From contig JAFGIK010000086.1 in assembly GCA_016929645.1 (NCBI GenBank), forward strand, positions 408 through 64,407: a stretch of 64,000 nucleotides of DNA, given 5' to 3'. The DNA is from Candidatus Dojkabacteria bacterium (GTDB taxonomy: Bacteria > Patescibacteriota > Dojkabacteria > SC72 > JAFGCJ01). Numbering within the stretch: the stretch's first letter is position 1; every line of letters begins with the position of its first letter. The position numbers and the translations under genes were made by a program. Positions 1 through 64,000 of the stretch are shown here, piece by piece. The notes beneath the pieces were generated by a model that did no database searches, had not been told where the DNA came from, and saw only the letters and a program-made list of their open reading frames with translations.

Positions 1-86
1 AAAGATCAACATCCAGCAAGACATTGAAAGACTTGCTTAAAGAGATGCATGCCTAGAAAACCTCATATAAAAACACTTCAAAAACT

Positions 87-1130
87 ATGTCTGACGTTAA
101 TTTAGACAAATATGATTCATTTAAGAAAAAGTTTTCTCTTGTTGAAAAGCCTATATCTGCTGACCAGTGGGAAGAATACAACAGACTTTATCCAATTATC
201 GAGTCAATAAAAAAACTTGAGACACTGGTAAAGCAAAAAGACGAAAACGAGAAGATCATCAATACCGAATCAGATAAAGACTTAATCTCTTTCGCCAAAG
301 AGGATACCCTACGAATTACTAAAGATATTGAAAACATACAAGAAGAGATCAAAGAATTTGAAATCGAAAATCGTAAAAGCGATCCAATAAATCTAAAAAA
401 CGCTATACTCGAGATCAGAGCTGGTGCTGGAGGTGAAGAAGCCGCTCTATTTGGAGCAGATTTAATAAGAATGTACACTCGTTTCGCTGAAAAGAAAAAT
501 TTTAAAGTAACTATATTTCATCAAAATATATCTGAAAACGGAGGAATTAAAGAAATCGTAGTAAAAATAGAAGGAAGAGGAGCATTTGGCACATTCAGAT
601 ACGAAAGCGGAGTCCACAGAGTTCAAAGAGTCCCTGTCACTGAGAGTGCAGGAAGAATTCATACCTCCACTGCATCAGTTGCTGTATTACCAGAAGCAGA
701 AAAAGTTGACCTGGAAATAAAAAATGAAGAAATAGAAATCGATGTATTGAAAGCAACAGGCCCAGGAGGTCAACACGTCAACAAAACTGAATCGACAATA
801 CGAATCACTCACCTACCCACAAATATCATTGTAACCTGCCAGGAAAGCCGATCCCAGCTTAAAAATAGAGAAATTGCAATGGAAGTATTGAGAGCAAGAT
901 TATATGAGAGAAAAATAAAAGAAGAAGCTGATAAAAGAGCCACACTTAGGAAAAATCAGATTGGAAGTGCCATGAGATCTGAAAAAATTCGTACTTACAA
1001 TTTTCCTCAAAATCGAATCACAGACCACAGGATAAAGAAATCTTGGCATAACATTCCAGCTGTACTTGATGGTGATTTAGATGAAATTGTTGAAACATTA
1101 TCCTATGAACTCAATAAAGAAGATGAATAA
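87..1130 (+). CDS. prfA: peptide chain release factor 1
   Basis: GGQ motif ([12 protein letters not shown]) and RF1-type PVT tripeptide ([17 protein letters not shown]); 347 aa. Confidence 0.95.
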
Positions 1131-2070
1131 AACTCAAAATAAAACAGAAAGATCTATAACAATAGGCCAAGCGATAAAAAAGATCGAGAAAGAGTCAAAG
1201 GACAATCTTGCAAATCCGCAAACTGATCCCATTCGTATCATAGAATCCATTATTAATACAAGCGAAACAGGAGTTATGCAAAGAATCAACGAACATTTAA
1301 CTCAGAAACAGATTGATAAATTAAACGATTCCATTAAGAGAATCCTAAATGACGAGCCAATTGAGTACATAACAGGGATATCATATTTCTGCGGGCATCG
1401 AATAAAAATATCAAAAGATGTATTAATTCCACGAGTTGAAACAGAGATGCTAGTCGAATTGGCAATCGCAGAAGCTTACCAAAAAATATATGACAAAGAC
1501 AAAGCAAATACAGAAAAAGAAAATCCAGAAAGCCTAGATTCTGATAACGGGAAAACCATAACAATAGTCGATGTTGGCACAGGGAGCGGTTGCATAATCT
1601 TATCTATTGCCTTGGGTATAACAAGTCCAGTTGACCTTAATGCAACAGAAATCTCACCCAAAGCAATTGAAATAGCAAAGGAAAACTTCACGATTCATGG
1701 GCTAGAAGAAGATATTCTATTAAAACAAGGAAATCTCCTTGCACCAATCATTGCACCCAAGTTTGCTGATATTGTTGTGGCAAATCTTCCATATATTCCA
1801 TCAATCGAAATGGAAGATTTGCCACGAAGTGTCCTCGCCTTCGAGCCCGAAACCGCATTAGATGGAGGGACTGATGGACTAAAGTATGTTAATGAGATGT
1901 TTGAACAATCAGTAAACCGGCTACGACCTGATGCAGTCATGTTGCTTGAGCTACAACCCAGTACAATAGAAGAAGCAGCTCTACTTGCAAAAAAATACTA
2001 CCCAGAGTGCAAGAAAGAGGTCATAAATGATCAATTCGATCGACAAAGATTTTTAAAAATATCTGTATAA
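1081..2070 (+). CDS. prmC: release factor glutamine N5-methyltransferase (HemK/PrmC)
   Basis: SAM-binding [10 protein letters not shown] and NLPYIP (NPPY-type) motif; immediately follows prfA (classic prfA-prmC pair). ORF overlaps the prfA end; the true start may be the ATG at 1123. Confidence 0.9.
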
Positions 2071-2075
2071 ATTAT

Positions 2076-2091
2076 AGATTTGGCCAAATCT
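2076..2091. terminator. perfect 16-bp palindrome AGATTTGGCCAAATCT between convergent prmC and htrA
   Basis: Seen directly; lies in the 125-nt gap between the convergent gene ends; weak U-tract. Confidence 0.3.
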
Positions 2092-2195
2092 GCTAAATAG
2101 GCGCTACAGAATCAAATCTCAAGTGGCATAAAAATCAAGCAACAAGAAAAATGACAAGGATTACCACCTTATACTAACTAATATTATTACTAGAC

Positions 2196-3548
2196 CTACT
2201 CCGCTTCTTCGAGAGTTACATCTACATTAATGTATTTTCCATCCCTCAATATCTTCATTTCAACCTTATCTCCAATATCATAAGTTTGAATAATGTCAGA
2301 AAATGATGTGACAATATCCTTACCATCAACCTGAGTAATAATATCACCAATCTTGATTCCGGCTTTCTCCGCAGGACTGTTTTTTGAAACACGCTTAACA
2401 TCAGCACCGTATACAAGATTGCCTTCAACAATAGCTGAATAATCAGTTACTAATGAATACTCAACCCCTAAATATGGTTGAATAAATTTACCGTTCTTTT
2501 TATATTCACTTATCCTTCCTTTTGCTTTATTTATCGGAAGCGCAAATGAAATATTGTCTGCACCGACAGTTTTAGTAAAATTAATTCCAATTACATTCCC
2601 ATCAGAATCAAGCAATGGCCCGCCAGAGTTACCAGGATTCACAGATGCATCAGTTTGAATTACATCCTCATACGTCCTGCTTGTACTCCAAAAACCCTCA
2701 CTCGTAGCAGCGGTGACAGATCGTCCAAGCCCACTAATAATTCCTGTAGTTACACTTCCTGGATAATTGCCCAGTGGTGTCCCAATAGCAACAACATACT
2801 GCCCAACAAGCAGATCATCAGAATTGCCAAGAGCCAAAGCATTAAAGTCTTTTCCATCAATCTTCAAAATCGCAATATCATTTACATTATCTCTGGCTAT
2901 ATCCTCAACTTCATATTTTTTCCCATCACTGGTAATTACGATATAGTTACTCGATGTATTTGAGACAACATGTTGATTAGTTAAAACCAGTCCAGATTCA
3001 TCAATAATAAAACCTGTTCCAATATTGTAAGAATCCGAAGTATTTTCTGAATCCTTAATTGCTACAGTAACAACTCCATCCTTGGTTTCATCAACAACAT
3101 CTATAACAAAATTCTCTTCAACAACAACATTTCTTATCGTGTTTTTAGAATTATTTTCAGAATTTGATGCTTTACTAGAAGAATCAGGATCTTCACGATC
3201 ATAAGTATCTTCGATAAAATTATGATCCTCTAGCCAATGTCTAACAACAGGGACAAATGTTGCACCAATATAGACCCCTATAAAAAGCATTATCGTTAAG
3301 GAAATAATATAGCCAAAGAGCCTTATATACTGGACAATTTTGAACCTCGGCTCTTTATTATCTTTATTATCAGTTTTGTCAGGTTTTTTAGAACCTTGTA
3401 TTTTATTATCCTTTGCAATATTAACCTCACCTTTCGGAGTCATCTGGTGATTTTTGTACATACTACGAGATTCTTGATTATGAGAATGTTCATTATCTTT
3501 TTGATCAGTTTTGTTAAATTTCTTATCTTCCATCAATAAAGCCATCAT
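2196..3548 (-). CDS. htrA: HtrA/DegP-family periplasmic serine protease with C-terminal PDZ domain, N-terminal membrane anchor
   Basis: Trypsin-like catalytic motif VNPGNSGGPLLD, His/Asp region (TNQHVV...DIAILKI), PDZ-like C-terminus; hydrophobic N-terminal segment. Confidence 0.9.
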   Translation of the reverse strand: MMALLMEDKKFNKTDQKDNEHSHNQESRSMYKNHQMTPKGEVNIAKDNKIQGSKKPDKTDNKDNKEPRFKIVQYIRLFGYIISLTIMLFIGVYIGATFVPVVRHWLEDHNFIEDTYDREDPDSSSKASNSENNSKNTIRNVVVEENFVIDVVDETKDGVVTVAIKDSENTSDSYNIGTGFIIDESGLVLTNQHVVSNTSSNYIVITSDGKKYEVEDIARDNVNDIAILKIDGKDFNALALGNSDDLLVGQYVVAIGTPLGNYPGSVTTGIISGLGRSVTAATSEGFWSTSRTYEDVIQTDASVNPGNSGGPLLDSDGNVIGINFTKTVGADNISFALPINKAKGRISEYKKNGKFIQPYLGVEYSLVTDYSAIVEGNLVYGADVKRVSKNSPAEKAGIKIGDIITQVDGKDIVTSFSDIIQTYDIGDKVEMKILRDGKYINVDVTLEEAE

Positions 3549-3607
3549 AAAAATTTAATTTTTTAATCAAGAAAGTTGATACTTGTGGGTTCTTAAGAAA
3601 CAAAAAA

Positions 3608-4072
3608 TTACTCCCCAATTAGATTAACAACAATATCAGTTGTACTTGTTTTTGTAGGACAACTAATTACTAACTCAAGAGGATATTTACCCAGCTCTCT
3701 TAAAGGTTGAGAAAGTACAATATCTAAGGAAATAGAAGAGTTATCAGCTATTTTCATCTTCTTCATAATTACCTGAAGAACCTCATCTTTATCCACTGAA
3801 CCAAATAAGCGGCCACCACTACTTGCCTTAGCTTTTATCTGGAAAACTTTATTCTTGACAGATTGGGCTATTTTTATTACCTCATCAGCAGCCACAAGCG
3901 ATTGCTCTTCCTCCTGCTTCGCCGTCTTCTTGGCCTGAGCCAAAACATTATCAGAAGCAACAGCTGCAATCTTTCGTGGGATTAGAAAATTTACGGCATA
4001 TCCAGATTTAATTTCTACAATATCACCCTTCTTCCCAATTCCCTTACAGTCTTCTATCAAAACTACTTTCAT
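3608..4072 (-). CDS. rplI: 50S ribosomal protein L9
   Basis: N-terminus MKVVLIEDCKGIGKKGDIVEIKSGYAVNFLIPRKIA is the canonical L9 signature. Confidence 0.93.
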   Translation of the reverse strand: MKVVLIEDCKGIGKKGDIVEIKSGYAVNFLIPRKIAAVASDNVLAQAKKTAKQEEEQSLVAADEVIKIAQSVKNKVFQIKAKASSGGRLFGSVDKDEVLQVIMKKMKIADNSSISLDIVLSQPLRELGKYPLELVISCPTKTSTTDIVVNLIGE

Positions 4073-4076
4073 AGTA

Positions 4077-5363
4077 TTAAATTTTAGAATTTAGATACTT
4101 GAGAGCCTCATCCATCTGAGGATCATCCCCATCTTTAAACTCCTGATCACTTATGTCAATTTTCTTATCAGGTTCAATAACATTATCAGGGTTCAGCCAG
4201 GTACCATCAGGCAATAACCACTTAAAAATAGTAATATGCAAACTTGATCCATCTGTAAAATCAACAATATCCTGAGCAGTACCTTTGCCATAAGTTTCCT
4301 CACCGATGATATATGCCCTATCATTTTGTTGCATAGCTCCTGCGAAAATTTCAGAAGCAGACGCGCTACCTCCATTAACGAGCACTACCACAGGAATATC
4401 CAGCATATTTCCGTCTCTGTCTACCGTAAATGAAGTCTGATCTCCTTCGCGATCTTCTTGTTTTACTACAACGGTACCAGAATCAAGGAAATCACCAGCT
4501 GCCCACACTGCAGCACTGAAATACCCACCTGGGTTTCCTCGAAGATCAATAACCAAAGCCTTAGGCTTTTCTTTTTTAACATCCTCAATAACTGAATCCC
4601 ATTTTTGTTCCCAAGCTACAAGCGAACTTTCAGTAAATCTATCTACGTCAACGACAGCAATATCCCCTTCCATTCCTTCAAAGGTAATACTTGGAGCCTT
4701 AATTTCATCACGAGTTACTACAATATCCTCTGTTTCACTACCATCTTTATGTAATACTGTAATTTCTACATCAGTGCCTTTTTCTCCTCTTAACAAAGCG
4801 ACAACTTCATACAAACCTTTCCCTGTAACATCATTGCCATCTACTTTTAATACTTTATCTCCAGATTTCAAACCTGCCTCTATCGCAGGCGATCCCTCCA
4901 ATGGGGAAATGATAACAACATAACCATCTTCATAACCCATTTCAGCACCAATTCCTTCAAACTTGCCTTGATTTCCATCCTTGTATTGCTGAGTTTCCTC
5001 TGGTGTTAAATAAACAGTTGCAGGATCATCCAATCCGTCAACCATACCCTTAATTGCACCATAATACATTTCCTGTTGGTCCAAATCTTTGTCAACATAT
5101 TGTGTAGCCAAAGTCTCCCAAACTTCCCAAAATCTATCAAAATCTAACTCTGTTACATCATTATTTTCTGTTTTTCCTACAATCTTATATAGATTTGAAA
5201 CGTCATTACTTTTTGACCCTCCCCAAACTTTTCCAGAAAAAAAACCTACTGTAAAAACACAGAAAATAACGAGAACAAGCCCTATAAAATTAAGAAATCT
5301 ATTAATACTTAATGAACTTACGTCCTTATTCGCATTAATTGAAGAAACCTTAGCTTTAACCAT
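4077..5363 (-). CDS. ctpA: carboxyl-terminal processing protease (S41 family, PDZ domain)
   Basis: S41 motif LVIDLRGNPGGYFSAA, PDZ region (GIGAEMGYEDGYVVIISPLEGSPAIEAGLKSGDKVLKVDG), N-terminal TM anchor. Confidence 0.88.
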   Translation of the reverse strand: MVKAKVSSINANKDVSSLSINRFLNFIGLVLVIFCVFTVGFFSGKVWGGSKSNDVSNLYKIVGKTENNDVTELDFDRFWEVWETLATQYVDKDLDQQEMYYGAIKGMVDGLDDPATVYLTPEETQQYKDGNQGKFEGIGAEMGYEDGYVVIISPLEGSPAIEAGLKSGDKVLKVDGNDVTGKGLYEVVALLRGEKGTDVEITVLHKDGSETEDIVVTRDEIKAPSITFEGMEGDIAVVDVDRFTESSLVAWEQKWDSVIEDVKKEKPKALVIDLRGNPGGYFSAAVWAAGDFLDSGTVVVKQEDREGDQTSFTVDRDGNMLDIPVVVLVNGGSASASEIFAGAMQQNDRAYIIGEETYGKGTAQDIVDFTDGSSLHITIFKWLLPDGTWLNPDNVIEPDKKIDISDQEFKDGDDPQMDEALKYLNSKI

Positions 5364-5467
5364 ATCTATTAATAAAATACTAATTTAAAATCATACTTAA
5401 CATTAGTATTATACCACAGGGTAAAAATAGTGGATTATCAAAAACTAGTAAAATAAATCATAATCTA

Positions 5468-7132
5468 TCAAAGATATTGTGAAGGATTTTGAATAAAATC
5501 CCGTCTAAGCATACGTTGTAGCTGAATCATTTTTCCTAGTAAAGTTGCTCCTGCGGTTCTTGATCGACAAATTTTCTTACCTGAAAAGAATTCATCTAGA
5601 CCGCAAATTCGATCCTGCTCAGATCTTAATTTCAAAAACTCTCCTGTACCTCGCCGTACTCGATTAAGTCTATAACTATTTCTTGATTTAGCTATTCCGA
5701 TAGCTTTCTGTAAGCTACTTTGAGGATATCCTGCTTTGAGATATTCAATGGAGGCAATTGTAGATAAGGCTTCAATCTCAGTATCCATAATTAATTTAGA
5801 AACACGGTATCTAACTGATTCGTCCTCATTATATATTTGATCTAAAGAATATCCAGGATAAAATAACTGCCATAATTCTAATCTGCTATCAGAACAAAAT
5901 TTTTGAACAAATCCTAATTCTTCATTAAAAAGGTTTAGAACTTGATCAACACTCAATCTCTCAAGATCTGAATAACCTTGTTCAGGATAGTTATCTTGAA
6001 TGTATCCGAGAAGAAGTCTTGAGTATCCATCAAATAGCAGCTTATTGAGTCTGAGTTTTTCTGCACTTTTATTTTCAGGATTATCCAGAACATTGGCAGA
6101 AATAAACATCATTTCCAACATATAGTTATCAAACACTTGAGTTTTTACACGATCAGTCATCAAATATTGCAATGAGTGACCCGTACCCTCATAATCTTCA
6201 TCGTACCATCCATACTTATCAAGCCAGTAATCAGCAAAACCTTTAAATTCTGATTCATTTTGACGTCTCCACTCATTCGCAATAACAGTCATCTGTTCAT
6301 TAGAAAGAGAATAATTAGCCACAAACTGTTCATCTATCTGACTCATACAAGTCTCATCCCATTCACACACACGCGTCAAGTATTCACTCATTGTAGAAAT
6401 ATCTATTCCAATCATGCTGATTACAGGGATATCCTGATCCGGTGTTGCCCCTGTTATATGAACTGGGGCAACTTTTGATTCTTGAGAAAACATAGTATCC
6501 AATGGATTGATTCCAGATAAATCGTCGGTCAAGAAGGGAGAAGGATCATCATAAAACAATAAATATTGTAAACCCTCGACAGTAAGAACACCTTCGTTTG
6601 CAGGTGATGCCGGAATAAGATAGAAAAGCCCATTTGTGGATCTTACGGAATAGATAGCGATCGATTGATCAGGGATACGATTATCCAAAGACGAAAGCAG
6701 ATCAGCTGGATTTTCAATTCCTGCCTCAGTCATCATACGGACATAATGCTTGCGGACTGCAGACATAGCGAAATCAATATCAACAAGATTTGCTCCTTCA
6801 CCAATTCTGAATTTATACATATTTACACCACTATCCCTGGTTTCCGATTCTACTTTTATTTCTGTACCAGATGTAATCACTTCTGAGTGCTGAATTTCAT
6901 ATCGAGGTGGAAATTTGGACATATGATCTTCATTAAATGCAGGCTGACCAAATTGGTTTAATACTATATCGCCAGCTTTACTTGATATACCTGAAGAAAG
7001 AGGAGATGTTGTAGGTATTTTATCTCCTGTAGAGCTTGTATCAGGTGTACGATTATTTGGCGTACTACAGGCGGTAAATGATGTAATTGCTGCAGCTAGA
7101 ACTAATCTGATTCCCTTACTTTTAAGATCCAT
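5468..7132 (-). CDS. predicted lipoprotein of unknown function (554 aa)
   Basis: Signal peptide with lipobox LAAAITSFTAC followed by a Ser/Thr/Pro-rich linker; no recognisable catalytic motif. Confidence 0.6.
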   Translation of the reverse strand: MDLKSKGIRLVLAAAITSFTACSTPNNRTPDTSSTGDKIPTTSPLSSGISSKAGDIVLNQFGQPAFNEDHMSKFPPRYEIQHSEVITSGTEIKVESETRDSGVNMYKFRIGEGANLVDIDFAMSAVRKHYVRMMTEAGIENPADLLSSLDNRIPDQSIAIYSVRSTNGLFYLIPASPANEGVLTVEGLQYLLFYDDPSPFLTDDLSGINPLDTMFSQESKVAPVHITGATPDQDIPVISMIGIDISTMSEYLTRVCEWDETCMSQIDEQFVANYSLSNEQMTVIANEWRRQNESEFKGFADYWLDKYGWYDEDYEGTGHSLQYLMTDRVKTQVFDNYMLEMMFISANVLDNPENKSAEKLRLNKLLFDGYSRLLLGYIQDNYPEQGYSDLERLSVDQVLNLFNEELGFVQKFCSDSRLELWQLFYPGYSLDQIYNEDESVRYRVSKLIMDTEIEALSTIASIEYLKAGYPQSSLQKAIGIAKSRNSYRLNRVRRGTGEFLKLRSEQDRICGLDEFFSGKKICRSRTAGATLLGKMIQLQRMLRRDFIQNPSQYL

Positions 7133-7262
7133 AATTTATGTTCAAAAAAATTACGCCAAACATTTGTCATTATAACAAAACAAAGGGAAAATTGGGAATT
7201 CCATAGCTGAAATATACTAATATTGGGGCATCACAAGAATACTTCGGTCATTAACACACAAC

Positions 7263-8333
7263 CTAAATCAACACAAAACTATTTTCGGAAAGTAATACTT
7301 TCCTTCCACTATCAAGAATAACTTGTATCAAATCTTCATTATCCATAATGCTAATTACCTTGGCAGTATAGCCCCAAAAAGGAAGATCAAGAATTTTCAC
7401 AAAGTCTCCAATTTTAACAAGCCTCACAGGACAAATATCGACATTATTAAAATCTGGAATATTTACAAAAAAACTTCGCTTCTTTATATTCTCTCGATCG
7501 TCATGATAAAGCACAATCGATTCCCTATCAACATCAAGATAAGTGAACTTATCCTTATGACTGGATAATAAATCTAATAACACAGCATTTATTGGTATCG
7601 TACCCCACCCTTCAGTAACAAATATTGGGATAACTTCATCCTTTATACCGTCAAATTCGGCACGATCAACAGCACCTACAATTATGCCGGAAACATCATT
7701 TTCTACAGCAGCTTCATAAAGCTTGAACGTCAGTTTTCGACCAAGTACAAGAATCTTGCCCTTACATGATTCATCAATGTCGGATGTAGAGTACATGGAG
7801 TTTCCATCTTTTATTAATTTCAATTTCCCTCCCTTACTTTCACCCACACACGTAAAAGCCTTGGCTACAAAACCATTTACTGAAAAACTGATACTTCGTC
7901 GATAGTTGCTTAGAGGTAGGATATTGAAGACCTTGCCATAGATACCTGCTTTCACACTTGAATATTCAGAAGGAGCCATGATATCAACAAAACCAGAAGA
8001 CAGACGATCAAGAGCAACCTTCCCATTATATTGAGAAAAAGCAATTTTCTCTGCAAGACCAAAGGAAACGGAGCGACGCGCAATTACTTCTCCCTTATCA
8101 ATAATCTCCCCTTGATCTTTGAGTAAATATTTGCCAACTTCATCGACATTCACACCCAAATCTTTTGGTAGATTTATTGACTGCAATACTTCAGAAGATT
8201 CTCCTTCAAAGATTAACGAATCTGGACTAATCTCATCACCCTTTGATACAACACAGCTAGCAGATCCAGAAAAATCTATTGAGATTTCTTCATCAGTTGA
8301 ATAGTAAATTTTCTTTTCTTCAACCCCAATCAT
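7263..8333 (-). CDS. hypothetical protein with KOW-like C-terminal motif (356 aa)
   Basis: C-terminal IGDFVKILDLPFWGYTAKVISI resembles the KOW motif (GDxVxVxxGPFxGxxGxV). Start overlaps the upstream gene stop by about 4 nt, indicating co-transcription. Confidence 0.5.
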   Translation of the reverse strand: MIGVEEKKIYYSTDEEISIDFSGSASCVVSKGDEISPDSLIFEGESSEVLQSINLPKDLGVNVDEVGKYLLKDQGEIIDKGEVIARRSVSFGLAEKIAFSQYNGKVALDRLSSGFVDIMAPSEYSSVKAGIYGKVFNILPLSNYRRSISFSVNGFVAKAFTCVGESKGGKLKLIKDGNSMYSTSDIDESCKGKILVLGRKLTFKLYEAAVENDVSGIIVGAVDRAEFDGIKDEVIPIFVTEGWGTIPINAVLLDLLSSHKDKFTYLDVDRESIVLYHDDRENIKKRSFFVNIPDFNNVDICPVRLVKIGDFVKILDLPFWGYTAKVISIMDNEDLIQVILDSGRKVLLSENSFVLI

Positions 8334-8337
8334 TTGA

Positions 8338-9696
8338 TTAATACGAAAGGTTTAAATTATTTAACCACCTTGAAAGGCGACTTCTATTTTGCATTATTCC
8401 AGGTCCATAAACAATTGGAGATTCACGACAATCAATCACAAGCTTATCGCAAGGATTTTTAAAACTCAAAGAAAATTCAGAATTTGATCCATTAAGAGAA
8501 GGGAAGAATGCCCCATTCTGCGGACGAAATTTTACATACTCAGCTTCATGAATATTCATCGTATAAAAATCGCCAAACACTCCAAGTATTGGCTCCATCG
8601 AAGGTGTTCTTTTGTCATCCGGAAGTAAAGTCAACTCCTTATATGAAATATTATTATCTTCTTTAAAGTTAATATGACCTTTGAAGCATACTGAACCTAT
8701 ATTAGAATCATTTCCACCCTCACATGTAAGATATTTAATAGAAGGATTAAAAAGTCGCTTTATCGAACAAATAAAATCTTTCTTTAACTCTGGATTCAAC
8801 ACAACAGATCCATTTATAAAATTCTCGTCATTATCGAAAATGACATCAAAATTTCCTCTAAGTTGCAAACCGTCAATTACTGATAGGAAAATCAATTCGT
8901 TCGAAAGAATTTTTGTTAAATCTCCAGTGATCAATAAAGCAGCTCTCAATCCATCTCTACCAAGTTTATTAAATTCGCTATCTTTAATTTTTATCAATTT
9001 TAAAGTCAATAAAGAACGAAAAATATCTTTAACATCAACGGAAGAACAGTTTAATACGGGATCCTTCATGACATTATGCAAGAAATTATCCAATTCCTGA
9101 CTATTTATATTCACGGAAAGAGTATTAGAAATCAACGGTAGAAGATTATCTATATCAGAAACAAACTTCGAATGATACTCCTTGATACTATCGACAACAG
9201 AATCTTGCGCATTAGTGTTATTACCGAGATGAAAAACATCAATATCATCCCAACCTAAATCAACCACAACCAGGTCATCCACTTCAAGAAGCTCTCTTAT
9301 TCTGATAATCTCTTTTGATTTCGAACTATCATTGTACAAAACAGATCTTACTCCAAGAACATTTGAATAAAAATCTTTTTGATAAAACTTAGGACATACA
9401 AGCAAAAATGCTTCAGTGACGCCTAAGCCATCCTCCTGCATAGGCCGTATCAAGGAATTGTCCTCATTGATAAACTTCCAATCAACCTCGCGAACCCAAT
9501 TCTTTAGAAATTTAGCACAGAGACTATCAAGCAATGACAATGAAAAATCTGTGGGAATTCTGACATAATCAGACGTAACAAGAGAATCTCCTGTTACATA
9601 ATCAGAAATTATCAGAGAAAATCTTACGCTTACATCAGTTACTGCAACAATAAGTCTATTATCCTGTCTCTCAGTTGGATATTTGGGCAGATTCAT
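8338..9696 (-). CDS. hypothetical protein, possibly a divergent actin/Hsp70-fold (ASKHA) ATPase-like protein (452 aa)
   Basis: VVVDLGWDDIDVFH matches DxGxxxxD phosphate-2 spacing (compare DIGGGTTD in MreB/FtsA). N-terminal IVAVTDVSVRFSL resembles a degenerate phosphate-1 motif. LLITGDLTK resembles an adenosine motif. Pattern-level call only. Confidence 0.35.
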   Translation of the reverse strand: MNLPKYPTERQDNRLIVAVTDVSVRFSLIISDYVTGDSLVTSDYVRIPTDFSLSLLDSLCAKFLKNWVREVDWKFINEDNSLIRPMQEDGLGVTEAFLLVCPKFYQKDFYSNVLGVRSVLYNDSSKSKEIIRIRELLEVDDLVVVDLGWDDIDVFHLGNNTNAQDSVVDSIKEYHSKFVSDIDNLLPLISNTLSVNINSQELDNFLHNVMKDPVLNCSSVDVKDIFRSLLTLKLIKIKDSEFNKLGRDGLRAALLITGDLTKILSNELIFLSVIDGLQLRGNFDVIFDNDENFINGSVVLNPELKKDFICSIKRLFNPSIKYLTCEGGNDSNIGSVCFKGHINFKEDNNISYKELTLLPDDKRTPSMEPILGVFGDFYTMNIHEAEYVKFRPQNGAFFPSLNGSNSEFSLSFKNPCDKLVIDCRESPIVYGPGIMQNRSRLSRWLNNLNLSY

Positions 9697-9748
9697 AGCA
9701 AGAATACCATCCCTATATAATTAATCTCAGTCGACAAACTTAATACAC

Positions 9749-10096
9749 CTATTTTGTCAGAGAAACATAAGGAAGTAAAGCCATATATCTTGCATTTTTT
9801 ATAGCTCTGGCTAGCTGTCTTTGATGCTTTGCACACATACCTGATTTATCACGTCCAATAATTTTACCTCTTACAGAGGTATATTTCTTAAGCTGATATA
9901 CATCTTTGTAGGTGATATATTGAACGCCAGCTTCACATAAAGGACATTTCAAATCAACATCTACTCTTTTTCGACGCCTCGTCCTCTTTGTAGGTTCATC
10001 ACCAAGAATAGACTTATCGTCAAAGACATCAGTCAAAGCTTTACCTTCTTTTTTTTCCATTAAGATATCTGTTTTTGGTTCTTTTATATCTGGCAT
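9749..10096 (-). CDS. rpsR: 30S ribosomal protein S18
   Basis: RRRKRV...CPLC...YKDV..LKKY.S.RGKI..R..SG.CAKHQR.LA.AIK.AR signature. Confidence 0.93.
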   Translation of the reverse strand: MPDIKEPKTDILMEKKEGKALTDVFDDKSILGDEPTKRTRRRKRVDVDLKCPLCEAGVQYITYKDVYQLKKYTSVRGKIIGRDKSGMCAKHQRQLARAIKNARYMALLPYVSLTK

Positions 10097-10124
10097 AGTA
10101 ATTTTATCCTTATTTTATAATCAT

Positions 10125-10661
10125 TTAAAATGGAAGTTCATCCTCTAACGGGTCGTTACTTTTGTCATCATCTGACACCTCTTCGGATTTTGAAGCTTCT
10201 TTTGATTTGTCATCAGAAACTTCAGCCTTTTCTTCACTAACAGGTGCATCAACTGTTGATCCAGAGTTTGCAACAGGCTCAGCTCCTTCACCATTACCTG
10301 CTCCGCCACCTACTCCTGACTTCCCTTTACTGTCAAGAAGAATCATCTCATTTAATTTGATTTCTGTTCGATACTTGGTCTCACCTGAATCATCTTCCCA
10401 AGTCCTAGTCCGAAGTTCACCTTCTACGTAGACTTTCATACCCTTGGCAAGTAGCTGATAACAAACTTCAGCCATTTTATTCCAAGCAACGACATTGTGG
10501 AATTCAGCCTCTTCTTTAATATTACCCTCAGCATCTTTCCAACTTCTGTTAGTTGCTACACCAAATGTACACATACCAGCACCACTTGATGTATAACGAA
10601 TCTCAGGATCTCTAGTAAGATTTCCTATCAATATAACCTTATTTAATGATCGAGTAGCCAT
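10125..10661 (-). CDS. ssb: single-stranded DNA-binding protein
   Basis: OB-fold N-terminus (NKVILIGNLTRDPEIRYT), Gly-rich linker, acidic C-terminal tail ending DELPF. Confidence 0.93.
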   Translation of the reverse strand: MATRSLNKVILIGNLTRDPEIRYTSSGAGMCTFGVATNRSWKDAEGNIKEEAEFHNVVAWNKMAEVCYQLLAKGMKVYVEGELRTRTWEDDSGETKYRTEIKLNEMILLDSKGKSGVGGGAGNGEGAEPVANSGSTVDAPVSEEKAEVSDDKSKEASKSEEVSDDDKSNDPLEDELPF

Positions 10662-10745
10662 TAAACTAAAAAATAAATTTATATTATATTACTAAGTATA
10701 TCTGTCAATAATTAAAAAATATTAAAACACCTCGAAAAGCAAGAA

Positions 10746-11090
10746 TTAAATATCTATAACCTTTTTATTAAGATTCTTCCCTTTTTCCTCAGGACTATTT
10801 ATCCTTGTTATCAAGTATCTCAAAACCTCTGTAATTCTTGATAATGCAACCTCAATTTCGCTTAAGCCTGAAGATGGAATTTTAAGTTCGTATACAATAT
10901 AATATCCCTCTTCATGCTTCTTTATAGGGTAAGACAAATATCGTTTGCCCCAAACATCTGCACCAACAACATCCCCGCCAAGTTTTTTAACAGCATCTAG
11001 GATTATTGTATGTGCATTTTTTCTAACATCATCTGGAAGAAGTGGCTTAAAAATAACCATCAATTCATATGCCTTCAAATTCTTTTCCAT
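10746..11090 (-). CDS. rpsF: 30S ribosomal protein S6
   Basis: MEKNLKAYELMVIFKP... S6 signature; begins the rpsF-ssb-rpsR operon. Confidence 0.9.
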   Translation of the reverse strand: MEKNLKAYELMVIFKPLLPDDVRKNAHTIILDAVKKLGGDVVGADVWGKRYLSYPIKKHEEGYYIVYELKIPSSGLSEIEVALSRITEVLRYLITRINSPEEKGKNLNKKVIDI

Positions 11091-11259
11091 ATTTTATTCT
11101 TTCATATTTTTATCAATTTATGTCACACCAGTATCTGAAAGGCTGCAGAAATAATAACAGAAATGTAATTTTATATCAAGGGAAATGGGATATATTGGCA
11201 CTTTACTGTTAAAAAATTTAACGATCTATTGCGAAAAAAATACCGTATTTCTCTTAATA

Positions 11260-12378
11260 TCATGCAGCACTGTGAATCAGAATATAATCACCATCCTGGA
11301 TAAGGTACTCCTTACCCTCAACCCTCACCAACCCTTTTTCTTTTGCATTATTCCAACCACCAGAATCAATCATATCTTCGACATTAACAACCTCTGCTCT
11401 AATAAAATTTTGTTCAAAATCAGTATGGATTACTCCAGCAGCCTCTTTAATAGTAGCTCCACTGGCGATAGACCATGACCTTGCATCTTTTTCGTTTCCA
11501 GTAAAAAACGATAATAAGTCTAATCTCCTGTACGCTAGCTTAATAATTTCTTCTACCCCTTTGTAATCATCAATCATAGAAAGAAATTCTTTTTTATCAT
11601 CAGCCTGATAGGAATCAAGTTCACCTTCAAGTTTGCAATCTACTGTTAATATAAAATTGCACTCATCCTCAGGTATATTCTTTTTAAGATCACTTATCCA
11701 TTGTTCAAGCTCAGGTTCATTTACTCCGTTTTTTACATTTAGTAAATAAAATGCCTTTTTGTCAGTCAATAGCCAGAGATCTTTAACAAATTCCCGCTCT
11801 TCTTCAGTTAAATCAATTGATACCACAGGAATCTCATTATTTAGACCCACCGAAACTTTTTCGAGCCCGGAAAGTTGAATTTTCAGGTCATCCGTCATTC
11901 CAGATTTTGTCATTTTTCTTATTTCGTTTAGTTTTTTTTCAACAGTCTCCATATCTTTAAACATCAATTCCGATCTTACAATCTTCAAATCATCAACAGG
12001 ATTAATTTTATCGTAAACATGAGTCACATTCTCACTTTTAAATGATCGAAGAACATACATGATAGCGTTCACTTCACGAATATGACCAAGAAATTGATTT
12101 CCAAGCCCTTCCCCTTTTGATGCACCTTTAACGAGTCCTGCAATATCTACAAAGGTCATTGCAGAAGGAATTTTCTCTGCCGAGTTATAAAATGCAGCAA
12201 GCTTTTCGAGTCTTTTGTCAGGAATCTTCACAACCCCAACATTTTTGTCAATCGTACAAAATGGATAATTCTCTGCAGGAACTGCACTTTTGGTCAATGC
12301 ATTAAAAATCGTCGATTTCCCCGAATTTGGCAATCCTACAATCCCAATAGATAAATTGTGAGATCTTGTTACTGACAT
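11260..12378 (-). CDS. ychF: ribosome-binding ATPase YchF (Obg-family GTPase)
   Basis: P-loop IGIVGLPNSGKSTIFNALT, a G3 DxxG motif (VDIAG), C-terminal TGS-like domain; 372 aa. Confidence 0.9.
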   Translation of the reverse strand: MSVTRSHNLSIGIVGLPNSGKSTIFNALTKSAVPAENYPFCTIDKNVGVVKIPDKRLEKLAAFYNSAEKIPSAMTFVDIAGLVKGASKGEGLGNQFLGHIREVNAIMYVLRSFKSENVTHVYDKINPVDDLKIVRSELMFKDMETVEKKLNEIRKMTKSGMTDDLKIQLSGLEKVSVGLNNEIPVVSIDLTEEEREFVKDLWLLTDKKAFYLLNVKNGVNEPELEQWISDLKKNIPEDECNFILTVDCKLEGELDSYQADDKKEFLSMIDDYKGVEEIIKLAYRRLDLLSFFTGNEKDARSWSIASGATIKEAAGVIHTDFEQNFIRAEVVNVEDMIDSGGWNNAKEKGLVRVEGKEYLIQDGDYILIHSAA

Positions 12379-12587
12379 ATATAATATGTATAGATATTAA
12401 TGTATAAAATTTGCTTAATTCATATTAACAGTTAATACAAATTGCCTAATTTTACTATAAAATTAACGTTTACGTAAGAAAGTATACTATTGATGTATCC
12501 TGACTTGTTAAAAATTGTCATTTTTTAGCGAAAATCCTCGTAATATAGGCCGTTTCCTCACATAAATATACACTTATCTGCTAATAT

Positions 12588-14435
12588 ATGTACATGCGAT
12601 TGGAAATCAAAGCTAAAAAGTTACCGCTACAGTTACTAACCTTTGTATTACTGGCTTTATTAATTATCCCTTTATTCAGGACAAAGGCTTATGCATCAGA
12701 TTTTCTTATAACAATAAACAGAACATACACATATGAACCAGAACAAGAACTAATTCATATAGAAGAAACACGAAATATTCAAAGTTTTTCTAACGCATAC
12801 TATATTAAACAAGATTCTACCGAATCCTTTGTTATACAAAACTTCAAAGAGGGTGTTTCTCAAGAGGAACTTGATATAAAAAAGAACTCAATCTCAGTTT
12901 CAAGCCCAACCTACGGTGAACTTAGCCATAAGGTAGAGCAACAAGGAGATGAGCTAATTGTGACGGCAAGATATCCAACTGACGTTACGGCAGACAAATC
13001 TGTAAGTTTCACTCTCGAATACGATTCAAACGAGTTAATTGAAAATATTGGAAAGATTACAAATATTTATATTCCAGGCTTCAAAGAGGATCAAGAAGAT
13101 ATCACCATAAATCCAGAAAACGGTTTATCAACAGAAGTTTCATATAATACAATTTTAAAGATACCCCAAAACGAAGATCTCGTTATACACTCTGCACCAG
13201 AACCAACAAAGATTTACAATGATTCAGGGTTCAAGGTATATGAATATTCGACAGATATCCTAAAAGGAAAATCCGTATGGTATCAAATGGGAAATGAGCA
13301 ACTCTATTTCTTCAAAATAGTACAACCTACAACAAAGACAGACAACTTGACCCCAGAAAATATTAATTTTCTATCAAAAAATGAATATCAAGTTGTACTT
13401 CCCAGAGAATATGAAGAAACAAACCAGAAAGTTTACTTTTCAAAACTAGACCCCTACCCTAATGAAATTTTTACAGATAATGAGGGAAACCTCATTGCTA
13501 AATTCCTTGTCGACGCTAATAAATCTTCACAGATTGTTATTGAAGGTTATATAACGATAAATTTGAATAAAAATAGCGAAGATTACCCCAAAGATGTACC
13601 TTCGAATGTAGATATAAGTGAAATTAATACATTTTCAGATGTAGATAAATATTTACAGCCATCTGAGTACTGGGAAGTAGATAACTCTCAAATACAAGAT
13701 AAAGCTCAGGAACTAAAAGGTGACAAATCAAATATTATGGAAATCTTAAAAGCTGACTATAAATTTATAATTGAATCCATCGACTATGATGATTTTAAAT
13801 TTGGTGACGCAAACACGAGACAAGGAGCTGTCGCTACTCTTAACGGAGGCAATTCAGTATGCATGGAATATTCAGATTTACTTATAGCAATAAGTCGCGC
13901 GCAGGGTATCCCTGCGCGCGCAGCCTACGGTTACGGCTTTGACCCTAAACTTGCTGCAGACAATCAAGAAGAGCACCAATGGGTTCAGGTATGGATCCCA
14001 GACTATGGCTGGCTAACAATTGACCCCACTTGGGGTGAAACCGGACGCGAATTTTTTGGCAAAGACATTGACCATGTCCTATGGTATGTTGCAGCGGAAC
14101 ATCCAAACATCCCAGCTCCTATTGAAGTTTTATCTTCTACTAAAAATGTTAGTATCAAACCAATCCAGATTGAATTTTATGCAGTTGAAGAAATCTCAAA
14201 TCCCAATGATCTCATGGACTTGAATGAATTAAAAAACGAAATTGAAAACTCAAGTACCAATGAGACAACAAAAATCATACAAGTCAGTCCACTTGGAAGA
14301 AGCTTTGCGATAGTAGCACCAAGCTGCATTGGCGGAATTATATTAATCTTATGTTTAAGAATTATTTCAAGATTGATTTCTAGAAAATATGCTAAAAAAA
14401 AGGACTTTGATAATTTGATAAAAAAGAAAACATAA
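12588..14435 (+). CDS. transglutaminase-like cysteine protease domain surface protein (signal peptide, C-terminal TM anchor)
   Basis: Cys-His-Asp core: GGNSVCMEYSDL...EEHQWVQVWIPDYGWLTIDPTWGE. N-terminal signal sequence. C-terminal hydrophobic segment plus KK-rich tail. Confidence 0.75.
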   Translation: MYMRLEIKAKKLPLQLLTFVLLALLIIPLFRTKAYASDFLITINRTYTYEPEQELIHIEETRNIQSFSNAYYIKQDSTESFVIQNFKEGVSQEELDIKKNSISVSSPTYGELSHKVEQQGDELIVTARYPTDVTADKSVSFTLEYDSNELIENIGKITNIYIPGFKEDQEDITINPENGLSTEVSYNTILKIPQNEDLVIHSAPEPTKIYNDSGFKVYEYSTDILKGKSVWYQMGNEQLYFFKIVQPTTKTDNLTPENINFLSKNEYQVVLPREYEETNQKVYFSKLDPYPNEIFTDNEGNLIAKFLVDANKSSQIVIEGYITINLNKNSEDYPKDVPSNVDISEINTFSDVDKYLQPSEYWEVDNSQIQDKAQELKGDKSNIMEILKADYKFIIESIDYDDFKFGDANTRQGAVATLNGGNSVCMEYSDLLIAISRAQGIPARAAYGYGFDPKLAADNQEEHQWVQVWIPDYGWLTIDPTWGETGREFFGKDIDHVLWYVAAEHPNIPAPIEVLSSTKNVSIKPIQIEFYAVEEISNPNDLMDLNELKNEIENSSTNETTKIIQVSPLGRSFAIVAPSCIGGIILILCLRIISRLISRKYAKKKDFDNLIKKKT

Positions 14436-14555
14436 TTGAGATACAACACAAACAAAATAACGCATACAGCAAACGAAGTGATATACAATCAACAAATGTT
14501 GGTTTACAGATAATTTCCAAAATGGTACTATACAGAAATTTCAAAAAATCTATCA

Positions 14556-16247
14556 ATGGATAAATTTCTCAAAATTTTAAAAAAACTTCAGAACTTAACA
14601 CAAAAACATTTCACTGATAAACCATATCTATTACCTCTTTCAATTTCATTGTTAGTATTAATAATCGGCCTATTGATTTTCAGGGACTATGGAATGCCCT
14701 GGGATGAAGGATATTGTATTAATAGAGGTGCACTAAATCTGAAATATGCCCTTTTTGGCGATATGACATTGCTTAACTTTAAAGGAAGATATCATGGGCC
14801 ATTTTTAGAAATGGTATTCCATGTCATTTACAGATTTCTTGGTGCAGAAGATATACGAATGATCTTATACGTCAGACATTTACTCTTATTTGCATTATTT
14901 TGTGCCAGTGCATACTTTATTTATCAAATAACATTCAAAATAACACAAAAGAAAAATACATCCCTATTATCAATGTTTATATATATCCTAAGTCCGCGAA
15001 TATTTGCGGAGGCTTTCTATAATTCAAAAGATATAGGATTCATGATATTTCTCGTTTTTGGTATTGCTAGCTTATTTTATGCAATTGATTCGACCCCTCA
15101 AAAGCAACGACTAAACCTGATAATTGTAGGGATCCTTTCTGGAATAGTAATGAGCATCAGAATTCAGGGAGCATTATTAATAGGATTCACATATATTTTC
15201 ATCATAATCCAATTTTTAAGAAAAGATCAGAACAAAATAAAAATATTTATTAATGGATTAACATATACAATTGTATGGATGTTATGTATGTATACAGTAA
15301 CACCGTTACTCTGGGGACATCCAATAAATAACACAATAGACATGTTTAACACTATGAAAAGTTATCCTTGGTATGGAAATATGTTGTATTTGAATCATCT
15401 ATACAAGTCAACAGATCTACCATGGCACTATTTACCCATGTGGATATTTGCCACTACACCAATACTATATAGCATCGGTGTAATTTTTGGATCAATAAGC
15501 TTAACTGTAACCTCAATTAGAAAAGATTTAAAAAAGATCTTTGCTGATAATTCATTTATAAAAAAACTAATTGTGATTTTATGGTTATTCATGCCACCAA
15601 TTCTAATACTTGCGATGAAAGTTGTAATATACGATGGATGGAGACATATGTACTTCATATACCCTGCTTTTGCAATAATCTCAGCTATCGGATTGGCCAC
15701 AATATATAGAAATATTCAAAAAAAATTAGCAGTAGAATCCAGGAAAGTATCCTCTATTATAATGAAAGCTTCATTATTTATATCGTTCATATTAACAATA
15801 TCGTTCATATTAACAATATCGTTCATGGTTATTAATCACCCATTTGAAAACGTCTACTTCAATCCGATTTTCAGCTATAACATGCAGGAGAATGCGAAAA
15901 AGAATTTTGAACTCGATTACTGGGGATTATCTTATTACCAGGCACTTCAATATATTGTAGAACATGATAATTCAGACGAGATAAGAATTATTGGTACGAA
16001 TCCGCCAATGATTAACAATTTTAACATGATAGATTTCAACAACAGACAAAGATTGATCAACGAAACAGATGTTCACAATGCTGATTACTTTATAGGTATG
16101 TACAGAGCTATGGAAAACGAAGAATATGACCTTGGAAGGATTCCTCACGAAGAGTTTTACAGCATAAAGGTTGGAAATGCCAAGATAATAGTCATATACA
16201 AACTAGATAACGATCAATATAATGATCGTATCAAACAAGGCAAGTAG
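14556..16247 (+). CDS. GT-C fold membrane glycosyltransferase (ArnT/PMT-like, many TM helices)
   Basis: About 12 predicted TM segments; early-loop acidic motif (PWDEGY) as in GT39/GT83 enzymes; large C-terminal soluble domain. Confidence 0.55.
   Translation: MDKFLKILKKLQNLTQKHFTDKPYLLPLSISLLVLIIGLLIFRDYGMPWDEGYCINRGALNLKYALFGDMTLLNFKGRYHGPFLEMVFHVIYRFLGAEDIRMILYVRHLLLFALFCASAYFIYQITFKITQKKNTSLLSMFIYILSPRIFAEAFYNSKDIGFMIFLVFGIASLFYAIDSTPQKQRLNLIIVGILSGIVMSIRIQGALLIGFTYIFIIIQFLRKDQNKIKIFINGLTYTIVWMLCMYTVTPLLWGHPINNTIDMFNTMKSYPWYGNMLYLNHLYKSTDLPWHYLPMWIFATTPILYSIGVIFGSISLTVTSIRKDLKKIFADNSFIKKLIVILWLFMPPILILAMKVVIYDGWRHMYFIYPAFAIISAIGLATIYRNIQKKLAVESRKVSSIIMKASLFISFILTISFILTISFMVINHPFENVYFNPIFSYNMQENAKKNFELDYWGLSYYQALQYIVEHDNSDEIRIIGTNPPMINNFNMIDFNNRQRLINETDVHNADYFIGMYRAMENEEYDLGRIPHEEFYSIKVGNAKIIVIYKLDNDQYNDRIKQGK
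15781..15828 (+). repeat. 18-bp in-frame tandem repeat (about 2.6 copies; unit TATCGTTCATATTAACAA) inside the GT-C gene
   Basis: Seen directly: unit repeated perfectly twice, then a partial copy; encodes ISFILT-ISFILT-ISFM in a TM segment. Confidence 0.9.
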
Positions 16248-16265
16248 ATCCCTAAGACATATAAA

Positions 16266-17780
16266 TTACTCAATCTCAATAAACTCGCCTTCCTTTTTCA
16301 AAACCTCTGTACCAATATCCAAACGCTCTTTGCCTGTTGCATATAATGTAACAATTGTTTCCCCAGTTTTCACAGTTTGGCCACGAAGTTTATGAAAATA
16401 TAGCCCTGCCTCCTTGATAAACGGAGCACCAAGTGCACGAGCAATGTTCACAACCTGTTTATTCCCAATTCGAGAAATCACTCCGTTTTTCGTAGCCTTC
16501 ACATCATAGGTATACTTCGCAAGAATAAGCTCATCCGATTTTACTTTTTTAGTTGCTCCCTGAGCAAAAGCGATACTCCAGAATTTTTCTGCGGCTTCCC
16601 CACTTTCAAGTTTGGCACGAGCAAGTTTCTCTCCTTCTCCAGGAGCACAAACTTCGCTAAGTTCTAGTAACCTACCAGCCATCTCAATAGCAACTCCTTC
16701 AAGAACCATTGGTCTCAAAGGATCTCTTTCAAAAATTCTCAATAAATCACGCATTTCTAAAAGTGGCCCTACCCCATATCCATCAGGACCTAAAGACTCA
16801 CGAGTAAATACATCTACTTTGATATTGAATTTCTGACATAACTTTTGAAAACTTTGCGTCACTAATTCAGCTTCCTCTCTGCTATGAAGCTTTGCTCCAT
16901 CTCCATACGGAATGTCAATTAACAAATGAGTAATTTTCATAGCTAGTTTTTTGGCAATTATACTGACTAGGAATTTATCATTTGATTCAATATTCAACGG
17001 ACGTTCAAGATTAATCAGAATGTCATCTGCAGGAGCAAGATCAAAACCACCACCCCAGACAAGACACGCTCTCTCTTTTTTCATAACTTCATATATTTTT
17101 TCCTTAGTCAAAGCAACCGGCATTACAACCTCCAACATATCAGAGGTGCCTGCAGGAGTTGTAATTGCACGTGAAGCAGTATTCGGCACAACAACATCAT
17201 CGAAAAGTGCAACTATTGGCACCAAAATCGGAGTTACACCTTTAGAAGGAATACCACCAATTGAGTGTTTATCAATTATCTTTCGATCAGGCTTTCCTTC
17301 GCTAAAATCCATAATATCTCCAGTTTCTGCCATAGATTTTGTCATATAATACACTTCCTCTTCATCAAATCCTGGATTAAAAGAAGTTGCAGCAAAATAT
17401 GTCATCATTACCGTACTCAACCTCCTGTTAGAGATGTCATCCATTATTTCATGAATCTCTTCGTAGGTAAGTTTTTGTCCTTTTATCTTCTTTCTTATAT
17501 ATGCTTCAGATTTTGGTGGCTCAGGTATTGTAATACTGCACAAATCATCTGCTGGAATATTATACTTATCCCAAACTTCATTAAACATTCCAATTTCACC
17601 AGAATTTACAAGACTATCACTGATATCAACACTTACATAAAGACAAACATCTTTCCAACATAAATAAACTTTATGTCCATTTGGAATTGCAAATTCAGCA
17701 GAATCCTTAGAATTAAGAACAACAACAAGTGGATCACCAGCAGAAACATCTAGTTTTTTCGACTTAAGATAGAAAGCCAT
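16266..17780 (-). CDS. AMP phosphorylase (thymidine-phosphorylase family, archaeal DeoA-like)
   Basis: Family II pyrimidine-nucleoside phosphorylase fold. The N-terminal extension and the MAETGD region align with archaeal AMP phosphorylase (AMPpase). Adjacent to RuBisCO and R15P isomerase. Confidence 0.8.
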   Translation of the reverse strand: MAFYLKSKKLDVSAGDPLVVVLNSKDSAEFAIPNGHKVYLCWKDVCLYVSVDISDSLVNSGEIGMFNEVWDKYNIPADDLCSITIPEPPKSEAYIRKKIKGQKLTYEEIHEIMDDISNRRLSTVMMTYFAATSFNPGFDEEEVYYMTKSMAETGDIMDFSEGKPDRKIIDKHSIGGIPSKGVTPILVPIVALFDDVVVPNTASRAITTPAGTSDMLEVVMPVALTKEKIYEVMKKERACLVWGGGFDLAPADDILINLERPLNIESNDKFLVSIIAKKLAMKITHLLIDIPYGDGAKLHSREEAELVTQSFQKLCQKFNIKVDVFTRESLGPDGYGVGPLLEMRDLLRIFERDPLRPMVLEGVAIEMAGRLLELSEVCAPGEGEKLARAKLESGEAAEKFWSIAFAQGATKKVKSDELILAKYTYDVKATKNGVISRIGNKQVVNIARALGAPFIKEAGLYFHKLRGQTVKTGETIVTLYATGKERLDIGTEVLKKEGEFIEIE

Positions 17781-17830
17781 TTAGACTTTATTAAAAAATT
17801 ATTAACTTGAATCATCAAGAAAATCAAATA

Positions 17831-19144
17831 CTACATCAGACCCTCTGTCAATCCATACGTATAGGTAATTAATGAGTTATTTTTAGGAACCAACAACGAT
17901 TCATCTTTGTATACACCCCACTTATCAATTGCCCGTTGTAGTTCTTTATGATCTTTAGCATATTCGTTCAAATCAATTTTGGCAATAGAGGCATCAACAG
18001 CCTGAGATGCTGCAATCGCTCCACTCTTTGTACCATCTGGATGACCATGAATACCGCCACCGAGATTAATAATGACATCATTGCCAATCAATTCAATCAT
18101 CTTTTGCAATAATCCAGGATGTACACCACCAGAAGCAATTGGCATAGTCTTCTTTAAATTACCCCATTCACATCTCATTGCATTATTAATTGCAGAGACT
18201 TCCTCTTCTCCACCATGCATTTTTCCAATAATTGTCCCTGTATGTAGCTGATCTATACCACAAATCCTTGCAGTTTTAGCTATTGGCAACATTGCTATAC
18301 CATGTTTGGTTGAGTGGGTAAATGCTCCATGCATCGCACGATGTCCATGAAGAACCAATCCTGTATTTTGATCACGAATATATTGTACCCCAGCAAAACC
18401 GACAGTCAGAATATCCATCATAACAGCAATGCCACCCTGAGCTTTAACAAATTCAGCTCGCTTAAGCATGTCTGATGCCTGTGCACTAATATTTGGTACA
18501 TACATCTTCTTTTCACCAGTGATATCTTCAGCTTTTCGAAGCATAGCAAGAGTCTTAACTACACGCTCCTCAAATGGATTGAATGATTGATTGGAGAGAT
18601 TTTCATCATCCTTAACAACCTGAACTCCACCAACCCATGCATCAAATGCTACAGAGGCATGTCTATCAGCATCTAATCCAACCTTTGGTTTAATTATTGT
18701 CCCAAGAAGTGGTCGTTCAGGAATTCCTAATAACTTTCTGATACCACTAATACCAAATGCTGGTCCATCAAATGTCCTAAGATAAGCCTTAGGAAATATA
18801 ATATCTCTAACCCGCAAGTTGATTATTTCATTCATACCAAACACATTACCAGCAACATCAGACAATAACTGTGGTATATTTTCAGCTTCAAATAAACCTA
18901 AGGGGTAGGCAATCTTAACAATATGCTCTTCTTCATTAGCATAAAAAATTCTCGCGCCCAAACGTGTCATTATATCAGCATCCATCGTGGATAAATCAGT
19001 CCATGTACCAATAGATGATTCTGCTGCCAAAGCCTCAGCAACCTCAAGGATACTTTTGTCAGATTCTACATAAAACTCAGTAATTATATATTTATCAACA
19101 TCTATGTTTTCTCCAAGATGCAGATAACTTTGTTTTCCGTACAT
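17831..19144 (-). CDS. rbcL: ribulose-1,5-bisphosphate carboxylase large subunit, form III-like (II/III)
   Basis: RuBisCO motifs GTIIKPKVGLD, VGGVQVVKDDENL and GGGIHGHP; 437 aa, no small subunit gene. Confidence 0.88.
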   Translation of the reverse strand: MYGKQSYLHLGENIDVDKYIITEFYVESDKSILEVAEALAAESSIGTWTDLSTMDADIMTRLGARIFYANEEEHIVKIAYPLGLFEAENIPQLLSDVAGNVFGMNEIINLRVRDIIFPKAYLRTFDGPAFGISGIRKLLGIPERPLLGTIIKPKVGLDADRHASVAFDAWVGGVQVVKDDENLSNQSFNPFEERVVKTLAMLRKAEDITGEKKMYVPNISAQASDMLKRAEFVKAQGGIAVMMDILTVGFAGVQYIRDQNTGLVLHGHRAMHGAFTHSTKHGIAMLPIAKTARICGIDQLHTGTIIGKMHGGEEEVSAINNAMRCEWGNLKKTMPIASGGVHPGLLQKMIELIGNDVIINLGGGIHGHPDGTKSGAIAASQAVDASIAKIDLNEYAKDHKELQRAIDKWGVYKDESLLVPKNNSLITYTYGLTEGLM

Positions 19145-19213
19145 AAGTTTTTTAATTAGAATTTAATTAATTAATCACATATAATTCTTAACTTTCCGAA
19201 ATACTACAAAAAA

Positions 19214-20209
19214 TTACCACATCCATTCATAATACTTGTTCATAGTCTCTTCGAGATCCTCAGGTTTGATAATTCCAAACTCGGTTACAAAACCAGTAAC
19301 AAATTGATGAGGAACAACCTCGAAAGCAGGATTAACAACAAGAACTTTTTCCGGTGCCTCGTCCCAAACCTCTTTAGGATCCCTCATTTCAATTTTCGGC
19401 TTAAGATATATGCTAGAAGGCTCCATCTTAAGAAGAGAGCCTACAACATATAATGGTTTACTAGCAAAATGACATGCAAGACCAATTCCAAAGCTACCTA
19501 CTTTATTTATTAAACTTCCATCAAAGTTTATTTGATCACATCCAATAAACACGGCATCCACAGGAATATCCCAGTCACCCCACTTACCCATAATATCACT
19601 TGCTTTCCATTCACCAGAGATAAATGACTCAACAGCACCATCTGCGATTAGTAATACCTCAATACCAGCCTTTGCAAGATTCGAAGCCGTAATTCTGCCT
19701 TGATAACGAGGACGAGTTTCTGTAGCAACAATAGAAAACCACTCCTTTTCCTTTTTCATTGAAACAATACCTTTAATCATATTCTCTACGGTTGAGGAAT
19801 GACAATGGGTAACTATACCATTAATATTATGGAAATTTTCAACACCAACCTTCACGATCTGAGCCTTAGTACTATCAAGTATTTTGATGAAATCATCCAT
19901 TACTACTGCAAGCTTTTCACAAGCAGTATCAATATCTTTTATTTCCGGGAATTTTATTTTATATGTATTCATTAAATATTTGAGACCATTTCTTGCTAAT
20001 GGCTCATTTGGTCTTGCATTAACTAACGACAAACCAACTTTTTCTACATCAGATATAAATACATCATAGTTTTTTCCCTTATGATTTAAAGAATCTTTCA
20101 AATAAATTTTAATTCCATCAAAACAAGCTTCTGCAACAGCAGTAGCACCTTGAATCTTCAGAGATTCAATATCACTAATAATTTGTTTTATATTAGAAGG
20201 AACTTCCAT
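19214..20209 (-). CDS. ribose-1,5-bisphosphate isomerase (eIF-2B alpha/beta/delta-like family)
   Basis: e2b2/MtnA-family fold, 331 aa, third member of the AMP-phosphorylase/RuBisCO cluster. Confidence 0.75.
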   Translation of the reverse strand: MEVPSNIKQIISDIESLKIQGATAVAEACFDGIKIYLKDSLNHKGKNYDVFISDVEKVGLSLVNARPNEPLARNGLKYLMNTYKIKFPEIKDIDTACEKLAVVMDDFIKILDSTKAQIVKVGVENFHNINGIVTHCHSSTVENMIKGIVSMKKEKEWFSIVATETRPRYQGRITASNLAKAGIEVLLIADGAVESFISGEWKASDIMGKWGDWDIPVDAVFIGCDQINFDGSLINKVGSFGIGLACHFASKPLYVVGSLLKMEPSSIYLKPKIEMRDPKEVWDEAPEKVLVVNPAFEVVPHQFVTGFVTEFGIIKPEDLEETMNKYYEWMW

Positions 20210-20226
20210 ATTAATTAATCGATAAA

Positions 20227-20937
20227 TTATTTACGAAGTAATTCATTACATATACGATAATCATCTATTACCAGATCTGCACTATTTACAACCGTTTCAT
20301 TCCAATTTTCGTTTGATATTCCGACACAAAAAAGACCAGCATCTTTTGCTGCTTCGATCCCAAACATAGAATCCTCAAATACTATACTATCAGTTCTTGA
20401 AGCCCGAAGTCTACTGACAATAGTTACATAAATTTCTCCGTCAGGTTTGCCTAACCTTACGTCTTCTGCCGTTATGACAAGATCGAAAAGACTAGTAATA
20501 TTCAAACGTTTCAAAATCATGTCCGTAAAAATTTTCCTGGTAGAAGTTCCAAGAGCAATATACTTACCATTTACTTTAAGTGTATTTAGGAATTCGGACG
20601 CACCTTCAATCATGGACACCATTGAATCAAAATTATTATCCAAATTGTACTTCTTAATTTTTAAAAATTCATTACTAAGTTTTTCCGGACTGACCATTTG
20701 GTCATTTATATCATTATTTTCCAGAAAGGAACGAAAGCCATCAACGCTTCTTCTGCCTGCAAATAGATCAATATAATCCTTGATGTTTATATTAACAGAT
20801 AAAGGTTTTAGAACTTCACGAAAAGTCTCAAAGTTCAATTTCTCTAAATCCACAAGTGTCCCATCAAGATCAAATATGAAGAACTTTTTATTTTTCAAAA
20901 GATTTTTAAGCAAATTTTCATCCAATTTCATCATCAA
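20227..20937 (-). CDS. HAD-superfamily hydrolase (beta-phosphoglucomutase-like)
   Basis: Motif I FIFDLDGTLVD, motif III K, motif IV FEDSMFGIEAAKDAG. Confidence 0.8.
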   Translation of the reverse strand: MMMKLDENLLKNLLKNKKFFIFDLDGTLVDLEKLNFETFREVLKPLSVNINIKDYIDLFAGRRSVDGFRSFLENNDINDQMVSPEKLSNEFLKIKKYNLDNNFDSMVSMIEGASEFLNTLKVNGKYIALGTSTRKIFTDMILKRLNITSLFDLVITAEDVRLGKPDGEIYVTIVSRLRASRTDSIVFEDSMFGIEAAKDAGLFCVGISNENWNETVVNSADLVIDDYRICNELLRK

Positions 20938-22319
20938 TCTAATTCAACAATCTCATTTAATTCAGGTACATAAGTCTCAAGCATTAGATTCTTCCGGATG
21001 TACTCTGACCACAAATCAATAACCTCCTCATCTCCATGAACGGTAAAAACTTTCTTAGGATAATGTCCGAATCCTCTCAACCAATATTCAAGATCAGCTT
21101 GATCGGAATGAGCTGAAAAACCACCAAGCGTATGTACTTGAATATTCACGTCATAACGTTTACCGTTAATCCTAACTTCAGGAGCTCCATCGACTATGGC
21201 TCTACCCAATGTCCCCTTAACTTGATATCCAGTAAAAAGAATATGGCTATTTGCATCTCCGACATTATTTGCAAGATGATACAGAACACGACCCCCAGTA
21301 CACATACCGCTACCCGCAATAATCATAATACCATTCTTTGCAGAAAGTCTTTTTGAATCATGGAAATCAGCAATAAAATTCAGCCCAGAAAAATCAAAAA
21401 CCTCATCACCAGACTCTAATAAACGTCGAGCATCTACATCGTAAAGCTCAGTATAACGACGAAAAATCTCGGTAGCCTTAGATCCAAGAGGACTATCAAA
21501 ATATACCTCAAGATTTTCAACAATTTTATTTTCTACAAAAAGATTAAGCTCGTAAAGAAGCTCTTGTGCTCGCTCTACAGCAAACGTAGGAACAATCAGG
21601 TTTCCATTTGATCTTTGCGCCTCTTTAATTATTGAAAGGAACTCCATAAGAGTCTCATCTTTACTTTTGTGTAACCTGTTTCCATATGTTGATTCAACAA
21701 TAACATAGTCGGCTTCACGTACAAAATCAGGATCTTTAATAATCCTAGCTCCAGGTTGTCCAAGATCTCCAGAAAAGACAATTTTCCTCACCCTGTTATG
21801 ATCATTTTCCATCCATATCTCAACAATAGCCGATCCAAGAATATGACCTGCATCCCTCATTCTGATTTCAAGACCTTCCCCTAGTCTAACATTGGTACCA
21901 TAAGGATAAGTCTCGAATAGATACATGACATCCTCAGCTTCCTCCTCAGTATAAAGCATTTTAGGTGTACAATCTTGTCGACCCTTTCTTTCGCATCGTT
22001 CAAAATCTTCTTTTTGAACTTTAGCCGAATCTGCAAGCAAAATTCTTGTCAAATCTCTTGTAGCAGCTGTTGAAATTATCTTGCCGCGAAACCCTCGTTT
22101 TAATAACAAAGGTAACCGACCACAATGATCTATATGAGCGTGAGTGAGGATAACGTATTCTATTTCCGCAGGATTAAAAGGAAAATCAAGAAGATTCTTC
22201 TCTTTATCATTGAATCCTTGAAACATACCACAATCAATTAGAATCTTATGCTTGTTGTTTTCTAAATAATGACATGACCCAGTGACAGTTTTTGCGGCTC
22301 CACAAAATTGTATTTTCAT
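20934..22319 (-). CDS. MBL-fold beta-CASP ribonuclease (RNase J/CPSF-like)
   Basis: HxHxDH motif (LTHAHIDHCGRLP) and beta-CASP C-terminal region; 461 aa. Confidence 0.75.
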   Translation of the reverse strand: MKIQFCGAAKTVTGSCHYLENNKHKILIDCGMFQGFNDKEKNLLDFPFNPAEIEYVILTHAHIDHCGRLPLLLKRGFRGKIISTAATRDLTRILLADSAKVQKEDFERCERKGRQDCTPKMLYTEEEAEDVMYLFETYPYGTNVRLGEGLEIRMRDAGHILGSAIVEIWMENDHNRVRKIVFSGDLGQPGARIIKDPDFVREADYVIVESTYGNRLHKSKDETLMEFLSIIKEAQRSNGNLIVPTFAVERAQELLYELNLFVENKIVENLEVYFDSPLGSKATEIFRRYTELYDVDARRLLESGDEVFDFSGLNFIADFHDSKRLSAKNGIMIIAGSGMCTGGRVLYHLANNVGDANSHILFTGYQVKGTLGRAIVDGAPEVRINGKRYDVNIQVHTLGGFSAHSDQADLEYWLRGFGHYPKKVFTVHGDEEVIDLWSEYIRKNLMLETYVPELNEIVELD

Positions 22320-22423
22320 TAAGGCAGTTTACAAAAAACTAAATATATTGTCATTAATGATAACACAAACAACAAGAAAAATGACAGATTTCCTTGGAAA
22401 TTTAATCGTTTTGTTTTAGCGTG

Positions 22424-22461
22424 GGAGCAAAGCGAGGGTCCTTAAACCCTCGCTTTGCTCC
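22424..22461. terminator. perfect 16-bp GC-rich hairpin (GGAGCAAAGCGAGGGT / ACCCTCGCTTTGCTCC, 6-nt loop) downstream of the 1027-aa surface protein gene
   Basis: Seen directly; intergenic between two minus-strand genes; U-tract is weak on the minus strand, so intrinsic-terminator function is inferred. Confidence 0.6.
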
Positions 22462-22485
22462 TTACTTACAACTTTATTTGTAGTA

Positions 22486-25400
22486 TTATGGCTTGTACTT
22501 CGTACTTCCATCACTATCAATTCTGATCCAATATCCTGAAGTCGGATAGGCATCAAAATTAAATCCATAGACCTTACCATCCTCAACAATCAAGCTATAG
22601 TACTTTCCATCTTGCCATCTGGATATAATTTTTGAACCATCAGTATCAGAATCAATATTTGACAAAACGTCTTGAGCATCAAGTTTCTCACTATTTTCCT
22701 TATATAACCCAACAAGATTCCACCCTGGATTTAGACTAATTTCCAATGATCCCTCAACAAATTTTCCTTGAAAATCTACATCAGCTTTTTGATATGTTCT
22801 AATGAAATAACCAAATCCAGGAATAATACTGAAATCTTGACCAAAGGTCACATCTGCACCATCTGTGGACTCTCTTGTTGTATAGGTATTAAATACACCT
22901 CCACTATAGCTAACAATATGCGTCACATCACCACCATTTTGATTAATATAGTTCATCAATTCGGAAGCTTTGGTTATTTCAGAAGTACCGGAACCCTCCA
23001 TAACAAGCGGGAAATGCACAAGATTCCATCCGACATCAAAGTGATACTGTAATAAATCTGTCACCTTTTTTACTTTTATATCAGAAATGTTTTCTCCAGA
23101 GATATATGGCTCTTCATCATCCCGCACTCCATTTTCATTATTATCAAGAAAGTATCGAAGCTCACCAGTCTCTTCAATCACAATTTCTGTTGTAGTAATA
23201 TCAAGACCTTTTACCTCATAAACTCCAGGTTCATAGGTTTCGTTAGTATTATCAGTATCATTAGTCTCGGCTTGAGCCAAAGCATCAGTTTCTAAATTAC
23301 CAGACACATGCGTAGATTCTCCAAGCACTGATGATATTGAGGAATCTCCAGGCTTAACTCCAATAGTACCTCCTGCTGTATGATCGACACAGCAGACATA
23401 ATAGGAATCATCTTCAATATCCTTACATCCAATATATGACATGCTAATAGATTTCAAAACTTTAACCATACCAGAGGAAGAATCACATGTTGTCACACCA
23501 TCAAATACTGGATCTTTTGGACAACAGAAGAATCCAGTTCCTGTAATGTTCCAGCAATCAGTTCTATTAGAATAGTCAAGAATTTTATCATGTGTCGCGG
23601 ATGGACATCCAGATCTATCCTTTGGACAACAATAATTATCATCTGTAAGATACCAGCAAACGGATTTGTCTTCTGGATGGTAAGTAATGTCATAATACTC
23701 TTCTGGACAATCACTATACGGGTCATAAGTTGAAGATTCAGTGCAACAATACAAACCATTAACGTATGGATGCTGCTCACAAGTATATGATCCTTTAATC
23801 TCCGAATTATATGAGCTCTCAGTCCCATCAGGACATTTACAGCATAAACCTCCACCAGCAGGAGCAGGCGTACAGCCCATAACTAAAGCGTCAACTCCTG
23901 AAACGAAACTCGTCCCTTCTGGACAATTAGTCGTCTTCTTTACCTCTGGCTTCCACGTAGGGTTACCACACTGATTATTACAGCCACATCCATCAATCTT
24001 GTAAGTGACACCAGATGAACTGCACATTGCCATAATGCAAGACCCTTCTCCATTACTTACTTTGTTTTTTAAATCCTCAGGCCAACTAACAGGAGTATCC
24101 GCATTACAACCATAATTCGTCCAAGCATTAGGTCCACAGGCACTTGTCTCTTGAGTTGAAACAGGATTATTAGTATTGCAATAATCGTTGCCAGAACCAG
24201 TCATACAACCATTAGTACAAGCCTCAGCAAGTTCCCCATCACCGGAATTCGAATTACATCTCCAGAGATTTGATCCATTACAATACAAACCTGCTCCATT
24301 CCAGCCACCATTTGAAAGTGAAGAACAAAAGCCAGAAGGTTGAAGCTCACCTGTACCACCTGAAGAATTACATAAATTTGAACAAGCCGCAGGGCATCCA
24401 TTTTCACAAGCAGTTGGATCATCAGACCCAGGACAACCGGACTTACAAGAATCAACACAATCCGAAACATTAGTAAACCTCGAGTCTCCAGGACAATCCC
24501 CTGATCCAGAAGAACCCCCACTACTTGGAGTACCTGAATCACTTGGAGTACCAGAATCTCCAGTATCGCTAGAAGAACTACACAAATTTGAGCAAGCCGA
24601 AGGGCATCCATTTACACAAGTAGTTGGATCATCAGACCCAGGACAACCGGACTCACAAGAATCAACGCAATCCGAAACATTAGTAAACCTCGAGTCTCCA
24701 GGACAATCCCCAGCAAATGCACCAAGAACCAACTTATCTAGTTCGCTTTTCCCTGATTCGGTATCTTCCAAAGTTATTGGACTAACTGGCTGATCCATAT
24801 CAGTAGAAACATACATTTTGCTTGAATAAACACTATTATTAACCACACCAAAAATATTAATTATATCAGTATCGTTTATCCCAGGTTCATATACGGATTT
24901 ACCATCAACTGAAAGTATATTTGATATATCTACAGTATAAGAACCTTCAAATAAAGGAGAAGAGACCCAACCAGATTCTTCTGTATCAATACTTGATCTT
25001 TTTACCAGAGCTACACCATCAACAATTGAATCTCCATTGCCATCACTTACATTTCCATAGACAGGGTCAGGACTAGTTACATCATCATTGATTTGAGAAG
25101 TCTTAAATGAATTATCAATTTCAAATGCAACTTTAGCAAAAGATCCAGATTTTATTGCAAAATAATAGTTTGCTGTTGGCTCCAATCCTGTAATAGTTAC
25201 ATGATGAGTATATCTTTTATTTGCAGCACTTTTATTATAATCACGATTCCCGGATGAATCCATTTCAACGTCTCTATCATCATAAAATTCATTATCTGAT
25301 TTGAACAACATAAAACCACCGTCAACTTCTTTTTCACCTACAATAACTGTACCAATAACAGGTCTATCCGTAGTCCAAACAATTGTTGCACTGGAATATG

Positions 25401-25569
25401 TCACATTGGAAACATACACATTATCTACTTTCACAGAACAATCAATATTTATCTTGACTAAAACTACAATCAAACAGGACGCTAAGATCAAACCCAGTGC
25501 AATTAAAGAATAAATAACTAATGATTTCTTTGAGAAACGGAACGAAGAAGGCTTGGATTTAATAGCCAT
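22486..25569 (-). CDS. large secreted/surface protein: N-terminal TM anchor, fibronectin-III-like domain, Cys-rich internal repeats, CC-motif-rich region
   Basis: N-terminal hydrophobic segment. FN3-like VTYSSATIVWTTD...YYFAIKSG. Duplicated about 46-aa Cys-rich module CPGDSRFTNVSDCVDSC.SGCPGSDDPT.C.NGCP.ACSNLC. Later CCKCPDG/CCTESS/CCPKD motifs. Confidence 0.7.
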   Translation of the reverse strand: MAIKSKPSSFRFSKKSLVIYSLIALGLILASCLIVVLVKINIDCSVKVDNVYVSNVTYSSATIVWTTDRPVIGTVIVGEKEVDGGFMLFKSDNEFYDDRDVEMDSSGNRDYNKSAANKRYTHHVTITGLEPTANYYFAIKSGSFAKVAFEIDNSFKTSQINDDVTSPDPVYGNVSDGNGDSIVDGVALVKRSSIDTEESGWVSSPLFEGSYTVDISNILSVDGKSVYEPGINDTDIINIFGVVNNSVYSSKMYVSTDMDQPVSPITLEDTESGKSELDKLVLGAFAGDCPGDSRFTNVSDCVDSCESGCPGSDDPTTCVNGCPSACSNLCSSSSDTGDSGTPSDSGTPSSGGSSGSGDCPGDSRFTNVSDCVDSCKSGCPGSDDPTACENGCPAACSNLCNSSGGTGELQPSGFCSSLSNGGWNGAGLYCNGSNLWRCNSNSGDGELAEACTNGCMTGSGNDYCNTNNPVSTQETSACGPNAWTNYGCNADTPVSWPEDLKNKVSNGEGSCIMAMCSSSGVTYKIDGCGCNNQCGNPTWKPEVKKTTNCPEGTSFVSGVDALVMGCTPAPAGGGLCCKCPDGTESSYNSEIKGSYTCEQHPYVNGLYCCTESSTYDPYSDCPEEYYDITYHPEDKSVCWYLTDDNYCCPKDRSGCPSATHDKILDYSNRTDCWNITGTGFFCCPKDPVFDGVTTCDSSSGMVKVLKSISMSYIGCKDIEDDSYYVCCVDHTAGGTIGVKPGDSSISSVLGESTHVSGNLETDALAQAETNDTDNTNETYEPGVYEVKGLDITTTEIVIEETGELRYFLDNNENGVRDDEEPYISGENISDIKVKKVTDLLQYHFDVGWNLVHFPLVMEGSGTSEITKASELMNYINQNGGDVTHIVSYSGGVFNTYTTRESTDGADVTFGQDFSIIPGFGYFIRTYQKADVDFQGKFVEGSLEISLNPGWNLVGLYKENSEKLDAQDVLSNIDSDTDGSKIISRWQDGKYYSLIVEDGKVYGFNFDAYPTSGYWIRIDSDGSTKYKP
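24362..24709 (-). repeat. 139-bp direct repeat (two copies, about 95% identical, offset 209 bp) inside the surface-protein gene
   Basis: Copies at about 24362-24500 and 24571-24709, read from the sequence; encode the duplicated Cys-rich module. Confidence 0.85.
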
Positions 25570-25700
25570 TTTGAATTTTTAATAAGTTAGTATATCGGGA
25601 TCGGATATATTTCAATCTAATACTACTACTCATCAATGTATCAAATTTGACTAATAATGACAAAACCTGACATTTGAGTCAGTGGGCGAAAATCAATACA

Positions 25701-27155
25701 TTATTTTTTCATAGATTTAGCTAAATCAAGAAGTTGATCTTTTGTATTCATGCTAGGGTCATCAATAACTTTTTCAAGAAGATCCTTTAGGATAATTCCC
25801 ATTAATGGACCTTTCTCAATACCAAGTTCTGCAAGATCATTTCCATCGATTTTTAAATCATTAATTTTTAATGCCATATCTTTCTGTCGAATTTCAGATA
25901 TACGCTCTTGCAACTGCTCAATTTCTGCAGGCTGAAATATACCATCAGGATTTGAAGATGCATCTGCAATTCTTAACGAGAAAAGATCATCTATGTTCTC
26001 CTCACCGACCCTGGCAATAAAACGCCTTACTGCAGAATCTGTCCATTTTTTTGATTCATAGATCTCAATATCTTTTTCTGATGCATTTTCAGAAACAATA
26101 GGATAATAGAACATATGAAATTTTACCAATCTGGCTACTCGATCAATCTCGGCTCTTGAAAACCTTAAACGCTGCATCACTTCACGAGTTATTTTCTCAC
26201 CTTCAATATCATGACCATAAAAATGGCCATCAGCCATAGCTTTCCGTGGTTTACCAATATCATGTAGAAGTGCAGCTAATCTAATATTAACAGGAGCTAA
26301 ATCCATAGTACTCAAAAGATGTTTATAAACATCCTCTTTGTGAAATATTGGCTGATCAAAACCCACCCCTTCCAATAACTCCGGAATAAAAAGCTTCAAC
26401 AACCCACTCTTGCGCATAAACTCTATCCCAATAGATGGCTTCTCGGACTTGTTCAGCAATTTCACAATCTCATCACGTACGCGCTCCATAGAAACCTGAG
26501 CAGACACAGCTAAAGTTTTTGTTATAGCCTTAAAGGTCTTCTCCTCTATATCAAAACCTAGCTCTGCTGCTAATCTACAAGCTCTCAACGCTCGAAGTCC
26601 ATCCTCACTAAATCGCTGTTCTGCAACACCAGTTGATCTGACTATCTTATTATTCAAATCAATAATCCCATCAAATGGATCATAAATAGTCATTTTTTTA
26701 AGATCTTTACTGCCATCCAGATCTGCTGATGCAAGATCCATTGCCATCGAATTCCAGGTAAAATCCCGTCGCTTAAGATCCTCATCAAGATTCTTTACAA
26801 ATTCAACTGTTGATGGCCATCTGCCATCAACATATTTTTCATCACTACGAAAAGTTGTAACCTCCACTTGGTAAGTTGGATAACCATCTTTCTCTCGAAT
26901 AATAACTGTAACTGTCCCAAATTTTGCACCAGTTGAAACAGCTTTTGGAAAAATATTCAACATTTGATCTGGCAAAGCATCAGTCGCAAGATCATAGTCA
27001 TCTGGCAATATTCCCATAACAAGATCCCGTAATGCCCCACCAACTAAATAACATTTAAATCCCTCTTTACTTAGAATTCTTGCCACTGTTTGAACATACT
27101 CAGGAATAATAAGCTCAATCTCATATATATGTTGATCTATCTTTTTGATATTCAT
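25701..27155 (-). CDS. cca: CCA-adding tRNA nucleotidyltransferase with HD domain
   Basis: Pol-beta NTase motif YLVGGALRDLV...DYDLATDALPD. HD domain LLHDIGKP. The ORF track extends the N-terminus to 27299, but the likely start is MNIKKIDQ near 27155. Confidence 0.85.
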   Translation of the reverse strand: MNIKKIDQHIYEIELIIPEYVQTVARILSKEGFKCYLVGGALRDLVMGILPDDYDLATDALPDQMLNIFPKAVSTGAKFGTVTVIIREKDGYPTYQVEVTTFRSDEKYVDGRWPSTVEFVKNLDEDLKRRDFTWNSMAMDLASADLDGSKDLKKMTIYDPFDGIIDLNNKIVRSTGVAEQRFSEDGLRALRACRLAAELGFDIEEKTFKAITKTLAVSAQVSMERVRDEIVKLLNKSEKPSIGIEFMRKSGLLKLFIPELLEGVGFDQPIFHKEDVYKHLLSTMDLAPVNIRLAALLHDIGKPRKAMADGHFYGHDIEGEKITREVMQRLRFSRAEIDRVARLVKFHMFYYPIVSENASEKDIEIYESKKWTDSAVRRFIARVGEENIDDLFSLRIADASSNPDGIFQPAEIEQLQERISEIRQKDMALKINDLKIDGNDLAELGIEKGPLMGIILKDLLEKVIDDPSMNTKDQLLDLAKSMKK

Positions 27156-29038
27156 GCTCTTATTATAACAGCAGATAAAATTCTTGAAAGATAACGACCA
27201 ATATTCAGCCTTCGTGCAAGAATATAAAGCGAGAAACTGCTTGATAGTAATATAATATTTATATTTGAACCAGTCCTGGCAAGATATCCTGAATGACAAA
27301 TCGCTCCAAGATTACATATAGTTGAAGGATTAAAAGCACCATCTGATATATCACCTTCCTGAGAAGGAATTTCCTCAGAATAGACATTAACTATGGTGCT
27401 TACAGAATCACTAATATTCTGACAATAGTCACTATCGCAAAAAAGATTTACTACATTTGGAATTACGTATTCTCCCGAAATAAGGTCAGATTTGACTTTA
27501 GCATCAAGAACATAATGAACCTCTTGTTTATTATTAATCCTGCCAATATGAGCCTGAAGTGATAGATCTTGAATATTAAAAAAGTTGGCATCTGTAATTT
27601 CAATATAATTATCAGAAAACAGGTCATTTACATCAATATTTTCTGCTCTTGCACCATTATTTTTAACAATAATGTCATATCTAATAAATTCTCCTGAGTT
27701 ACTAGTCGTAGATTCAACCATCGTCTCATCACTATCAGAAACAAACTTCTCAACACTCAAATCTGGGGCAAGATGTAAATCAATAGCCATAGATCTTAAT
27801 TCATATGGAATCAGAGTAACTGATATAAAATCTCCAGAGCCTACAGCAACAAAATCTGTCTGATTAGCTACCCAAGTCGAAGGAGCACCATAATCACCCC
27901 TCAAAGAAATGATGCTTCGAGATTCAGGATTCGTGGACATATTAGTTGAAGCTGCAAGACTTACACTCTCTTTATGAAAATTTGGATCTTTCACAATTAG
28001 AGGAGAAATTGTCATATCCAATGGATAGTCAAGACCCATATTCAAATCATAATATAAAGAAATTCTATCTTTAGGACCAATACTTACAACCTGAGTATGA
28101 ATTGAACCATCAGGTAATTGATCAGTTACCTCAATATTATTAAGCGTGTAAGAACTATAGTTAAAAAGTGTAGAAGAAAACTCAAGTATCAATTCACCAG
28201 AATCATTAAATTCTGGAACCACTGATCTATGGACAATTTTTAGTGGTTGAATAGTGGAAAAAGAATAGATAGTCCGGCCAACAGGAGGATATGAGTAAGA
28301 ACTTGGAGCAAAATTGCCAATAGTTTCCATAACGTGAGCTTTACCACCCCTTGTAATCATCGAACCATTAAAAAGAAAAGCTACTGAGACATTTACAACA
28401 TCAGCACCTAAACGCGTCAGATCACCCGATGATGGATCGGCTCTTGATACAAAAATGTTAGATTTACCAACATCAATCTGATGACTGGAATAATTAAAAT
28501 AAAAATATCCAAAATCAATATTGCTATTGGGCGGAACCTGAACAGCATCTGCAACACCTAAATAACGCCTTGCACTCGGATATAACACAGTACCAACATC
28601 AAAAAAATCATGCGACCCTACAAATCCATCTGATTCACCATGAATAAGTGAACTATCATAATACATCGACCCTGCAGATCTGGAAGGTACCGGAAGATTT
28701 CTATACGATACAGAAATTGTCTGAGCAAATTCACAATTCATCGTGTCACCTCTAGGATAAAATGCATCCGCTCTTACCTTTTGTGGTAAGAATATAATCA
28801 GAGATGCCAGAAAAACTAAGTATAGAAGGATACGATTTTTATATTTCTTGTAGATTTTTGCAAATCTAGCATTACGTTGATCCAGGTTGTCGCTTAGAAC
28901 ACTTTTATTTGTTGCCCTGGAACTCCTACATATATCTTTCCATACGGTATATCCACGATAGGAGTCACCGAACTTTACGTATTTCCCATTAAGATATTGA
29001 ACATCGGAATTCCTAGGATAATAAGTTTTTTTATTCAT
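27152..29038 (-). CDS. secreted surface protein with C-terminal LAxTG-type sorting signal (628 aa)
   Basis: N-terminal TM/signal segment. C-terminus LARTG + hydrophobic stretch + RR/R tail (class-E-sortase-like LAxTG). Middle region resembles bacterial conserved-repeat (DUF11-like) domains (weak). Confidence 0.55.
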   Translation of the reverse strand: MNKKTYYPRNSDVQYLNGKYVKFGDSYRGYTVWKDICRSSRATNKSVLSDNLDQRNARFAKIYKKYKNRILLYLVFLASLIIFLPQKVRADAFYPRGDTMNCEFAQTISVSYRNLPVPSRSAGSMYYDSSLIHGESDGFVGSHDFFDVGTVLYPSARRYLGVADAVQVPPNSNIDFGYFYFNYSSHQIDVGKSNIFVSRADPSSGDLTRLGADVVNVSVAFLFNGSMITRGGKAHVMETIGNFAPSSYSYPPVGRTIYSFSTIQPLKIVHRSVVPEFNDSGELILEFSSTLFNYSSYTLNNIEVTDQLPDGSIHTQVVSIGPKDRISLYYDLNMGLDYPLDMTISPLIVKDPNFHKESVSLAASTNMSTNPESRSIISLRGDYGAPSTWVANQTDFVAVGSGDFISVTLIPYELRSMAIDLHLAPDLSVEKFVSDSDETMVESTTSNSGEFIRYDIIVKNNGARAENIDVNDLFSDNYIEITDANFFNIQDLSLQAHIGRINNKQEVHYVLDAKVKSDLISGEYVIPNVVNLFCDSDYCQNISDSVSTIVNVYSEEIPSQEGDISDGAFNPSTICNLGAICHSGYLARTGSNINIILLSSSFSLYILARRLNIGRYLSRILSAVIIRA

Positions 29039-29139
29039 TCAGATATTGGTTAAAAAATAAGATTTTAACCAATAATATCTCCTGAAGATTAAAGAATATT
29101 AAAAACGAGAAAAAATTGAGAATAATCGTAGATTTCCAA

Positions 29140-30120
29140 TCATTGTTTATCAAATATGTTTATCACTACATCCTCCAAAGACATCTCTTTGATATCAACA
29201 TCATCAATCGGAAGTGATTTTAGGATAGAAGATGAAACAAGAGGAACGTCTTTACGATCAACCGATATCGTTGCAGAAACACCATCGTATTCAATAACTT
29301 CGCCAAATTTTTCTAAATCAGTTTGACTTACACTCGATAAAAATTGGAGAGAAATATACTTTTCCCTAACATACTTTTTAACAATTCCATCAAGAGAACC
29401 ATCGTATGCAAGCTCCCCTTTATTTATCATTATCACACGAGCACAAAGCTCCTGAACATCATCCATATTATGACTCGTCAAAATTATTGTAGTCTTGTAT
29501 TTGGAATTATACCCACGCAAAAATTCTCTCAATCGTTTCTGCATAGCAAAATCAAGACCAATTGTCGGCTCATCAAGAAATAGAATCTTAGGTGAATGAA
29601 GTAATGCTGCAACCAATTCACATTTCATTCGTTGCCCAAGAGATAACTTGCGAACCTGAATATTCAAAATATCTCTAAGATCAAGCATTTCTATAAGTCC
29701 ATCAAGCGTATGATTAAAATTTTTCTTGCTAATATCATAAATTTCCTGGTTCAGTAAAAAACTATCCATCGCAGGCAAATCCCACCATAACTGATTCTTT
29801 TGACCCATGACCAAAGAAATCTGTTTTAAAAATTCTGTTTTTCTATCAAAAGGAGTAAAACCCAGTACATTTATCGTCCCAGAAGATGGAAAAAGAAGAC
29901 CAGACAAACATTTCAATGTCGTAGTCTTACCTGCACCATTAGGGCCAATAAATCCAACAAACTCACCTTCTTCAATGTCAAAAGATACAGATTTAACAGC
30001 GTCAATAGAAATATACTCTCTTTTGAATAATGACTTTAGAGAACCTAATAATCCTGGTTTCTTTTTATACTGCTTAAATATTTTTGATAAATTTTTAACT
30101 TCAACTACTTTTTCTCGCAT
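29140..30120 (-). CDS. ABC transporter ATP-binding protein with C-terminal extension, no adjacent permease
   Basis: Walker A GPNGAGKTT, signature LSLGQRMK, Walker B ILFLDEPTIGLD; about 100-aa extra C-terminal domain. Confidence 0.85.
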   Translation of the reverse strand: MREKVVEVKNLSKIFKQYKKKPGLLGSLKSLFKREYISIDAVKSVSFDIEEGEFVGFIGPNGAGKTTTLKCLSGLLFPSSGTINVLGFTPFDRKTEFLKQISLVMGQKNQLWWDLPAMDSFLLNQEIYDISKKNFNHTLDGLIEMLDLRDILNIQVRKLSLGQRMKCELVAALLHSPKILFLDEPTIGLDFAMQKRLREFLRGYNSKYKTTIILTSHNMDDVQELCARVIMINKGELAYDGSLDGIVKKYVREKYISLQFLSSVSQTDLEKFGEVIEYDGVSATISVDRKDVPLVSSSILKSLPIDDVDIKEMSLEDVVINIFDKQ

Positions 30121-30169
30121 ATTAGGAATTTTTTATTAAAAACAAATGCTATCAACAATAGAAATAAAA

Positions 30170-31156
30170 CTACAGGATTCTTAATTCAATAACTTTACTA
30201 TAAGTCGAGAATGAAACTTTTGAAACACTTTGAAGTTCTTCTAATCCAAACTTTTCAATAAACTTCCTGCCAAAATCAATAACATGTGTAGCTCCTTTAG
30301 GAAATGAAACTCCGTACCTCTTAGATAGTTCATTCATTTCTATGACAAATTTCGCACGAGCGATAATTGATGCTGCAGCAACAGCGATGTCAGCTTCACC
30401 TCTGTGCATTTGAACTATCTCCTTACTTCGTAAATCAGCCTTTAGCGCATCCAAAATTCGATCATCACTGTTTGCAAATTTATCAAATACAATTTTTTGG
30501 CATTTCTTCCTAACTATTTGTTTAGAAAGCAGTTGCTCCAAAGTATTTGCATGACCCCAAGCAAGAAGTTTATTTACATTTTTAATGTGAGAGTATAAAT
30601 GATTGTAATCGTAAGGCTTAATCACAAGTGTTTCACATTTAGTAAGTGATCTAATTGCAGAATCAAGTTCAAGAATTTTTCTATCGCTTAATTGTTTTGA
30701 ATCTCGTACACCAAGTGACATAAGTTTTTTTGTGATTTCTTCTTTTTCAATAAAAACAGCTCCTACAACAAGCGGTCCGAAGAAATCCCCTTTTCCCGAT
30801 TCATCAACACCAGCATATGGGACAAATCCATTATCAATTGAATTTAAATTCTTCCTAATTTGCAATTTGTCTGCTTCATTAACTCTTAATGAAGCCTCCG
30901 TACTAATCTTTTTATGGCAAACAGCACTATCTTCAAAACCTGCTAAAAACACACATACCTTGTCAATCCATAGATTATCAGAACTTTGAACAACAATCTT
31001 ACCACTCGAATAAGCTACAATAACACCATTGTCACATTTAAGCTGAAATTTGGCTTGAGGATTGTTAATTGATTGAAAATCCCACTTTGCAAAAAGTTTC
31101 TTGCGCATATCATCCAAATTGGATTTAACCTCAATAACCTGAGTATGCTGAGACAT
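30170..31156 (-). CDS. rnhC: ribonuclease HIII
   Basis: RNase HII/HIII catalytic motif GVDESGKGDFFGPLVVGAV plus the about 90-aa N-terminal TBP-like domain typical of HIII; 328 aa. Confidence 0.8.
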   Translation of the reverse strand: MSQHTQVIEVKSNLDDMRKKLFAKWDFQSINNPQAKFQLKCDNGVIVAYSSGKIVVQSSDNLWIDKVCVFLAGFEDSAVCHKKISTEASLRVNEADKLQIRKNLNSIDNGFVPYAGVDESGKGDFFGPLVVGAVFIEKEEITKKLMSLGVRDSKQLSDRKILELDSAIRSLTKCETLVIKPYDYNHLYSHIKNVNKLLAWGHANTLEQLLSKQIVRKKCQKIVFDKFANSDDRILDALKADLRSKEIVQMHRGEADIAVAAASIIARAKFVIEMNELSKRYGVSFPKGATHVIDFGRKFIEKFGLEELQSVSKVSFSTYSKVIELRIL

Positions 31157-31178
31157 TTAATTAAATACTTACATTACA

Positions 31179-32543
31179 TTACTTTACGATATTCCAAACA
31201 GGTCCAGTTGCTGTATCTTCCAAGGTAACACCCAAATTCTCAATCTCTCCTCTTAATTTATCTGCCATATCCCAATCCTTGTTTGATCTAGCTTCTTCAC
31301 GTTCTCGAACCAATTGTTCAATTTTTTCCGTCAAATCATCACTAATTTTGTGATCAGATTGTGTGAATTCCTTTAGATTGAAAGCAAATACCTTGTCAAA
31401 ATCCAAAATCGTCGCAAGCTTATTTTTACTGGAAATATCTTTTGACTTTACAACCGCCCAAAGAATTGCAACTGCCTGAGGAGTATTAAAATCTTCGCTA
31501 AGCTTTTCTTCAAACTGAGCCTTCATGTCAGGATCTACTTCACCAAGCTTTCCTTTAACCTCAATCCAAAGTTTCGTAACATAGTTTCTCAATCTTTGAA
31601 GTGCTTTTTGAGCTGGCTCAAGTACAGATTTATCATAATTGATCTCGCTTCGATAATGAACAGTAGCCCTCCAGTACCTTATAACCATTGGATCATAATC
31701 TTTAAGCATATCAGGAATAATAACAAAGTTGTGATTTGATTTACCCATTTTTTTTCCATTAACATTTAGAAGTCCCGCATGCATCCACCAATTCACAAAC
31801 TTCTTGTCATTTGCTGCTTCCGACTGGGCAATTTCATTCTCGTGATGTGGAAATCTCAAATCTAAAGCTCCTCCATGTATATCAAATGGCTGTCCAAGAT
31901 ATTTTTCAGACATGACAGAACACTCAATATGCCAACCTGGTCTACCTTGCCCCCATGGGCTTTCCCAAGAAGGTTCGCCTTCTTTTGCTTTTTTCCACAA
32001 CGCAAAATCAGCAACACTATCTTTATCATATTTATCAGTATCAACCCGCTGACCAGTTACACCCTCATCAAATTTTATTCCAGAAAGCTTTCCATAATTT
32101 TCAAATTTTGAGACTCTGTAATATACTCCATCCGCTGTTTCATAAGCATAACCTTTCTTTTCAAGGCGAGAAACCATATCAACAATCTCTTTAATGTGAT
32201 CAGTAACTCGTGGATAAACATCAGCAGGCATAATATTAAGAGCATCAAGATCCTTCATATATTGTTTAATATTAGTATCAGCTAATTCAAAGATTGTAAT
32301 ACCCTGATGATTTGCCTCCTTTATCATATCGTCGTGTACATCAGTAAGATTTACAACATACTTTACTTCGTATCCAAGATAAATAAATGCCCTACGAATA
32401 ATATCAAACGTAATATACGTACTTGCATGACCAAGATGACTTGGACCATAAACTGTAGGTCCACACACATACATATTTACTTTGTTTTCATTAATAGGTG
32501 TAAATTCATCAACAGACCGAGTAAGTGTGTTATATATTTTCAT
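31179..32543 (-). CDS. cysS: cysteinyl-tRNA synthetase
   Basis: HIGH-class motif CGPTVYGPSHLGHASTY, KMGKS (KMSKS) motif, Zn-binding Cys residues. Confidence 0.93.
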   Translation of the reverse strand: MKIYNTLTRSVDEFTPINENKVNMYVCGPTVYGPSHLGHASTYITFDIIRRAFIYLGYEVKYVVNLTDVHDDMIKEANHQGITIFELADTNIKQYMKDLDALNIMPADVYPRVTDHIKEIVDMVSRLEKKGYAYETADGVYYRVSKFENYGKLSGIKFDEGVTGQRVDTDKYDKDSVADFALWKKAKEGEPSWESPWGQGRPGWHIECSVMSEKYLGQPFDIHGGALDLRFPHHENEIAQSEAANDKKFVNWWMHAGLLNVNGKKMGKSNHNFVIIPDMLKDYDPMVIRYWRATVHYRSEINYDKSVLEPAQKALQRLRNYVTKLWIEVKGKLGEVDPDMKAQFEEKLSEDFNTPQAVAILWAVVKSKDISSKNKLATILDFDKVFAFNLKEFTQSDHKISDDLTEKIEQLVREREEARSNKDWDMADKLRGEIENLGVTLEDTATGPVWNIVK

Positions 32544-32608
32544 AATAGGAATATTATATACCGAGGGAAAAGGATTAACAAACTAAAAAGCTGTCATGAC
32601 TAATAGAA

Positions 32609-33220
32609 CTATTGAGAAATAAATCCCTGAAGATTTCCGTCTTCATCAAATGGTAATCTTAATTTTCTTGAATTAGAAGTACCATTATTATACTGCCCCA
32701 CAATACCATTAATATATGCTGCTTTAGATTGATCTAATTGAGGGTCATCGACTGAATGGAACTCTCCCGCACTATCTTTAATTGTGACTTGTAATCGAGT
32801 TTCATTTCTAATTCGTATCCCATCGAAATCCAAACTCGTAAGCTTGCCCGATTGAATTCTGAATACTAAGGTCTCGCCAGATTTAGGATCAGGGATTTCA
32901 CAAGAAAATCCCTGAACTTGTTGTGCCTGGATTCGATCTTGTTCGTCATAGAATTCATGAGGGGCAGATTCTTGAGTCTTAATCTGTACTCCGCGAACTA
33001 ATTCGAAATTTTGTGATCTTAAATCTGTACCGCCTGAGGCTTTTGATCCATCAATCCAAAGAGATTCTACTCGGCCTGTAACATCTAGTCCTAATTCGTC
33101 CTTACAAGTAAAAGTAGATATAAAAGATTGCGGTTTATAGATACTTTCGGAACGTAGTACTGGATCATCAATATGAAAAACTGAGGCCGGACCATTTGTT
33201 AAAAGCTCTGAATTAGTCAT
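32609..33220 (-). CDS. hypothetical protein (203 aa)
   Basis: No recognisable motif; no signal peptide. Confidence 0.4.
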   Translation of the reverse strand: MTNSELLTNGPASVFHIDDPVLRSESIYKPQSFISTFTCKDELGLDVTGRVESLWIDGSKASGGTDLRSQNFELVRGVQIKTQESAPHEFYDEQDRIQAQQVQGFSCEIPDPKSGETLVFRIQSGKLTSLDFDGIRIRNETRLQVTIKDSAGEFHSVDDPQLDQSKAAYINGIVGQYNNGTSNSRKLRLPFDEDGNLQGFISQ

Positions 33221-33254
33221 TTGTTAGATTTTTAATAAAATTGTTGGTTTTTAA

Positions 33255-35252
33255 TTATATTATTTCTACTCTCACTGCAATATTTTTGTAACACGGCGTC
33301 CCACTTTCAGGATCAAGAACCCTTGGCGTCAACTTATTTACAAGTATTTTATCATAATGATAAGGTGCTACAATCACACGTTTCTCAACACTAGCGTCCA
33401 ATTTTAACATGACTTCAATCTGCCCCACCTTAGAAACAACTCTGACAACATCTCCATCCACTATCTTTAATATATCAGCATCAATAGGATTCATCACTGC
33501 ATAAGGTTCACCGCTTAATTTCTTCATAGTTTGACTGTTACCAGTGCCTTCACCAGTGCAAAATTGAAATCGCTGTCTTGCTGTTGTAAAAACAAAAGGA
33601 AACTCGCTCATATCTTTGAAATGAGAAATTTCATATTTAATTTTCGGAAGCTTAATATACTTTGGCTGTTTATCTGTCAAAATATCATTTCCTGAAAACA
33701 CTTCATTAAAAGTTAACAAATCGTATCCCGGGACAACGCTTACCATTTCATTAATAATATCAACCACAGAGCCATATCTAAATTCTTCAAAATTCATAAA
33801 CTTTGCAAAGTCAAGAATTATTCGAGTATTAGATTTTGCCTCAGATACATTACACCACTTAGCCTTATAACTCACTTCGTCGCCTATAGAATTTTCACTA
33901 TGCAACAACCCTCGAATTCTGCGCTCTGCATTGGTAATCGAACCAGATTCCTCACTAAGCATCAAGGTTGGAAGAACAACATTTGCATATTTCATGGTCT
34001 CACCTGGATGGTGATGCTGATAAATAACAAATTTATCGAAAAGAGAATCATTAAGAGCGTTTAGATCAGGCATTGATTGACTAGGATTAGACTCCATAAT
34101 CCAAACGAATTTCACATCAGAGTCATACAAGGCCTTTGTAGAAACACTTCCATCATGTGATAAAAATTCCATATTCCATGACTCTGAAGCAATTCGTTCA
34201 TTAGATATATTCCAAAAAGGACTACCACCAACATCTGATGCTCCTTGCACATTAACCTTGCCACGACCAGGGAAAATAATTGCGTCAAGCAATAGCCCAA
34301 GACTTGTTATTGCTTGTACATTCTGCACTCCATTTTCATGTTGAGTCAAACCCATACCAAAACCGACAACTAACTTTTTAGCAGCATTAATATTTGAATA
34401 TAAAATTTCAATATCATCGCGAGAAAAACCAAATGTAGATAATGGGTTGTTATTAGCAACCTCAATGATAGAGTTTACAAAATCCGAATATCCTTCAATC
34501 TTCCCAGCATTTTTGCTTATATCTCCATTCTCGATTAGTTTAATCATAAGATGGCATAACATGGGTATAATTCCTTCAGGTGTAATTTTCAGTTTAACAT
34601 CAGCTATCTGAAAAGTACTACTCGACGCCATATCAACAGAAATGATTTTTGCACCATTGTTCTTTGCCGCAAGTACACGATTAAACATAACTGGATAATC
34701 TTCCATTGGATCTGTTCCTACATAGAGAAAACAATCTCCGTCCAACATATCATCAAAAGTATAGACAGGAATTGCCTGTAAGCCAAAAATTCGATCAAAA
34801 GCTACTGCTGTAGCTGCATGACAAAGCCGTGCACATGAATCAATATTATTTGAAGCAAACCCACTTCGACATAATTTTGACAACAAAAAGTTTGCCTCAT
34901 TAGTTGCCTCACCAGATGCCAGAAAATACACTTTATCTCGAACAGACTTCTTACTACTACCGTATCCAATGTTTTCAAGATTAGCTTTAATAAATGAGAA
35001 CGCATCGTCCCAGGTACAAGATTTAAATTCTTGATTTTTATTTTCTCGTATCATAGGTGTCTGAATTCTATTTTCATATAAAGGCTCATTAGATTTCAGA
35101 CCCTTTACACAAGGTCTTCCCGAACTTATAGTATCCTGCATGTCCGGTAATATTTTTTCTATCGTATTATTATCGGAAAGAATAGCATCAAATCTACAAC
35201 CACACCCACAATATGGACAAAACACCTTGTTCTTAAGTTCAGAAGAATTCAT
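33255..35252 (-). CDS. FdhF-like molybdopterin (bis-MGD) formate dehydrogenase catalytic subunit, Cys-type
   Basis: N-terminal 4Fe-4S ferredoxin-type motif CPYCGCGC...GRPCVKG (C-x2-C-x3-C-x27-C). CARLCHAATAVAF aligns with E. coli FdhF CARVUHGPSVAGL, with Cys replacing SeCys. KIISVDMAS MGD-binding region. C-terminal molybdopterin-binding beta-barrel. Confidence 0.75.
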   Translation of the reverse strand: MNSSELKNKVFCPYCGCGCRFDAILSDNNTIEKILPDMQDTISSGRPCVKGLKSNEPLYENRIQTPMIRENKNQEFKSCTWDDAFSFIKANLENIGYGSSKKSVRDKVYFLASGEATNEANFLLSKLCRSGFASNNIDSCARLCHAATAVAFDRIFGLQAIPVYTFDDMLDGDCFLYVGTDPMEDYPVMFNRVLAAKNNGAKIISVDMASSSTFQIADVKLKITPEGIIPMLCHLMIKLIENGDISKNAGKIEGYSDFVNSIIEVANNNPLSTFGFSRDDIEILYSNINAAKKLVVGFGMGLTQHENGVQNVQAITSLGLLLDAIIFPGRGKVNVQGASDVGGSPFWNISNERIASESWNMEFLSHDGSVSTKALYDSDVKFVWIMESNPSQSMPDLNALNDSLFDKFVIYQHHHPGETMKYANVVLPTLMLSEESGSITNAERRIRGLLHSENSIGDEVSYKAKWCNVSEAKSNTRIILDFAKFMNFEEFRYGSVVDIINEMVSVVPGYDLLTFNEVFSGNDILTDKQPKYIKLPKIKYEISHFKDMSEFPFVFTTARQRFQFCTGEGTGNSQTMKKLSGEPYAVMNPIDADILKIVDGDVVRVVSKVGQIEVMLKLDASVEKRVIVAPYHYDKILVNKLTPRVLDPESGTPCYKNIAVRVEII

Positions 35253-35275
35253 TAACTTTGGCAGTAAATTTAAAA

Positions 35276-35923
35276 TCAGGCATTAGTTCTACCTTCTATT
35301 GCACGCTTAATAGTCAAACGATCAGCATATTCAAGGTCAGCCCCGGTTGGAAGCCCCATTGCTAATCTGGAAATTTTTATTTTGCTATGATCAATTTCAT
35401 TTATTGAAGATAACATATCAATAATATACGATGACGTAGCCTCACCTTCTAAACTTGGATTGGTAGCAATTATTATCTCCAACAACTCTGTATCAGAATT
35501 ATCACTAGCAGAATCAAAATATGAGATAATCCGATTTCTTAGTTGACCCATTCTTAAGTTTTCAGGTCCTATCCCATCAGCAGGAGAAATAACCCCGCCA
35601 AGAACAAAATACAGGCCATCATAGACACCTGAGGCTTCAATGGCCACTACATCAAGAAGCTCTTCAACAACACATACTTTATGCTTGTTTCTCGAGGAAT
35701 CAGAACAAATATCACATGGATTTTTATCTGACACATTAAAACATGTTTTGCAGACAACAATATCCTTTTTCATCTGAACAAGAGCCTTTGCAAGTTCAAC
35801 TGATCGCTCGCTTGGAGCTCGAAGGAAAAAGTATGCCATCCTGGCAGCAGATTTAGGACCAACTCCAGGTAGCTTTTCGAATTCAGAAATTACTTTTCGC
35901 ACACAAGATGGTAATACAGCCAT
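35276..35923 (-). CDS. recR: recombination protein RecR
   Basis: HhH (KLPGVGPKSAARMAYFFL), C4 zinc finger (CKTCFNVSDKNPCDIC), Toprim domain. Confidence 0.92.
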   Translation of the reverse strand: MAVLPSCVRKVISEFEKLPGVGPKSAARMAYFFLRAPSERSVELAKALVQMKKDIVVCKTCFNVSDKNPCDICSDSSRNKHKVCVVEELLDVVAIEASGVYDGLYFVLGGVISPADGIGPENLRMGQLRNRIISYFDSASDNSDTELLEIIIATNPSLEGEATSSYIIDMLSSINEIDHSKIKISRLAMGLPTGADLEYADRLTIKRAIEGRTNA

Positions 35924-35949
35924 AAAAATATTCTAAAAACTCAGAAAAA

Positions 35950-36255
35950 TTAAGACCCAAGCATATTTCTAATAGAACCAAGATCTATATCCTTCATCAT
36001 TTGTTTTTGAAGTTTTTTCTGAAAATCCTTATATGCTTCTTTAAAAGCCTCAACCAAAACAGAATTCATTTCAGGATTAAGAAGTTCTTCCTCAATAGTC
36101 AAATTCTCTAATTCCTGCGCACCATTAAAATATAATCTGACCTGACCTTTTCGAGATTCCCCTGTAACTTTGATAAGTTTCATCTTATCCTTCATTTTCT
36201 TTGCCTCTCGTTGCATATTATACAAATCTTTCATTTGATTAAATACATTTGCCAT
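35950..36255 (-). CDS. ybaB: nucleoid-associated protein YbaB/EbfC
   Basis: 101 aa, MANVFNQMKDLYNMQREAKKM... family signature; located between dnaX and recR. Confidence 0.88.
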   Translation of the reverse strand: MANVFNQMKDLYNMQREAKKMKDKMKLIKVTGESRKGQVRLYFNGAQELENLTIEEELLNPEMNSVLVEAFKEAYKDFQKKLQKQMMKDIDLGSIRNMLGS

Positions 36256-36493
36256 TTTTTTATTAAAAAAAATTTAACTATTAACTCAAAACATATTTAT
36301 TAGTAGATACAAACATCACAATTATACAACACAAAAACAGAAAAAATACATCCAGTTAATTTATGATGAAAAGACAAGAGATACTGCAGATATTTATCGT
36401 ACTCTTTCAAAAGTTCAAACCGAAGTAAAACAGGAAGTTTGATTACTTAGATTATAAATAAAGTCCAATATTGAAATATAGTTTTGATTAGTA

Positions 36494-38221
36494 TTACAGA
36501 CCTACAATATCTTCACCAAAGACTTCGGTCACATTATCATATACATTCACAGAGTCTGTACCGTTAATACTTGAAGATACGAGATCAGATCCTGTTGATA
36601 TTTCTCCTTCAGGATCAACAACAACTATCCCATCTGCAGTTTTTACATTATTTCGGACAGCCGAATCCACCTCGCAAGTGACAGTTAAAGCATGTCCGAA
36701 TAAATCATTAAAAACCTTAGCAAGAATATCTTTGCTTTTAGGACACTCAAGTCGATCTTTGTGAAAGTCAAAACCCACAGCACAATGTAGAATATTCCCA
36801 TCAACATCAAGCAATTTAGCTCTTCCAAAAAAAGCATATAAATGGCTGTTATATTTTTTTAATTCCTTTAGAATAAGTGGCCATTTCTCATTAATTAATT
36901 CTGTCGTAATATCTAAATCCTTTGCTCTTGATTTAATAACGACACTGGATTCATCAACAACACTAATTTCTGATTTTTCTACATTTTCTTTATTCAAATC
37001 TTTATTATCATACGAACCCTTTGAATCAGGATTTTTTGTGTCTCGTACTTTAGTAGGACCACCACTATCACCATCATCCCCAGAAGAAGAACCGGCCGAG
37101 GATTTATTTACACCAAGATTATCAGTATTTTTAAAAACATCAATTGAATCAGCAACAAGCATCTCCAATGGAAGCGTTGGAATAATTGAATCCTTAACTG
37201 CACGCTCAGCAGAAACAAATAAATTAATTAATTGTAGAGTTGATTTTCTATCAAGTTTTTTGGCAAAAGAATATTCATTGAAATCAACACTATTATTTAG
37301 TTCCCCAAGTAAAATTGATCTCAATATTTCAAGATTAAGTTTAATAAATTGATTTAAATTCACACCTTTTTGAGAAATCTCAGAGATAAGTTTTAATGCC
37401 TCTGCGGAATCACAGTTAATTACCTTCTCTAGAAAAAAGTAAGCCATTGTACTATCTGCAATTCCTAGAACAATTTTAACCTCATCCTCTGAAATATGTT
37501 TTGGATTATCACTGCTCTCCTGACCACTGATAACAACATCAAGTAATGACAATACGTCACGATAACTACCCTTTGCATTGTTTACAAGCAAAGCAATTGC
37601 AGCATCTTCAATCTCAACATTTTCACTTTTAGTAACATTTTTTATCAAGGACATAAGCTCTTCGTCCGTAGCAAGTTGGAAATCAAATCGTTGACACCGT
37701 GAAAGAATTGTTGCAGGAACTTTTTGAATTTCAGTTGTTGCCAAAATAAAAATTGCATGCGCTGGCGGTTCCTCAAGTGTTTTGAGAAGCGCATTAAATG
37801 CCTCATTCGTAAGCATATGAACTTCATCTATTATATAAACTTTATACTTACCTTCAGTGGGAGAAAACTCTATCTTTTCTTTCAAATCACGTATCTGATC
37901 TATACCGCGATTTGAAGCAGCATCAATCTCAATCATATCTAAAAAACGGCCTTCCTGAATAGCAATACATGAATTGCATTTGTTACAAGGGTTGCCATCT
38001 TGCTGAAGCTGGGGGCAGTTGACAGCTTTAGCAAGAATTCTTGCGGTACTTGTTTTTCCAAGACCTCTTGGCCCGTGAAACAAGTATGCATGAGCAACCT
38101 GGCCCTGAGAAACAGCATTTTTCAAAATAGAAGAAATGTGTTCCTGACCAATAAGCTCATCAAATATCTGCGATCTGTATTTTCTATATAAAACTTGAGA
38201 CATATTGGAATCAATATACAT
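36494..38221 (-). CDS. dnaX: DNA polymerase III subunit gamma/tau
   Basis: AAA+ clamp-loader motifs AYLFHGPRGLGKTSTARILAKAVNC, Zn module CNKCNSC, DEVHML box; dnaX-ybaB-recR order. Confidence 0.93.
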   Translation of the reverse strand: MYIDSNMSQVLYRKYRSQIFDELIGQEHISSILKNAVSQGQVAHAYLFHGPRGLGKTSTARILAKAVNCPQLQQDGNPCNKCNSCIAIQEGRFLDMIEIDAASNRGIDQIRDLKEKIEFSPTEGKYKVYIIDEVHMLTNEAFNALLKTLEEPPAHAIFILATTEIQKVPATILSRCQRFDFQLATDEELMSLIKNVTKSENVEIEDAAIALLVNNAKGSYRDVLSLLDVVISGQESSDNPKHISEDEVKIVLGIADSTMAYFFLEKVINCDSAEALKLISEISQKGVNLNQFIKLNLEILRSILLGELNNSVDFNEYSFAKKLDRKSTLQLINLFVSAERAVKDSIIPTLPLEMLVADSIDVFKNTDNLGVNKSSAGSSSGDDGDSGGPTKVRDTKNPDSKGSYDNKDLNKENVEKSEISVVDESSVVIKSRAKDLDITTELINEKWPLILKELKKYNSHLYAFFGRAKLLDVDGNILHCAVGFDFHKDRLECPKSKDILAKVFNDLFGHALTVTCEVDSAVRNNVKTADGIVVVDPEGEISTGSDLVSSSINGTDSVNVYDNVTEVFGEDIVGL

Positions 38222-38287
38222 TGAAGAAACTAGTCGATCAACAGTACAAGAAGATTCATACGAAATAAACCATTTAATAATAAAATC

Positions 38288-38322
38288 ATGCTCTCGTAAT
38301 GAGTCTCTTATTACGAGAGCAT
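38288..38322 (-). terminator. intrinsic terminator downstream of mfd (13-bp stem ATGCTCTCGTAAT/ATTACGAGAGCAT, 9-nt loop, then U-rich tract on the minus strand)
   Basis: Seen directly; the minus-strand transcript continues GAUUUUAUUAUU after the hairpin. Confidence 0.7.
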
Positions 38323-38554
38323 ATATTAACGCTAAGTTACCAAAACATAGAATGAAAATTACGGGTAAATATATTACTCAAACTTAATAACTAAGCTCTT
38401 TTTGAAACATATCTGTAATATTGAGGATTGAGATAGAACCACAAAATCTAAAATATATTGCAACAAGTATAAAAATATAGAAAAACTTTTATATATCTAG
38501 CTCTACTACGAAAGCAATAAAAAAATATCTATGAAAAGAAGACAAAAAAAAAGA

Positions 38555-41230
38555 TTAACCCAATATTGTTGTTTCTTTTTTCTTAAGTTTCTCAACCATT
38601 TCAGATAGAAGTCTACAATAAAGACTAAACCCAATAGCTGAAACATTACCATGTTGCTGTTTTCCAAGAAAACTTCCAGATCCGCGAATCTCCAGATCTT
38701 TTTGTGCAAGATTAAATCCAGACCCGAGATCTTCAAGACTCCTAATCGCATCCAACCTTAATCTTGCCGTCTCCCATAAAATACCTTTTGAAGAGACACC
38801 CCATATATCATCATCATCAAAACCAATAGCATCATCCACTTTTAATTTTTTCTCATCCTTTACTGTCCTATTATCAGCAACACCTTTGTAAAAGAAATAT
38901 GCGTACGCTTGTCGTCGACTCCTCCCAATTCGACCACGTATTTGATAAAGTTGAGATAGTCCAAACATTTCTGCTTTATCAACAATCAACGTATTCACTC
39001 TTGGCATATCCAGACCATTTTCAATAATTGTAGTACAGAAAAGCACATCATATCGACCTTCGTTGAAGTCACGCATAACTTTGGATAATTCACTGTCCGA
39101 AAGCTGCCCATGCCCTACACCAAACTTGATATCTGGCATTTTTCTTTCAAGTATCTGCCGAACATGATTTATTGATTGCACACGATTATGCAGAAAATAT
39201 ACCTGTCCATTACGATCCACCTCGTTTCGTATAGCAGCTTCGGCATCTGCCCAATTAAAATGCTTAACAATATTTTTAATAGGTTTACGGCCAGCTGGAG
39301 CCGTGGCAATAAGAGAAATGTCACGAACGCCAGATAGAGCCATATTTAAAGTTCTTGGAATAGGAGTTGCCGTCATTGTCAACACATGCGTGTTGATTTT
39401 AAATTTTTTAATCTTCTCTTTCTGACTCACACCGAATTTCTGCTCTTCATCAATTACTAAAAGTCCGAGATCGTTAAATTCGATATCTTTAGATAATAAT
39501 CTATGAGTTCCGATCACAATATCGATTTTTTTGTTTTTGATATCTTTAAGAATTTCATTGCTTTCAGTACTTGAGACAAATCTTGATAGAGCAGCAACTT
39601 TAAGTCCAAATTTCTCAAGTCTAGTTTTAAACAAATGATAATGTTGCTCAACAAGAATTGTTGTAGGTGCAAGCACTGCCACTTGTTTACCAAGATAAGC
39701 AATGAGATAGGCCGTCCTTAAAGCAACCTCAGTCTTACCAAAACCGACATCCCCTACAATCAACCTATCCATAGGTTTTGAAGAGCGTAAATCAGCTTTA
39801 ATATCTGCCAAAGCAGAGAGCTGATCATCTGTCTCTACAAATTCAAAATCTTTTGCAACGTCATCAAGAATATTATCGTTGAATTGTAGTCCCTCTGTTT
39901 TTACAAGTTCTCTTGCTGCGTATATTCGAAGTAGCTCAATTGCGAGCTTTTCAACATCCTTTGTTACTTTATTCTTAACACGTAACCATTCTCCTCCACT
40001 GAGTCGTGTTAATTTGGGAGGATTTTTATTAACTCCGACATACTTTGTAATACGGTTAACTTGATCTAGCGGAATCAAAAGCCTGTCTTTCTGAGCATAT
40101 TTGAGCTCAATATATTTATCTGATGACTCATCAAATTGCTTGAGACCAGTATACAAACCTACCCCGTGATCTTCATGAACGACATAATCTCCGGGATTAA
40201 TCTCATTTAAAATAAGATTAGTATATTTACTACTTGTCTTGTTTGTTTTCAAATTAACAGTACCCCATATCTCCTGATCTGTGTAAACAACAGTATTTAG
40301 AGCCTTGGAAAAGAATCCTGAATCAAAATTATCATGAAAAATCTTAACTTTAGGAAAGTTTTTTTTGACGTGTTCAAAAAAATCATCATTTCTTGAAGAA
40401 ACAATAATTACTTCTACCTTTTGATCATTATATTTTCTAAGCTCTGTTTCATTCCAAATTGGTACACCAATATCAGTGTGCACTAGATTAATTGGAATAT
40501 TGATTTCGTCTTCAATTACAGGCTTTTCCGAATACAAAGCAATATCGCAACTAGACGCTTCTGATCCATCGTTTTTTATTTTTTTATTACTTGATTCTAC
40601 TAAATAAATGTTAAAAAAATCTGAAAACTTTGTATTCTCCAAATCCTTATTACCCACATAAATATCCGATCGAATATGAATAGGAAACGAAGTATTCAAA
40701 AGCGAAACTGAGCTAACGGTTGATAATTGACGTCGAGTTTCAGAATCGATCTGATATATTTCATTCAATTTATCAAAATCAAATTCCAAACGATACAATT
40801 TATTTGAGCCAACAGGATTTATAGTCATAACATCACCTATTACAGAAAACTCACCTTCAGTCCAAACTTGTTTCACTCGTACATATGATAATCTCTCTAA
40901 AGTTTTTAAGATTTGGGATAAATCATCACCGCAATTAATGAAATCAGATTTTTTTAACAAATCTAAATCTTTCAAATCAAGAAGCGCTATATCATCAATA
41001 TTGACTCCATTTTTTTTCTGAATCGCTATAATTCTTTTTTGATAAAGTTTATTAATCGACTCATTTATCAGAGCTACCAGATCAGTATTCTTTGTTATCA
41101 CCCAAGGATATTTTTGATTATTTAATGAAAGAATAATACTTTGATAAAGTTTTTCTACCCAAATTTTGTATTCAGGTTTTTTTGAAAAATAACTCCACCA
41201 AGATTTTGTTTTGAACTTTTTTTCTTTCAT
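38555..41230 (-). CDS. mfd: transcription-repair coupling factor Mfd (short form, 891 aa)
   Basis: RNAP-interaction/TRCF motif YVVHEDHGVGLY. SF2 helicase motifs GDVGFGKTEVALR, LVIDEEQKFGV and TATPIPRTL. TRG motif region. Confidence 0.85.
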   Translation of the reverse strand: MKEKKFKTKSWWSYFSKKPEYKIWVEKLYQSIILSLNNQKYPWVITKNTDLVALINESINKLYQKRIIAIQKKNGVNIDDIALLDLKDLDLLKKSDFINCGDDLSQILKTLERLSYVRVKQVWTEGEFSVIGDVMTINPVGSNKLYRLEFDFDKLNEIYQIDSETRRQLSTVSSVSLLNTSFPIHIRSDIYVGNKDLENTKFSDFFNIYLVESSNKKIKNDGSEASSCDIALYSEKPVIEDEINIPINLVHTDIGVPIWNETELRKYNDQKVEVIIVSSRNDDFFEHVKKNFPKVKIFHDNFDSGFFSKALNTVVYTDQEIWGTVNLKTNKTSSKYTNLILNEINPGDYVVHEDHGVGLYTGLKQFDESSDKYIELKYAQKDRLLIPLDQVNRITKYVGVNKNPPKLTRLSGGEWLRVKNKVTKDVEKLAIELLRIYAARELVKTEGLQFNDNILDDVAKDFEFVETDDQLSALADIKADLRSSKPMDRLIVGDVGFGKTEVALRTAYLIAYLGKQVAVLAPTTILVEQHYHLFKTRLEKFGLKVAALSRFVSSTESNEILKDIKNKKIDIVIGTHRLLSKDIEFNDLGLLVIDEEQKFGVSQKEKIKKFKINTHVLTMTATPIPRTLNMALSGVRDISLIATAPAGRKPIKNIVKHFNWADAEAAIRNEVDRNGQVYFLHNRVQSINHVRQILERKMPDIKFGVGHGQLSDSELSKVMRDFNEGRYDVLFCTTIIENGLDMPRVNTLIVDKAEMFGLSQLYQIRGRIGRSRRQAYAYFFYKGVADNRTVKDEKKLKVDDAIGFDDDDIWGVSSKGILWETARLRLDAIRSLEDLGSGFNLAQKDLEIRGSGSFLGKQQHGNVSAIGFSLYCRLLSEMVEKLKKKETTILG

Positions 41231-41297
41231 ATAGAAAAAGTTTTTATGGATTAATCAAACAAGGATAATTGTAAAAGATGGCTATACTTACGACCCT

Positions 41298-41861
41298 TTA
41301 AAATTCTACTATCTCTCGAAGAGATTTTATCGCTTCTCCAATTACTTTATGTAGAACAGCTAATTCTTCCTCGCTAAATTTTGATAAAACATAAGCATCA
41401 CCAGGAATCGTCCTATCTCCAAGTCTTGAATCAACACCTAATCTTACTCTAAAAAACTCCTTTTTCAAGAGCTTTAATTCTACATCATTAACACCATTAT
41501 GTTTTTTGGGTGCAACAGACCTCTGGATCTTGAATTTCCCAAGCTCAAGATCAAGATCATCATGAACAAGAATAAAATCTTTATCAGCATCAATATTAAA
41601 ATAGCTGACAAGACGAAGTGCAGCAAGACCACTCCTATTCATCAAAGTGGAGGGTTTCGCCAGAATAATTCGGGAGGATTCACCGGATTTAGCTTCGCAG
41701 ATCTCTGATAAATACTTCTCATCATATTTCCAATCTTTAACATCATGAAGTGTATCATTACCAAGAAAATTACGAAGCTCATTAACAAAAAGAAATCCTG
41801 CATTATGTCTAGTGTTTTCATATTTTTGTCCTATATTTCCAAGACCTAGAATTATTTTCAT
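41298..41861 (-). CDS. pth: peptidyl-tRNA hydrolase
   Basis: MKIILGLGNIGQKYENTRHNAGF signature. Confidence 0.92.
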   Translation of the reverse strand: MKIILGLGNIGQKYENTRHNAGFLFVNELRNFLGNDTLHDVKDWKYDEKYLSEICEAKSGESSRIILAKPSTLMNRSGLAALRLVSYFNIDADKDFILVHDDLDLELGKFKIQRSVAPKKHNGVNDVELKLLKKEFFRVRLGVDSRLGDRTIPGDAYVLSKFSEEELAVLHKVIGEAIKSLREIVEF

Positions 41862-41863
41862 AA

Positions 41864-42373
41864 TTATTTAATGAATAAATTATCAAGAACTTTTTCCTGA
41901 ATTTTGAACATCTCTTCTTTTTCCTTCTTTTGTCTGGAAAAATATGATGCATGATCATATCCATAAAGATGAAGCATACCATGAACAACTACTCGAAGTA
42001 ACTCTATTTCAAAAGTTTCTTTATTCAATCCTGCATTATATTTTATATTTGATGGGCAAATCCACACCTCACCAAGAACACCGTTCTCATGCATTGGAAA
42101 AGATAATACATCTGTTGAATTATTTATATTTCGAAACCTGTTATTCAAACCCTTCATCAAATATCCGTCTGTAATAACAATATTAATATCATTTTCTTCA
42201 AGATCGAAGTAACCGTCCTTATCAAAAGATTTTGCAAAAAATGGAACAGACTTAAAGGATTTCTTCAAGCTCAATACATATTTTGATATATGATCAAAAG
42301 CAAGATTACTTAATACAGAGTCCAGGGATTTAAAAACAAATATATCAGGCAATAAATATTTACTTGCAGACAT
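41864..42373 (-). CDS. ybeY: endoribonuclease YbeY (rRNA maturation factor)
   Basis: H3xH5xH zinc motif HGMLHLYGYDH. Confidence 0.9.
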   Translation of the reverse strand: MSASKYLLPDIFVFKSLDSVLSNLAFDHISKYVLSLKKSFKSVPFFAKSFDKDGYFDLEENDINIVITDGYLMKGLNNRFRNINNSTDVLSFPMHENGVLGEVWICPSNIKYNAGLNKETFEIELLRVVVHGMLHLYGYDHASYFSRQKKEKEEMFKIQEKVLDNLFIK

Positions 42374-42380
42374 GGCTCGT

Positions 42381-42824
42381 CTATTTAGATAATTTTTCTT
42401 TTACAAGATTATTAACCACAGCACCATCAGCTTGCCCTTGAACCTTACCCATCACTGCACCCATAACACGACCAATATCTCGGGGTCCTGCTGCACCAAT
42501 TTCCTTGATCACTTCATCTATAGTCTTTGCAATATCATCTTCTCCTAGTTGTTTGGGAAGATACTTCTCAATTACCGCTAGTTGCTCCTCTTCCCGCTTT
42601 GCAAGATCATCTCGACCTGCAGATTTAAACTGATCCATAGACTCTTTTATTCTCTTTGCTTCAGAGAAAACAAGCTTGATTTCATCCGCCTCTGAAAGTT
42701 CACCCTTCTCGATCTTTGCATTTTTTAGTGAAGATAAAACAAGCCTCAGAATATCCCTCTCTACATCATTACCTTCCTGCATAGCCTTTACTGAATCTTT
42801 TTGTATTGTTTCTAGAATCGACAT
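42381..42824 (-). CDS. GatB/YqeY-domain protein
   Basis: 147 aa, YqeY-family pattern (LRLVLSSLKN...DRD...LPKQL). Confidence 0.75.
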   Translation of the reverse strand: MSILETIQKDSVKAMQEGNDVERDILRLVLSSLKNAKIEKGELSEADEIKLVFSEAKRIKESMDQFKSAGRDDLAKREEEQLAVIEKYLPKQLGEDDIAKTIDEVIKEIGAAGPRDIGRVMGAVMGKVQGQADGAVVNNLVKEKLSK

Positions 42825-43001
42825 GAGAGTAAGAATAAAATTAATTTTGAAAAAATTATCCTTGAATTTTTCATCAAGGATAAAAACGGATATTGAGCAA
42901 AGAAAACAGGAATATTAATAAATAATACGAAGAACATTAGCCCATATCATAAGGAAATCAAACGGATTAAACAAATTGAAAAGAGCACAAACATAAGTAA
43001 G

Positions 43002-43211
43002 TTATTTCTCTTTTAATTGTCTTCGCCTTGCTGTACGTCTTCTTTTCTTCATCTTAATCCACTCACGTCGTTTCTGCCTATCATCATAAGTTGCGTCAAT
43101 ATGATACTGTCGTTCACGTACAGTCTCAAGGACTTTTTCTCGAACGACTTCGCGATGAAGACGTCTTAAAGCTGATTCAATACTTTCGTTTTGATGTACT
43201 ATTACTGCCAT
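43002..43211 (-). CDS. rpsU: 30S ribosomal protein S21
   Basis: 69 aa, basic; ALRRLHREVVREKVLETVRERQYH... S21 pattern. Confidence 0.8.
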   Translation of the reverse strand: MAVIVHQNESIESALRRLHREVVREKVLETVRERQYHIDATYDDRQKRREWIKMKKRRRTARRRQLKEK

Positions 43212-43277
43212 AACGTTCAGGATTATATAATAAATTTGAAAATAAGCAAAGAATATTCTAAAAGAATAAGACTTTCT

Positions 43278-45083
43278 CTATAAATGCCTATCACTGCTTG
43301 ATTTTCCAGCGGAGAACTCTTTACCAAACTCTTTTTCAGCAGAATCCATAACCTTATTTTCCCACAAAGATCTTCTGCCTTTCTTTGACATTCTCATCTT
43401 AAGATCACCCATACCGCCACCTACTCTTTCAGAAACAAACAAGATTACATTGTCGAACATTCCAGATTTATAAGAAAAACCGGCAACAACAAGAAGCAAA
43501 CCACCCAATGCTATCCTTGCTAGTGTACTGTCAAAAAGTCCAGTATTAGGTAGTCTACAAGTCACAAAAATATCCTCATCCGCATATATATCACCAGGCT
43601 CTGGCTCAGTAACATGGGCAAACACCTGATTATGTAAAGTTAGTCCAAAGGCCTCTCTTGGTACACGAATAGTATATCTAAAGTATCTCCAACACGAATC
43701 ATCTGTACAAGGCTCAAAGATTTGATCATCTCCTTCAAGATTCCATCTAATATGTTCTGATGTTATTTCTCCAGGAGGAATTGTTGGACTTGTTGATATG
43801 ATCCAATTCTGTTGAATAGTGTCATCATAGTGATCTTCTACATATTCTATCTTTCCAGTGCTCCCTTCAGCAGTGTTTCTTATCCTAATTTCGTAAGTGA
43901 TATCAGCATATACACTTGATGTACCCTCTTCATAACAAACAGGCGTGCCATTCTTCTCAATCTCCCAATCAGGAGGTGTCTCTTCCTGACAGACACACTC
44001 AGGCTGAATACACTCACTCCACAAACACTCCTGTTGAGGACCACCCGGATCGCCAAGCTCACAATGCTCATAATCCTGATTATAAATACGATCACCACAG
44101 AAAGGAGCAACCTGCTCTATACTTGCCGTACAGGTTTCAGCTTCCTTCCAACTATCCGCATAATTGTCAGCATCCGCAACATCAACCTTCACACTGTAAG
44201 TATGACCAGATTGCTGAGTGAGACTAAATGTACCGTTTAATGTACACTGATTTCGTCGACCAATATTTCCGTTCTGGATAAGTGGTTCACCAGTTCTAGC
44301 ACAAGTAATCATACTTGAGCCAGCCTCAACGATTTGAGGATATCCACTTACAACCTGGCCATCTTCCATTACGGTAACTCTAAATCTAACATTATCTCCA
44401 TCGATATCTTCTCCTCGAGTTGTAATTGACAAGGTATTTGTAGCCTGGTCCCATGTAGCAGTAGTGTCAATACAGTAGGTACATGCTGACCAATCAACTG
44501 AGTCACAGCTACCAGCAGCACCTTGAGCATCGAAACACATTACGGTAGCATCCCCAGCACAATCCATCTGGCCAAGAGAACATGGATATGAATTAAGGCT
44601 TAGCGAAGCACCATCGCCAGTATAGACCCAATAACCTTCAATAACATATTCAGAAAAATTTCCACCGCCATCACAACCCGCTCTAGGACCACTACAACTG
44701 GCACCAGTAATACTTGCAGAAGCATCATCAGTGCTACAAGCAGAGCCACTAGTTGTACATGTAAGACCACCACAATTGCACGTACAAGTACCATCATCAG
44801 GAGTTGTTCTTGGTGTACAATGACACCATCGATCATGACCATCTCCATCACCATCACACTCTTGTCCATCAAGACACGCAGCTTGCTCATCTGAAGCACA
44901 ACATGTTACTCCCTCAGTCGAACTACAACAATCATGTTCCGTACCAGCCTGACTCTCCTCAGGCGTCACCTCTTTGGGCTGATTCAACCTCCAGATAACA
45001 TAAACAGAAGCTCCAATAGCTAAAACTCCAAGAATCGAACCAAGGATGATAAAAATCGTTTTTTTGTTAATTCTAGTTGCCAA
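43278..45083 (-). CDS. Cys-rich secreted surface protein with LPxTG-type sortase signal
   Basis: N-terminal TM/signal. Dense Cys clusters (HDCCSSTEGVTCCASD, CHCTPRTTPDDGTCTCNCGGLTC). Near the C-terminus LPNTG + hydrophobic helix (LARIALGGLLLVVAGF) + basic residues, followed by an unusual about 70-aa tail. Confidence 0.65.
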   Translation of the reverse strand: MATRINKKTIFIILGSILGVLAIGASVYVIWRLNQPKEVTPEESQAGTEHDCCSSTEGVTCCASDEQAACLDGQECDGDGDGHDRWCHCTPRTTPDDGTCTCNCGGLTCTTSGSACSTDDASASITGASCSGPRAGCDGGGNFSEYVIEGYWVYTGDGASLSLNSYPCSLGQMDCAGDATVMCFDAQGAAGSCDSVDWSACTYCIDTTATWDQATNTLSITTRGEDIDGDNVRFRVTVMEDGQVVSGYPQIVEAGSSMITCARTGEPLIQNGNIGRRNQCTLNGTFSLTQQSGHTYSVKVDVADADNYADSWKEAETCTASIEQVAPFCGDRIYNQDYEHCELGDPGGPQQECLWSECIQPECVCQEETPPDWEIEKNGTPVCYEEGTSSVYADITYEIRIRNTAEGSTGKIEYVEDHYDDTIQQNWIISTSPTIPPGEITSEHIRWNLEGDDQIFEPCTDDSCWRYFRYTIRVPREAFGLTLHNQVFAHVTEPEPGDIYADEDIFVTCRLPNTGLFDSTLARIALGGLLLVVAGFSYKSGMFDNVILFVSERVGGGMGDLKMRMSKKGRRSLWENKVMDSAEKEFGKEFSAGKSSSDRHL

Positions 45084-45283
45084 TTCAGCAGTTTTGTAAA
45101 TTTACAAGCAATTAATTGAATCTTAAAAAATTTGCTCTACGTACATTATTTGTACAAAAGATTCAGATAAATATTTCTTTATAGAATATAACTATATCTC
45201 TATAAAATGTCAAAGATTTTTACCTGAAATTAAGTAACTCTAATTTGGTAGTGAAAAATTCCTTTAATATAAACATTTCTTTC

Positions 45284-46462
45284 TTACTTGAAGAATCCAG
45301 CGATAAAGGAAACTATTACAGAAAATAGATTTTTTATCCAATCCCAAACACCGAATTGAAAAAAATCTTTAGCTGAAATTACTATCATCAAACCAAACAA
45401 CAAAAGCATACTTACTGTAAATAAAACATTCTTAAATTTTTCATTAATTGGCTTCCCTCTTATTGCCTCAATCAAGATTATCACACCATGACCACCATCA
45501 AGTGCTGGAAATGGCATAATATTAAAGATAGCAAGAGTCAAATTAAGCATTGCAATTAAATCAAGCATACTAATAAGCCCAAGCCCTTTGAAAATATCAA
45601 CCACTGCAAACAATCCAATAGGACCAGTTACTTGTTGTGCAACAGGCTCAATTGTCTTTTCTTTTACAGATTCCTTTGCCAGATTTCCAATTGCATAGAA
45701 ATTCAACTGAATGATATTACCAGCGTGAAGAAAACCAGCAAATGGTCTTTGCCAGCCATTGTATTCTATTTTCCAGGTAGTAACATCTTCTATTAATTCG
45801 ACTCCAAGCCTGCCGTCGTCACCAATTTTAAACTTTTTAGTGTACTCTGTATCCATAAGATCATTAAATTTTATTTCAACCTCATTACCTGCGTTGTCTT
45901 GAAGAACTGCTGTAAACTGATCTGCAGATTTAACCGTATCTCCATTTATCTCTAAAATCGAAGCTGGAGCTTCAAGTCCAGCGTTATCTGCAGCAGAATC
46001 ATCAATCACATTTACAACAAGAAGATCACTTATCACCTCTTTCTTTTGATCACCAAACCAAAAATCCAAATCCTTATAGTAAGTTATATCTGAATAAACG
46101 AATCCCTTTGATATAAGAATGATATAAAAAAGAAAAACAGCAAGGAGAAAATTCATAAACACTCCAGAAAAAGAAACAAGAAGTTGAGCCCAAGGTCCCT
46201 TCTCGCTATAACTTCTTTGGGATTTAACATCCTCCTCTTCTCCAAGTAGTTTCACATAACCTCCAATAGGAAATAATTTCAGCATATATTCAGTCTCGCC
46301 ATATTTCTTAGAGAAAAGTTTTGGACCGAATCCAAATGCGAATTCTTCAACTTTTATGCCACTTACCTTTGCTGCAACAAAATGACCAAGTTCATGAATC
46401 AAAACAACAACACCAATTATCACGACAAAAATTAGAGCTGTAACTAAAAATGACCACATCAA
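45284..46462 (-). CDS. rseP: RIP zinc metalloprotease RseP (site-2 protease, M50) with PDZ domain
   Basis: HELGHFVAAK (HExxH), PDZ insert, NIMPFPALDGGH (LDG motif). Confidence 0.9.
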   Translation of the reverse strand: MMWSFLVTALIFVVIIGVVVLIHELGHFVAAKVSGIKVEEFAFGFGPKLFSKKYGETEYMLKLFPIGGYVKLLGEEEDVKSQRSYSEKGPWAQLLVSFSGVFMNFLLAVFLFYIILISKGFVYSDITYYKDLDFWFGDQKKEVISDLLVVNVIDDSAADNAGLEAPASILEINGDTVKSADQFTAVLQDNAGNEVEIKFNDLMDTEYTKKFKIGDDGRLGVELIEDVTTWKIEYNGWQRPFAGFLHAGNIIQLNFYAIGNLAKESVKEKTIEPVAQQVTGPIGLFAVVDIFKGLGLISMLDLIAMLNLTLAIFNIMPFPALDGGHGVIILIEAIRGKPINEKFKNVLFTVSMLLLFGLMIVISAKDFFQFGVWDWIKNLFSVIVSFIAGFFK

Positions 46463-46480
46463 AATATATTATTGGAAAAA

Positions 46481-47029
46481 TTACATATTCAGGATCTCAT
46501 CCTGCTTCTTGTCTGAAAACTCATCAATATTATCAATTATACTTGAGATATGTTTTTCAAATTCATCTTTCTTTCGCTCAATATCATCTTCCGATACCCC
46601 ACCAGATTTTAACTGATTATCAAGCTCTTCCATAATTTTATGACGAACCTGTCGTACAGCAACTTTGGATTCTTCTGTTCTAATCTTAACATCTTTAACA
46701 TAATTTTCTCTAATTTCCTGAGTCATGGAAGGAATACTAATTCGAATAGTTTCACCATCAACAATAGGAGTGATATCAATATCCGCAGCAAAAATAGCTT
46801 TCTCAATAGACTTTAAATTCGTCTTATCCCAAGGCTGTATCAAAATAGTTCTAGGATCAGGAGTAGAAATATTCGCAATATGCTTAATCGGCATTGTCGA
46901 TTCATACACCTCAACTTGAACAGAATCTAATATCTCTGGATTCGCCCGACCAAGTCTCAACTGATTCATCTCCCCTTTAAACCGCGAAACAATCTCGTCA
47001 AGTTTCTCCTTAGCCTCTGAAATATTCAT
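46481..47029 (-). CDS. frr: ribosome recycling factor
   Basis: 182 aa; RLGRANPEILDSVQVEVYES...PWDK signature. Confidence 0.92.
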   Translation of the reverse strand: MNISEAKEKLDEIVSRFKGEMNQLRLGRANPEILDSVQVEVYESTMPIKHIANISTPDPRTILIQPWDKTNLKSIEKAIFAADIDITPIVDGETIRISIPSMTQEIRENYVKDVKIRTEESKVAVRQVRHKIMEELDNQLKSGGVSEDDIERKKDEFEKHISSIIDNIDEFSDKKQDEILNM

Positions 47030-47083
47030 AAAGAATTGAAAAGGTTTAAATTAAGATACAAAGCCTAAAACACTATTTCAATT

Positions 47084-47791
47084 CTACTCTCCAAGCTTTA
47101 TTCTGTAAATACGACCTAAAGAAATTTTTTCTCCGATATTTGCAATTGCATCGTCAAGGATGTTTCGGATAGTTTTCTCTTCGTCTCTGAAGTATTTCTG
47201 CTCAGTAAGACATGATTCTTCGTAAAATTTCTTGAGTTTACCTTCCGTAATTTTCTCTATAATGTCATCTGATTTTCCCTTAAGTTCATCTGATTCTTTT
47301 ATCATTTTTTTCTGCTCTTCTATAACGGCCTTTGGTACCAAATCAGGCTCAGCATATTTTGCACCATTTGAAGCTACCTGCATTGCAAGTTCATGTGCTA
47401 AATTTTTGAATTTTTCGTTTTTGGCGACAAAATCTGTATCACAAAAAAGCTCGACAATAATAACCAACTTCTGCTCTTCTCCATGAATATAAATTCCAAG
47501 ACCACCCTCTTTTTTCTTTTCTTGAGAAGGATCTCCACCCCAACCGTTTTCCTTAATAATTTCGACAGCTTTCTCAAAATCACCTTCAGCTTTTTCATGT
47601 GCAATTTTACAGTGAATTATCTTTGCTCCAGTTAGGTTATAAAGCCTTGAAACAACGTCACTTCTTTTATCAATATACTTACGTGCCTTTTCAAAGTCAC
47701 CATCACTATCCGTCAATGCCTCTTTACAAAGAGCCATACCAGCAGAAGTCATTTTCCTAAGCTTCATTATATCCTTTGCTTTAAACGCCAT
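47084..47791 (-). CDS. tsf: elongation factor Ts
   Basis: N-terminal UBA-like LRKMTSAGMALCKEAL; 235 aa. Confidence 0.9.
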   Translation of the reverse strand: MAFKAKDIMKLRKMTSAGMALCKEALTDSDGDFEKARKYIDKRSDVVSRLYNLTGAKIIHCKIAHEKAEGDFEKAVEIIKENGWGGDPSQEKKKEGGLGIYIHGEEQKLVIIVELFCDTDFVAKNEKFKNLAHELAMQVASNGAKYAEPDLVPKAVIEEQKKMIKESDELKGKSDDIIEKITEGKLKKFYEESCLTEQKYFRDEEKTIRNILDDAIANIGEKISLGRIYRIKLGE

Positions 47792-47829
47792 TTTCGTTGT
47801 CTTATTAATTTAGTTATTAACAATAAAAT

Positions 47830-49080
47830 TTACTTCTTTAATGCTTTATTAATATCTTCGATAGCTTTTTCTCCAACTCCTTTTAATCCTAGTAACTCGC
47901 TTTTAGTTTTGGATCTAAGCTCATCGACAGTCTTGATATTACTTTCTTTTAACGCATTCAATGTTCGTTTAGGAAGTTTAAGTTCATTAATGTCTGTAAC
48001 CTTTTCTTCATTCATAGTAGCCATCTTTTTCACAACCTTCTTTACTGATTTCTTCGAATCTTCAACCTTACCTGATGTTTTACTGGAAGAGGTATCTGCT
48101 TGTACGATTCTAACAACTTTGCCAGAGGTAGCATCCGATTCTGCAACATCAACCCCATCTTTCATTGCTTTAAGCTTCTGAACATGTAATTCCTGCTCCA
48201 TCCTTTTTCTTTCTTGCTCTTTTTCAGAAAATTGCCTTTTAGCTTCAATATTTGAGATATAATCATTTCTCCTCTTAATCAAATCTCTACTTGGTTTAGA
48301 ATCAGAAAAAGCCTGGGCAAGATAGTCAATAAATAATCTTAAGGATTTAATTGCATCATCATTTCCGGGGATTGGATAATCAATAACCTTTGGATCACAA
48401 TTTGTGTCAACTATTGCAACCAATGGAATATTCATCTTTCTCGCCTCTTTTATTGCGATTCTCTCAAATTTGGTATCAATTACAAACATAGCGACAGGTT
48501 TCTTATCCATAAATGTTACCCCTTCATATACTTTCTCATATCTTTCCCTATCACGATCCATAACACCACGCTCTCGTTTTGTTTCATAACCAGAATGCGC
48601 AGCAAGATTTTCATCCAAAAACATCAATTTATTAATACTCTTTTGAATAGATCGCGAATTTGTCAGTAATCCAGCTGGCCATTTTTTACTAATATAGAAA
48701 GCTCCATGATCAATACCTGCATTTTTAATTAATGTTGCAGCTTGACCTTTAGTACCAACCAATAATATGTTCCCCTGTGTCGAAATTTTCGCAAGGAATT
48801 CAGCAGCCTCTCTCATAAGCTTTAACGTTTGAGTGAGGTCAATAATATGCATATTATTTCTGACGTCAAAAACATAATCCTTCATAGCGGGATTCCATCT
48901 GCTCTTTTTATGTCCAAAGTGACAACCAGCAGCAAGAAGCTCTTGAAGAGTCACATCTTTGATCTTACTTAGATCAACAGATTTTACTTCCTCTGGTTTA
49001 CGAACAAAATTTGAAGGTCTTGATGATTTAGATATTTTTTTAGAGGCTTTTACAGCCTCCTTTGCAGTTGATTCTGCCAT
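47830..49080 (-). CDS. rpsB: 30S ribosomal protein S2 with C-terminal RNA-polymerase-alpha-CTD-like HhH domain
   Basis: S2 core (LLAAGCHFGHKKSRWNP...). Basic Lys/Ser-rich linker. C-terminal LKLPKRTLNALKESNIKTVDELRSKTKSELLGLKGVGEKAIEDI matches the alpha-CTD pattern L.LS.R..N.L....I.TV.DL......ELL...N.G.KS..EI. Confidence 0.85.
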   Translation of the reverse strand: MAESTAKEAVKASKKISKSSRPSNFVRKPEEVKSVDLSKIKDVTLQELLAAGCHFGHKKSRWNPAMKDYVFDVRNNMHIIDLTQTLKLMREAAEFLAKISTQGNILLVGTKGQAATLIKNAGIDHGAFYISKKWPAGLLTNSRSIQKSINKLMFLDENLAAHSGYETKRERGVMDRDRERYEKVYEGVTFMDKKPVAMFVIDTKFERIAIKEARKMNIPLVAIVDTNCDPKVIDYPIPGNDDAIKSLRLFIDYLAQAFSDSKPSRDLIKRRNDYISNIEAKRQFSEKEQERKRMEQELHVQKLKAMKDGVDVAESDATSGKVVRIVQADTSSSKTSGKVEDSKKSVKKVVKKMATMNEEKVTDINELKLPKRTLNALKESNIKTVDELRSKTKSELLGLKGVGEKAIEDINKALKK

Positions 49081-49102
49081 TGTAGTATCCTCCTTAAATA
49101 AG

Positions 49103-49140
49103 CTTTTCGATCATATTCAATCAGGAGTCTAATCGAAAAG
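49103..49140 (-). promoter_or_regulatory. hairpin (9-bp stem CTTTTCGAT/ATCGAAAAG, 20-nt loop) in the rpsB leader, downstream of nrdD
   Basis: Seen directly; about 10 nt upstream of the rpsB Shine-Dalgarno sequence (GGAGGA) on the minus strand. Confidence 0.4.
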
Positions 49141-49241
49141 TAAGAAATAAATTAAACCTGAAGGGATAATAACATCAATCATCCCTAAAAATCAACTCTA
49201 TACTTATTACAAATATCATTCTTAAAAATAAGCTAACAACA

Positions 49242-51083
49242 CTAATCCCTTATCTCAAATTCACTCCTCTGCTTAAATTCAGCAACTTTACCCTTATTCC
49301 AGCGCGAAACAGGTCTGTAATATCCAACAACACGACTATAAACATTGGTTTGCTTATTACATTTGGGACACACATATACCTCACCATTAATATAACCATG
49401 CGACTCACAAACACTAAAAGTTGGAGAGATTGTAAAATATGGAATTCTATAATTTTCTGCTATTTTCTTGACAAGTTTCATACATGTTTTCCAGTCCTTC
49501 AAACGTTCTCCGATAAATGTATGGAAAACAGTACCTCCGGTATAAGTCGATTGGATTTCCTCCTGAAGATCAAGTGCTTCAAAAATATCCCGGGTAGCAT
49601 CAACAGGTAGCTGGCTTGAATTTGTATAATATGGATCACCATTACCCTGAGTTATTATACTGGGATATTTCTCTCTATCTAATCTTGCTAAATGATATGA
49701 TGCACTCTCAGCAGGACTTGCCTCAAGATTATATATATTTCCTGTCTCCTCTTGATAATCCTGTATTGTCTTTTTCATAAATTTTAAGATCTTAACTGTA
49801 AAATTGATTGCTTCCTTGTTAGTTAAATTTTTACCAAGATAGTTCAACATCATCTCGTTCATACCGACAAGACCAATCGTAGAAAAAAAACGATCAAAAG
49901 TACCAAGGTAACGTCTTGTGTAAGGCATAAATCCGCATTCAAGATTTTTTGAAACATACTCACGCTTTTGCTCAAGACATTCTTTGCACAAATCCATACG
50001 TTTTTTGAGAATTGAAAATAATGCCGATTCAGGCTTTCCTTTAACCTCAAACCCAATCCTTGCCATATTTACATCAACAACACCAATTGAACCAGTTGAT
50101 TCGCCAGATCCAAATAATCCGCCAGTCTTCTTTGCAAGCTCCTTTAAGTCCATCTGTAAACGACAACACATAGATCGAACATCCCCGGGATTCAAATCGC
50201 TTTTAATAAAATTTTGGAAATAAGGAGTACCATATTTAGCTGTTAATTCAAATAACATCTGAGCATTTGAGCTCTCCCAATCAAAATCTTTTGTCAGATT
50301 ATAAGTTGGAATTGGATATGAGAACGGCTGTTGATCAGCATCTCCTTCCTGAAAAACTTCAAGAAATGCCCTGTTTATCAAATCCATCTCCCTTTGAAAA
50401 TAACCATACTTTTCTTTTTGAAGTTTGCCACCAATCATGACTCTCTGGTTCTTTAAATCTTCAGGAACAACCCAATCTAAAGTGATATTAGAAAAAGGAA
50501 CTTTGCCACCATGACGAATATGTGTGTTCAATGCATAAACAAATCGCTGTATATTCTGCTTGATTTCTCTATACGGTAGCCCATCGTAATAAACAAACGG
50601 TGCAAGATATGTGTCAACAGAGCTAAAAGCTTGAGCACCAGACCATTCGTTACATACAATCTGAATAAATCTGGCCATTTGATCAACTGCAGCATGCATA
50701 TGTAGTGGAGGTTTACTCGAAGTTCTATCTGGTATCCCATTTAGGCCTTCAGACAAAAGCAATCTCAAGCTCCATCCCGCACAATAACCCACCATGCCTT
50801 TACCAAGGTCATGAATATAAATATCCCCATCAAGATGGGCATCAGCAACCTTCCGATAAAGCAAATGATTGATAAAGTACACTTTACTTATCTTTTCAAA
50901 AACATTATTAACAAGACCTGGAAAACTATACATAACGTTTGCACCTTCCTTTTGATACGAGCCAAGAGATGCCGCAGTAGCGAGAGATTTTTTTGTTTTC
51001 TTTGAAACCTTTGAGAAATCATCAGAATACATATATTCCTCAATCAATAGTTTTGCATCAATATTTAGTTTATTTCGGGGCAT
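49242..51083 (-). CDS. nrdD: anaerobic ribonucleoside-triphosphate reductase (class III RNR)
   Basis: Glycyl-radical C-terminus RVVGYYRPVSRWNKGKVAEFKQR. Zn site CESHGY...CPKCN. Confidence 0.9.
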   Translation of the reverse strand: MPRNKLNIDAKLLIEEYMYSDDFSKVSKKTKKSLATAASLGSYQKEGANVMYSFPGLVNNVFEKISKVYFINHLLYRKVADAHLDGDIYIHDLGKGMVGYCAGWSLRLLLSEGLNGIPDRTSSKPPLHMHAAVDQMARFIQIVCNEWSGAQAFSSVDTYLAPFVYYDGLPYREIKQNIQRFVYALNTHIRHGGKVPFSNITLDWVVPEDLKNQRVMIGGKLQKEKYGYFQREMDLINRAFLEVFQEGDADQQPFSYPIPTYNLTKDFDWESSNAQMLFELTAKYGTPYFQNFIKSDLNPGDVRSMCCRLQMDLKELAKKTGGLFGSGESTGSIGVVDVNMARIGFEVKGKPESALFSILKKRMDLCKECLEQKREYVSKNLECGFMPYTRRYLGTFDRFFSTIGLVGMNEMMLNYLGKNLTNKEAINFTVKILKFMKKTIQDYQEETGNIYNLEASPAESASYHLARLDREKYPSIITQGNGDPYYTNSSQLPVDATRDIFEALDLQEEIQSTYTGGTVFHTFIGERLKDWKTCMKLVKKIAENYRIPYFTISPTFSVCESHGYINGEVYVCPKCNKQTNVYSRVVGYYRPVSRWNKGKVAEFKQRSEFEIRD

Positions 51084-51139
51084 TTTTCAGTTATAAAAAG
51101 TAATATGAACAAGAAAATTAACTACAGATTAACATTTAA

Positions 51140-51190
51140 TAGATACGTTGCGTATCTACGTATCTATTTGAGTATCTATTTACGTATCTA
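51140..51190. promoter_or_regulatory. GTATCTA repeat array: palindrome TAGATACgttgcGTATCTA plus three more direct copies at 8/12/12-bp spacing, upstream of nrdD
   Basis: Seen directly: copies at 51152, 51160, 51172, 51184 and an inverted copy at 51140; the last copy overlaps the dcd stop. Confidence 0.6.
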
Positions 51191-51835
51191 TTTTAACGGC
51201 TGATCTTTTCCAGAAGAACCCCAACCTCGTTCACCACGATCAGTATCATCAAGCCTATCAACAACCTCAACTTCAGGGTAAACTACAGGACAAACCACAA
51301 GTTGAGCTACTCTATCACCTTTTTTTATAACATAATCAACTCCAGAAACATTGACCAAAGCCACACCAACAACGCCTCTATACTGTTCATCAACAGTACC
51401 CGGTGAATTTACAACCACTAATCCATACTTAAATGCACTACTTCTTGATCGGATTTGAATATCAAACCCAGGAGCAAGAGCACACTTAAACCCAGAATTC
51501 ACAAGAACCCTATCAAGAGGCTTCAATACAATTTCATCAAATTCTGAAACTGGTTTGCCATTTACTTCTTCAAGTTTTTCATTATTTCGATAAATCGAGT
51601 CAAACTTATAAACAGTTACATCCAAACCTGAATCTGTAGGAAACACCCGTTGAGGAATCACCACATCATCAGCAATAAGCTCGATGCGAAATTTTGGCAC
51701 AGATGTATTTTTTTTAGTCATAGATGATTCCATAAAAAATTTTAAAATATATAACCATATCATCAAACAGAACAACAATTGATATGTCAAAAGTAATCCG
51801 ATATCATTAATCAATACCAGAATTCTGGTATCCAA
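51188..51835 (-). CDS. dcd: dCTP deaminase / dUTPase-family protein
   Basis: Dcd motifs GLDVTVY and SRSSAFKYGLVVVNSPGTVDEQYRG. The ORF-track N-terminus (hydrophobic 38 aa) is probably an over-extension; likely start MTKKNTSVPKF near 51721. Confidence 0.8.
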   Translation of the reverse strand: MDTRILVLINDIGLLLTYQLLFCLMIWLYILKFFMESSMTKKNTSVPKFRIELIADDVVIPQRVFPTDSGLDVTVYKFDSIYRNNEKLEEVNGKPVSEFDEIVLKPLDRVLVNSGFKCALAPGFDIQIRSRSSAFKYGLVVVNSPGTVDEQYRGVVGVALVNVSGVDYVIKKGDRVAQLVVCPVVYPEVEVVDRLDDTDRGERGWGSSGKDQPLK

Positions 51836-51881
51836 AATTTATAGAAAGAATAAACAACTAAAATATACAAGAACAAAAAGA

Positions 51882-53171
51882 ATGAAAGTAAAAGAGATTA
51901 TTGAAAATGAACTCAAATACCAACAGCAGCAACTCAAACTAATTCCCTCTGAAAATTATGTTAGTAAAGGAGTGCTTAACGCAGTTGGTTCAGTAATGAT
52001 AAATAAATATGCAGAAGGTCAAGCATTCAAAAGATACTATCAGGGCAATAAAAACATGGATATGCTTGAAGAACTTTGCAAAAATCTTGCACTTCAGACC
52101 TTCAATTTAGATCCCGACAAATGGGCGGTCAATGTCCAAGCAGTCACAGGAAGTGTAGCAAATCTTTCGGTTTACAACGCCATACTCAACCCTCAAGATA
52201 AGATATTGGCAATGAGTTTGTTTCATGGAGGCCATCTAAGTCATGGCTGGAAACTACCAAACGGGAAAAAGATAAGTTTCTCGTCCAAGGTTTTTAACTC
52301 AAGTTTTTATATGGTATCACCAAAAGACTACAGGTTCGATTATGATCAAATAGAAAAACAGGCACAAGAAGAAAAACCAGCACTCATAATCTCAGGAGGA
52401 ACAGCTTATCCAAGACAGATAGATTTTAAAAGACTATCCGAAATTGCTAAATCTGTTGGAGCAAAATATTTAGCCGACATTGCCCACGAAGCAGGACTCG
52501 TAGCAAACGGACAATACGACAGTCCATTTGAATATGCAGACTTTGTAACAATGACAACACGAAAAACCCTTCGCGGTCCAATCGGAGCACTTGTTTTTTG
52601 CAGAAAAGAATACGAAGACGCAATTGATAGCTCAATTTTTCCAGGACTTCAAGGCGGACCAATGATGAATTCAATAGCAGGTATAGCAACAGCCCTAGAA
52701 GAAGCCCAAACAAAGGATTTCGAGACATATATAAAACAAGTTCGGAAAAACGCCGATACACTCGCAGCGTCACTAGTCAAAAGAGGCTTCAATGTAATAA
52801 CTGGCGGCACAGACTCTCATTTGATACTAATTGATATCACAAATAAGCAACCCAACGGTTACGTTGCCGCAGAAATACTTGAAGCTGTAGATATTATCCT
52901 TAACAAAAATACAATCCCTTTTGATCCGGGATCTCCATGGAGACCATCAGGGATAAGACTTGGCACCCCATCTGTGACAACAAGGGGCATGAAGGAAGCT
53001 GAAATGGAAGTTATTGCCGAACTTATAGAGAAAACATTGAAAGAATTTACTGCAGACGGCGACATCAAAAAATTTCAGCTTAAAAAAGAGATTAACAAAA
53101 ATAGGCATATTTTCGAAATAAAAAAGGAAGTTAATGATCTAACTCAAAAATTCCCAATATACAATGATTAA
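51882..53171 (+). CDS. glyA: serine hydroxymethyltransferase
   Basis: LIPSENYVSKGVLNAVGSVMINKYAEG; PLP lysine region TMTTRKTLRGP. Confidence 0.93.
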   Translation: MKVKEIIENELKYQQQQLKLIPSENYVSKGVLNAVGSVMINKYAEGQAFKRYYQGNKNMDMLEELCKNLALQTFNLDPDKWAVNVQAVTGSVANLSVYNAILNPQDKILAMSLFHGGHLSHGWKLPNGKKISFSSKVFNSSFYMVSPKDYRFDYDQIEKQAQEEKPALIISGGTAYPRQIDFKRLSEIAKSVGAKYLADIAHEAGLVANGQYDSPFEYADFVTMTTRKTLRGPIGALVFCRKEYEDAIDSSIFPGLQGGPMMNSIAGIATALEEAQTKDFETYIKQVRKNADTLAASLVKRGFNVITGGTDSHLILIDITNKQPNGYVAAEILEAVDIILNKNTIPFDPGSPWRPSGIRLGTPSVTTRGMKEAEMEVIAELIEKTLKEFTADGDIKKFQLKKEINKNRHIFEIKKEVNDLTQKFPIYND

Positions 53172-53225
53172 GCACAAAAATTACATTATCTTGCAAATCA
53201 GCACAAATAAGTCTTCTAACTGATT

Positions 53226-53873
53226 TTATATGATCACGTGATCTATCATTGTGACACCAATTATCTCTGCTGCATCTTTGACTCTCTTGGTAAAGACAAT
53301 ATCTGCCACACTGGGCTTAGTCTCACCTGAGGGATGATTATGCACAAGGATAAAGCCTGCAGCTCCAGATTTCAAAACCTCAAACAAAATATCCCGAGGC
53401 TCAATAATAACTCTGTTTTGCGCCCCTATTGCAACAGTTTTCTGGCATATAAGTTGATTTTGAGCATCAAGGCAAAGCACAATGACATGCTCTCGCACAC
53501 TTCGTTTCAGAGATTTAAGATATGACGCAACATCTGCCCGACTATTGATCCTGACTTTATGGCTAATTTTTGAATAAATCCTCCTGCCAAACTCCAGACC
53601 ACAAAATATCTGCATCGATTTAACTCTGCCAAGACCTTTAATCTTATCAAGATCAGTCCAAGATAAAATCTGAGAAAAAGAGTCGTCCCCTTTACTTAAA
53701 AATCTATCTGCACGAGATTGAATAAAATTTCCAACCTTCCGTGCAACAATCCTTACGTGATTATCTTTGCAACCACTACCAATAATGATCGCTATCAGAT
53801 CGTAATCAGATAATGAATTAATTCCGAATAATTCAAGTTTTTCGCGAGGCAAAAGAGAACTTTTATTCTGCAT
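53226..53873 (-). CDS. radC: RadC-family JAB/MPN domain protein
   Basis: ILVHNHPSGETKPSVADI (JAMM motif), N-terminal HhH. Confidence 0.88.
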   Translation of the reverse strand: MQNKSSLLPREKLELFGINSLSDYDLIAIIIGSGCKDNHVRIVARKVGNFIQSRADRFLSKGDDSFSQILSWTDLDKIKGLGRVKSMQIFCGLEFGRRIYSKISHKVRINSRADVASYLKSLKRSVREHVIVLCLDAQNQLICQKTVAIGAQNRVIIEPRDILFEVLKSGAAGFILVHNHPSGETKPSVADIVFTKRVKDAAEIIGVTMIDHVII

Positions 53874-53925
53874 ATAATAAATATTACAGAATAAAAATTA
53901 AAAAATAATAAATGAAGATGTTGAA

Positions 53926-56064
53926 TTATTTGTCTTTTTTTATGTATTTACAATCCGGATATCCACTACAACCAATAAAAGATTTGCCCCAGCGACCTTT
54001 TCTTTCAACAAGGTTTTTACCACACTCAGGACATTTTTCACCAAGTAACAAAGGTATTGTTGTTTTACATTCAGGATAATTACTGCAGGCCCAGAATCTT
54101 CCAAATTTACCGCTTTTAAGTTCCATCGGAGAGCCACATTTTTCACATTTATCAGGTTTTGTGTAGAAACCACTGTCGATTTTAGCTTGAAATTCCTCAT
54201 CATCAAGACCTAACATACCTTTGCATTTAGGAAAACTTGCACAACTCAAAAATTTCCCGTTGCGCCCCAATCTAACTACCATTTTACCCCCACATTCAGG
54301 GCATTTCTCATCAGAATCAGACAATATCACAACATCCTCTTTGTCAACACTTTTCTCTTTTTCATCGATCTCTTTTTGAAGAGGAGAATAAACCTTATCA
54401 ACAACAATTGTCCAATCATCACCTTTGGTAGCAACATCATCCAAATCTTCCTCTACTTCAGATGTAAAATCATAATCCACAATTCTTGAAAAATATTTGA
54501 CAAGAAAATCATTTACAACACAGCCCGTATCTGTTGGATAAAGAAAACGACCATCTTTTTTAACATAACCCCTCGCTTGAATTGTGGAAATAATCGTGGC
54601 ATAGGTTGATGGTCTACCTATACCGTACTTTTCCAGTACCTTAACAAGTGAAGCTTCCGTAAATCTTGCTCGAGGTTTTGTAAATTTCTGATCTAAAGTG
54701 ATATCATTACAAATCAACTTATCACCCTTTTCAAGATCAACAAAGACATCATTCTGTTCTTTATCTGAAACATTTGTTAGATATACTGGATATATTCTCG
54801 AAAAACCATCAAATAATATCTCTTTACCAACCAGGTTAAATGTATAGAACGAATCTTTGTCACTTTTACGAGCTTCAATAAATATTTTATTATCGTTATA
54901 AATAATAGGACTCATTTGACACGCAAGTGTTTTATCCCAGATAAGTTTATAAAGTTTATACTGATCGTCTTTTAGTAAAGATTTTAGTTTTTCTGGTGTC
55001 AGCTCAATATCTGTCGGTCTAATTGCTTCATGAGCTTCCTGCGCCAACCGACTCTTTGTCTTATAGAAATTTGGCTTATCTGGTAAATATTTGTCTCCAA
55101 AATTTGACTTAATGAACTTCCGGATTGATTTGATTGCAATCATAGAAATACTTGTAGAATCAGTTCTCATATAGGTGATAAGACCAGTTTGCCCAATTCC
55201 TTTAATATTCACCCCTTGATACAAGTTTTGGGCAATCTGCATAGTTCGCTTTGCTGTAAATCCAAGCTTATTGTTTGCCGCTTGTTGTAAAGTTGATGTT
55301 ACAAAAGGTGGAGTTGATTTCTGATTCCTTTCTTTTTTCTCAACCTCCGAAACATGCCAATCTGCACTTTTTAGGAACTCTTTTACCGATTTAGCATCAG
55401 ATTCATTCACGACTGTATATTTCTTATCATCTTTTTTTACAAGTTTTGCTGGAAACGGATTTTCAGATTTACTCTTTGCTAGGATTGCAACAATATCCCA
55501 AAATTCTTCTGGTACAAAAGAATCGCGTTCACGCTCTCTTTCTACGATTAATCGTGTGGCAACAGACTGAACCCTTCCTGCAGACAAACCATACCAGATC
55601 TTCTTCCATAAAAGACCAGACAATTTGTATCCAACAAGACGATCAAGCACTCTTCTGGCTTTTTGAGCATTTACAAGATTAGTATCAATCAGTCGTGGAT
55701 TTTTAATAGCCGATAAAATAGCGTCCTTTGTTATCTCGCTAAATATGATTCTGTTTGGATTTTCCAATTTTAGTGACCTTGCTACATGGTCCGCAATTGC
55801 TTCTCCTTCCCTATCAAGGTCAAGAGCCAAGTAAACATCTTGCTCATTTTGTGGTAAAAGTTTCTTCAATTCCTTGATTAGCTTTTTCTTTCCATGTATT
55901 ACTTCATATTTGGGTTCGTAATTTTTTTCAATATCAACACCAAGATCACTTTTAGGAAGATCCATAACATGACCCTTGGTTGCATAAACCTTATAATCTT
56001 TTCCAAGATACTTTTCAATAGTTTTAGCTTTTGATGGAGACTCAACAATTACAAGTTTTTTCAA
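53926..56064 (-). CDS. topA: DNA topoisomerase I
   Basis: Toprim N-terminus MKKLVIVESPSKAKTIEKYLG, catalytic-Tyr domain, C-terminal C4 zinc ribbons (CPECGGKMVVRLGRNGKFLSCASFPKC, three copies). Confidence 0.93.
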   Translation of the reverse strand: MKKLVIVESPSKAKTIEKYLGKDYKVYATKGHVMDLPKSDLGVDIEKNYEPKYEVIHGKKKLIKELKKLLPQNEQDVYLALDLDREGEAIADHVARSLKLENPNRIIFSEITKDAILSAIKNPRLIDTNLVNAQKARRVLDRLVGYKLSGLLWKKIWYGLSAGRVQSVATRLIVERERERDSFVPEEFWDIVAILAKSKSENPFPAKLVKKDDKKYTVVNESDAKSVKEFLKSADWHVSEVEKKERNQKSTPPFVTSTLQQAANNKLGFTAKRTMQIAQNLYQGVNIKGIGQTGLITYMRTDSTSISMIAIKSIRKFIKSNFGDKYLPDKPNFYKTKSRLAQEAHEAIRPTDIELTPEKLKSLLKDDQYKLYKLIWDKTLACQMSPIIYNDNKIFIEARKSDKDSFYTFNLVGKEILFDGFSRIYPVYLTNVSDKEQNDVFVDLEKGDKLICNDITLDQKFTKPRARFTEASLVKVLEKYGIGRPSTYATIISTIQARGYVKKDGRFLYPTDTGCVVNDFLVKYFSRIVDYDFTSEVEEDLDDVATKGDDWTIVVDKVYSPLQKEIDEKEKSVDKEDVVILSDSDEKCPECGGKMVVRLGRNGKFLSCASFPKCKGMLGLDDEEFQAKIDSGFYTKPDKCEKCGSPMELKSGKFGRFWACSNYPECKTTIPLLLGEKCPECGKNLVERKGRWGKSFIGCSGYPDCKYIKKDK

Positions 56065-56068
56065 TATT

Positions 56069-57199
56069 CTATTTTAAAATTTTAATTTTGCTTGATCTCT
56101 CAAGCCTCAAAATACCTTCTAGCTCAAACTTTGTCAAGAAACGACGGATAAGGCTTGATTCTAGATTGCTTTGTTTAAACAGGTCCTCTAGTATAAATTG
56201 TCCAGATTTTAGCAGTTCATAATTTTCCGGATTATCTGGAATTTTGAACGCTGACATAAAATTCTTAATCGATTCACGATTCATAACAAAATCATAATCA
56301 AACTCAACACCGTCAATAAGAACTCGTATGTCATTAGCACATGTAATTACATACGCACCATTTTTTATCAAGAAATTAGTCCCAAAAGAAGAGCGATTAT
56401 AAATACTTCCAGGAACACTTCCTACATCTCGATTATATTGAATTGCAAGATCCGCTGTAATCAAAGAACCACTTTTCTCAGGAGCTTCAATCACAACAGT
56501 CAGTTTTGATAAACCTGCAGTTATTCTATTTCTTACTGCAAACATCTTTTTACAGAGAGGTGTACCAGGAAGAAACTCCCAAACAGCACAACCCTTATTG
56601 ATAATTGTGTCATATAGGCTTCTATTATATGAAGGAATCCCATCCTCAGGACCTCCAGGTAGTACTGCTACAGGAATAGCGGATAAAACTTTCTCATATT
56701 GAAAAAGTTTGTGTACTTCTGAATCTATTCCATAAGCAAGACCACTGACAATATTAAACTCACAGCCCTTAATTATCGGATAAAGAACTTCTTTGACAAC
56801 ACTTCTTCCATAATTAGTCATACTACGAGTACCAACAACTGATATTGAAAATTCATTTTTTAATGCTGCAGGATTACCTTTAACAAAAAGAAATGCAGGA
56901 TAATCAGGAATTTTTTTTAGAAGTTTAGGATAGCGGTCATCCCAAAATGGAATTATTTCAACTCCAGCATGACTGCATTTTCTCATAATATTTTCTGCTG
57001 ATAATTCTTCATACTTTAATTGCAGTTGATCAGCAACAAAAGATTTAAAATCCGTTATCCCTAATTTTTTGAATTTTTGGTAAGTATTAATAACTCTTTT
57101 AGAGCCATACTCCATCAAAGAGAACAGCCACAACCAATATTTAAGCATGAACAAATAATAACAAAGGGAAATTAAAATTTCGTTAAAAGAAAAAAACAT
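56069..57199 (-). CDS. dprA: DNA processing protein DprA (Smf)
   Basis: Rossmann-like DprA core (GLAYGIDSEVHK, GSLITA); N-terminus in the ORF track is probably over-extended (likely start MEYGSKR). Confidence 0.8.
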   Translation of the reverse strand: MFFSFNEILISLCYYLFMLKYWLWLFSLMEYGSKRVINTYQKFKKLGITDFKSFVADQLQLKYEELSAENIMRKCSHAGVEIIPFWDDRYPKLLKKIPDYPAFLFVKGNPAALKNEFSISVVGTRSMTNYGRSVVKEVLYPIIKGCEFNIVSGLAYGIDSEVHKLFQYEKVLSAIPVAVLPGGPEDGIPSYNRSLYDTIINKGCAVWEFLPGTPLCKKMFAVRNRITAGLSKLTVVIEAPEKSGSLITADLAIQYNRDVGSVPGSIYNRSSFGTNFLIKNGAYVITCANDIRVLIDGVEFDYDFVMNRESIKNFMSAFKIPDNPENYELLKSGQFILEDLFKQSNLESSLIRRFLTKFELEGILRLERSSKIKILK

Positions 57200-57232
57200 T
57201 TCAGGACGATACAGCAGCAGAAATCAAGTACA

Positions 57233-59185
57233 CTAATTTTCCAGGTAGCCATTATCTGCCAACCAATCAATATATTGCAGTGCAACTTCTGCTGCGTTAT
57301 TACTAGCACCACCACCTTCAAGAAAAATAACAAAAGAATACTTTGGATTGTCATAAGGGAAAAATCCCATAACCCAAGCATGAGTTTTTGTATAATATCC
57401 AGTTTCATCTTTTACACCGAACTCTGCAGTACCAGTTTTTGCTGCAACTTCAACTTTTGACTGACCCAAAGGAACAATAATGCTGTAAGGGCCGGAAACA
57501 CTATTTCTCATACCCTCCTTTATATAATACAAAGTACTATCACTTAATTTACCCTCACGAAGAACATTATCTTCTACCATTGTATAACTCTTTTCAGAAT
57601 TAACACCCGTGGTAACTGATTCCCATTTGTATGAATAATGAGGCTGAATCACCTTTCCTCCATTGGATATTGTTGCAGACCATCCAACCACCTGCATAGG
57701 AGTAGCAAGCGTAATACCTTGACCAATAGCAGAGTTACATGCATCACCTTCTTCATACCAAACAGGATCAAGATACGGATTATTCTTAGCAAGTTCAATT
57801 TTGTTCTCTGGAGAAGGTAACATGCCTGATTGTTCACCAGGAATATCAATCCCGGTCTGACTTCCCACACCATAAAACTCAGCATAATCTATAAAGTTAT
57901 CAATTCCTAAAGCAAGCATTGTCTGACAAAAATAAATATTACTTGATCTCGCAAGACCCTGAACAAAATTCAAAGAACCATAGGCATGACCTTGGTATTC
58001 TTGAAAAGGGAGTGTTCCACCAAGATAGATCGTACCAGAACTCACATAAACAGTATCAGGAGTGGCAGTACCATATTCGAGTGCAGCAGAGCCAACTATC
58101 GTCTTAAACATAGATCCAGGAGGCATTTGAGCGTTTGTCACTCTATTAAATAAAGGAATTCCGGAATCATTAATAAATTTATCATAGTCATCCTGAGAAA
58201 TACCCCCTATAAAGAGATTATTATCATAATTCGGTACACTGACAGAAGCAATAATTTCTCCAGTATATGGATCTTGCAACACTGCAGCACCACCTGTCGC
58301 ACCATATTCTGCAACACCAGCTTTCAACAATTCATCAAGTTTAACTTGGGCATCATAATCGATAGTCAAATACAAACTATCCCCAGGAATAGGAGCTGTT
58401 CCCGAATTCACATATTCTGCAATTAATTTTTGAGAAGCATCAATCTCAATAATCTTCGTACCCTTCTTTCCTCGCAGTTTTTCATCATACCAATACTCTA
58501 TACCATCCATACCAACAATATCTCCCATCTCAACACCATCAACAGCATCAACAACTTCAGCAGAAGCCTCTCCTGTATAGCCAATAATATGGGAGAATGA
58601 GTCCCCACCAAGATATTCCCGTTTAGTAGAATAATCAACCCAAACACCAGGAAGATCATTCTGATTTGAATGAATTTCAAGTACTTGATCTCTTGAAATG
58701 TCTTGAACAAGAATAAGTCTAGAAGTAAGAGGTTCATCGGAAACTACCTTGTCGAACTTATCCATAAGTTCAGATTGATCAACACCTGTCACTTCGGAAA
58801 TTATTCGGAACTCTTCTTTCAGAATTTCGGGATTAACATTTTGTGGATCAATCATCAAATTAAAGGACGGGATATTAATAGCAAGTTTTTTACCATTTCT
58901 ATCATAAATAATACCCCTGTCAGGCTGAATTATGTGTTCTTCAAGTCGATTTAGTTCGGACAAAGTAGAGTATTTTCGCCCTCGGACAATCTGAAGATTA
59001 ACTAAGGAAAAGACGAGAACTCCAAAAAAAATAACTGTAACAGCATAGAGAAAAACTGTATTCCATCCAAAATATTCAGAAATATTTTGTTTCCCATGAA
59101 CCTGCCCTTTAAGAGAATTTACATCCCTCCACACAATATCTTGCTGAAATGTTTTTAGTTTTTTCGATGCAGAGATAACTTCCAA
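57233..59185 (-). CDS. mrdA: penicillin-binding protein 2 (peptidoglycan D,D-transpeptidase)
   Basis: N-terminal TM, SxxK (GSMFKTIVG), SxN, KTGTAEF (KTG) motifs. Confidence 0.9.
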   Translation of the reverse strand: MEVISASKKLKTFQQDIVWRDVNSLKGQVHGKQNISEYFGWNTVFLYAVTVIFFGVLVFSLVNLQIVRGRKYSTLSELNRLEEHIIQPDRGIIYDRNGKKLAINIPSFNLMIDPQNVNPEILKEEFRIISEVTGVDQSELMDKFDKVVSDEPLTSRLILVQDISRDQVLEIHSNQNDLPGVWVDYSTKREYLGGDSFSHIIGYTGEASAEVVDAVDGVEMGDIVGMDGIEYWYDEKLRGKKGTKIIEIDASQKLIAEYVNSGTAPIPGDSLYLTIDYDAQVKLDELLKAGVAEYGATGGAAVLQDPYTGEIIASVSVPNYDNNLFIGGISQDDYDKFINDSGIPLFNRVTNAQMPPGSMFKTIVGSAALEYGTATPDTVYVSSGTIYLGGTLPFQEYQGHAYGSLNFVQGLARSSNIYFCQTMLALGIDNFIDYAEFYGVGSQTGIDIPGEQSGMLPSPENKIELAKNNPYLDPVWYEEGDACNSAIGQGITLATPMQVVGWSATISNGGKVIQPHYSYKWESVTTGVNSEKSYTMVEDNVLREGKLSDSTLYYIKEGMRNSVSGPYSIIVPLGQSKVEVAAKTGTAEFGVKDETGYYTKTHAWVMGFFPYDNPKYSFVIFLEGGGASNNAAEVALQYIDWLADNGYLEN

Positions 59186-59196
59186 AAAGTTGCTAC

Positions 59197-59688
59197 TTAT
59201 ACTTTAACTACTGGTCTATTATCTATACGTTCCTTTATCAAGTAAAGAACAAGATATGCTATCCCCGTAAGAATCCATGAACCTACTGAAACTTGAGCAT
59301 AGTAAAGAAAAAGATTCTTATTCATTGACAAACCCTCAAATAACACTTTGCCTATAAGATAATGAACGATATATGATAGATATATTATAGCGTAGGAAAA
59401 TATTAATTTCTGCCAACTCCTATTAAGGATATTGAATGACTTAACTAACACAAAAAATATTAATGGAATCAAAATACTTATTGACATAAGGCCAACATTT
59501 GAATGAAACATCAAATCAAAAAAAATGCCACAAAGAATAGTAAAGATGACAGAACTTGAATCATCATCAATTAATAAAAATCCCAAAGATACTGCCAGAA
59601 TTACATTAACTGGCCCAACAAATGTAAGGCCATAATTCACAAAAGCAATTATGAAAGATAATAAAATTATACGAAGAACTTTATTCAT
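59197..59688 (-). CDS. mreD: rod shape-determining protein MreD
   Basis: 163-aa polytopic membrane protein immediately downstream of mreC. Confidence 0.7.
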   Translation of the reverse strand: MNKVLRIILLSFIIAFVNYGLTFVGPVNVILAVSLGFLLIDDDSSSVIFTILCGIFFDLMFHSNVGLMSISILIPLIFFVLVKSFNILNRSWQKLIFSYAIIYLSYIVHYLIGKVLFEGLSMNKNLFLYYAQVSVGSWILTGIAYLVLYLIKERIDNRPVVKV

Positions 59689-59712
59689 ATATTCTTAATA
59701 AATATTTTAAAA

Positions 59713-60510
59713 TCAATAATCAATTACGACAAAAACATAATCAACATCTTCAATAGCAAAACCAATATCTACATAGGATTTTTTCGTTGATGAAGTGGGA
59801 CTATCTTCAAGTTTAGAGATCTTTCCTATAATCAAATCCTGAGGAATATCATCCTCCCATGTAATAACAGTATCACCAACATTAAGTTCCTCATTTTCCA
59901 AAACATCCTCAAAAACCAATCCATCCAGAGAGCCATGAACAATACCTTTTGCTCTAGTCTCCTGATCAAGACAAATAATATTACTATTATAATCAGTAAT
60001 TAACTGAACTGTTGCCGTACTTTTATAAACAGCACTTACTCTACCAAGATAAATCATACCAATAATTACTACATCATTTTTATGAACATCTTTATCTTCT
60101 CCAATATCAATTACAATACTACCCACAGTACTTTCATTTTCCAGTCCCAATACTCTAGCTTTTTCAAGTTGCCATTCCTTATCATCAGTTAATTCGAGTT
60201 GATCTTTTAATAATTCGTTTTCAACCTCAATCTCTTTAATATTACTTATTTGAGCAAGCAATTTTGCATTATCAATTTTCAATTCATTATTCTGAGAGCT
60301 CAAGACTCCAATCTGAGTAATAGTACTAAAGAATCCCTGTACAGATACAACAGATCTGCCAGCAAAATACTCCAGAGGCTCCATCACGAAATTTACAGAA
60401 GAATACACAGGATCAATCCAACCCATTCCGTCAAGTAAAAGCATGAATACACAAATTAGAATACCGACAACAAAAGACCTAATTGTTTTTTTTAAATAAT
60501 CAATATCCAT
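59713..60510 (-). CDS. mreC: rod shape-determining protein MreC
   Basis: N-terminal TM, coiled-coil (LLAQISNIKEIEVENELLKDQLEL), beta-domain; position between mreB and mreD. Confidence 0.85.
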   Translation of the reverse strand: MDIDYLKKTIRSFVVGILICVFMLLLDGMGWIDPVYSSVNFVMEPLEYFAGRSVVSVQGFFSTITQIGVLSSQNNELKIDNAKLLAQISNIKEIEVENELLKDQLELTDDKEWQLEKARVLGLENESTVGSIVIDIGEDKDVHKNDVVIIGMIYLGRVSAVYKSTATVQLITDYNSNIICLDQETRAKGIVHGSLDGLVFEDVLENEELNVGDTVITWEDDIPQDLIIGKISKLEDSPTSSTKKSYVDIGFAIEDVDYVFVVIDY

Positions 60511-60555
60511 TTATATTTTTATTTTCTAAATATCTGAGCAGGAAAAACAAGAAAA

Positions 60556-61605
60556 CTAAATAACGTCATCCCAATTCAACTGACACTTCTTTAAGAACTC
60601 AGGATTTTCAAGCATCTTTGACGCACCTCTAACTGCCGCAGTCAAAGGATCATCCGCAATAATAATTGGAAGTTTAACTCTCTCCTCAAGATATTTATCA
60701 ATACCACGTAGCATAGCTCCACCACCAGCAAGAGTAAGCCCAGAACTTGATAAATCAGCCAATAATTCAGGAGGTGTTTCCTCAACAGCATCCTTAACTG
60801 CTTCAGTAATAGAGCTCAGTGAATTCATTAAAGCTTCCCGGACCTCAACTCCTGAAACCTCAATCGACTTTGGCAAACCAGAAAGAAGATCCCGTCCTTG
60901 AAGTACTACTGCCTTTTCTTCTTTTTGAGGATAGGCAGAACCTATGGAGATTTTTACGTCCTCAGCACTTCGCTCTCCAATGAGTAAGTTATACTTATGT
61001 TTTATATAATTAACAATATCCTGATCCATTTCATCACCAGCAATCTGAATCGTTTTATCAACTACAATCCCACCAAGCGAAAGAATAGCAATATCGGTAG
61101 TACCTCCTCCAATATCAACAATCATACTTCCGCTTGCATCTTCAATTGGAAGACCAACACCAATTGCTGCAGCAACAGCTTCTTCAACTACAAAAACTTC
61201 ACGTGCACCAGCAGATTTGGAAGCATCAACAACAGCCTGCCTTTCAACTTCCGTTACTGATGATGGCACACCAATAACAACTCTTGGTCGAGGAATAGTA
61301 AACATTTTTGCGTTAAGACTATGAACTTTCTCAATAAAATATCTAATCATTGCCTGAGTCGTATCAAAGTCAGTAATGACACCATCTCGAAGAGGACGAA
61401 TTGCAACAACATTTGCTGGGGTACGACCAATCATTTGTCTTGCTTCACTACCAACAGCAAGAACCTGTTTTGTTTTCCGGTTTATTGCCACAACTGACGG
61501 TTCATTAATCATAATACCCTTACCCTGAACACTGACCAGTGTATTTGCGGTACCAAGATCAATACCAATATCAAGTGTGACAAGATTCCATATTGAATCA
61601 AACAT
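60556..61605 (-). CDS. mreB: rod shape-determining protein MreB (actin homologue)
   Basis: IGIDLGTANTLV phosphate-1 and VDIGGGTTDIAILS phosphate-2 motifs. Confidence 0.95.
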   Translation of the reverse strand: MFDSIWNLVTLDIGIDLGTANTLVSVQGKGIMINEPSVVAINRKTKQVLAVGSEARQMIGRTPANVVAIRPLRDGVITDFDTTQAMIRYFIEKVHSLNAKMFTIPRPRVVIGVPSSVTEVERQAVVDASKSAGAREVFVVEEAVAAAIGVGLPIEDASGSMIVDIGGGTTDIAILSLGGIVVDKTIQIAGDEMDQDIVNYIKHKYNLLIGERSAEDVKISIGSAYPQKEEKAVVLQGRDLLSGLPKSIEVSGVEVREALMNSLSSITEAVKDAVEETPPELLADLSSSGLTLAGGGAMLRGIDKYLEERVKLPIIIADDPLTAAVRGASKMLENPEFLKKCQLNWDDVI

Positions 61606-61733
61606 ATTGATGGGATTTTATCATTAAAGCAAATCTTATGGAAATACTAATATATGACTACGTCACAGATCAAATAAATCAATGCAAAAACGACAGTTAA
61701 CACTGTCTAAAATAATGACACACAAGGAAAATG

Positions 61734-61949
61734 TTAATTTGAACCTTTTTTGCTTAGAGATTTATAGCACTTCATGCACACCTTCACTCGTTTCATGACA
61801 CCATTAACAAGAAGCTTTGCAGTTCTAAGATTGGGTCGAGTCTTATGAACTCGATTTGGAGCACTGTGAGCCCAACCTGTTGCATGGTGATGAGTATCAC
61901 GATTGCCATAAACTGTTGATTTTTTGCAAATATCACAAACTTTTGACAT
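61734..61949 (-). CDS. rpmB: 50S ribosomal protein L28
   Basis: MSKVCDICKK...GN..HH...W......NL pattern of L28; 71 aa. Confidence 0.75.
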   Translation of the reverse strand: MSKVCDICKKSTVYGNRDTHHHATGWAHSAPNRVHKTRPNLRTAKLLVNGVMKRVKVCMKCYKSLSKKGSN

Positions 61950-62001
61950 AATTACTTGAGTATTAAATCTAAAGATTCAAAGAGATATTATCAGAAAAAT
62001 T

Positions 62002-62640
62002 ATGATCAATCAAATAGCATGGATAATCTTTTCAATACCGACACTACTAATCTCATCTTCCGTACATGAGTTTGCTCATGCCTGGACTGCATACAAACTT
62101 GGAGATTATACAGCAAGAGCAGAAGGAAGAATGACACTTAATCCACTTGCGCACATTGATCCAATAGGTCTTCTTTTAATGATATTTGTCAGATTTGGCT
62201 GGAGCAAACCGGTACCCGTGAACGAATATAATTTTAAGCGACCAGTGCTAGGTATGGCTCTTACGGCACTAGCAGGACCCGTTTCTAACCTTATTCTTGC
62301 AATAATAGCAGCACTGATATACAGAGTATTACCACTTGGAGACATATACTCTACAACACAAACGGCATCTCAGAATTTCATTTCCATAGTTCTCCTTGTT
62401 TTCATAATCGTAAATTTATCTCTTACAATATTTAACCTAATACCACTACCTCCCCTGGATGGTCACAAAATTGTACGAGCATTACTGCCATCAGGAATTA
62501 GGTATTACTGGGAAACACTTGAAAATTATGGATCCTGGATTTTGATGCTGATATTTTTACCCTTCTCTCCGTTGTCAACAATAATTGCTAGTTACCTAAA
62601 CGTCGCAATCCTATTTCTTTTAAGAATTCTTGTTTCATAA
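62002..62640 (+). CDS. M50-family (site-2 protease-like) small zinc metalloprotease
   Basis: HEFAHAWTA (HExxH in TM helix) and NLIPLPPLDGHK (LDG motif); 212 aa, polytopic. Confidence 0.85.
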   Translation: MINQIAWIIFSIPTLLISSSVHEFAHAWTAYKLGDYTARAEGRMTLNPLAHIDPIGLLLMIFVRFGWSKPVPVNEYNFKRPVLGMALTALAGPVSNLILAIIAALIYRVLPLGDIYSTTQTASQNFISIVLLVFIIVNLSLTIFNLIPLPPLDGHKIVRALLPSGIRYYWETLENYGSWILMLIFLPFSPLSTIIASYLNVAILFLLRILVS

Positions 62641-62823
62641 AACAATACAAAAATCGCGAACTAGAGAGAGAAACAGGTTGTTCCGTTACGTCTACAAGTA
62701 GTAGAGCTCTATTCAATTTTGATCAAAGGTCTAACAATCCTAGAATAAAAGCCAGAATTACAATTCTAAACAAAGGAGAGTCGGCATAACTTTCAATCCC
62801 CACAAAGTCTTGTTAAAATTATT

Positions 62824-62969
62824 ATGTCCTACAGACAACGTTAGAGAAGACTAACGTCCCACAACCATAATACCGGGGATCCAAAATCTTTTCGTCCCGT
62901 GGGATGAAACTGAGGCTCCCCACCTGCAGCGCAGGGCGTGTTAGCTTTTGTAACAGGACTGTAGGACAT
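62824..62969. ncRNA. candidate structured RNA or miniature inverted-repeat element closed by a perfect 11-bp inverted repeat (ATGTCCTACAG...CTGTAGGACAT)
   Basis: Seen directly: 11-bp terminal stem. Internal hairpins ACGTTAG/CTAACGT, GGGGA/TCCCC, CCCAC/GTGGG, CCTGC/GCAGG. Non-coding 500-nt gap upstream of the tRNA cluster. Confidence 0.4.
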
Positions 62970-63156
62970 TTGTTTGATCATCCAAGTAAATTCCAAACTC
63001 GTAAACATTATCAAATAGGTAAAAATCCATATCTTGGCATACTAATTAGATCATGTATAATACATCAATCACAATACATTTGTGTTTATGATCTTTTCTT
63101 ATACAAACAGCTCTGTTAAAATTAGTTGCTACTGGGTTTTCTCAAGTTGATAATTT

Positions 63157-63233
63157 GCCGATGTAGCTCAGTTGGCTAGAGCAACGGTTTTGTAAACCGT
63201 AGGTCATGAGTTCGAATCTCATCATCGGCTCCA
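63157..63233 (+). tRNA. tRNA-Thr (anticodon UGU), CCA encoded
   Basis: Cloverleaf read by eye: acceptor GCCGATG/CATCGGC, D-arm AGCTCAGTTGGCTAGAGC, anticodon stem ACGGT/ACCGT with loop TTTGTAA, T-arm GGTTCGAATCC. Confidence 0.9.
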
Positions 63234-63255
63234 AGGATTCGTGTAACAATTTTGT

Positions 63256-63341
63256 GCAGGGATGCCAGAGTGGTCAAATGGTCTGGACTGTAAATCCAGC
63301 GCCGCAAGGCTACACAGGTTCAAATCCTGTTCCCTGCACCA
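63256..63341 (+). tRNA. tRNA-Tyr (anticodon GUA), long variable arm, CCA encoded
   Basis: Acceptor GCAGGGA/TCCCTGC, anticodon stem CTGGA/TCCAG with loop CTGTAAA, long variable arm (class II), T-arm GGTTCAAATCC. Confidence 0.9.
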
Positions 63342-63365
63342 GATAAAACTTCAAGAAGCCTAGCA

Positions 63366-63438
63366 GCTGGAATAGCTCAGTTGGCAGAGCGCATCCATGG
63401 TAAGGATGAGGTCCCGAGTTCGATCCTCGGTTCCAGCT
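63366..63438 (+). tRNA. tRNA-Thr (anticodon GGU), no encoded CCA
   Basis: Acceptor GCTGGAA/TTCCAGC, anticodon stem CATCC/GGATG with loop ATGGTAA, T-arm GAGTTCGATCCTC. Confidence 0.88.
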
Positions 63439-63570
63439 TTTTGGAAAGAATATGATTGGAAAAGAATATCAATCACCACTCCCGATATTCGAAAACATTC
63501 AGTTTATGTAGTCGTCAACAAAGCATTTCTACAAAAAACTTATTATTCACAAAAATCAACAGGTATTCGC

Positions 63571-63999
63571 ATGCAAAAAAAACATGAAATTCCACAAATA
63601 TGCTTAGATAATGCATTACATCCACTAGACGACATAAATCAATATTATAATTTTCGTTTATTTCTGTTCTCAATTGTGATCCCAGAAATGGCAAAATCCA
63701 AAAAAGAATATTATCTTTATGATCCAAGTTGTGGAATCACAATATCTTCTTTACCATTACCTCCAGAAAAATTTGGATATGTTCTTGCCATAGAGCAAAC
63801 AGGGGAAGAACAAGTTAGACTTTTACAATACTACTATGGAGCGGTAACCGAAATTACCATTCCCGAAACCAACGGAGATGGATCTACCGACCCAATAACT
63901 ATTAGAAATAATTTTTGTAACCAACAATCACCTACAGCAGAAAATCAACAAATAATACAAAGCTACTATCAAAATCAACCAATAATCTCACCAGAATAG
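63571..63999 (+). CDS. hypothetical protein
   Basis: The ORF track starts at 63397 inside tRNA-Thr; a more plausible start is the in-frame ATG at 63571 (MQKKHEIPQ...). No recognisable motif. Confidence 0.35.
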   Translation: MQKKHEIPQICLDNALHPLDDINQYYNFRLFLFSIVIPEMAKSKKEYYLYDPSCGITISSLPLPPEKFGYVLAIEQTGEEQVRLLQYYYGAVTEITIPETNGDGSTDPITIRNNFCNQQSPTAENQQIIQSYYQNQPIISPE

Positions 64000-64000
64000 G

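What the first reader, a model, noticed from the sequence alone, without database searches (positions are those of the whole stretch)
5468..9696. Three-gene cassette of unknown function splitting the conserved rpsF-ssb-rpsR-rplI operon
S6, SSB and S18 (9749-11090) and L9 (3608-4072) are normally contiguous or nearly so. Here rpsR is followed by two translationally coupled unknown genes (8338-9696 and 7263-8333, overlapping by about 4 nt), a 554-aa lipoprotein (5468-7132) and ctpA before rplI. None of the three unknowns has a confident family assignment. A novel module sitting in a highly expressed, conserved ribosomal operon stands out.
Basis: partly seen in the sequence, partly recalled or inferred. 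Interest (0 to 1): 0.75.

Follow-up and report, generated by a model that had tools for sequence, protein, structure and literature searches.

The report
Degenerate GlmL-like gene pair after rpsR
Two of the three "unknown" genes are a conserved pair, an actin-fold protein that has lost its ATP-binding loops and its partner protein, found after the S18 gene in every Dojkabacteria locus examined and derived from a widespread, unstudied two-gene module; the third is an unrelated orphan lipoprotein gene.

Summary
The ORFs exist at the stated coordinates in a Candidatus Dojkabacteria (CPR) contig, but this is not a three-gene cassette splitting an operon.

- **Gene A (8338-9696) and gene B (7263-8333).** They lie 4 nt apart, not overlapping. 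The order S6-SSB-S18-A-B-...-ctpA-(L9)-htrA recurs in all 8 distinct Dojkabacteria loci examined.
- **Gene A.** It is a remote homologue (hhalign probability 96.6-98.3%) of a GlmL/MutL-like (PF13941) actin-fold ATPase.
- **Pairing elsewhere.** That ATPase sits directly upstream of a B homologue in 68 of 77 assessable loci from about 20 bacterial and archaeal phyla.
- **What A kept and lost.** A keeps the subfamily signature (DGLQLxG..D, DxRx[KR]P...W) but has lost all three nucleotide-binding motifs and is about 150 aa shorter.
- **Gene B.** It combines a barrel-sandwich hybrid, a swivelling β/β/α domain and a KOW/SH3 domain. It has no Pfam family and no literature.
- **Gene C (5468-7132).** This orphan lipoprotein-like gene has its own extended -10 promoter and occupies a slot that varies between relatives.
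- **rplI.** It is coupled to ctpA, not to rpsR.

Function is unknown. My best inference is an A-B complex in which A is a non-catalytic partner. Interest is moderate.

The parts
10746..11090 (-). rpsF (ribosomal protein S6), first gene of the run
   Evidence: Pfam Ribosomal_S6 E 2.9e-21. A promoter-like site lies at 11179-11151.
10125..10661 (-). ssb
   Evidence: Pfam SSB E 3.8e-37.
9749..10096 (-). rpsR (ribosomal protein S18)
   Evidence: Pfam Ribosomal_S18 E 2.1e-21. S18 lies directly upstream of A in all 8 Dojkabacteria loci.
8338..9696 (-). Gene A: a 452-aa shortened GlmL/MutL-like actin-fold (ASKHA) protein that lacks the nucleotide-binding motifs
   Evidence: - hhalign of the 65-sequence A profile against 58 GlmL-like partners of B gives probability 98.3% (E 1.5e-13) in global mode and 96.6% in local mode.
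- The motifs are lost in A but nearly invariant in M.
9286..9666 (-). A residues 11-137: ASKHA domain I (βββαββα in the model), with the phosphate-1 loop degenerate
   Evidence: Secondary structure of the AF2 model. D21 is present in only 11 of 65 family members and there is no DxGSTxTK motif.
8827..9276 (-). A residues 141-290: ASKHA domain II. Phosphate-2 (VVDLGWDDID) and the adenosine motif (TGDL) are degenerate. The signature N208, D224, R227, G258, D275-G-L-Q-L-R-G281 and D288 is conserved.
   Evidence: The equivalent positions are nearly invariant in the 58 M proteins.
8341..8799 (-). A residues 300-452: β-rich C-terminal domain plus a terminal helix, carrying the invariant D422-x-R424-x-x-P427-x-x-Y-G-P...N437...W444. 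It corresponds to the C-terminal extension of M that lies beyond the end of the GlmL family models.
   Evidence: hhalign alignment, conservation, and the GlmL models ending near M residue 485. Model confidence is low here.
7263..8333 (-). Gene B: a 356-aa partner protein from an undescribed family, starting 4 nt after A's stop codon
   Evidence: 20 homologues besides the window's own protein and 142 relatives in GTDB genomes. AF2 pLDDT 81. A GlmL-like gene lies directly upstream in 68 of 77 assessable loci outside Dojkabacteria.
7950..8309 (-). B residues 9-128: barrel-sandwich hybrid (biotinyl/lipoyl-like, RnfC_N/NqrA_N-like) domain
7506..7937 (-). B residues 133-276: swivelling β/β/α domain with conserved GK(I/V)hh.G, G(I/V)(I/V)(V/A/T)G(G/A) and (T/S)EG(F/W)(G/S) loops (h = hydrophobic) and no conserved His
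7266..7421 (-). B residues 305-356: KOW/SH3-like β-barrel
7169..7198 (-). Promoter-like site (TTCCCA-18 nt-TATAAT with an upstream TG) in the 130-nt B-C spacer
   Evidence: sequence. It is a consensus match only.
5468..7132 (-). Gene C: a 554-aa orphan lipoprotein-like protein that is not part of the A-B module
   Evidence: Only a self-hit among 5.8 billion proteins. No similarity to the genes occupying this slot in other Dojkabacteria. Host-like codon usage.
5408..5416 (-). Extended -10-like element TGGTATAAT upstream of ctpA
   Evidence: Read from the spacer sequence. Not experimentally supported.
4077..5363 (-). ctpA (S41 C-terminal processing protease), conserved downstream of A-B in Dojkabacteria
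   Evidence: Pfam Peptidase_S41 E 2.6e-44. Synteny.
3608..4072 (-). rplI (L9), starting 4 nt after the ctpA stop codon
   Evidence: Pfam L9_N E 1.1e-18 and L9_C E 8e-9. Spacer sequence.

Best explanation
The rpsR-ctpA interval holds two unrelated things.

1. **Genes A and B.** They are a translationally coupled pair and the Dojkabacteria-specific, reduced form of a two-protein module widespread in uncultivated bacteria and archaea. That module is a GlmL/MutL-like actin-fold (ASKHA) ATPase ('M', about 610 aa) followed by a roughly 375-aa protein made of a barrel-sandwich hybrid, a swivelling β/β/α domain and a KOW/SH3 domain.
2. **Gene C.** It is an orphan lipoprotein-like gene with its own promoter in a variable slot.

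Shown:
- A is homologous to M, and A has the ASKHA fold.
- A has lost the phosphate-1, phosphate-2 and adenosine motifs, which are nearly invariant in M.
- A retains the subfamily signature in domain II and in the C-terminal domain.
- The order S18-A-B-...-ctpA is fixed in all 8 Dojkabacteria loci examined.

Inferred:
- A and B form a complex, from strict adjacency and coupling in more than 70 genomes.
- The M/A-specific C-terminal domain is the B-docking part. It is seen only in the B-linked proteins examined and lies beyond the end of the GlmL models.
- In Dojkabacteria, A no longer hydrolyses ATP. It serves as a non-catalytic scaffold or regulatory subunit for B, whose swivel and KOW domains contact an unknown target.
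- The pair is co-transcribed with rpsF-ssb-rpsR as a housekeeping function.

The pair is not an insertion that split rpsR from rplI.
For: **Homology**
- hhalign of the A profile against a single M sequence gives probability 68%.
- Against a 58-sequence M profile it gives 98.3% (global) and 96.6% (local), E 1.5e-13 and 5.5e-10, over about 420 columns.
- The A HMM hits M proteins directly, down to E 2.6e-11.

**Fold**

**Motifs**
- In M, DxGSTTTK, D(I)GGATTD and GSGG are conserved in 50-58 of 58 sequences.
- In A these positions are not conserved.
- The shared signature residues are conserved in both families.

**Pairing**
- M lies directly upstream of B in 68 of 77 assessable loci, with a median gap of 12 nt, across about 20 phyla.
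- B follows A in seven Dojkabacteria loci; in the eighth (L096) the contig ends 75 nt into the next gene, which starts 8 nt before A's stop.

**Synteny**
-. This includes a complete 1.04-Mb genome and the most distant A-family member found (E 5.9e-4).

**Gene C as a separate unit**
-.

**No mobile-element signs**
-.
Against:
- Loss of the canonical motifs does not prove loss of nucleotide binding. The A model has only moderate confidence (pLDDT 66, built from 3 sequences).
- The many conserved charged residues in A (N208, D224, R227, D275, D288, D422, R424) could form a catalytic site. In that case A would not be a mere scaffold.
- Co-transcription with rpsR is inferred only from a 52-nt spacer without a terminator-like hairpin. 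The rpsR-A spacer varies from 18 to 484 nt among relatives.
- The function of the ancestral M-B module is itself unknown.
Confidence: 0.6

Rival explanations
1. One reading: A, B and C form one novel three-gene cassette that was inserted into, and split, a conserved rpsF-ssb-rpsR-rplI operon.
For: All the genes are on one strand between rpsR and rplI, and none has a curated family.
Against: - C has no homologues and is replaced by unrelated genes, or by nothing, in relatives.
- A-B follows rpsR across the whole A family.
- There are no flanking repeats, and composition and codon usage match the host.
- rplI is coupled to ctpA and is patchy within the class.
Confidence: 0.04
2. A is still an active enzyme or chaperone. 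The A-B pair would then work like canonical GlmL-type accessory proteins (ATP-dependent reactivation or remodelling of a client enzyme), or would use the conserved D/R/N cluster for other chemistry.
For: - A derives from a GlmL-like family. [quoted passage not shown]
- A keeps many invariant charged residues.
Against: - All three nucleotide-binding loops are unconserved across the 65 A sequences, whereas they are nearly invariant in M.
- No B12-dependent mutase or other obvious client gene lies nearby in any locus.
- Dojkabacteria have very small metabolic repertoires (PMC7304191).
Confidence: 0.15
3. A-B is a ribosome- or nucleic-acid-associated factor. B's KOW domain would dock on a ribosomal protein or on rRNA, which would explain the fixed position after rpsF-ssb-rpsR.
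For: - B has a KOW/SH3 C-terminal domain similar to the NusG CTD, Spt5 KOW domains and uL24.
- The pair is linked to S18 in all 8 Dojkabacteria loci.
- In WOR-3 genomes B lies close to era, pheS, rplT, rpmI and infC.
Against: - In most phyla M-B lies in non-ribosomal contexts, often with membrane-protein genes.
- KOW/SH3 barrels are generic protein-binding modules.
- The sequence matches to KOW are sub-threshold.
Confidence: 0.15
4. A-B acts at the membrane or envelope together with the downstream membrane-anchored proteases CtpA and HtrA. These would replace the membrane-protein partners seen in other phyla.
For: - In other phyla M-B is often clustered with DUF6754 and three or four other membrane proteins.
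- In Dojkabacteria, ctpA and htrA follow A-B in every locus long enough to show it.
Against: - Variable, unrelated genes, including an antitoxin and cytoplasmic proteins, separate B from ctpA.
- ctpA has its own promoter-like element.
- No homologue of the membrane partners is present in any Dojkabacteria locus.
Confidence: 0.1

Closest known systems
GlmL/MutL, the methylaspartate (glutamate) mutase accessory protein family (Pfam PF13941, NCBIfam TIGR01319/NF040745)
   Same: - Both have the ASKHA fold.
- The B-linked M proteins match PF13941 at E 1.4e-130.
- A is homologous to M by profile-profile comparison.
   Different: - A itself does not match PF13941 even at E <= 1.
- A lacks the ATP-binding motifs and is not next to a B12 mutase.
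- Even M scores below the GlmL equivalog cut-offs (239 bits against 475; 165 against 204) and extends about 120 aa beyond the C-terminal end of the GlmL models.
Diol/glycerol dehydratase reactivase (DdrA/DdrB)
   Different: - There is no sequence-level relationship.
- No DdrB-like subunit and no dehydratase genes are present.
- A lacks the ATP-binding motifs.
- B adds barrel-sandwich and KOW domains.
Phospho-histidine swivel domains of PEP-utilising enzymes (Enzyme I, PPDK, rifampin phosphotransferase), and RraA / AcnX small subunit
   Different: No conserved His (TSH motif) occurs anywhere in the B family, so B is not a phosphoryl carrier of that type.
NqrA / RnfC N-terminal region
   Different: - The membrane proteins that accompany M-B in other phyla show no similarity to Nqr/Rnf subunits or to any solved structure.
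- B has no Fe-S or flavin motifs.
E. coli-type rpsF-priB-rpsR-rplI operon
   Same: rpsF, an SSB-fold gene and rpsR are contiguous and co-oriented.
   Different: rplI is not adjacent to rpsR in any Dojkabacteria locus. It follows ctpA, or is missing from that position.

Membership tests
GlmL/MutL family (PF13941 / TIGR01319) | Match to the family HMM at its curated threshold | tested here: not met
   A has no PF13941 or TIGR01319 hit even at E <= 1, and none of the 65 A-family members hits it at E <= 0.01. The M proteins do match: PF13941 at E 1.4e-130.
GlmL/MutL family (PF13941 / TIGR01319) | Actin-like (ASKHA) two-domain fold | tested here: met
GlmL/MutL family (PF13941 / TIGR01319) | ASKHA nucleotide-binding motifs (phosphate-1 DxGSTxTK, phosphate-2 DxGGxTTD, adenosine GSGG) | tested here: not met
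   They are not conserved in the 65 A sequences but are nearly invariant in the 58 M sequences.
GlmL/MutL family (PF13941 / TIGR01319) | Gene placed between or next to B12-dependent mutase subunit genes | tested here: not met
   The neighbours are ychF, rpsF, ssb and rpsR on one side and ctpA, rplI and htrA on the other. The same holds in the relatives.
B-linked GlmL-like subfamily ('M'; unnamed, defined here) | Profile-level homology over domain II and the C-terminal extension, with the shared signature N...(D/E)xxR...G...D.....G......D and DxR..P...W | tested here: met
   hhalign probability 96.6-98.3%. The signature is conserved in both families.
B-linked GlmL-like subfamily ('M'; unnamed, defined here) | A B-family gene immediately downstream on the same strand | tested here: met
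   In the window there is a 4-nt spacer. It holds in seven Dojkabacteria loci; the eighth (L096) ends 75 nt into the next gene, and in 68 of 77 assessable loci elsewhere.
B-linked GlmL-like subfamily ('M'; unnamed, defined here) | Accompanying membrane-protein genes (DUF6754, s124, m231, p281, m238). This is frequent but not universal. | tested here: not met
   HMMs of these six families (including s158) find nothing in the window or in the Dojkabacteria loci. Only 64 kb of this genome was available.
PEP-utiliser phospho-His swivel domain (for B) | Conserved phosphorylatable His in a TSH loop | tested here: not met
   There is no invariant or nearly invariant His in the 21-sequence B alignment. 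Only the fold is similar.
Biotinyl/lipoyl carrier domains (for B) | Modified Lys at the hairpin tip (MKM or DKA motif) | tested here: not met
   The only near-invariant Lys (K80) lies in an xKDEVIA strand motif typical of RnfC_N/NqrA_N-type hybrids. The Pfam hits are sub-threshold.
NusG/Spt5 (for B) | NGN domain plus a KOW domain above threshold | tested here: not met
   There is no NGN domain, and KOW appears only sub-threshold. The structural similarity is limited to the roughly 50-aa barrel.
rpsF-ssb/priB-rpsR-rplI operon | rplI directly downstream of rpsR | tested here: not met
   In the window they are 5.7 kb apart, and rplI starts 4 nt after ctpA. They are never adjacent in the relatives.
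Mobile cassette / genomic island | Flanking repeats, an integrase or transposase, or deviant composition | tested here: not met
   Only short chance repeats were found. GC content is 0.32-0.38, like the flanks, codon usage is host-like, and there are no PHROGs or PADLOC hits.

The most novel reading that the evidence does not exclude
A-B would be the minimal surviving core of a completely uncharacterised, ATP-driven, membrane-associated multi-protein system. That system comprises a GlmL-like ATPase, the BSH-swivel-KOW protein, DUF6754 and four or five further membrane or small proteins, and is present in about 20 bacterial and archaeal phyla. In the streamlined Dojkabacteria it would have been rewired into an ATP-independent, essential housekeeping factor expressed from the S6-SSB-S18 operon, possibly acting on ribosomes or nucleic acids through B's KOW domain.
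Probability: 0.2. Interest if true: 0.7.

Novelty: new variant of a known kind. Interest (0 to 1): 0.45.

Why it matters
- **Retention in reduced genomes.** CPR genomes are heavily reduced, so a gene pair retained after rpsR in every Dojkabacteria locus examined is likely to matter for the cell. Yet it has no annotation.
- **An entry point.** Linking it to GlmL-like ASKHA proteins gives a starting point for study. It also gives a natural comparison: an ATP-motif-less derivative against ATP-motif-intact relatives.
- **A wider unknown.** The work exposes a widespread partner family (B) and an associated set of membrane proteins. I found no Pfam model for any of them except DUF6754, and no paper naming PF13941, TIGR01319 or DUF6754.
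- **A correction.** The apparent "split ribosomal operon" is the ancestral arrangement in this class.
- **L9.** L9 is present in some Dojkabacteria, contrary to the general statement in the literature.

Tried and rejected
- **Curated libraries.** Pfam, NCBIfam, PADLOC and PHROGs scans of A, B and C found nothing usable.
- **Shallow profile.** hhalign of the 3-sequence A profile against one M protein was uninformative (probability 2.7%). The link appeared only after a 65-sequence profile was built from the exhaustive HMMER search.
- **Nqr/Rnf idea.** B weakly resembles NqrA/RnfC. I therefore asked whether the accompanying membrane proteins (DUF6754, m231, m238, p281) are Nqr/Rnf-like. Profile searches of all four against PDB sequences found nothing, and Pfam found nothing beyond DUF6754. 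I dropped the idea.
- **Phospho-carrier or lipoyl-carrier role for B.** Rejected because there is no conserved His or hairpin Lys.
- **Mobile-island reading.** Rejected.
- **Terminators and RNA elements.** No convincing intergenic terminator or stable structure was found, and Rfam finds only tRNAs far away.
- **Literature.** Searches for PF13941, TIGR01319, DUF6754, and ASKHA with glutamate mutase returned no papers.
- **Gene C.** There are no homologues anywhere, no paralogues in the window and no similarity to the slot genes of relatives.
- **Unavailable tool.** The afdb50 fold library could not be searched.

Full report
**Source and observation**

The window is a Candidatus Dojkabacteria (candidate division WS6, CPR/Patescibacteria) contig. 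The three proteins are identical to NCBI hypothetical proteins JW887_05555, JW887_05550 and JW887_05545 from a 64.5-kb contig.

- ychF 11260-12378
- rpsF 10746-11090
- ssb 10125-10661
- rpsR 9749-10096
- gene A 8338-9696 (452 aa)
- gene B 7263-8333 (356 aa)
- gene C 5468-7132 (554 aa)
- ctpA 4077-5363
- rplI 3608-4072
- htrA 2196-3548

Pfam confirms the flanking genes and gives nothing for A, B or C. NCBIfam, PADLOC and PHROGs also give nothing. Codon usage is host-like in frame across all three ORFs, and GC content matches the flanks.

One detail is wrong. A and B do not overlap; they are separated by 4 nt (TAA-TCAA-ATG).

**The three genes are not one unit**

Gene C has no homologue other than itself among 5.8 billion proteins.

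In other Dojkabacteria the space between B and ctpA varies:
- It is empty in L003, L092 and L095.
- It holds an unrelated 324-aa gene in L001.
- It holds a MazE-like gene plus three small unrelated genes in L008.

None of these resembles C.

The 130-nt B-C spacer contains a promoter-like TTCCCA-18 nt-TATAAT with an upstream TG. The C-ctpA spacer contains TGGTATAAT. rplI starts 4 nt after the ctpA stop codon. No terminator-like hairpin or stable structure is present in the rpsR-A, B-C or C-ctpA spacers.

The likely transcription units are therefore rpsF-ssb-rpsR-A-B, then C, then ctpA-rplI(-htrA). This is inferred, not shown.

**Synteny in Dojkabacteria**

A has only two word-index homologues (28-29% identity). 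An exhaustive HMMER profile search against 1.84 billion representatives found 110 family members of about 380-480 aa. Every member that carries a source name is WS6/Dojkabacteria.

I examined eight distinct loci:
- the window
- L001
- L003
- L008
- L092
- L094
- L095, from the complete 1.04-Mb genome CP129478.1
- L096, which carries the most distant member (E 5.9e-4)

In every one, A lies directly downstream of rpsR. Wherever the contig continues, B follows A, and then ctpA and htrA.

rplI sits between ctpA and htrA in four of these loci and is absent from that position in L092 and L095. There are no flanking repeats or mobile-element genes. So A-B is ancestral at this position. It did not split rpsR from rplI.

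**What A is**

The AF2 model (pLDDT 66, pTM 0.73, built from only 3 sequences) has two βββα-type lobes and a β-rich C-terminal domain.

- type III pantothenate kinase
- PilM
- FtsA
- EutJ
- Ppx

Foldseek agrees.

The decisive lead came from B. Its distant homologues in three distantly related genomes (two of them Cloacimonadota and Marinimicrobia) sit immediately after a 604-632-aa PF13941 'MutL' (GlmL-like) gene.

The evidence that A is related to this 'M' protein built up in steps:
- The 3-sequence A profile against one such M protein was uninformative (probability 2.7%).
- The 65-sequence A profile gave probability 68% (E 4.7e-5) against a single M sequence.
- Against a 58-sequence M profile it gave 98.3% in global mode and 96.6% in local mode (E 1.5e-13 and 5.5e-10) over about 420 columns.
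- The A HMM also hits M proteins directly, down to E 2.6e-11.

M matches PF13941 at E 1.4e-130. It falls below the NCBIfam GlmL cut-offs and extends about 120 aa beyond the C-terminal end of the GlmL family models. A aligns to this extension, including the motif DxR(G)(R)P...W.

**Loss of ATP-binding motifs**

In the 58 M proteins the motifs are nearly invariant:

| Motif | Sequence in M | Conservation in M |
|---|---|---|
| Phosphate-1 | DxGSTTTK | 54-58 of 58 |
| Phosphate-2 | D(I)GGATTD | 51-58 of 58 |
| Adenosine | GSGG | 50-58 of 58 |

In the 65 A proteins these positions are not conserved. The phosphate-1 Asp is present in 11 of 65 and the phosphate-2 Asp in 30 of 65. There is no GG-TTD, and a single Gly remains of GSGG.

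By contrast, the following A residues are 90-100% conserved, and the aligned M positions are equally conserved:
- N208, D224, R227 and G258
- D275, G281 and D288
- D422, R424, P427, Y430, G431, N437 and W444

A is also about 150 aa shorter than M. A is therefore a reduced member of the B-linked GlmL-like subfamily. It has kept the subfamily-specific surfaces and lost the canonical nucleotide site.

**What B is**

B has 20 word-index homologues besides itself and 142 relatives in GTDB species genomes. None has a Pfam domain.

There is no conserved His and no hairpin Lys, so B is not a phosphoryl, biotinyl or lipoyl carrier. The glycine-rich loops are conserved: GK(I/V) plus hydrophobics and G, G(I/V)(I/V)(V/A/T)G(G/A), and (T/S)EG(F/W)(G/S). 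Dojkabacteria B proteins lack two conserved segments of the canonical family, GYDIGVAITGxE and ATQIRAGVIRPEVIIP.

**The wider module**

In 80 GTDB loci I called ORFs and searched them with HMMs. Of 77 assessable B genes outside Dojkabacteria, 68 have an M gene directly upstream on the same strand, with a median gap of 12 nt.

The phyla include:
- Marinimicrobia, Cloacimonadota and Elusimicrobiota
- Zixibacteria and Bacillota
- Chloroflexota, Planctomycetota, Lentisphaeria and Eisenbacteria
- Gemmatimonadota
- Bathyarchaeia and other Thermoproteota

The exceptions are WOR-3, where B lies next to accA and era, and Poribacteria.

Clustering of the neighbours shows a recurrent extended cluster: (gcvPA/PB) - s158 - s124 - M - B - (s124) - DUF6754 - m231 - p281 - m238. 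Most of these are membrane proteins. Apart from DUF6754 they have no Pfam family, and none has a PDB relative.

None of these partners is found in the window or in any Dojkabacteria locus. I found no literature naming PF13941, TIGR01319 or DUF6754.

**Mechanism**

[quoted passage not shown] Glutamate mutase (MutL) is listed among the non-polymerising members of the actin superfamily (PMC5597319). DdrA, the diol dehydratase reactivase, combines an ASKHA ATPase with a swivelling domain; this is my own knowledge.

By analogy, M-B is most simply read as a two-subunit, ATP-driven remodelling or adaptor machine, often working with membrane proteins.

For Dojkabacteria I infer three things:
- A and B still form a complex, with the A/M-specific C-terminal domain as the probable docking site.
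- A has become a non-catalytic partner.
- The pair is expressed with S6-SSB-S18.

The target is unknown. The candidates are the ribosome or nucleic acids (through the KOW domain and the operon context), or the envelope proteases CtpA and HtrA (through conserved downstream synteny). I rank these as rivals rather than conclusions. I am confident about identity, homology and synteny. I am much less confident about the mechanism.

**Verdict**

- a conserved two-gene module that is a new, ATP-motif-less variant of a GlmL-like ASKHA protein and its partner
- an unrelated orphan lipoprotein gene
- no operon-splitting insertion

Interest is moderate. The function is unknown, but the pair is fixed in the reduced genomes sampled, and it points to a widespread, unstudied system.

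Noticed in passing
window 3608-4072 (-); L001, L003, L008 compared with L092, L095: A bona fide rplI (L9_N E 1.1e-18, L9_C E 8e-9) is present in this Dojkabacteria contig, 4 nt after ctpA. Published CPR surveys state that Dojkabacteria lack L9 (PMC7304191). L9 occupies the ctpA-htrA slot in four loci and is absent from it in two others, including a complete genome. L9 therefore seems patchy within the class.
   Followed up: partly
L004 9249-13756; also L019, L024, L031, L034, L036, L039, L040, L046, L052, L070, L071, L076, L078, L080, L088: Outside CPR the GlmL-like/B pair is often part of a larger conserved cluster: s158, s124, M, B, DUF6754, m231, p281 and m238. Most are membrane proteins. 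Apart from DUF6754 they have no Pfam family, and none has a PDB relative or any literature. This looks like an uncharacterised multi-component system shared by many bacterial phyla and by Bathyarchaeia/Thermoproteota.
   Followed up: partly
L032, L035, L046, L053, L057, L085, L087; and L004, L011, L015, L031, L047, L052, L076: Glycine-cleavage P-protein genes (gcvPA/PB-like) lie directly upstream of the s158-s124-M-B cluster in seven loci. A CdsA (CTP_transf_1) gene lies directly upstream of M in seven loci, several of them labelled Marinimicrobia. I cannot tell whether this reflects function or inherited gene order.
   Followed up: no
L006, L026, L033, L041, L042, L069, L072 (WOR-3, where labelled); L073, L079, L086 (Poribacteria): In these lineages B occurs without an adjacent GlmL-like gene. 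In the WOR-3-type loci it sits in a conserved run: AIRS-domain gene, B, a 278-aa unknown, accA, era, then pheS-rplT-rpmI-infC on the other strand.
   Followed up: no
L014 3-2535, L038 3-1514, L063, L065, L071, L084 1558-4789: Some Bacillota (Fermentithermobacillaceae and others) carry a second, paralogous M-B pair in which B is longer (467-503 aa), sometimes a few kb from the canonical pair.
   Followed up: no
L008 8741-9022 (-) and 9189-10856; L001 11249-12223; window 5468-7132: The interval between B and ctpA is a variable slot in Dojkabacteria. It holds a MazE-like antitoxin gene and small unrelated ORFs in one genome, a 324-aa unknown in another, the orphan lipoprotein here, and nothing in three others.
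   Followed up: partly
window 9749-10096 (-): The S18 ORF is 115 aa, with the Pfam S18 domain only at residues 58-108. The first 55 or so residues are a charged extension (…KRTRRRKRVD…). The S18 gene called in L003 is only 69 aa, so the true start or extension may differ between lineages.
   Followed up: no
window 63157-63439 (+): There is a tRNA cluster, Thr(TGT)-Tyr(GTA)-Thr(GGT). Rfam at its gathering threshold reports only the first two.
   Followed up: no

Follow-up and report, generated by a model that had tools for sequence, protein, structure and literature searches.

A predicted ASKHA-fold protein of Dojkabacteria, probably ATPase-dead and related to long GlmL-like proteins, is encoded with a KOW-domain partner in a ribosomal protein gene cluster

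The window analysed here, a 64,000-nucleotide stretch of a Candidatus Dojkabacteria contig, carries a gene (hereafter X) that corresponds by sequence identity to the NCBI hypothetical protein JW887_05555 of Candidatus Dojkabacteria and is followed by a second gene for a hypothetical protein (hereafter Y) (Table 1). An initial annotation of this DNA had placed the X reading frame directly after rpsR and had quoted three peptides from it (IVAVTDVSVRFSL, VVVDLGWDDIDVFH and LLITGDLTK); all three were recovered in the translation at residues 16–28, 143–156 and 254–262, respectively, and rpsR lies directly upstream across a 52-nt spacer. No terminator-like site was found on the minus strand of this spacer, and promoter and terminator scans were indistinguishable from those of shuffled sequences. 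Y immediately followed X in each of the 16 related CPR loci, which were searched for with a 16-sequence X alignment as query, and the 4-nt gap of the window was replaced in relatives by distances of -1, -4, +3 and -16 nt, stop and start codons often overlapping. This gap and the gene overlaps in relatives support the earlier proposal that X is co-transcribed with a KOW-motif protein. The order rpsR-X-Y-ctpA was conserved in each of the 15 CPR loci whose flanks are included, and rpsF, ssb, rpsR, Y, ctpA and rplI were neighbours of X in 15 of 15. X-Y-ctpA is nested in an ancestral rpsF-ssb-rpsR-rplI cluster, in which the module is fixed.

Table 1. Genes, domains and motif sites at the X-Y locus, in window coordinates
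Feature	Coordinates	Strand	Basis or remark
rplI (L9), closes cluster	3608..4072	(-)	ORF; same-position L9 Pfam annotation in two related loci
ctpA-like S41 peptidase, conserved neighbour downstream of X-Y	4077..5363	(-)	Pfam Peptidase_S41 E 2.6e-44; synteny
Gene Y, 356-aa partner	7263..8333	(-)	Hypothetical protein JW887_05550; start 4 nt past X stop
Y C-terminal KOW (SH3-like) domain	7266..7424	(-)	Foldseek and profile vs PDB
Y central alpha/beta domain (swivelling beta/beta/alpha or PA-like)	7494..7781	(-)	Profile, Foldseek, conservation
Y N-terminal beta-rich region, barrel-sandwich-hybrid (lipoyl/biotinyl-like) signals	7809..8333	(-)	Pfam, PDB
Gene X, 452-aa predicted ASKHA-fold protein	8338..9696	(-)	ATG start, TAA stop; ORF, AF2 model, Foldseek
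X residues 306-452, C-terminal beta-rich domain and final helix	8341..8781	(-)	AF2; hhalign
X C-terminal motif D422-x-R424-xx-P427-xx-Y430-G431-P432-...-N437-...-W444	8365..8433	(-)	58-sequence conservation
X residues 141-305, second RNase-H-like half (domain II)	8782..9276	(-)	Secondary structure; GlmL-long alignment
X VIDGLQLRG, residues 273-281	8854..8880	(-)	Most conserved stretch of the family
X adenosine-motif equivalent LLITGDLTK, residues 254-262	8911..8937	(-)	G258 near-invariant
X phosphate-2 site remnant VVVDLGWDDIDVFH, residues 143-156	9229..9270	(-)	First hairpin of domain II
X residues 1-140, minimal first RNase-H-like half (ASKHA domain I)	9277..9696	(-)	Secondary structure
X phosphate-1 site remnant IVAVTDVSVRFSL, residues 16-28	9613..9651	(-)	beta1-beta2 hairpin; position in model
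rpsR (ribosomal protein S18), directly upstream of X	9749..10096	(-)	Pfam Ribosomal_S18 E 2.1e-21
ssb	10125..10661	(-)	Pfam SSB E 3.8e-37
rpsF (S6)	10746..11090	(-)	Synteny with annotated loci

An exhaustive search of database representatives identified 82 relatives of X at E ≤1e-3, 44 of these at E ≤1e-10. Clustered at 50% identity, the family amounts to approximately 80 members, and all those with a name belong to Dojkabacteria/WS6. The exhaustive search was required for this; a word-indexed search gave only three relatives. One of the 82, P0037 (2628 aa), was rejected as a false positive: a 48-residue chance match around DLGWDDID recurs five times within a 545-aa repeat protein. Motif, conservation and AF2 analyses were all based on an alignment of 58 X sequences. 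Searches of Pfam, NCBIfam, PADLOC and PHROGs gave no significant match to X or to Y. The models PF13941, TIGR01319 and NF040745 did not match X at E ≤1 or any of the 58 relatives at E ≤0.01, no other ASKHA model of Pfam or NCBIfam matched X or these relatives, and a Pfam scan of all 58 returned nothing. A sequence search of the PDB was likewise negative for X alone and for the family profile, and nothing relevant was found in the literature on PF13941, GlmL, TIGR01319, DUF6754 or ASKHA proteins in Patescibacteria. The 82 relatives, together with invariant residues and fixed synteny, indicate that X is a real gene. Identity across loci was 21–29% for X, 22–44% for Y, 42–64% for CtpA and 47–64% for YchF; judged from such sequence comparison, no other gene of the cluster evolves as fast as X, which is under relaxed constraint.

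The best AF2 model of X had a pLDDT of 87.9 and a pTM of 0.90, and comprised two RNase-H-like (β-β-β-α...) halves followed by a C-terminal β domain. The initial annotation had suggested a divergent actin/Hsp70-fold (ASKHA) protein and had named a model without the duplicated RNase-H-like core as the outcome that would speak against it; both halves are present in the model, and the secondary-structure order of X agrees with the tandem β-β-β-α-β-α-β-α halves of ASKHA proteins. The first half is minimal (strands 11–19, 23–32, 37–46, 95–100 and 116–120; helices 53–71 and 123–137), the second contains a helical insertion at about residues 179–245, and the C-terminal domain has seven strands between residues 319 and 422 and a helix at 434–447. 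Foldseek comparison with the PDB gave 159 matches at E ≤1e-3, of which the best 50 were without exception ASKHA proteins aligned over 260–425 columns. Ppx/GppA, glucokinases, ParM, NTPDase, EutJ and viral Hsp70s were among the leading Foldseek matches overall. A BFVD search with the X model placed Hsp70s on top (TM approximately 0.3) and also returned RuvC-like RNase-H folds. The TM-scores of the PDB matches were low (0.27–0.42), so the ASKHA subfamily of X is not assignable from structure, and identity to every structural match was approximately 10%. These values and the lack of a sequence-level family match are what a structure-prediction artefact, with X having another fold, would have in its favour, but this is the least probable of the readings considered here given that all five models lay at pLDDT 86.8–87.9, that two structure libraries yielded ASKHA/RNase-H-like folds and that an independent profile match (E 4.7e-7) connects X to PF13941 proteins of the actin-ATPase clan. 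Our modelling thereby agrees with the suggested fold, and X is, as predicted, a divergent ASKHA-fold protein that is real and conserved.

The three motif assignments proposed at the outset (phosphate-1, phosphate-2 and adenosine) all fall at the correct topological positions of this model. The DxGxxxxD pattern taken by itself is weak evidence for an ATP-site motif, with approximately 0.18 chance occurrences expected in a protein of this composition, but it lies on the β-hairpin at the start of the second RNase-H-like half in a confident model (strands 141–147 and 151–157), a position that lifts it beyond chance. Canonical loops were absent from the family: DxG[GSTA][STG] did not occur in the first 60 residues of any of the 58 relatives, no conserved Asp or Gly was seen among them in the columns of X residues 15–26, and DxGG[GSTA][ST] was likewise found in 0/58, in support of the initial description of the protein as degenerate and possibly inactive. 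The phosphate-2 site reads DLGWDD in the window protein and D/N-L-N/D across the family, the DLGWD motif being kept only in the close subgroup. Column 146 is D in 29, N in 12 and E in 3 of the 58 sequences (D/N/E in 76%) and column 148 is N in 26, D in 22 and G in 7 (N/D in 83%), which could be a sign of a residual metal or ligand site. At the adenosine position a single glycine, G258, is kept in 57/58 and was aligned to the GSGG of GlmL LLVGSGGVLSH. Taken together, motif evidence argues against nucleotide binding and hydrolysis by X, which is probably ATPase-dead.

The partner protein Y, whose structure was predicted from an alignment of database proteins only, combines a lipoyl-like barrel, a swivelling-type α/β domain and a KOW domain. 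Its C-terminal KOW domain matched the NusG CTD, the Spt5 KOW and uL24 in Foldseek (rmsd 1.1–2 Å over approximately 54 residues) and the Spt5 KOW in a profile search of the PDB (E 6.4e-5). The central domain gave an RraA profile match (E 8e-4) and weak Foldseek matches to PA domains, and is directly followed by an invariant TEGWG motif. For the N-terminal region, homologues showed weak RnfC_N and Biotin_lipoyl Pfam matches, and biotin/lipoyl proteins of the PDB were matched at E approximately 0.02.

A search of a 5.8-billion-protein database detected distant homologues of Y (E 1e-10 to 1e-14), which come from Cloacimonadota, Marinimicrobia and others, and in seven of eight independent non-CPR loci the Y homologue immediately followed a 593–632-aa PF13941 protein (Pfam E 1e-122 to 1e-130; hereafter GlmL-long). 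A profile of X aligned with six GlmL-long proteins in hhalign at a probability of 92.5% and E 4.7e-7 over 250 colinear columns (X 187–452 against GlmL-long 332–604), while reversed and shuffled controls gave E ≥0.03. Domain II of X is colinear with GlmL-long residues 332–468, and the C-terminal domain is the counterpart of the GlmL-long C-terminal extension outside PF13941, this piece alone aligning at E 4e-6. The N-terminal half of X gave no profile signal against GlmL, and homology is limited to the C-terminal 60% of the protein; in a greedy profile alignment made with hhalign, VVVDLGWDDIDV stands opposite the GlmL-family phosphate-2 loop VGVDIGGATTDV. Invariant residues shared between X and GlmL-long are G258~G428, D275~D446, G281~G452 and D288~D459, followed towards the C-terminus by D422~D572, R424~R574 and W444~W595, and both proteins close with an hhhD-x-R ... 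W ending (LVIDCRES...RWL in X; GIIIDARGR...AWS in GlmL-long). On this profile evidence, domain II and the C-terminal domain of X are homologous to the GlmL-long subfamily of PF13941 from Cloacimonadota, Marinimicrobia and other non-CPR bacteria, and the nearest relatives of X are in the GlmL/MutL (PF13941) branch rather than among actin, MreB, FtsA or Hsp70. No solved relative of the GlmL-long proteins was found in a PDB sequence search.

This placement bears on two further readings of X. A cytoskeletal actin-like protein of the ParM, MreB, FtsA or PilM type, with a role in polymerisation or in tethering a division or pilus machine, would agree with the presence of ParM (1mwm) and EutJ among the Foldseek matches and with the reduced cytoskeletal gene sets of CPR bacteria. 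It is very unlikely, however, as Ppx/GppA, glucokinase and NTPDase matched as well or better, the MreB_Mbl, FtsA, PilM and ParM models of Pfam gave no match, X has lost the ATP motifs on which such filaments depend, and profile homology indicates the GlmL branch. In the second reading, X-Y would serve a coenzyme-B12 enzyme as its reactivase or accessory factor, as has been proposed for canonical GlmL and glutamate mutase. In its favour are the descent of X from the GlmL family, which NCBIfam names 'methylaspartate mutase accessory protein GlmL', and the swivelling-type domain of Y, since an ASKHA ATPase and a 'swivelling' domain occur together in the diol dehydratase reactivase. Nevertheless, GlmL-long proteins scored only 205–239 bits against the GlmL equivalog model, far under its cut-off of 475, mutase genes adjoined GlmL-long in no non-CPR locus examined, mutase (glmS/glmE) or ornithine-degradation genes were found next to X in none of 15 CPR loci, and the ATP site that a reactivase requires is absent from X. 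We regard this second role as even less probable than the cytoskeletal one.

GlmL-long relatives keep intact ATP motifs (ILATDCGSTTTK, VDIGGATTD and GSGGVLSHAP) and a full-size domain I with SSAGGG and SGGxDGG segments; in comparison, X lacks these segments, both glycine-rich phosphate-binding loops and approximately 140 residues of domain I, which at approximately 140 aa is about half the size of the approximately 280 aa in GlmL-family proteins. In the VIDGLQLRG stretch, which was aligned to GlmL-long mIDAFlPEG (D446, G452), D275 is invariant and G276 and G281 are almost so, and the C-terminal motif residues are invariant or nearly so across the 58 sequences, with D, R and W common to the GlmL-long 'IIIDARGR...W'. 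The invariant set of domain II and the C-terminal domain comprises N208, D224, R227, D275, D288, D422, R424, Y430, N437 and W444. If X had kept its activity as a nucleotide-dependent enzyme or chaperone, it might bind ATP or another phosphorylated ligand through non-canonical residues, for example the semi-conserved D/N146, N/D148 and G258, and drive Y as intact GlmL-long proteins presumably do. The adenosine-motif glycine in 57/58 and the polar residues still carried by the phosphate-2 hairpin agree with such activity, and invariant D275, D288, D422 and R424 could build a new site, yet both glycine-rich phosphate loops are missing in 58/58 relatives, half of domain I is gone, SSAGGG and SGGxDGG included, and X evolves fastest of the cluster genes, so that we consider an active X unlikely.

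We favour, with reasonable though not strong confidence, the reading that X is a divergent ASKHA protein related to GlmL-long that serves as the reduced, ATP-independent subunit of an X-Y module. The lost loops, the GlmL-long profile match and the pairing with Y all point to a shrunken, fast-evolving and probably ATPase-dead subunit of the GlmL lineage. ATP hydrolysis would have been lost in X, and canonical ATP binding probably as well, as inferred from the motifs only. X may then have a structural or regulatory role within a putative tight X-Y complex, with translational coupling providing stoichiometric production of the two proteins and the conserved domain II and C-terminal surface serving as the working surface for binding Y or a client. 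By analogy with the KOW domains of NusG, Spt5 and uL24, that of Y could dock to a ribosomal protein, RNA polymerase or nucleic acid, and X-Y might be co-expressed with S6, SSB, S18 and L9 and have a housekeeping role in Dojkabacteria; the basis of the docking and of the link to translation is domain analogy and gene position alone. A more specific proposal starts from a widespread system in which a GlmL-type ASKHA ATPase is accompanied by a barrel/swivel/KOW protein and by a small hydrophobic one. X-Y would be what remains of it in reduced, ATP-independent form, captured in the Dojkabacteria S6-SSB-S18-L9 operon, where it would be a new factor associated with the ribosome or with transcription and would dock via the KOW domain of Y. 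In this full form the proposal is speculative and rather improbable.

In summary, our analysis provides a fold and an evolutionary origin for a family of hypothetical proteins that has no Pfam or NCBIfam model and is conserved throughout Dojkabacteria/WS6, and X represents a clear case of an ASKHA enzyme turned probable pseudo-ATPase with its partner retained. The X-Y pairing in Dojkabacteria and the GlmL-long/Y gene pair outside the CPR are both new here, and reveal that several bacterial phyla have a broader, unstudied module of a GlmL-long ATPase and a KOW-domain protein, with or without a small hydrophobic protein. The finding on X by itself settles no long-standing question, and the GlmL-long/Y module could be approached in more tractable organisms.

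Among known systems, X most closely resembles GlmL-long (PF13941 plus an extension of approximately 120 aa), which shares its domain II and C-terminal domain, the NxxxN, adenosine-motif G, IDxxxxxG, D, DxR and W residues, and a gene order in which a homologous Y gene comes next. GlmL-long differs in its canonical phosphate-1, phosphate-2 and adenosine motifs and full domain I, X being approximately 150 aa shorter, in a conserved small hydrophobic protein (110–127 aa) that is usually nearby but has no counterpart in the window, and in its location outside ribosomal-protein clusters, whereas X lies inside one; CdsA, PAP2, DUF6754 and STAS, further neighbours of the non-CPR module, also had no tblastn counterpart in the window. 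With the GlmL/MutL methylaspartate (glutamate) mutase accessory protein (PF13941, TIGR01319, NF040745), X shares an ASKHA branch transitively via GlmL-long, but it matches no family model, adjoins no mutase genes and has lost the ATP motifs, and its C-terminal β domain falls outside the 450-position PF13941 model. ASKHA enzymes such as Ppx/GppA (1t6c), ROK glucokinases and Mlc, NTPDase, ParM, EutJ and Hsp70 have the same duplicated RNase-H-like core, and the motif remnants of X occupy their phosphate-1, phosphate-2 and adenosine positions, although X differs from them by its approximately 10% identity, its lack of glycine-rich loops and its extra C-terminal β domain. In the case of Hsp70/DnaK, PF00012 did not match X, and the C-terminal β domain matches the GlmL-long extension instead, while MreB, ParM, FtsA and PilM are set apart by the missing Pfam match and the missing intact nucleotide site. 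TsaB/YeaZ and the cytoplasmic domain of GspL/EpsL are non-catalytic ASKHA proteins of actin-like fold that serve as partner or scaffold subunits. Their partners and pathways differ from those of X and the likeness is one of description only, but they offer a working model in which hydrolysis would be lost and a partner role kept.

X is a real, conserved protein, identical to the NCBI entry 'hypothetical protein JW887_05555', and is encoded in this Candidatus Dojkabacteria (WS6, CPR) genome directly behind rpsR, which is itself preceded by ssb and rpsF. The rpsR-X spacer measures 52 nt, in which no terminator-like site was found on the X strand. Sequence searches of Pfam, NCBIfam and PDB with X gave no match. 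When 1.84 billion cluster representatives were searched exhaustively with HMMER, 82 relatives were recovered at E<=1e-3, 44 of these at E<=1e-10. Nearly all were 430–480 aa in length and those with names were all from Dojkabacteria, candidate division WS6 or generic Patescibacteria. One of the 82, the database protein P0037 (2628 aa), was rejected as a repeat-inflated false positive; it is built of 545-aa repeats, each with 'LRSLGWTDIDLL', and its spurious match (E 1.8e-11) fell on the DLGWDDID region of X, which is a warning on believing multi-repeat matches. Conservation was counted on a 58-sequence alignment of the X family (A3), where N208, D275, D422, R424, Y430 and N437 were invariant and W73, D224, R227, G258, G276, G281, D288, P427, G431, P432 and W444 nearly so.

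Structural comparison demonstrated that X has the ASKHA (acetate and sugar kinase/Hsp70/actin) fold. The AlphaFold2 model from A3 had a mean pLDDT of 87.9 and a pTM of 0.90 (all five models 86.8–87.9), and the order of its elements, listed in the table, corresponds to two tandem RNase-H-like halves and an extra domain. Foldseek comparison to PDB identified 159 matches at E<=1e-3, and the best 50 of these were all ASKHA proteins aligned over 260–425 columns covering both halves. ASKHA matches included Ppx/GppA (1t6c, E 6.6e-7), ROK glucokinases, Mlc, hexokinases, ParM, NTPDase1, EutJ and BT_3980. Among viral structure models Hsp70s ranked first, ahead of RuvC-like and terminase RNase-H folds. 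Neither a prediction artefact as the source of this likeness nor a role for X as an actin-like filament protein is a reading that we favour.

The initial annotation had noted this open reading frame after rpsR and quoted three peptides from it as possible nucleotide-binding motifs, an observation that was supported, as all three are found in X and lie at the proper ASKHA motif positions of the model. IVAVTDVSVRFSL (residues 16–28) spans the beta1-beta2 hairpin at the phosphate-1 place, VVVDLGWDDIDVFH (residues 143–156) spans the first hairpin of the second half at the phosphate-2 place, and LLITGDLTK (residues 254–262) covers beta4 of domain II and the next turn at the adenosine place. A bare DxGxxxxD pattern is not significant (~0.18 chance occurrences expected in X), so the finding rests on structural context. 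Canonical phosphate-1 (DxG[GSTA][STG]) and phosphate-2 (DxGG[GSTA][ST]) motifs were each present in 0/58 X relatives; the phosphate-1 columns had no conserved Asp or Gly, phosphate-2 columns 146 and 148 were D29/N12/E3 and N26/D22/G7 (of 58), and DLGWD was typical of a close subgroup only. The adenosine-motif G258 was kept in 57/58. This conservation pattern supports, at the level of sequence, a reading of X as degenerate and probably catalytically inactive. ATP turnover would then have been lost in X; a residual, non-canonical use of nucleotide is the alternative, which is not favoured.

Gene order analysis showed that X and Y, the KOW-domain protein encoded after X, form an obligatory and tightly coupled pair with a fixed placement in a ribosomal-protein/SSB cluster. 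Y directly followed X in 16/16 CPR loci, and X-Y gaps in related loci (including -1, -4, +3 and -16 nt) indicate translational coupling. All 15 related CPR loci whose flanking DNA was long enough had the order (ychF)-rpsF-ssb-rpsR-X-Y-ctpA, and in these as in the window rplI and htrA come after ctpA, placing X-Y-ctpA inside an ancestral rpsF-ssb-rpsR-rplI cluster. The module may be expressed together with the surrounding translation and replication genes. X evolves fastest among the genes of the cluster: in these loci, identity to the window counterpart was 21–29% for X, 22–44% for Y, 42–64% for CtpA, 47–64% for YchF and 50–86% for S18.

Coordinates of genes in the window and related loci (nucleotides) and of structural elements of X (residues, AlphaFold2)
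Feature	Location	Strand	Details
X	8338-9696	-	452 aa, ATG start, TAA stop
rpsR	9749-10096	-	upstream of X; Pfam Ribosomal_S18 E 2e-21
Y	7263-8333	-	356 aa; start 4 nt past X stop codon
ORF between Y and ctpA	5468-7132	-	554 aa, lipoprotein-like N-terminus (…LVLAAAITSFTAC…)
Protein upstream of ychF	12588-14435	+	615 aa
P0100 gene	L019 7001-8128		Y homologue
Small protein genes	L017 8656-9003; L020 4616-4999; L028 2757-3089; L030 1325-1657		110-127 aa
Lipid-related/membrane genes near modules	L017 4352-5140, 9043-10155; L022 2248-3075, 6578-7195; P0107 locus
X first half	beta 11-19, 23-32, 37-46; helix 53-71; beta 95-100, 116-120; helix 123-137
X second half, start	beta 141-147, 151-157, 171-177, then helices
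X second half, end	beta 252-257; helix 266-277; beta 282-287; helix 292-300
X C-terminal part	seven-stranded beta domain 319-422; last helix 434-447

Several other features of the region were recorded. The 554-aa ORF between Y and ctpA matched nothing in Pfam, NCBIfam, PADLOC or PHROGs, had a homologue in 0/15 syntenic loci and looks like a strain-specific insertion; the related locus L001 has an unrelated 324-aa gene at this spot. Window S18 (115 aa) has an N-terminal extension of ~55 residues, and its CPLC pair and one further Cys (…KCPLCEAG…GMCAKHQ…) suggest a zinc-binding ('C+') form. The 615-aa protein has a C-terminal hydrophobic segment and is encoded in divergent orientation to ychF, and its place is taken by transglutaminase-core proteins (PF01841) in loci L003 and L004. 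GC skew was negative in 31/32 consecutive 2-kb windows (cumulative -6.2 over 1-64000) and most long ORFs in stretches 1-5400 and 5000-13000 are on the minus strand; the window in its entirety seems to belong to a single replichore, most of its genes sharing one orientation. X and Y matched no defence-system or phage family in PADLOC and PHROGs.

The Y structure model (pLDDT 81) comprises an N-terminal beta region with barrel-sandwich-hybrid (lipoyl-like) signals, a central alpha/beta domain weakly similar to RraA (swivelling beta/beta/alpha fold, E 8e-4) and to PA domains, and a C-terminal KOW/SH3-like domain. NusG CTD, Spt5 KOW and uL24 superpose on this C-terminus with an rmsd of 1.1–2 A over ~54 residues, and the Y profile matched Spt5 KOW (E 6.4e-5). 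As with the KOW domains of NusG, Spt5 and uL24, that of Y may serve for docking, its partner being a ribosomal protein, RNA polymerase or nucleic acid.

Distant Y homologues (23–29% identity, E down to 2e-14) were found in Cloacimonadota, Marinimicrobia and metagenomic bacteria in a 5.8-billion-protein database. Directly upstream of the Y homologue, 7/8 independent non-CPR loci encode a 593–632-aa protein matching PF13941 ('MutL', GlmL family, actin-ATPase clan; E 1e-122 to 1e-130). The only exception was P0100, without a GlmL-like gene upstream, and its gene lies between an AIR-synthase-related (ThiL/SelD-like) gene and a 273-aa gene. These long GlmL-like proteins scored 205–239 bits against the NCBIfam GlmL equivalog cut-off of 475, indicating a paralogous subfamily, and mutase genes were never seen beside their genes in the non-CPR loci; action of X-Y as a B12-enzyme reactivase like canonical GlmL is not favoured. 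They keep textbook ASKHA motifs (ILATDCGSTTTK, VGVDIGGATTD, LLVGSGGVLSHAP) and extend ~120 aa past the Pfam domain to the ending GIIIDARGR...P...RV..L..W. A conserved small hydrophobic protein, often present in these modules (32–39% identity, hydrophobic stretch PAIxFIESLKPLNFIASQAMVFFxPI, no Pfam family), is a candidate third component, possibly associated with the membrane. Lipid-related or membrane genes were sometimes nearby (CdsA in two cases, PAP2 in one and DUF6754 in two), and their recurrence could reflect a membrane or lipid role of the ancestral system or merely shared locus ancestry. The small protein, CdsA, PAP2 and DUF6754 had no counterpart in the window.

Profile-profile comparison matched the X family to four long GlmL proteins with a probability of 77.6% (E 1.9e-5) and to six with 92.5% (E 4.7e-7), the latter over 250 colinear columns (X 187–452 onto GlmL-long 332–604). 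The main signal came from the C-terminal extension (E 4e-6 by itself), domain II gave a weaker signal in correct register (E 0.023) and the N-terminal halves gave none. Reversed and column-shuffled controls had E>=0.03 and scores <=24 in comparison to 46.7 in the comparable four-protein run. Invariant residues coincide (X~GlmL-long) in G258~G428, D275~D446, G281~G452 and D288~D459, and towards the C-terminus in D422~D572, R424~R574 and W444~W595. In a greedy alignment VVVDLGWDDIDV also faces VGVDIGGATTDV. P0092, an intermediate Y 31% identical to window Y, has upstream a gene fragment ending RGRPLKLP..., the GlmL-long C-terminal signature. Taken together, the homologous partner, the same gene order, the significant profile match and the invariant residues in common identify X as a divergent, shortened descendant of the long GlmL-like subfamily. 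Its GlmL-lineage ancestry is thus shown; X has lost both phosphate loops and roughly half of its domain I, and a conserved residue set has been retained in domain II and in the C-terminal domain. The original actin/Hsp70-like reading thus holds for the ASKHA fold and is refined in its lineage, which is GlmL and not actin/Hsp70 proper. In an X-Y complex, X may be a subunit with a structural or regulatory role, with the conserved domain II/C-terminal surface as its putative functional surface.

In summary, these findings are a solid annotation advance that overturns no current knowledge; they provide a clean case of pseudo-enzyme evolution with the partner kept and point to an unstudied multi-phylum module. 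PF13941, long GlmL proteins, DUF6754 and the Dojkabacteria X family were absent from the literature searched. In comparison to GlmL, X lacks a PF13941/TIGR01319 match, the phosphate motifs and a mutase context, and is therefore filed as a new degenerate variant and not as GlmL, one that works like and descends from GlmL-branch ASKHA proteins.

What the first reader, a model, noticed from the sequence alone, without database searches (positions are those of the whole stretch)
33255..35252. Standalone FdhF-like formate dehydrogenase with Cys at the SeCys position and no partner or cofactor genes nearby
CARLCHAATAVAF aligns with E. coli FdhF CARVUHGPSVAGL, with Cys in place of selenocysteine. The N-terminal C-x2-C-x3-C...C-x-K-G 4Fe-4S motif is intact. 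A Mo/W-bis-MGD enzyme is unexpected in a reduced, CPR-like genome. No Moco biosynthesis, FdhD/E or electron-transfer subunit genes flank it; it sits between cysS and recR. It may be horizontally acquired or represent an unusual minimal formate metabolism.
Basis: partly seen in the sequence, partly recalled or inferred. Interest (0 to 1): 0.6.

Follow-up and report, generated by a model that had tools for sequence, protein, structure and literature searches.

The report
Lone formate dehydrogenase in tiny bacterium
A symbiotic bacterium with a very small genome (Candidatus Dojkabacteria) carries an apparently functional, single-protein formate dehydrogenase from a distinct, unstudied subfamily shared with equally reduced DPANN archaea, which raises the question of where these organisms get the enzyme's complex molybdenum/tungsten cofactor.

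Summary
ORF 33255-35252 (minus strand, 665 aa) is a three-domain molybdopterin oxidoreductase. It keeps all four 4Fe-4S cysteines plus Lys50, Cys144-His145 at the FdhH Sec140-His141 position (TGT codon, no in-frame TGA), and Arg330 (FdhH Arg333). The AlphaFold model (pLDDT 91) matches E. coli FdhH at TM 0.87.

No Moco biosynthesis, FdhD, Mo/W-transport, ferredoxin or partner-subunit gene lies in the 64 kb.

It is not a relic. These residues are invariant in 115 of 115 relatives.

It is not a recent transfer. Five independent Dojkabacteria-type genomes carry it in the same recR-[gene]-cysS slot, and its composition matches its neighbours.

It belongs to a discrete subfamily of about 24 clusters at 50% identity, found in Dojkabacteria, DPANN archaea and Bathyarchaeia. 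The subfamily is marked by a 6-residue deletion before the catalytic Arg, loss of the "DPR" motif and a His-to-Tyr change. It scores below NCBI's FDH-alpha cutoff.

Most likely it is a monomeric, cytoplasmic formate dehydrogenase/CO2 reductase linked to ferredoxin. The partner is inferred, not shown.

DPANN are reported to lack MoeA and Mo/W uptake. The rest of this genome could not be searched, so the cofactor source is unresolved.

The parts
33255..35252 (-). CDS of the 665-aa stand-alone FdhA-like Mo/W-bis-pyranopterin (MopB) enzyme, identical to MBN1618794.1
   Evidence: ORF. Pfam three-domain hit. Best NCBIfam hit TIGR01591 Fdh-alpha at 352.9 bits, below the 666.25 cutoff. Best PDB sequence hits are F420-FDH 9t1s_L (2.9e-69), 7bkb_D, HDCR FdhF 7qv7_S and FdhH 1aa6. 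AF2 pLDDT 91.2. Foldseek top hit FdhH 1fdi, TM 0.87.
35094..35222 (-). N-terminal 4Fe-4S domain (residues 11-53): C12-x2-C15-x3-C19 ... C48-x-K50-G51
   Evidence: Pfam PF04879. Maps to FdhH C8/C11/C15/C42/K44. Present in every relative that covers the position: C48 and K50 in 115/115, and C12/C15/C19 in 112/115 (the other three have a gap there).
33912..35069 (-). Molybdopterin-oxidoreductase catalytic core (residues 62-447)
   Evidence: PF00384, E 9.6e-46. 49 of the 64 positions conserved at 95% or more in the family are identical to E. coli FdhH.
34818..34823 (-). Cys144-His145: the predicted metal-ligand Cys (Sec140 position of FdhH) followed by the catalytic His
   Evidence: Codons TGT and CAT. 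Aligned to U140-H141. 115/115 invariant. The NasA control has Cys-Met here.
34263..34265 (-). Arg330, equivalent to the catalytic Arg333 of FdhH
   Evidence: The NasA control has Thr at this position.
34263..34301 (-). Shortened loop (6-residue deletion) leading into the catalytic Arg; a subfamily signature
   Evidence: The loop is 12 residues in 112/115 relatives and 18 in E. coli FdhH and in the canonical-looking P0117/P0119/P0120. Among the 50%-identity representatives checked, the subfamily members have 12 residues and the canonical FDHs have 18 (17 in one case).
34626..34733 (-). Beta-alpha-beta dinucleotide-binding unit (residues 174-209) with subfamily-specific changes: 'GTDPMEDYP' instead of canonical 'GxNxxxxHP', and 'VDMAS' instead of 'DPR'
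   Evidence: DSSP on the model gives E174-178, H187-198 and E202-207. Tyr186 is present in 109/115 relatives, DPR in none, and Asp207 is kept in 27/27 CPR members. Nearly all canonical representatives have His and DPR.
33279..33596 (-). C-terminal molybdopterin-dinucleotide-binding beta-barrel domain (residues 553-658)
   Evidence: PF01568, E 2.1e-20. Conserved R559, D591, S607, N639 and K656 equal FdhH R581, D614, S630, N662 and K679.
35276..35923 (-). recR, the conserved upstream neighbour (23-nt gap, same strand)
   Evidence: Pfam RecR domains. Synteny in L001, L003, L005 and L012.
31179..32543 (-). cysS, the conserved downstream neighbour
   Evidence: Pfam tRNA-synt_1e, E 2.6e-122. Synteny.
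32609..33220 (-). Orphan 203-aa ORF between the FDH-like gene and cysS; lineage-specific and not a conserved partner
   Evidence: No Pfam or NCBIfam hit. No tblastn or blastp match in any related locus. Absent from L005 and L012, where cysS follows directly.

Best explanation
The gene encodes a functional, cytoplasmic, single-subunit formate dehydrogenase/CO2 reductase of the Mo/W-bis-pyranopterin-guanine-dinucleotide type. Cys144 would ligate the metal, His145 and Arg330 would bind and orient formate/CO2, and Lys50 would relay electrons from the proximal pterin to one surface-near [4Fe-4S] cluster. No partner subunit is encoded next to it in any of the 11 genomes examined. Electrons are therefore most likely exchanged directly with a soluble low-potential carrier. 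Ferredoxin is the inferred candidate, by analogy with ferredoxin-dependent NarB and with the lone FdhA proposed for the Asgard archaeon MK-D1. In a fermentative episymbiont the likely direction is CO2 + reduced ferredoxin -> formate, giving a one-protein electron sink whose product can be passed to a host or partner. The reverse direction, disposing of formate made by pyruvate formate-lyase, is also possible. The enzyme belongs to a discrete, uncharacterised subfamily found in Dojkabacteria, DPANN archaea and Bathyarchaeia. In Dojkabacteria it has been inherited vertically in a fixed housekeeping gene array since an ancient, probably archaeal, acquisition. Shown: the fold, all catalytic and cluster residues, family-wide conservation, synteny, and the absence of neighbouring partner or cofactor genes. 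Inferred: cofactor occupancy, formate as substrate, ferredoxin as partner, the physiological direction, and the cofactor source.
For: Three-domain MopB architecture. The best family and structure matches are all FDH catalytic subunits. The model is confident: pLDDT 91.2, pTM 0.92. C12/C15/C19/C48, K50, C144, H145 and R330 align to the FdhH functional residues and are present in every one of 115 full-length relatives that covers the position, down to 28% identity. 49 of 64 family-conserved positions are identical to FdhH. In-session control: a NasA from a nirBD-nasA operon has Met and Thr where this protein has His145 and Arg330, so those residues discriminate FDH from nitrate reductase. There is no twin-arginine signal; the N-terminus MNSSELKNKVFCPYCG runs straight into the cluster motif. 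The gene is stand-alone in all contexts examined: the window, L001, L003, L005, L012, L006-L009, L011 and L013. Vertical inheritance is supported by synteny and composition. Published precedent for a lone molybdopterin FdhA re-oxidising ferredoxin by CO2 reduction: PMC7015854. Dojkabacteria are predicted fermenters producing acetate, lactate and formate: PMC10031880.
Against: No Moco biosynthesis, FdhD, Mo/W transporter or ferredoxin gene was found in the 64-kb window or within about 10 kb of the gene in any relative. DPANN, which hold much of the family, are reported to lack MoeA and ModA/WtpA/TupA (PMC11733289), so cofactor supply is unexplained. The protein scores only about half the curated TIGR01591 cutoff. 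Two canonical motifs of the beta-alpha-beta dinucleotide-binding unit are altered and a loop next to the catalytic Arg is shortened, so substrate or cofactor details may differ from known FDHs. No activity, metal content or partner has been measured for any member.
Confidence: 0.6

Rival explanations
1. It is a real Mo/W-pterin enzyme but acts on a substrate other than formate/CO2. The remodelled loop beside the catalytic Arg and the altered dinucleotide-binding unit would reflect a new specificity within the FDH-like fold.
For: The subfamily is discrete and carries three coupled changes near the active site and cofactor site. Its scores are far below the FDH-alpha equivalog cutoff: 348-507 bits against 666. 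No formate-related neighbours (focA, pfl, fhs) appear in any of the contexts examined.
Against: The Cys-His pair and the Arg are the FDH-diagnostic residues and are invariant. The nitrate-reductase control lacks both. All top sequence and structure matches are FDHs.
Confidence: 0.15
2. It is a cofactor-less derivative, comparable to the MopB-like domain of NuoG/Nqo3 or to QrcB. It would keep only the Fe-S cluster, or a structural or moonlighting role, in organisms that cannot make Moco.
For: Carriers include lineages reported to lack MoeA and Mo/W uptake. The gene sits among DNA and translation housekeeping genes rather than metabolic genes. The canonical DPR motif is lost.
Against: The metal-ligand Cys, catalytic His and Arg, and electron-relay Lys are invariant in 115/115 relatives, and 49 of 64 conserved positions are identical to FdhH, including positions throughout the cofactor-binding domains. 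From background knowledge, cofactor-less MopB domains do not maintain these residues. Bathyarchaeia members of the same subfamily carry the same signature.
Confidence: 0.08
3. It is a recently acquired foreign gene or a binning/assembly contaminant in this MAG, with no stable role.
For: The nearest non-CPR relatives are archaeal. Metabolic enzymes of this size are unusual in CPR genomes.
Against: The same recR-gene-cysS slot is found in five independent assemblies from different samples, at 45-54% identity. GC and GC3 are indistinguishable from flanking genes. The CPR sequences form one clade of 27.
Confidence: 0.03
4. Its specific job is to make formate as the reductant for the class III ribonucleotide reductase (NrdD) encoded about 14 kb away.
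For: nrdD is present in the window at 49242-51083. E. coli-type class III RNRs consume formate (PMC4493059).
Against: The window's NrdD finger loop reads M-C-C where E. coli has M-G-C. A third active-site Cys characterises the thiol-dependent NrdD2/NrdD3 types, and formate-dependent NrdD1 lacks it. The two genes are not adjacent in any locus.
Confidence: 0.04

Closest known systems
E. coli formate dehydrogenase H (FdhF; PDB 1aa6/1fdi)
   Same: Same four-domain fold (Foldseek TM 0.87). Same cluster ligands, Lys relay, Sec/Cys-His pair and Arg. Similar size and a single [4Fe-4S] cluster.
   Different: Cys instead of Sec. Only about 25% identity. FdhH docks onto HycB in the formate hydrogenlyase complex and depends on FdhD, whereas no partner genes are present here. 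The subfamily has a 6-residue deletion before the Arg, Tyr for His in the GxNxxxxHP loop, and no DPR motif.
Archaeal FdhA of F420-dependent FDH (PDB 9t1s_L) and of the Fdh-Hdr-Fmd complex (7bkb_D)
   Same: These are the closest solved sequences (E 2.9e-69 and 3.8e-59). They share the 'TNxERR' motif and overall length.
   Different: Those enzymes work with FdhB or other Fe-S/flavin subunits encoded alongside. No such gene is near any member of this subfamily. They carry the canonical His, DPR and long loop in the printed alignments.
Stand-alone 'molybdopterin-dependent FdhA' proposed for Ca. Prometheoarchaeum syntrophicum MK-D1 (PMC7015854)
   Same: The same proposed logic: a lone FdhA re-oxidising ferredoxin by reducing CO2 to formate for transfer to a partner. 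A Heimdallarchaeota-labelled sequence (P0047) is in this family.
   Different: MK-D1 is not reported to lack Moco biosynthesis.
Ferredoxin-dependent assimilatory nitrate reductase (NarB/NasA/NasC)
   Same: A single-subunit cytoplasmic MopB enzyme with one [4Fe-4S] cluster and a Cys ligand, taking electrons from a soluble carrier. Second-best NCBIfam family (NasC, 231.8 bits).
   Different: The active site differs. The NasA control has Cys-Met and Thr where this protein has Cys-His and Arg.

Membership tests
Mo/W-bisPGD formate dehydrogenase catalytic subunit (FdhA/FdhF, TIGR01591) | Fe4S4 + Molybdopterin + Molydop_binding domain architecture | tested here: met
   Pfam PF04879, PF00384 and PF01568 are all above their gathering scores.
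Mo/W-bisPGD formate dehydrogenase catalytic subunit (FdhA/FdhF, TIGR01591) | Four Cys ligands of the proximal [4Fe-4S] cluster plus the Lys that bridges to the pterin | tested here: met
   C12/C15/C19/C48/K50 equal FdhH C8/C11/C15/C42/K44. Present in every relative that covers the position.
Mo/W-bisPGD formate dehydrogenase catalytic subunit (FdhA/FdhF, TIGR01591) | Sec or Cys metal ligand immediately followed by the catalytic His | tested here: met
   C144-H145 aligned to U140-H141. Codons TGT and CAT. 115/115. The NasA control has C-M.
Mo/W-bisPGD formate dehydrogenase catalytic subunit (FdhA/FdhF, TIGR01591) | Catalytic Arg (FdhH Arg333) | tested here: met
   R330, invariant. The NasA control has Thr.
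Mo/W-bisPGD formate dehydrogenase catalytic subunit (FdhA/FdhF, TIGR01591) | Score at or above the curated equivalog cutoff (666.25 bits) | tested here: not met
   The query scores 352.9 bits. The CPR clade scores 348-362 and the archaeal core subfamily 475-507. Only the canonical-looking P0120 passes, at 720.9.
Mo/W-bisPGD formate dehydrogenase catalytic subunit (FdhA/FdhF, TIGR01591) | FdhH-like three-dimensional fold | tested here: met
   AF2 pLDDT 91.2. Foldseek gives 1fdi at E 1.2e-49 and TM 0.87, and ForCE1 8rqz_C at TM 0.90.
Mo/W-bisPGD formate dehydrogenase catalytic subunit (FdhA/FdhF, TIGR01591) | Canonical dinucleotide-binding motifs GxNxxxxHP and DPR, and the full-length loop before the catalytic Arg | tested here: not met
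   The query has GTDPMEDYP and VDMAS and a 12-residue loop instead of 18. Nearly all canonical representatives have His, DPR and the long loop.
Mo/W-bisPGD formate dehydrogenase catalytic subunit (FdhA/FdhF, TIGR01591) | Bound Mo or W bis-PGD cofactor, and formate oxidation or CO2 reduction activity | not testable with these tools
   Requires protein purification, metal analysis and enzyme assays.
Mo/W-bisPGD formate dehydrogenase catalytic subunit (FdhA/FdhF, TIGR01591) | Genome encodes Moco biosynthesis (moaA/C/D/E, moeA/B, mobA) and the FdhD sulfurtransferase | tested here: inconclusive
   None was found in the 64-kb window or in the ±8-10 kb around 10 relatives. DPANN are reported to lack MoeA.
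Multi-subunit FDH systems (FHL FdhH-HycB, HDCR, F420-FDH FdhAB, NAD-FDH FdsABG) | Partner electron-transfer subunit genes adjacent to the catalytic subunit | tested here: not met
   No Fe-S, flavin or hydrogenase subunit gene flanks the gene in the window or in any of the related loci.
Assimilatory/periplasmic nitrate reductases (NasA/NarB/NapA) | Cys ligand not followed by His; no Arg at the FdhH-333 position | tested here: not met
   The query has His145 and Arg330. The L002 NasA control has Met and Thr. NCBIfam NasC scores 231.8 against a cutoff of 1100.
Cofactor-less MopB-like domains (NuoG/Nqo3 C-terminal domain, QrcB) | Loss of the metal-ligand residue and of conserved cofactor-pocket residues | tested here: not met
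   The ligand and pocket residues are conserved. NuoG and QrcB models score only 89.7 and 64 bits.

The most novel reading that the evidence does not exclude
Dojkabacteria and DPANN archaea are obligate episymbionts reported or presumed to lack molybdenum-cofactor biosynthesis and Mo/W uptake, yet they maintain an FDH with an intact active site under strong purifying selection. If closed genomes confirm that lack, these cells must import a mature or near-mature pterin cofactor from their hosts. That would be inter-organism Moco trafficking, so far only suggested in passing. Alternatively, the subfamily's remodelled dinucleotide-binding unit (6-residue deletion, DPR loss, His to Tyr) accommodates a non-canonical cofactor form. 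Either outcome would be new biology for the Mo/W enzyme field and for symbiont physiology.
Probability: 0.25. Interest if true: 0.85.

Novelty: new variant of a known kind. Interest (0 to 1): 0.55.

Why it matters
Mo/W-pterin enzymes need a biosynthesis and insertion pathway of ten or more genes, and the free cofactor is labile. Here is a catalytically intact FDH kept as a fixed, syntenic gene in bacteria with genomes under 1 Mb, and spread through DPANN archaea that a systematic survey found to lack MoeA and Mo/W transporters. This turns a vague idea, that symbionts may get Moco from the host, into a concrete and testable case with a defined reporter protein. It also defines an uncharacterised single-subunit FDH subfamily, about 24 clusters at 50% identity, with a clear sequence signature. 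Such an enzyme would be the simplest possible ferredoxin-to-CO2 electron sink. That makes it relevant to interspecies formate transfer in anoxic communities and potentially attractive as a minimal CO2-reduction catalyst.

Tried and rejected
1. Exact-sequence lookup of the window protein and of P0001 in the contig index returned nothing. Contexts therefore came from relatives.

2. The 203-aa ORF downstream of the gene was tested as a hidden partner. It has no Pfam or NCBIfam hit and no homologue in any related locus. The similarly sized unannotated ORFs next to archaeal members are unrelated to it. Rejected.

3. Formate supply for the class III RNR. The window's NrdD has an M-C-C finger loop, i.e. 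a third Cys typical of the thiol-dependent NrdD2/3 types rather than formate-dependent NrdD1. Weakened, but the diagnostic Glu was not checked.

4. A search of all six frames for a ferredoxin CxxCxxCxxxC[PAG] motif and for Cys-rich small ORFs found nothing credible.

5. The promoter/terminator scan around the gene was at chance level: 30 promoter-like sites against 31.8 expected. It is uninformative about operon structure.

6. The recent-HGT and contamination reading was rejected on synteny and composition.

7. The nitrate-reductase reading was rejected using the L002 NasA control.

8. The Foldseek afdb50 library was not available, so I could not check for members in cultured organisms.

9. 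Eight full-text literature searches found no paper describing this subfamily or the cofactor paradox for it.

10. The single genome-contig scan returned only two loci, so the rest of this MAG could not be searched for Moco genes.
Full report
**1. The observation**

The window contains an uninterrupted ATG-to-stop ORF at 33255..35252 on the minus strand, encoding 665 aa.

- Pfam assigns the three domains of a molybdopterin (MopB) oxidoreductase: Molybdop_Fe4S4 (residues 11-53), Molybdopterin (62-447, E 9.6e-46) and Molydop_binding (553-658).
- The best curated family is TIGR01591, formate dehydrogenase subunit alpha. The score is only 352.9 bits against a cutoff of 666.25.
- The best solved relatives by sequence are all FDH catalytic subunits: F420-dependent FDH 9t1s_L (E 2.9e-69), 7bkb_D, the HDCR FdhF 7qv7_S, and E. 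coli FdhH 1aa6 (E 3.8e-52).
- In the printed alignment to FdhH, query C12/C15/C19/C48 match the cluster ligands C8/C11/C15/C42. K50 matches K44, C144-H145 match Sec140-His141, and R330 matches Arg333.
- Cys144 is a TGT codon at 34821-34823, and the frame contains no TGA.

**2. The organism and the neighbourhood**

The identical protein is MBN1618794.1, 'molybdopterin-dependent oxidoreductase [Candidatus Dojkabacteria bacterium]', on a 64,521-bp contig.

I annotated essentially all ORFs of at least 110 aa in the window with Pfam. They are overwhelmingly housekeeping genes: prfA, prmC, ribosomal proteins, ssb, ychF, cca, rnhB, cysS, recR, ybaB, dnaX, mfd, pth, ybeY, frr, tsf, topA, mreBC and a PBP.

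The few metabolic genes are the AMP phosphorylase / form III RuBisCO / ribose-1,5-bisphosphate isomerase trio, nrdD, a dUTPase/dCTP-deaminase-family gene and glyA.

There is no Moco biosynthesis gene, no fdhD/E, no molybdate or tungstate transporter and no FDH partner subunit. No ferredoxin-type Cys motif occurs in any reading frame.

One omission: a 203-aa ORF (32609-33220) lies between the gene and cysS. It has no family hit and no homologue in any related locus, so it is a lineage-specific insertion and not a partner.

**3. Not a relic**

A search of 5.8 billion proteins returned 730 relatives at E <= 1e-10.

- In an alignment of the 115 full-length ones, down to 28% identity, C48, K50, C144, H145, R330, G331, N334 and Q336 are invariant in 115/115.
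- C12, C15 and C19 are present in every sequence that covers that position (112/115; the other three have a gap there).
- Of the 64 positions conserved at 95% or more in the family, 49 are identical to E. coli FdhH. They are spread over all domains and include FdhH M297, T300, Q301, Q339, D343, E450, G453, T456, R581, N662 and K679.
- An AlphaFold2 model built from the family alignment is confident (pLDDT 91.2, pTM 0.92). Its best PDB match is FdhH (1fdi, E 1.2e-49, TM 0.87), followed by other FDHs and then Nap.
- As an in-session control I used the assimilatory nitrate reductase from a nirBD-nasA operon (L002). It has Cys-Met and Thr where this protein has Cys-His and Arg. His145 and Arg330 therefore discriminate FDH chemistry from nitrate reductase chemistry.

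**4. Not a recent transfer**

- Relatives at 45-54% identity, from five independent assemblies, carry the gene in the same slot: the window, L001, L003/L004, L005 and L012. The order is pth-mfd-dnaX-ybaB-recR-[gene]-cysS-rnhB-cca, and in L012 it continues to the same RuBisCO cluster as in the window.
- The gene's divergence (45-54%) is comparable to that of its neighbours: recR 61-66%, cysS 39-66%, dnaX 52-73%, mfd 47-62%.
- Its GC (0.356) and GC3 (0.261) match its neighbours.
- In a neighbour-joining tree the 27 CPR sequences form one clade. That clade is nested among archaeal sequences and sits next to a group labelled Micrarchaeia/Nanoarchaeota.

I read this as an ancient inter-domain acquisition followed by vertical descent. 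The tree is only NJ with a single outgroup, so the direction and depth of the transfer remain tentative.

**5. A discrete subfamily**

Named relatives are Dojkabacteria/Patescibacteria, then Nanoarchaeota, Micrarchaeia, Aenigmatarchaeota, Woesearchaeota, Heimdallarchaeota and Bathyarchaeia.

The family has three coupled departures from canonical FDHs.

- A 6-residue deletion in the loop leading into the catalytic Arg. The loop is 12 residues instead of 18 in 112/115 relatives.
- Tyr instead of His in the 'GxNxxxxHP' loop, in 109/115.
- Loss of the 'DPR' motif, in all members.

The last two changes lie in a beta-alpha-beta unit: strand 174-178, helix 187-198, strand 202-207 in the model. By general knowledge of Rossmann-type folds, this is the phosphate loop and the ribose-binding acidic residue of a dinucleotide site. 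Asp207 is kept in all 27 CPR members but is mostly Gln or His in the archaeal members.

An exhaustive phmmer search of 1.84 billion cluster representatives found 5205 relatives. Among the top 50, the signature is present in about 24 clusters, all 584-681 aa. It then stops cleanly: the remaining representatives have the long loop (18 residues, 17 in one case), and nearly all have His and DPR.

Scores against TIGR01591 fall in steps. Canonical P0120 scores 720.9, P0117 scores 627.6, the archaeal core subfamily 475-507, and the CPR clade 348-362. By NCBI's own criterion the subfamily is not an FDH-alpha equivalog, which explains its generic database name.

**6. Always alone**

In Nanoarchaeia (L006/L007), another DPANN-type contig (L008), a 1.9-Mb contig (L009), Bathyarchaeia (L011) and Aenigmatarchaeota (L013), the gene sits among unrelated, mostly housekeeping genes. 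No FDH partner, FdhD or Moco gene lies within 8-10 kb. No neighbour is conserved between lineages.

**7. How it most likely works**

The shown facts are the fold, the cluster, the Lys relay, the Cys-His/Arg site, the absence of a signal peptide and the absence of a partner subunit. They point to a cytoplasmic, monomeric formate dehydrogenase/CO2 reductase whose single [4Fe-4S] cluster exchanges electrons directly with a diffusible low-potential carrier.

Ferredoxin is the inferred carrier. The analogy is with single-subunit ferredoxin-dependent nitrate reductases, and with the lone molybdopterin FdhA that Imachi et al. propose re-oxidises ferredoxin by reducing CO2 to formate in the syntrophic archaeon MK-D1 (PMC7015854).

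Dojkabacteria are predicted fermenters that release acetate, lactate and formate (PMC10031880). A one-protein ferredoxin-to-CO2 electron sink, or the reverse disposal of formate, fits that lifestyle.

Cofactor occupancy, substrate, partner and direction are all inferences.

**8. The unresolved point**

A systematic survey found MoeA and the Mo/W uptake proteins ModA/WtpA/TupA absent from DPANN. [quoted passage not shown] A recent review describes cofactor biosynthesis as mostly absent or incomplete in CPR (PMC13293708).

Yet DPANN and Dojkabacteria hold much of this subfamily, with the active site under obvious purifying selection. Absence of Moco biosynthesis in this organism is therefore not established.

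If absence is confirmed in closed genomes, the finding implies cofactor import or a non-canonical cofactor form. If the pathway is present, this is simply a new subfamily of ordinary FDH.

**9. Rivals**

- A different substrate within the FDH-like fold remains possible, given the remodelled loop next to Arg330 (confidence 0.15).
- A cofactor-less derivative is unlikely, given the invariant ligand and pocket residues (0.08).
- Recent HGT or contamination is effectively excluded by synteny (0.03).
- A dedicated role supplying formate to the nearby class III RNR is weakened. That NrdD has an M-C-C finger loop, i.e. the extra Cys typical of thiol-dependent subtypes rather than the formate-dependent one.

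**10. Verdict**

The protein is already in databases under a generic name. What is new is the recognition of a discrete, signature-bearing, always stand-alone FDH-like subfamily that is a fixed syntenic gene in Dojkabacteria and is shared with DPANN archaea. I rate it a new variant of a known kind, with moderate interest (0.55). The interest comes mainly from the testable cofactor-supply question.

Noticed in passing
window 16266-20209 (-): A complete archaeal-type AMP/nucleoside salvage trio lies in a row: AMP-phosphorylase-like (16266-17780), form III RuBisCO (17831-19144) and ribose-1,5-bisphosphate isomerase of the IF-2B family (19214-20209), followed by a HAD hydrolase. The same cluster lies downstream of the FDH-like gene in L012.
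   Followed up: partly
window 49242-51083 (-): The class III ribonucleotide reductase NrdD has an 'M-C-C' finger loop where E. coli NrdD has 'M-G-C'. The extra Cys suggests a thioredoxin/redoxin-dependent NrdD2/3 type rather than the formate-dependent type. No NrdG activase was noticed among the annotated ORFs.
   Followed up: partly
window 47830-49080 (-): Ribosomal protein S2 (Pfam residues 48-259) carries a C-terminal extension that matches the RNA polymerase alpha-subunit C-terminal domain (PF03118, residues 356-415, E 9.8e-14) and HHH_5. This is an unusual fusion.
   Followed up: no
window 5468-9696 (-): Three consecutive large ORFs (554, 356 and 452 aa) have no Pfam hit at all. Another such ORF lies at 43278-45083 (601 aa).
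   Followed up: no
window 22486-29038 (-): Two large, probably surface-exposed proteins: one of 1027 aa with a purple-acid-phosphatase N-terminal-like domain, and one of 628 aa with a DUF11 repeat and a hydrophobic C-terminal tail. The listed 628-aa ORF overlaps the listed start of the cca gene (25701-27299) by 148 nt, so one of the two start codons is probably miscalled. A protein of about 1190-1208 aa with the same Pur_ac_phosph_N hit is inserted next to the FDH-like gene in L003/L004.
   Followed up: no
window 32609-33220 (-): An orphan 203-aa ORF is wedged between the FDH-like gene and cysS. It has no family hit and no homologue in any related locus, and the slot between the FDH-like gene and cysS is variable (empty in L005 and L012, about 8.6 kb of other genes in L003).
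   Followed up: yes
window 1-64000: Nearly all genes are on the minus strand. GC skew is negative in every 2-kb bin except the first, so the cumulative skew falls steadily across the window. This is consistent with the window lying within one replichore, with genes co-oriented with replication.
   Followed up: no
window 63157-63439 (+): A tight tRNA cluster, Thr(TGT)-Tyr(GTA)-Thr(GGT), sits at the window's right end. The listed 200-aa ORF at 63397-63999 overlaps the third tRNA and is probably spurious or has a miscalled start.
   Followed up: no
L002 4571-10013 (+): The distant (25% identity) Pseudomonadota hit appears, from ORF sizes and order only, to be a canonical nirB (839 aa) - nirD (117 aa) - nasA (854 aa) operon. 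It was used here only as a negative control for the FDH active-site residues.
   Followed up: partly
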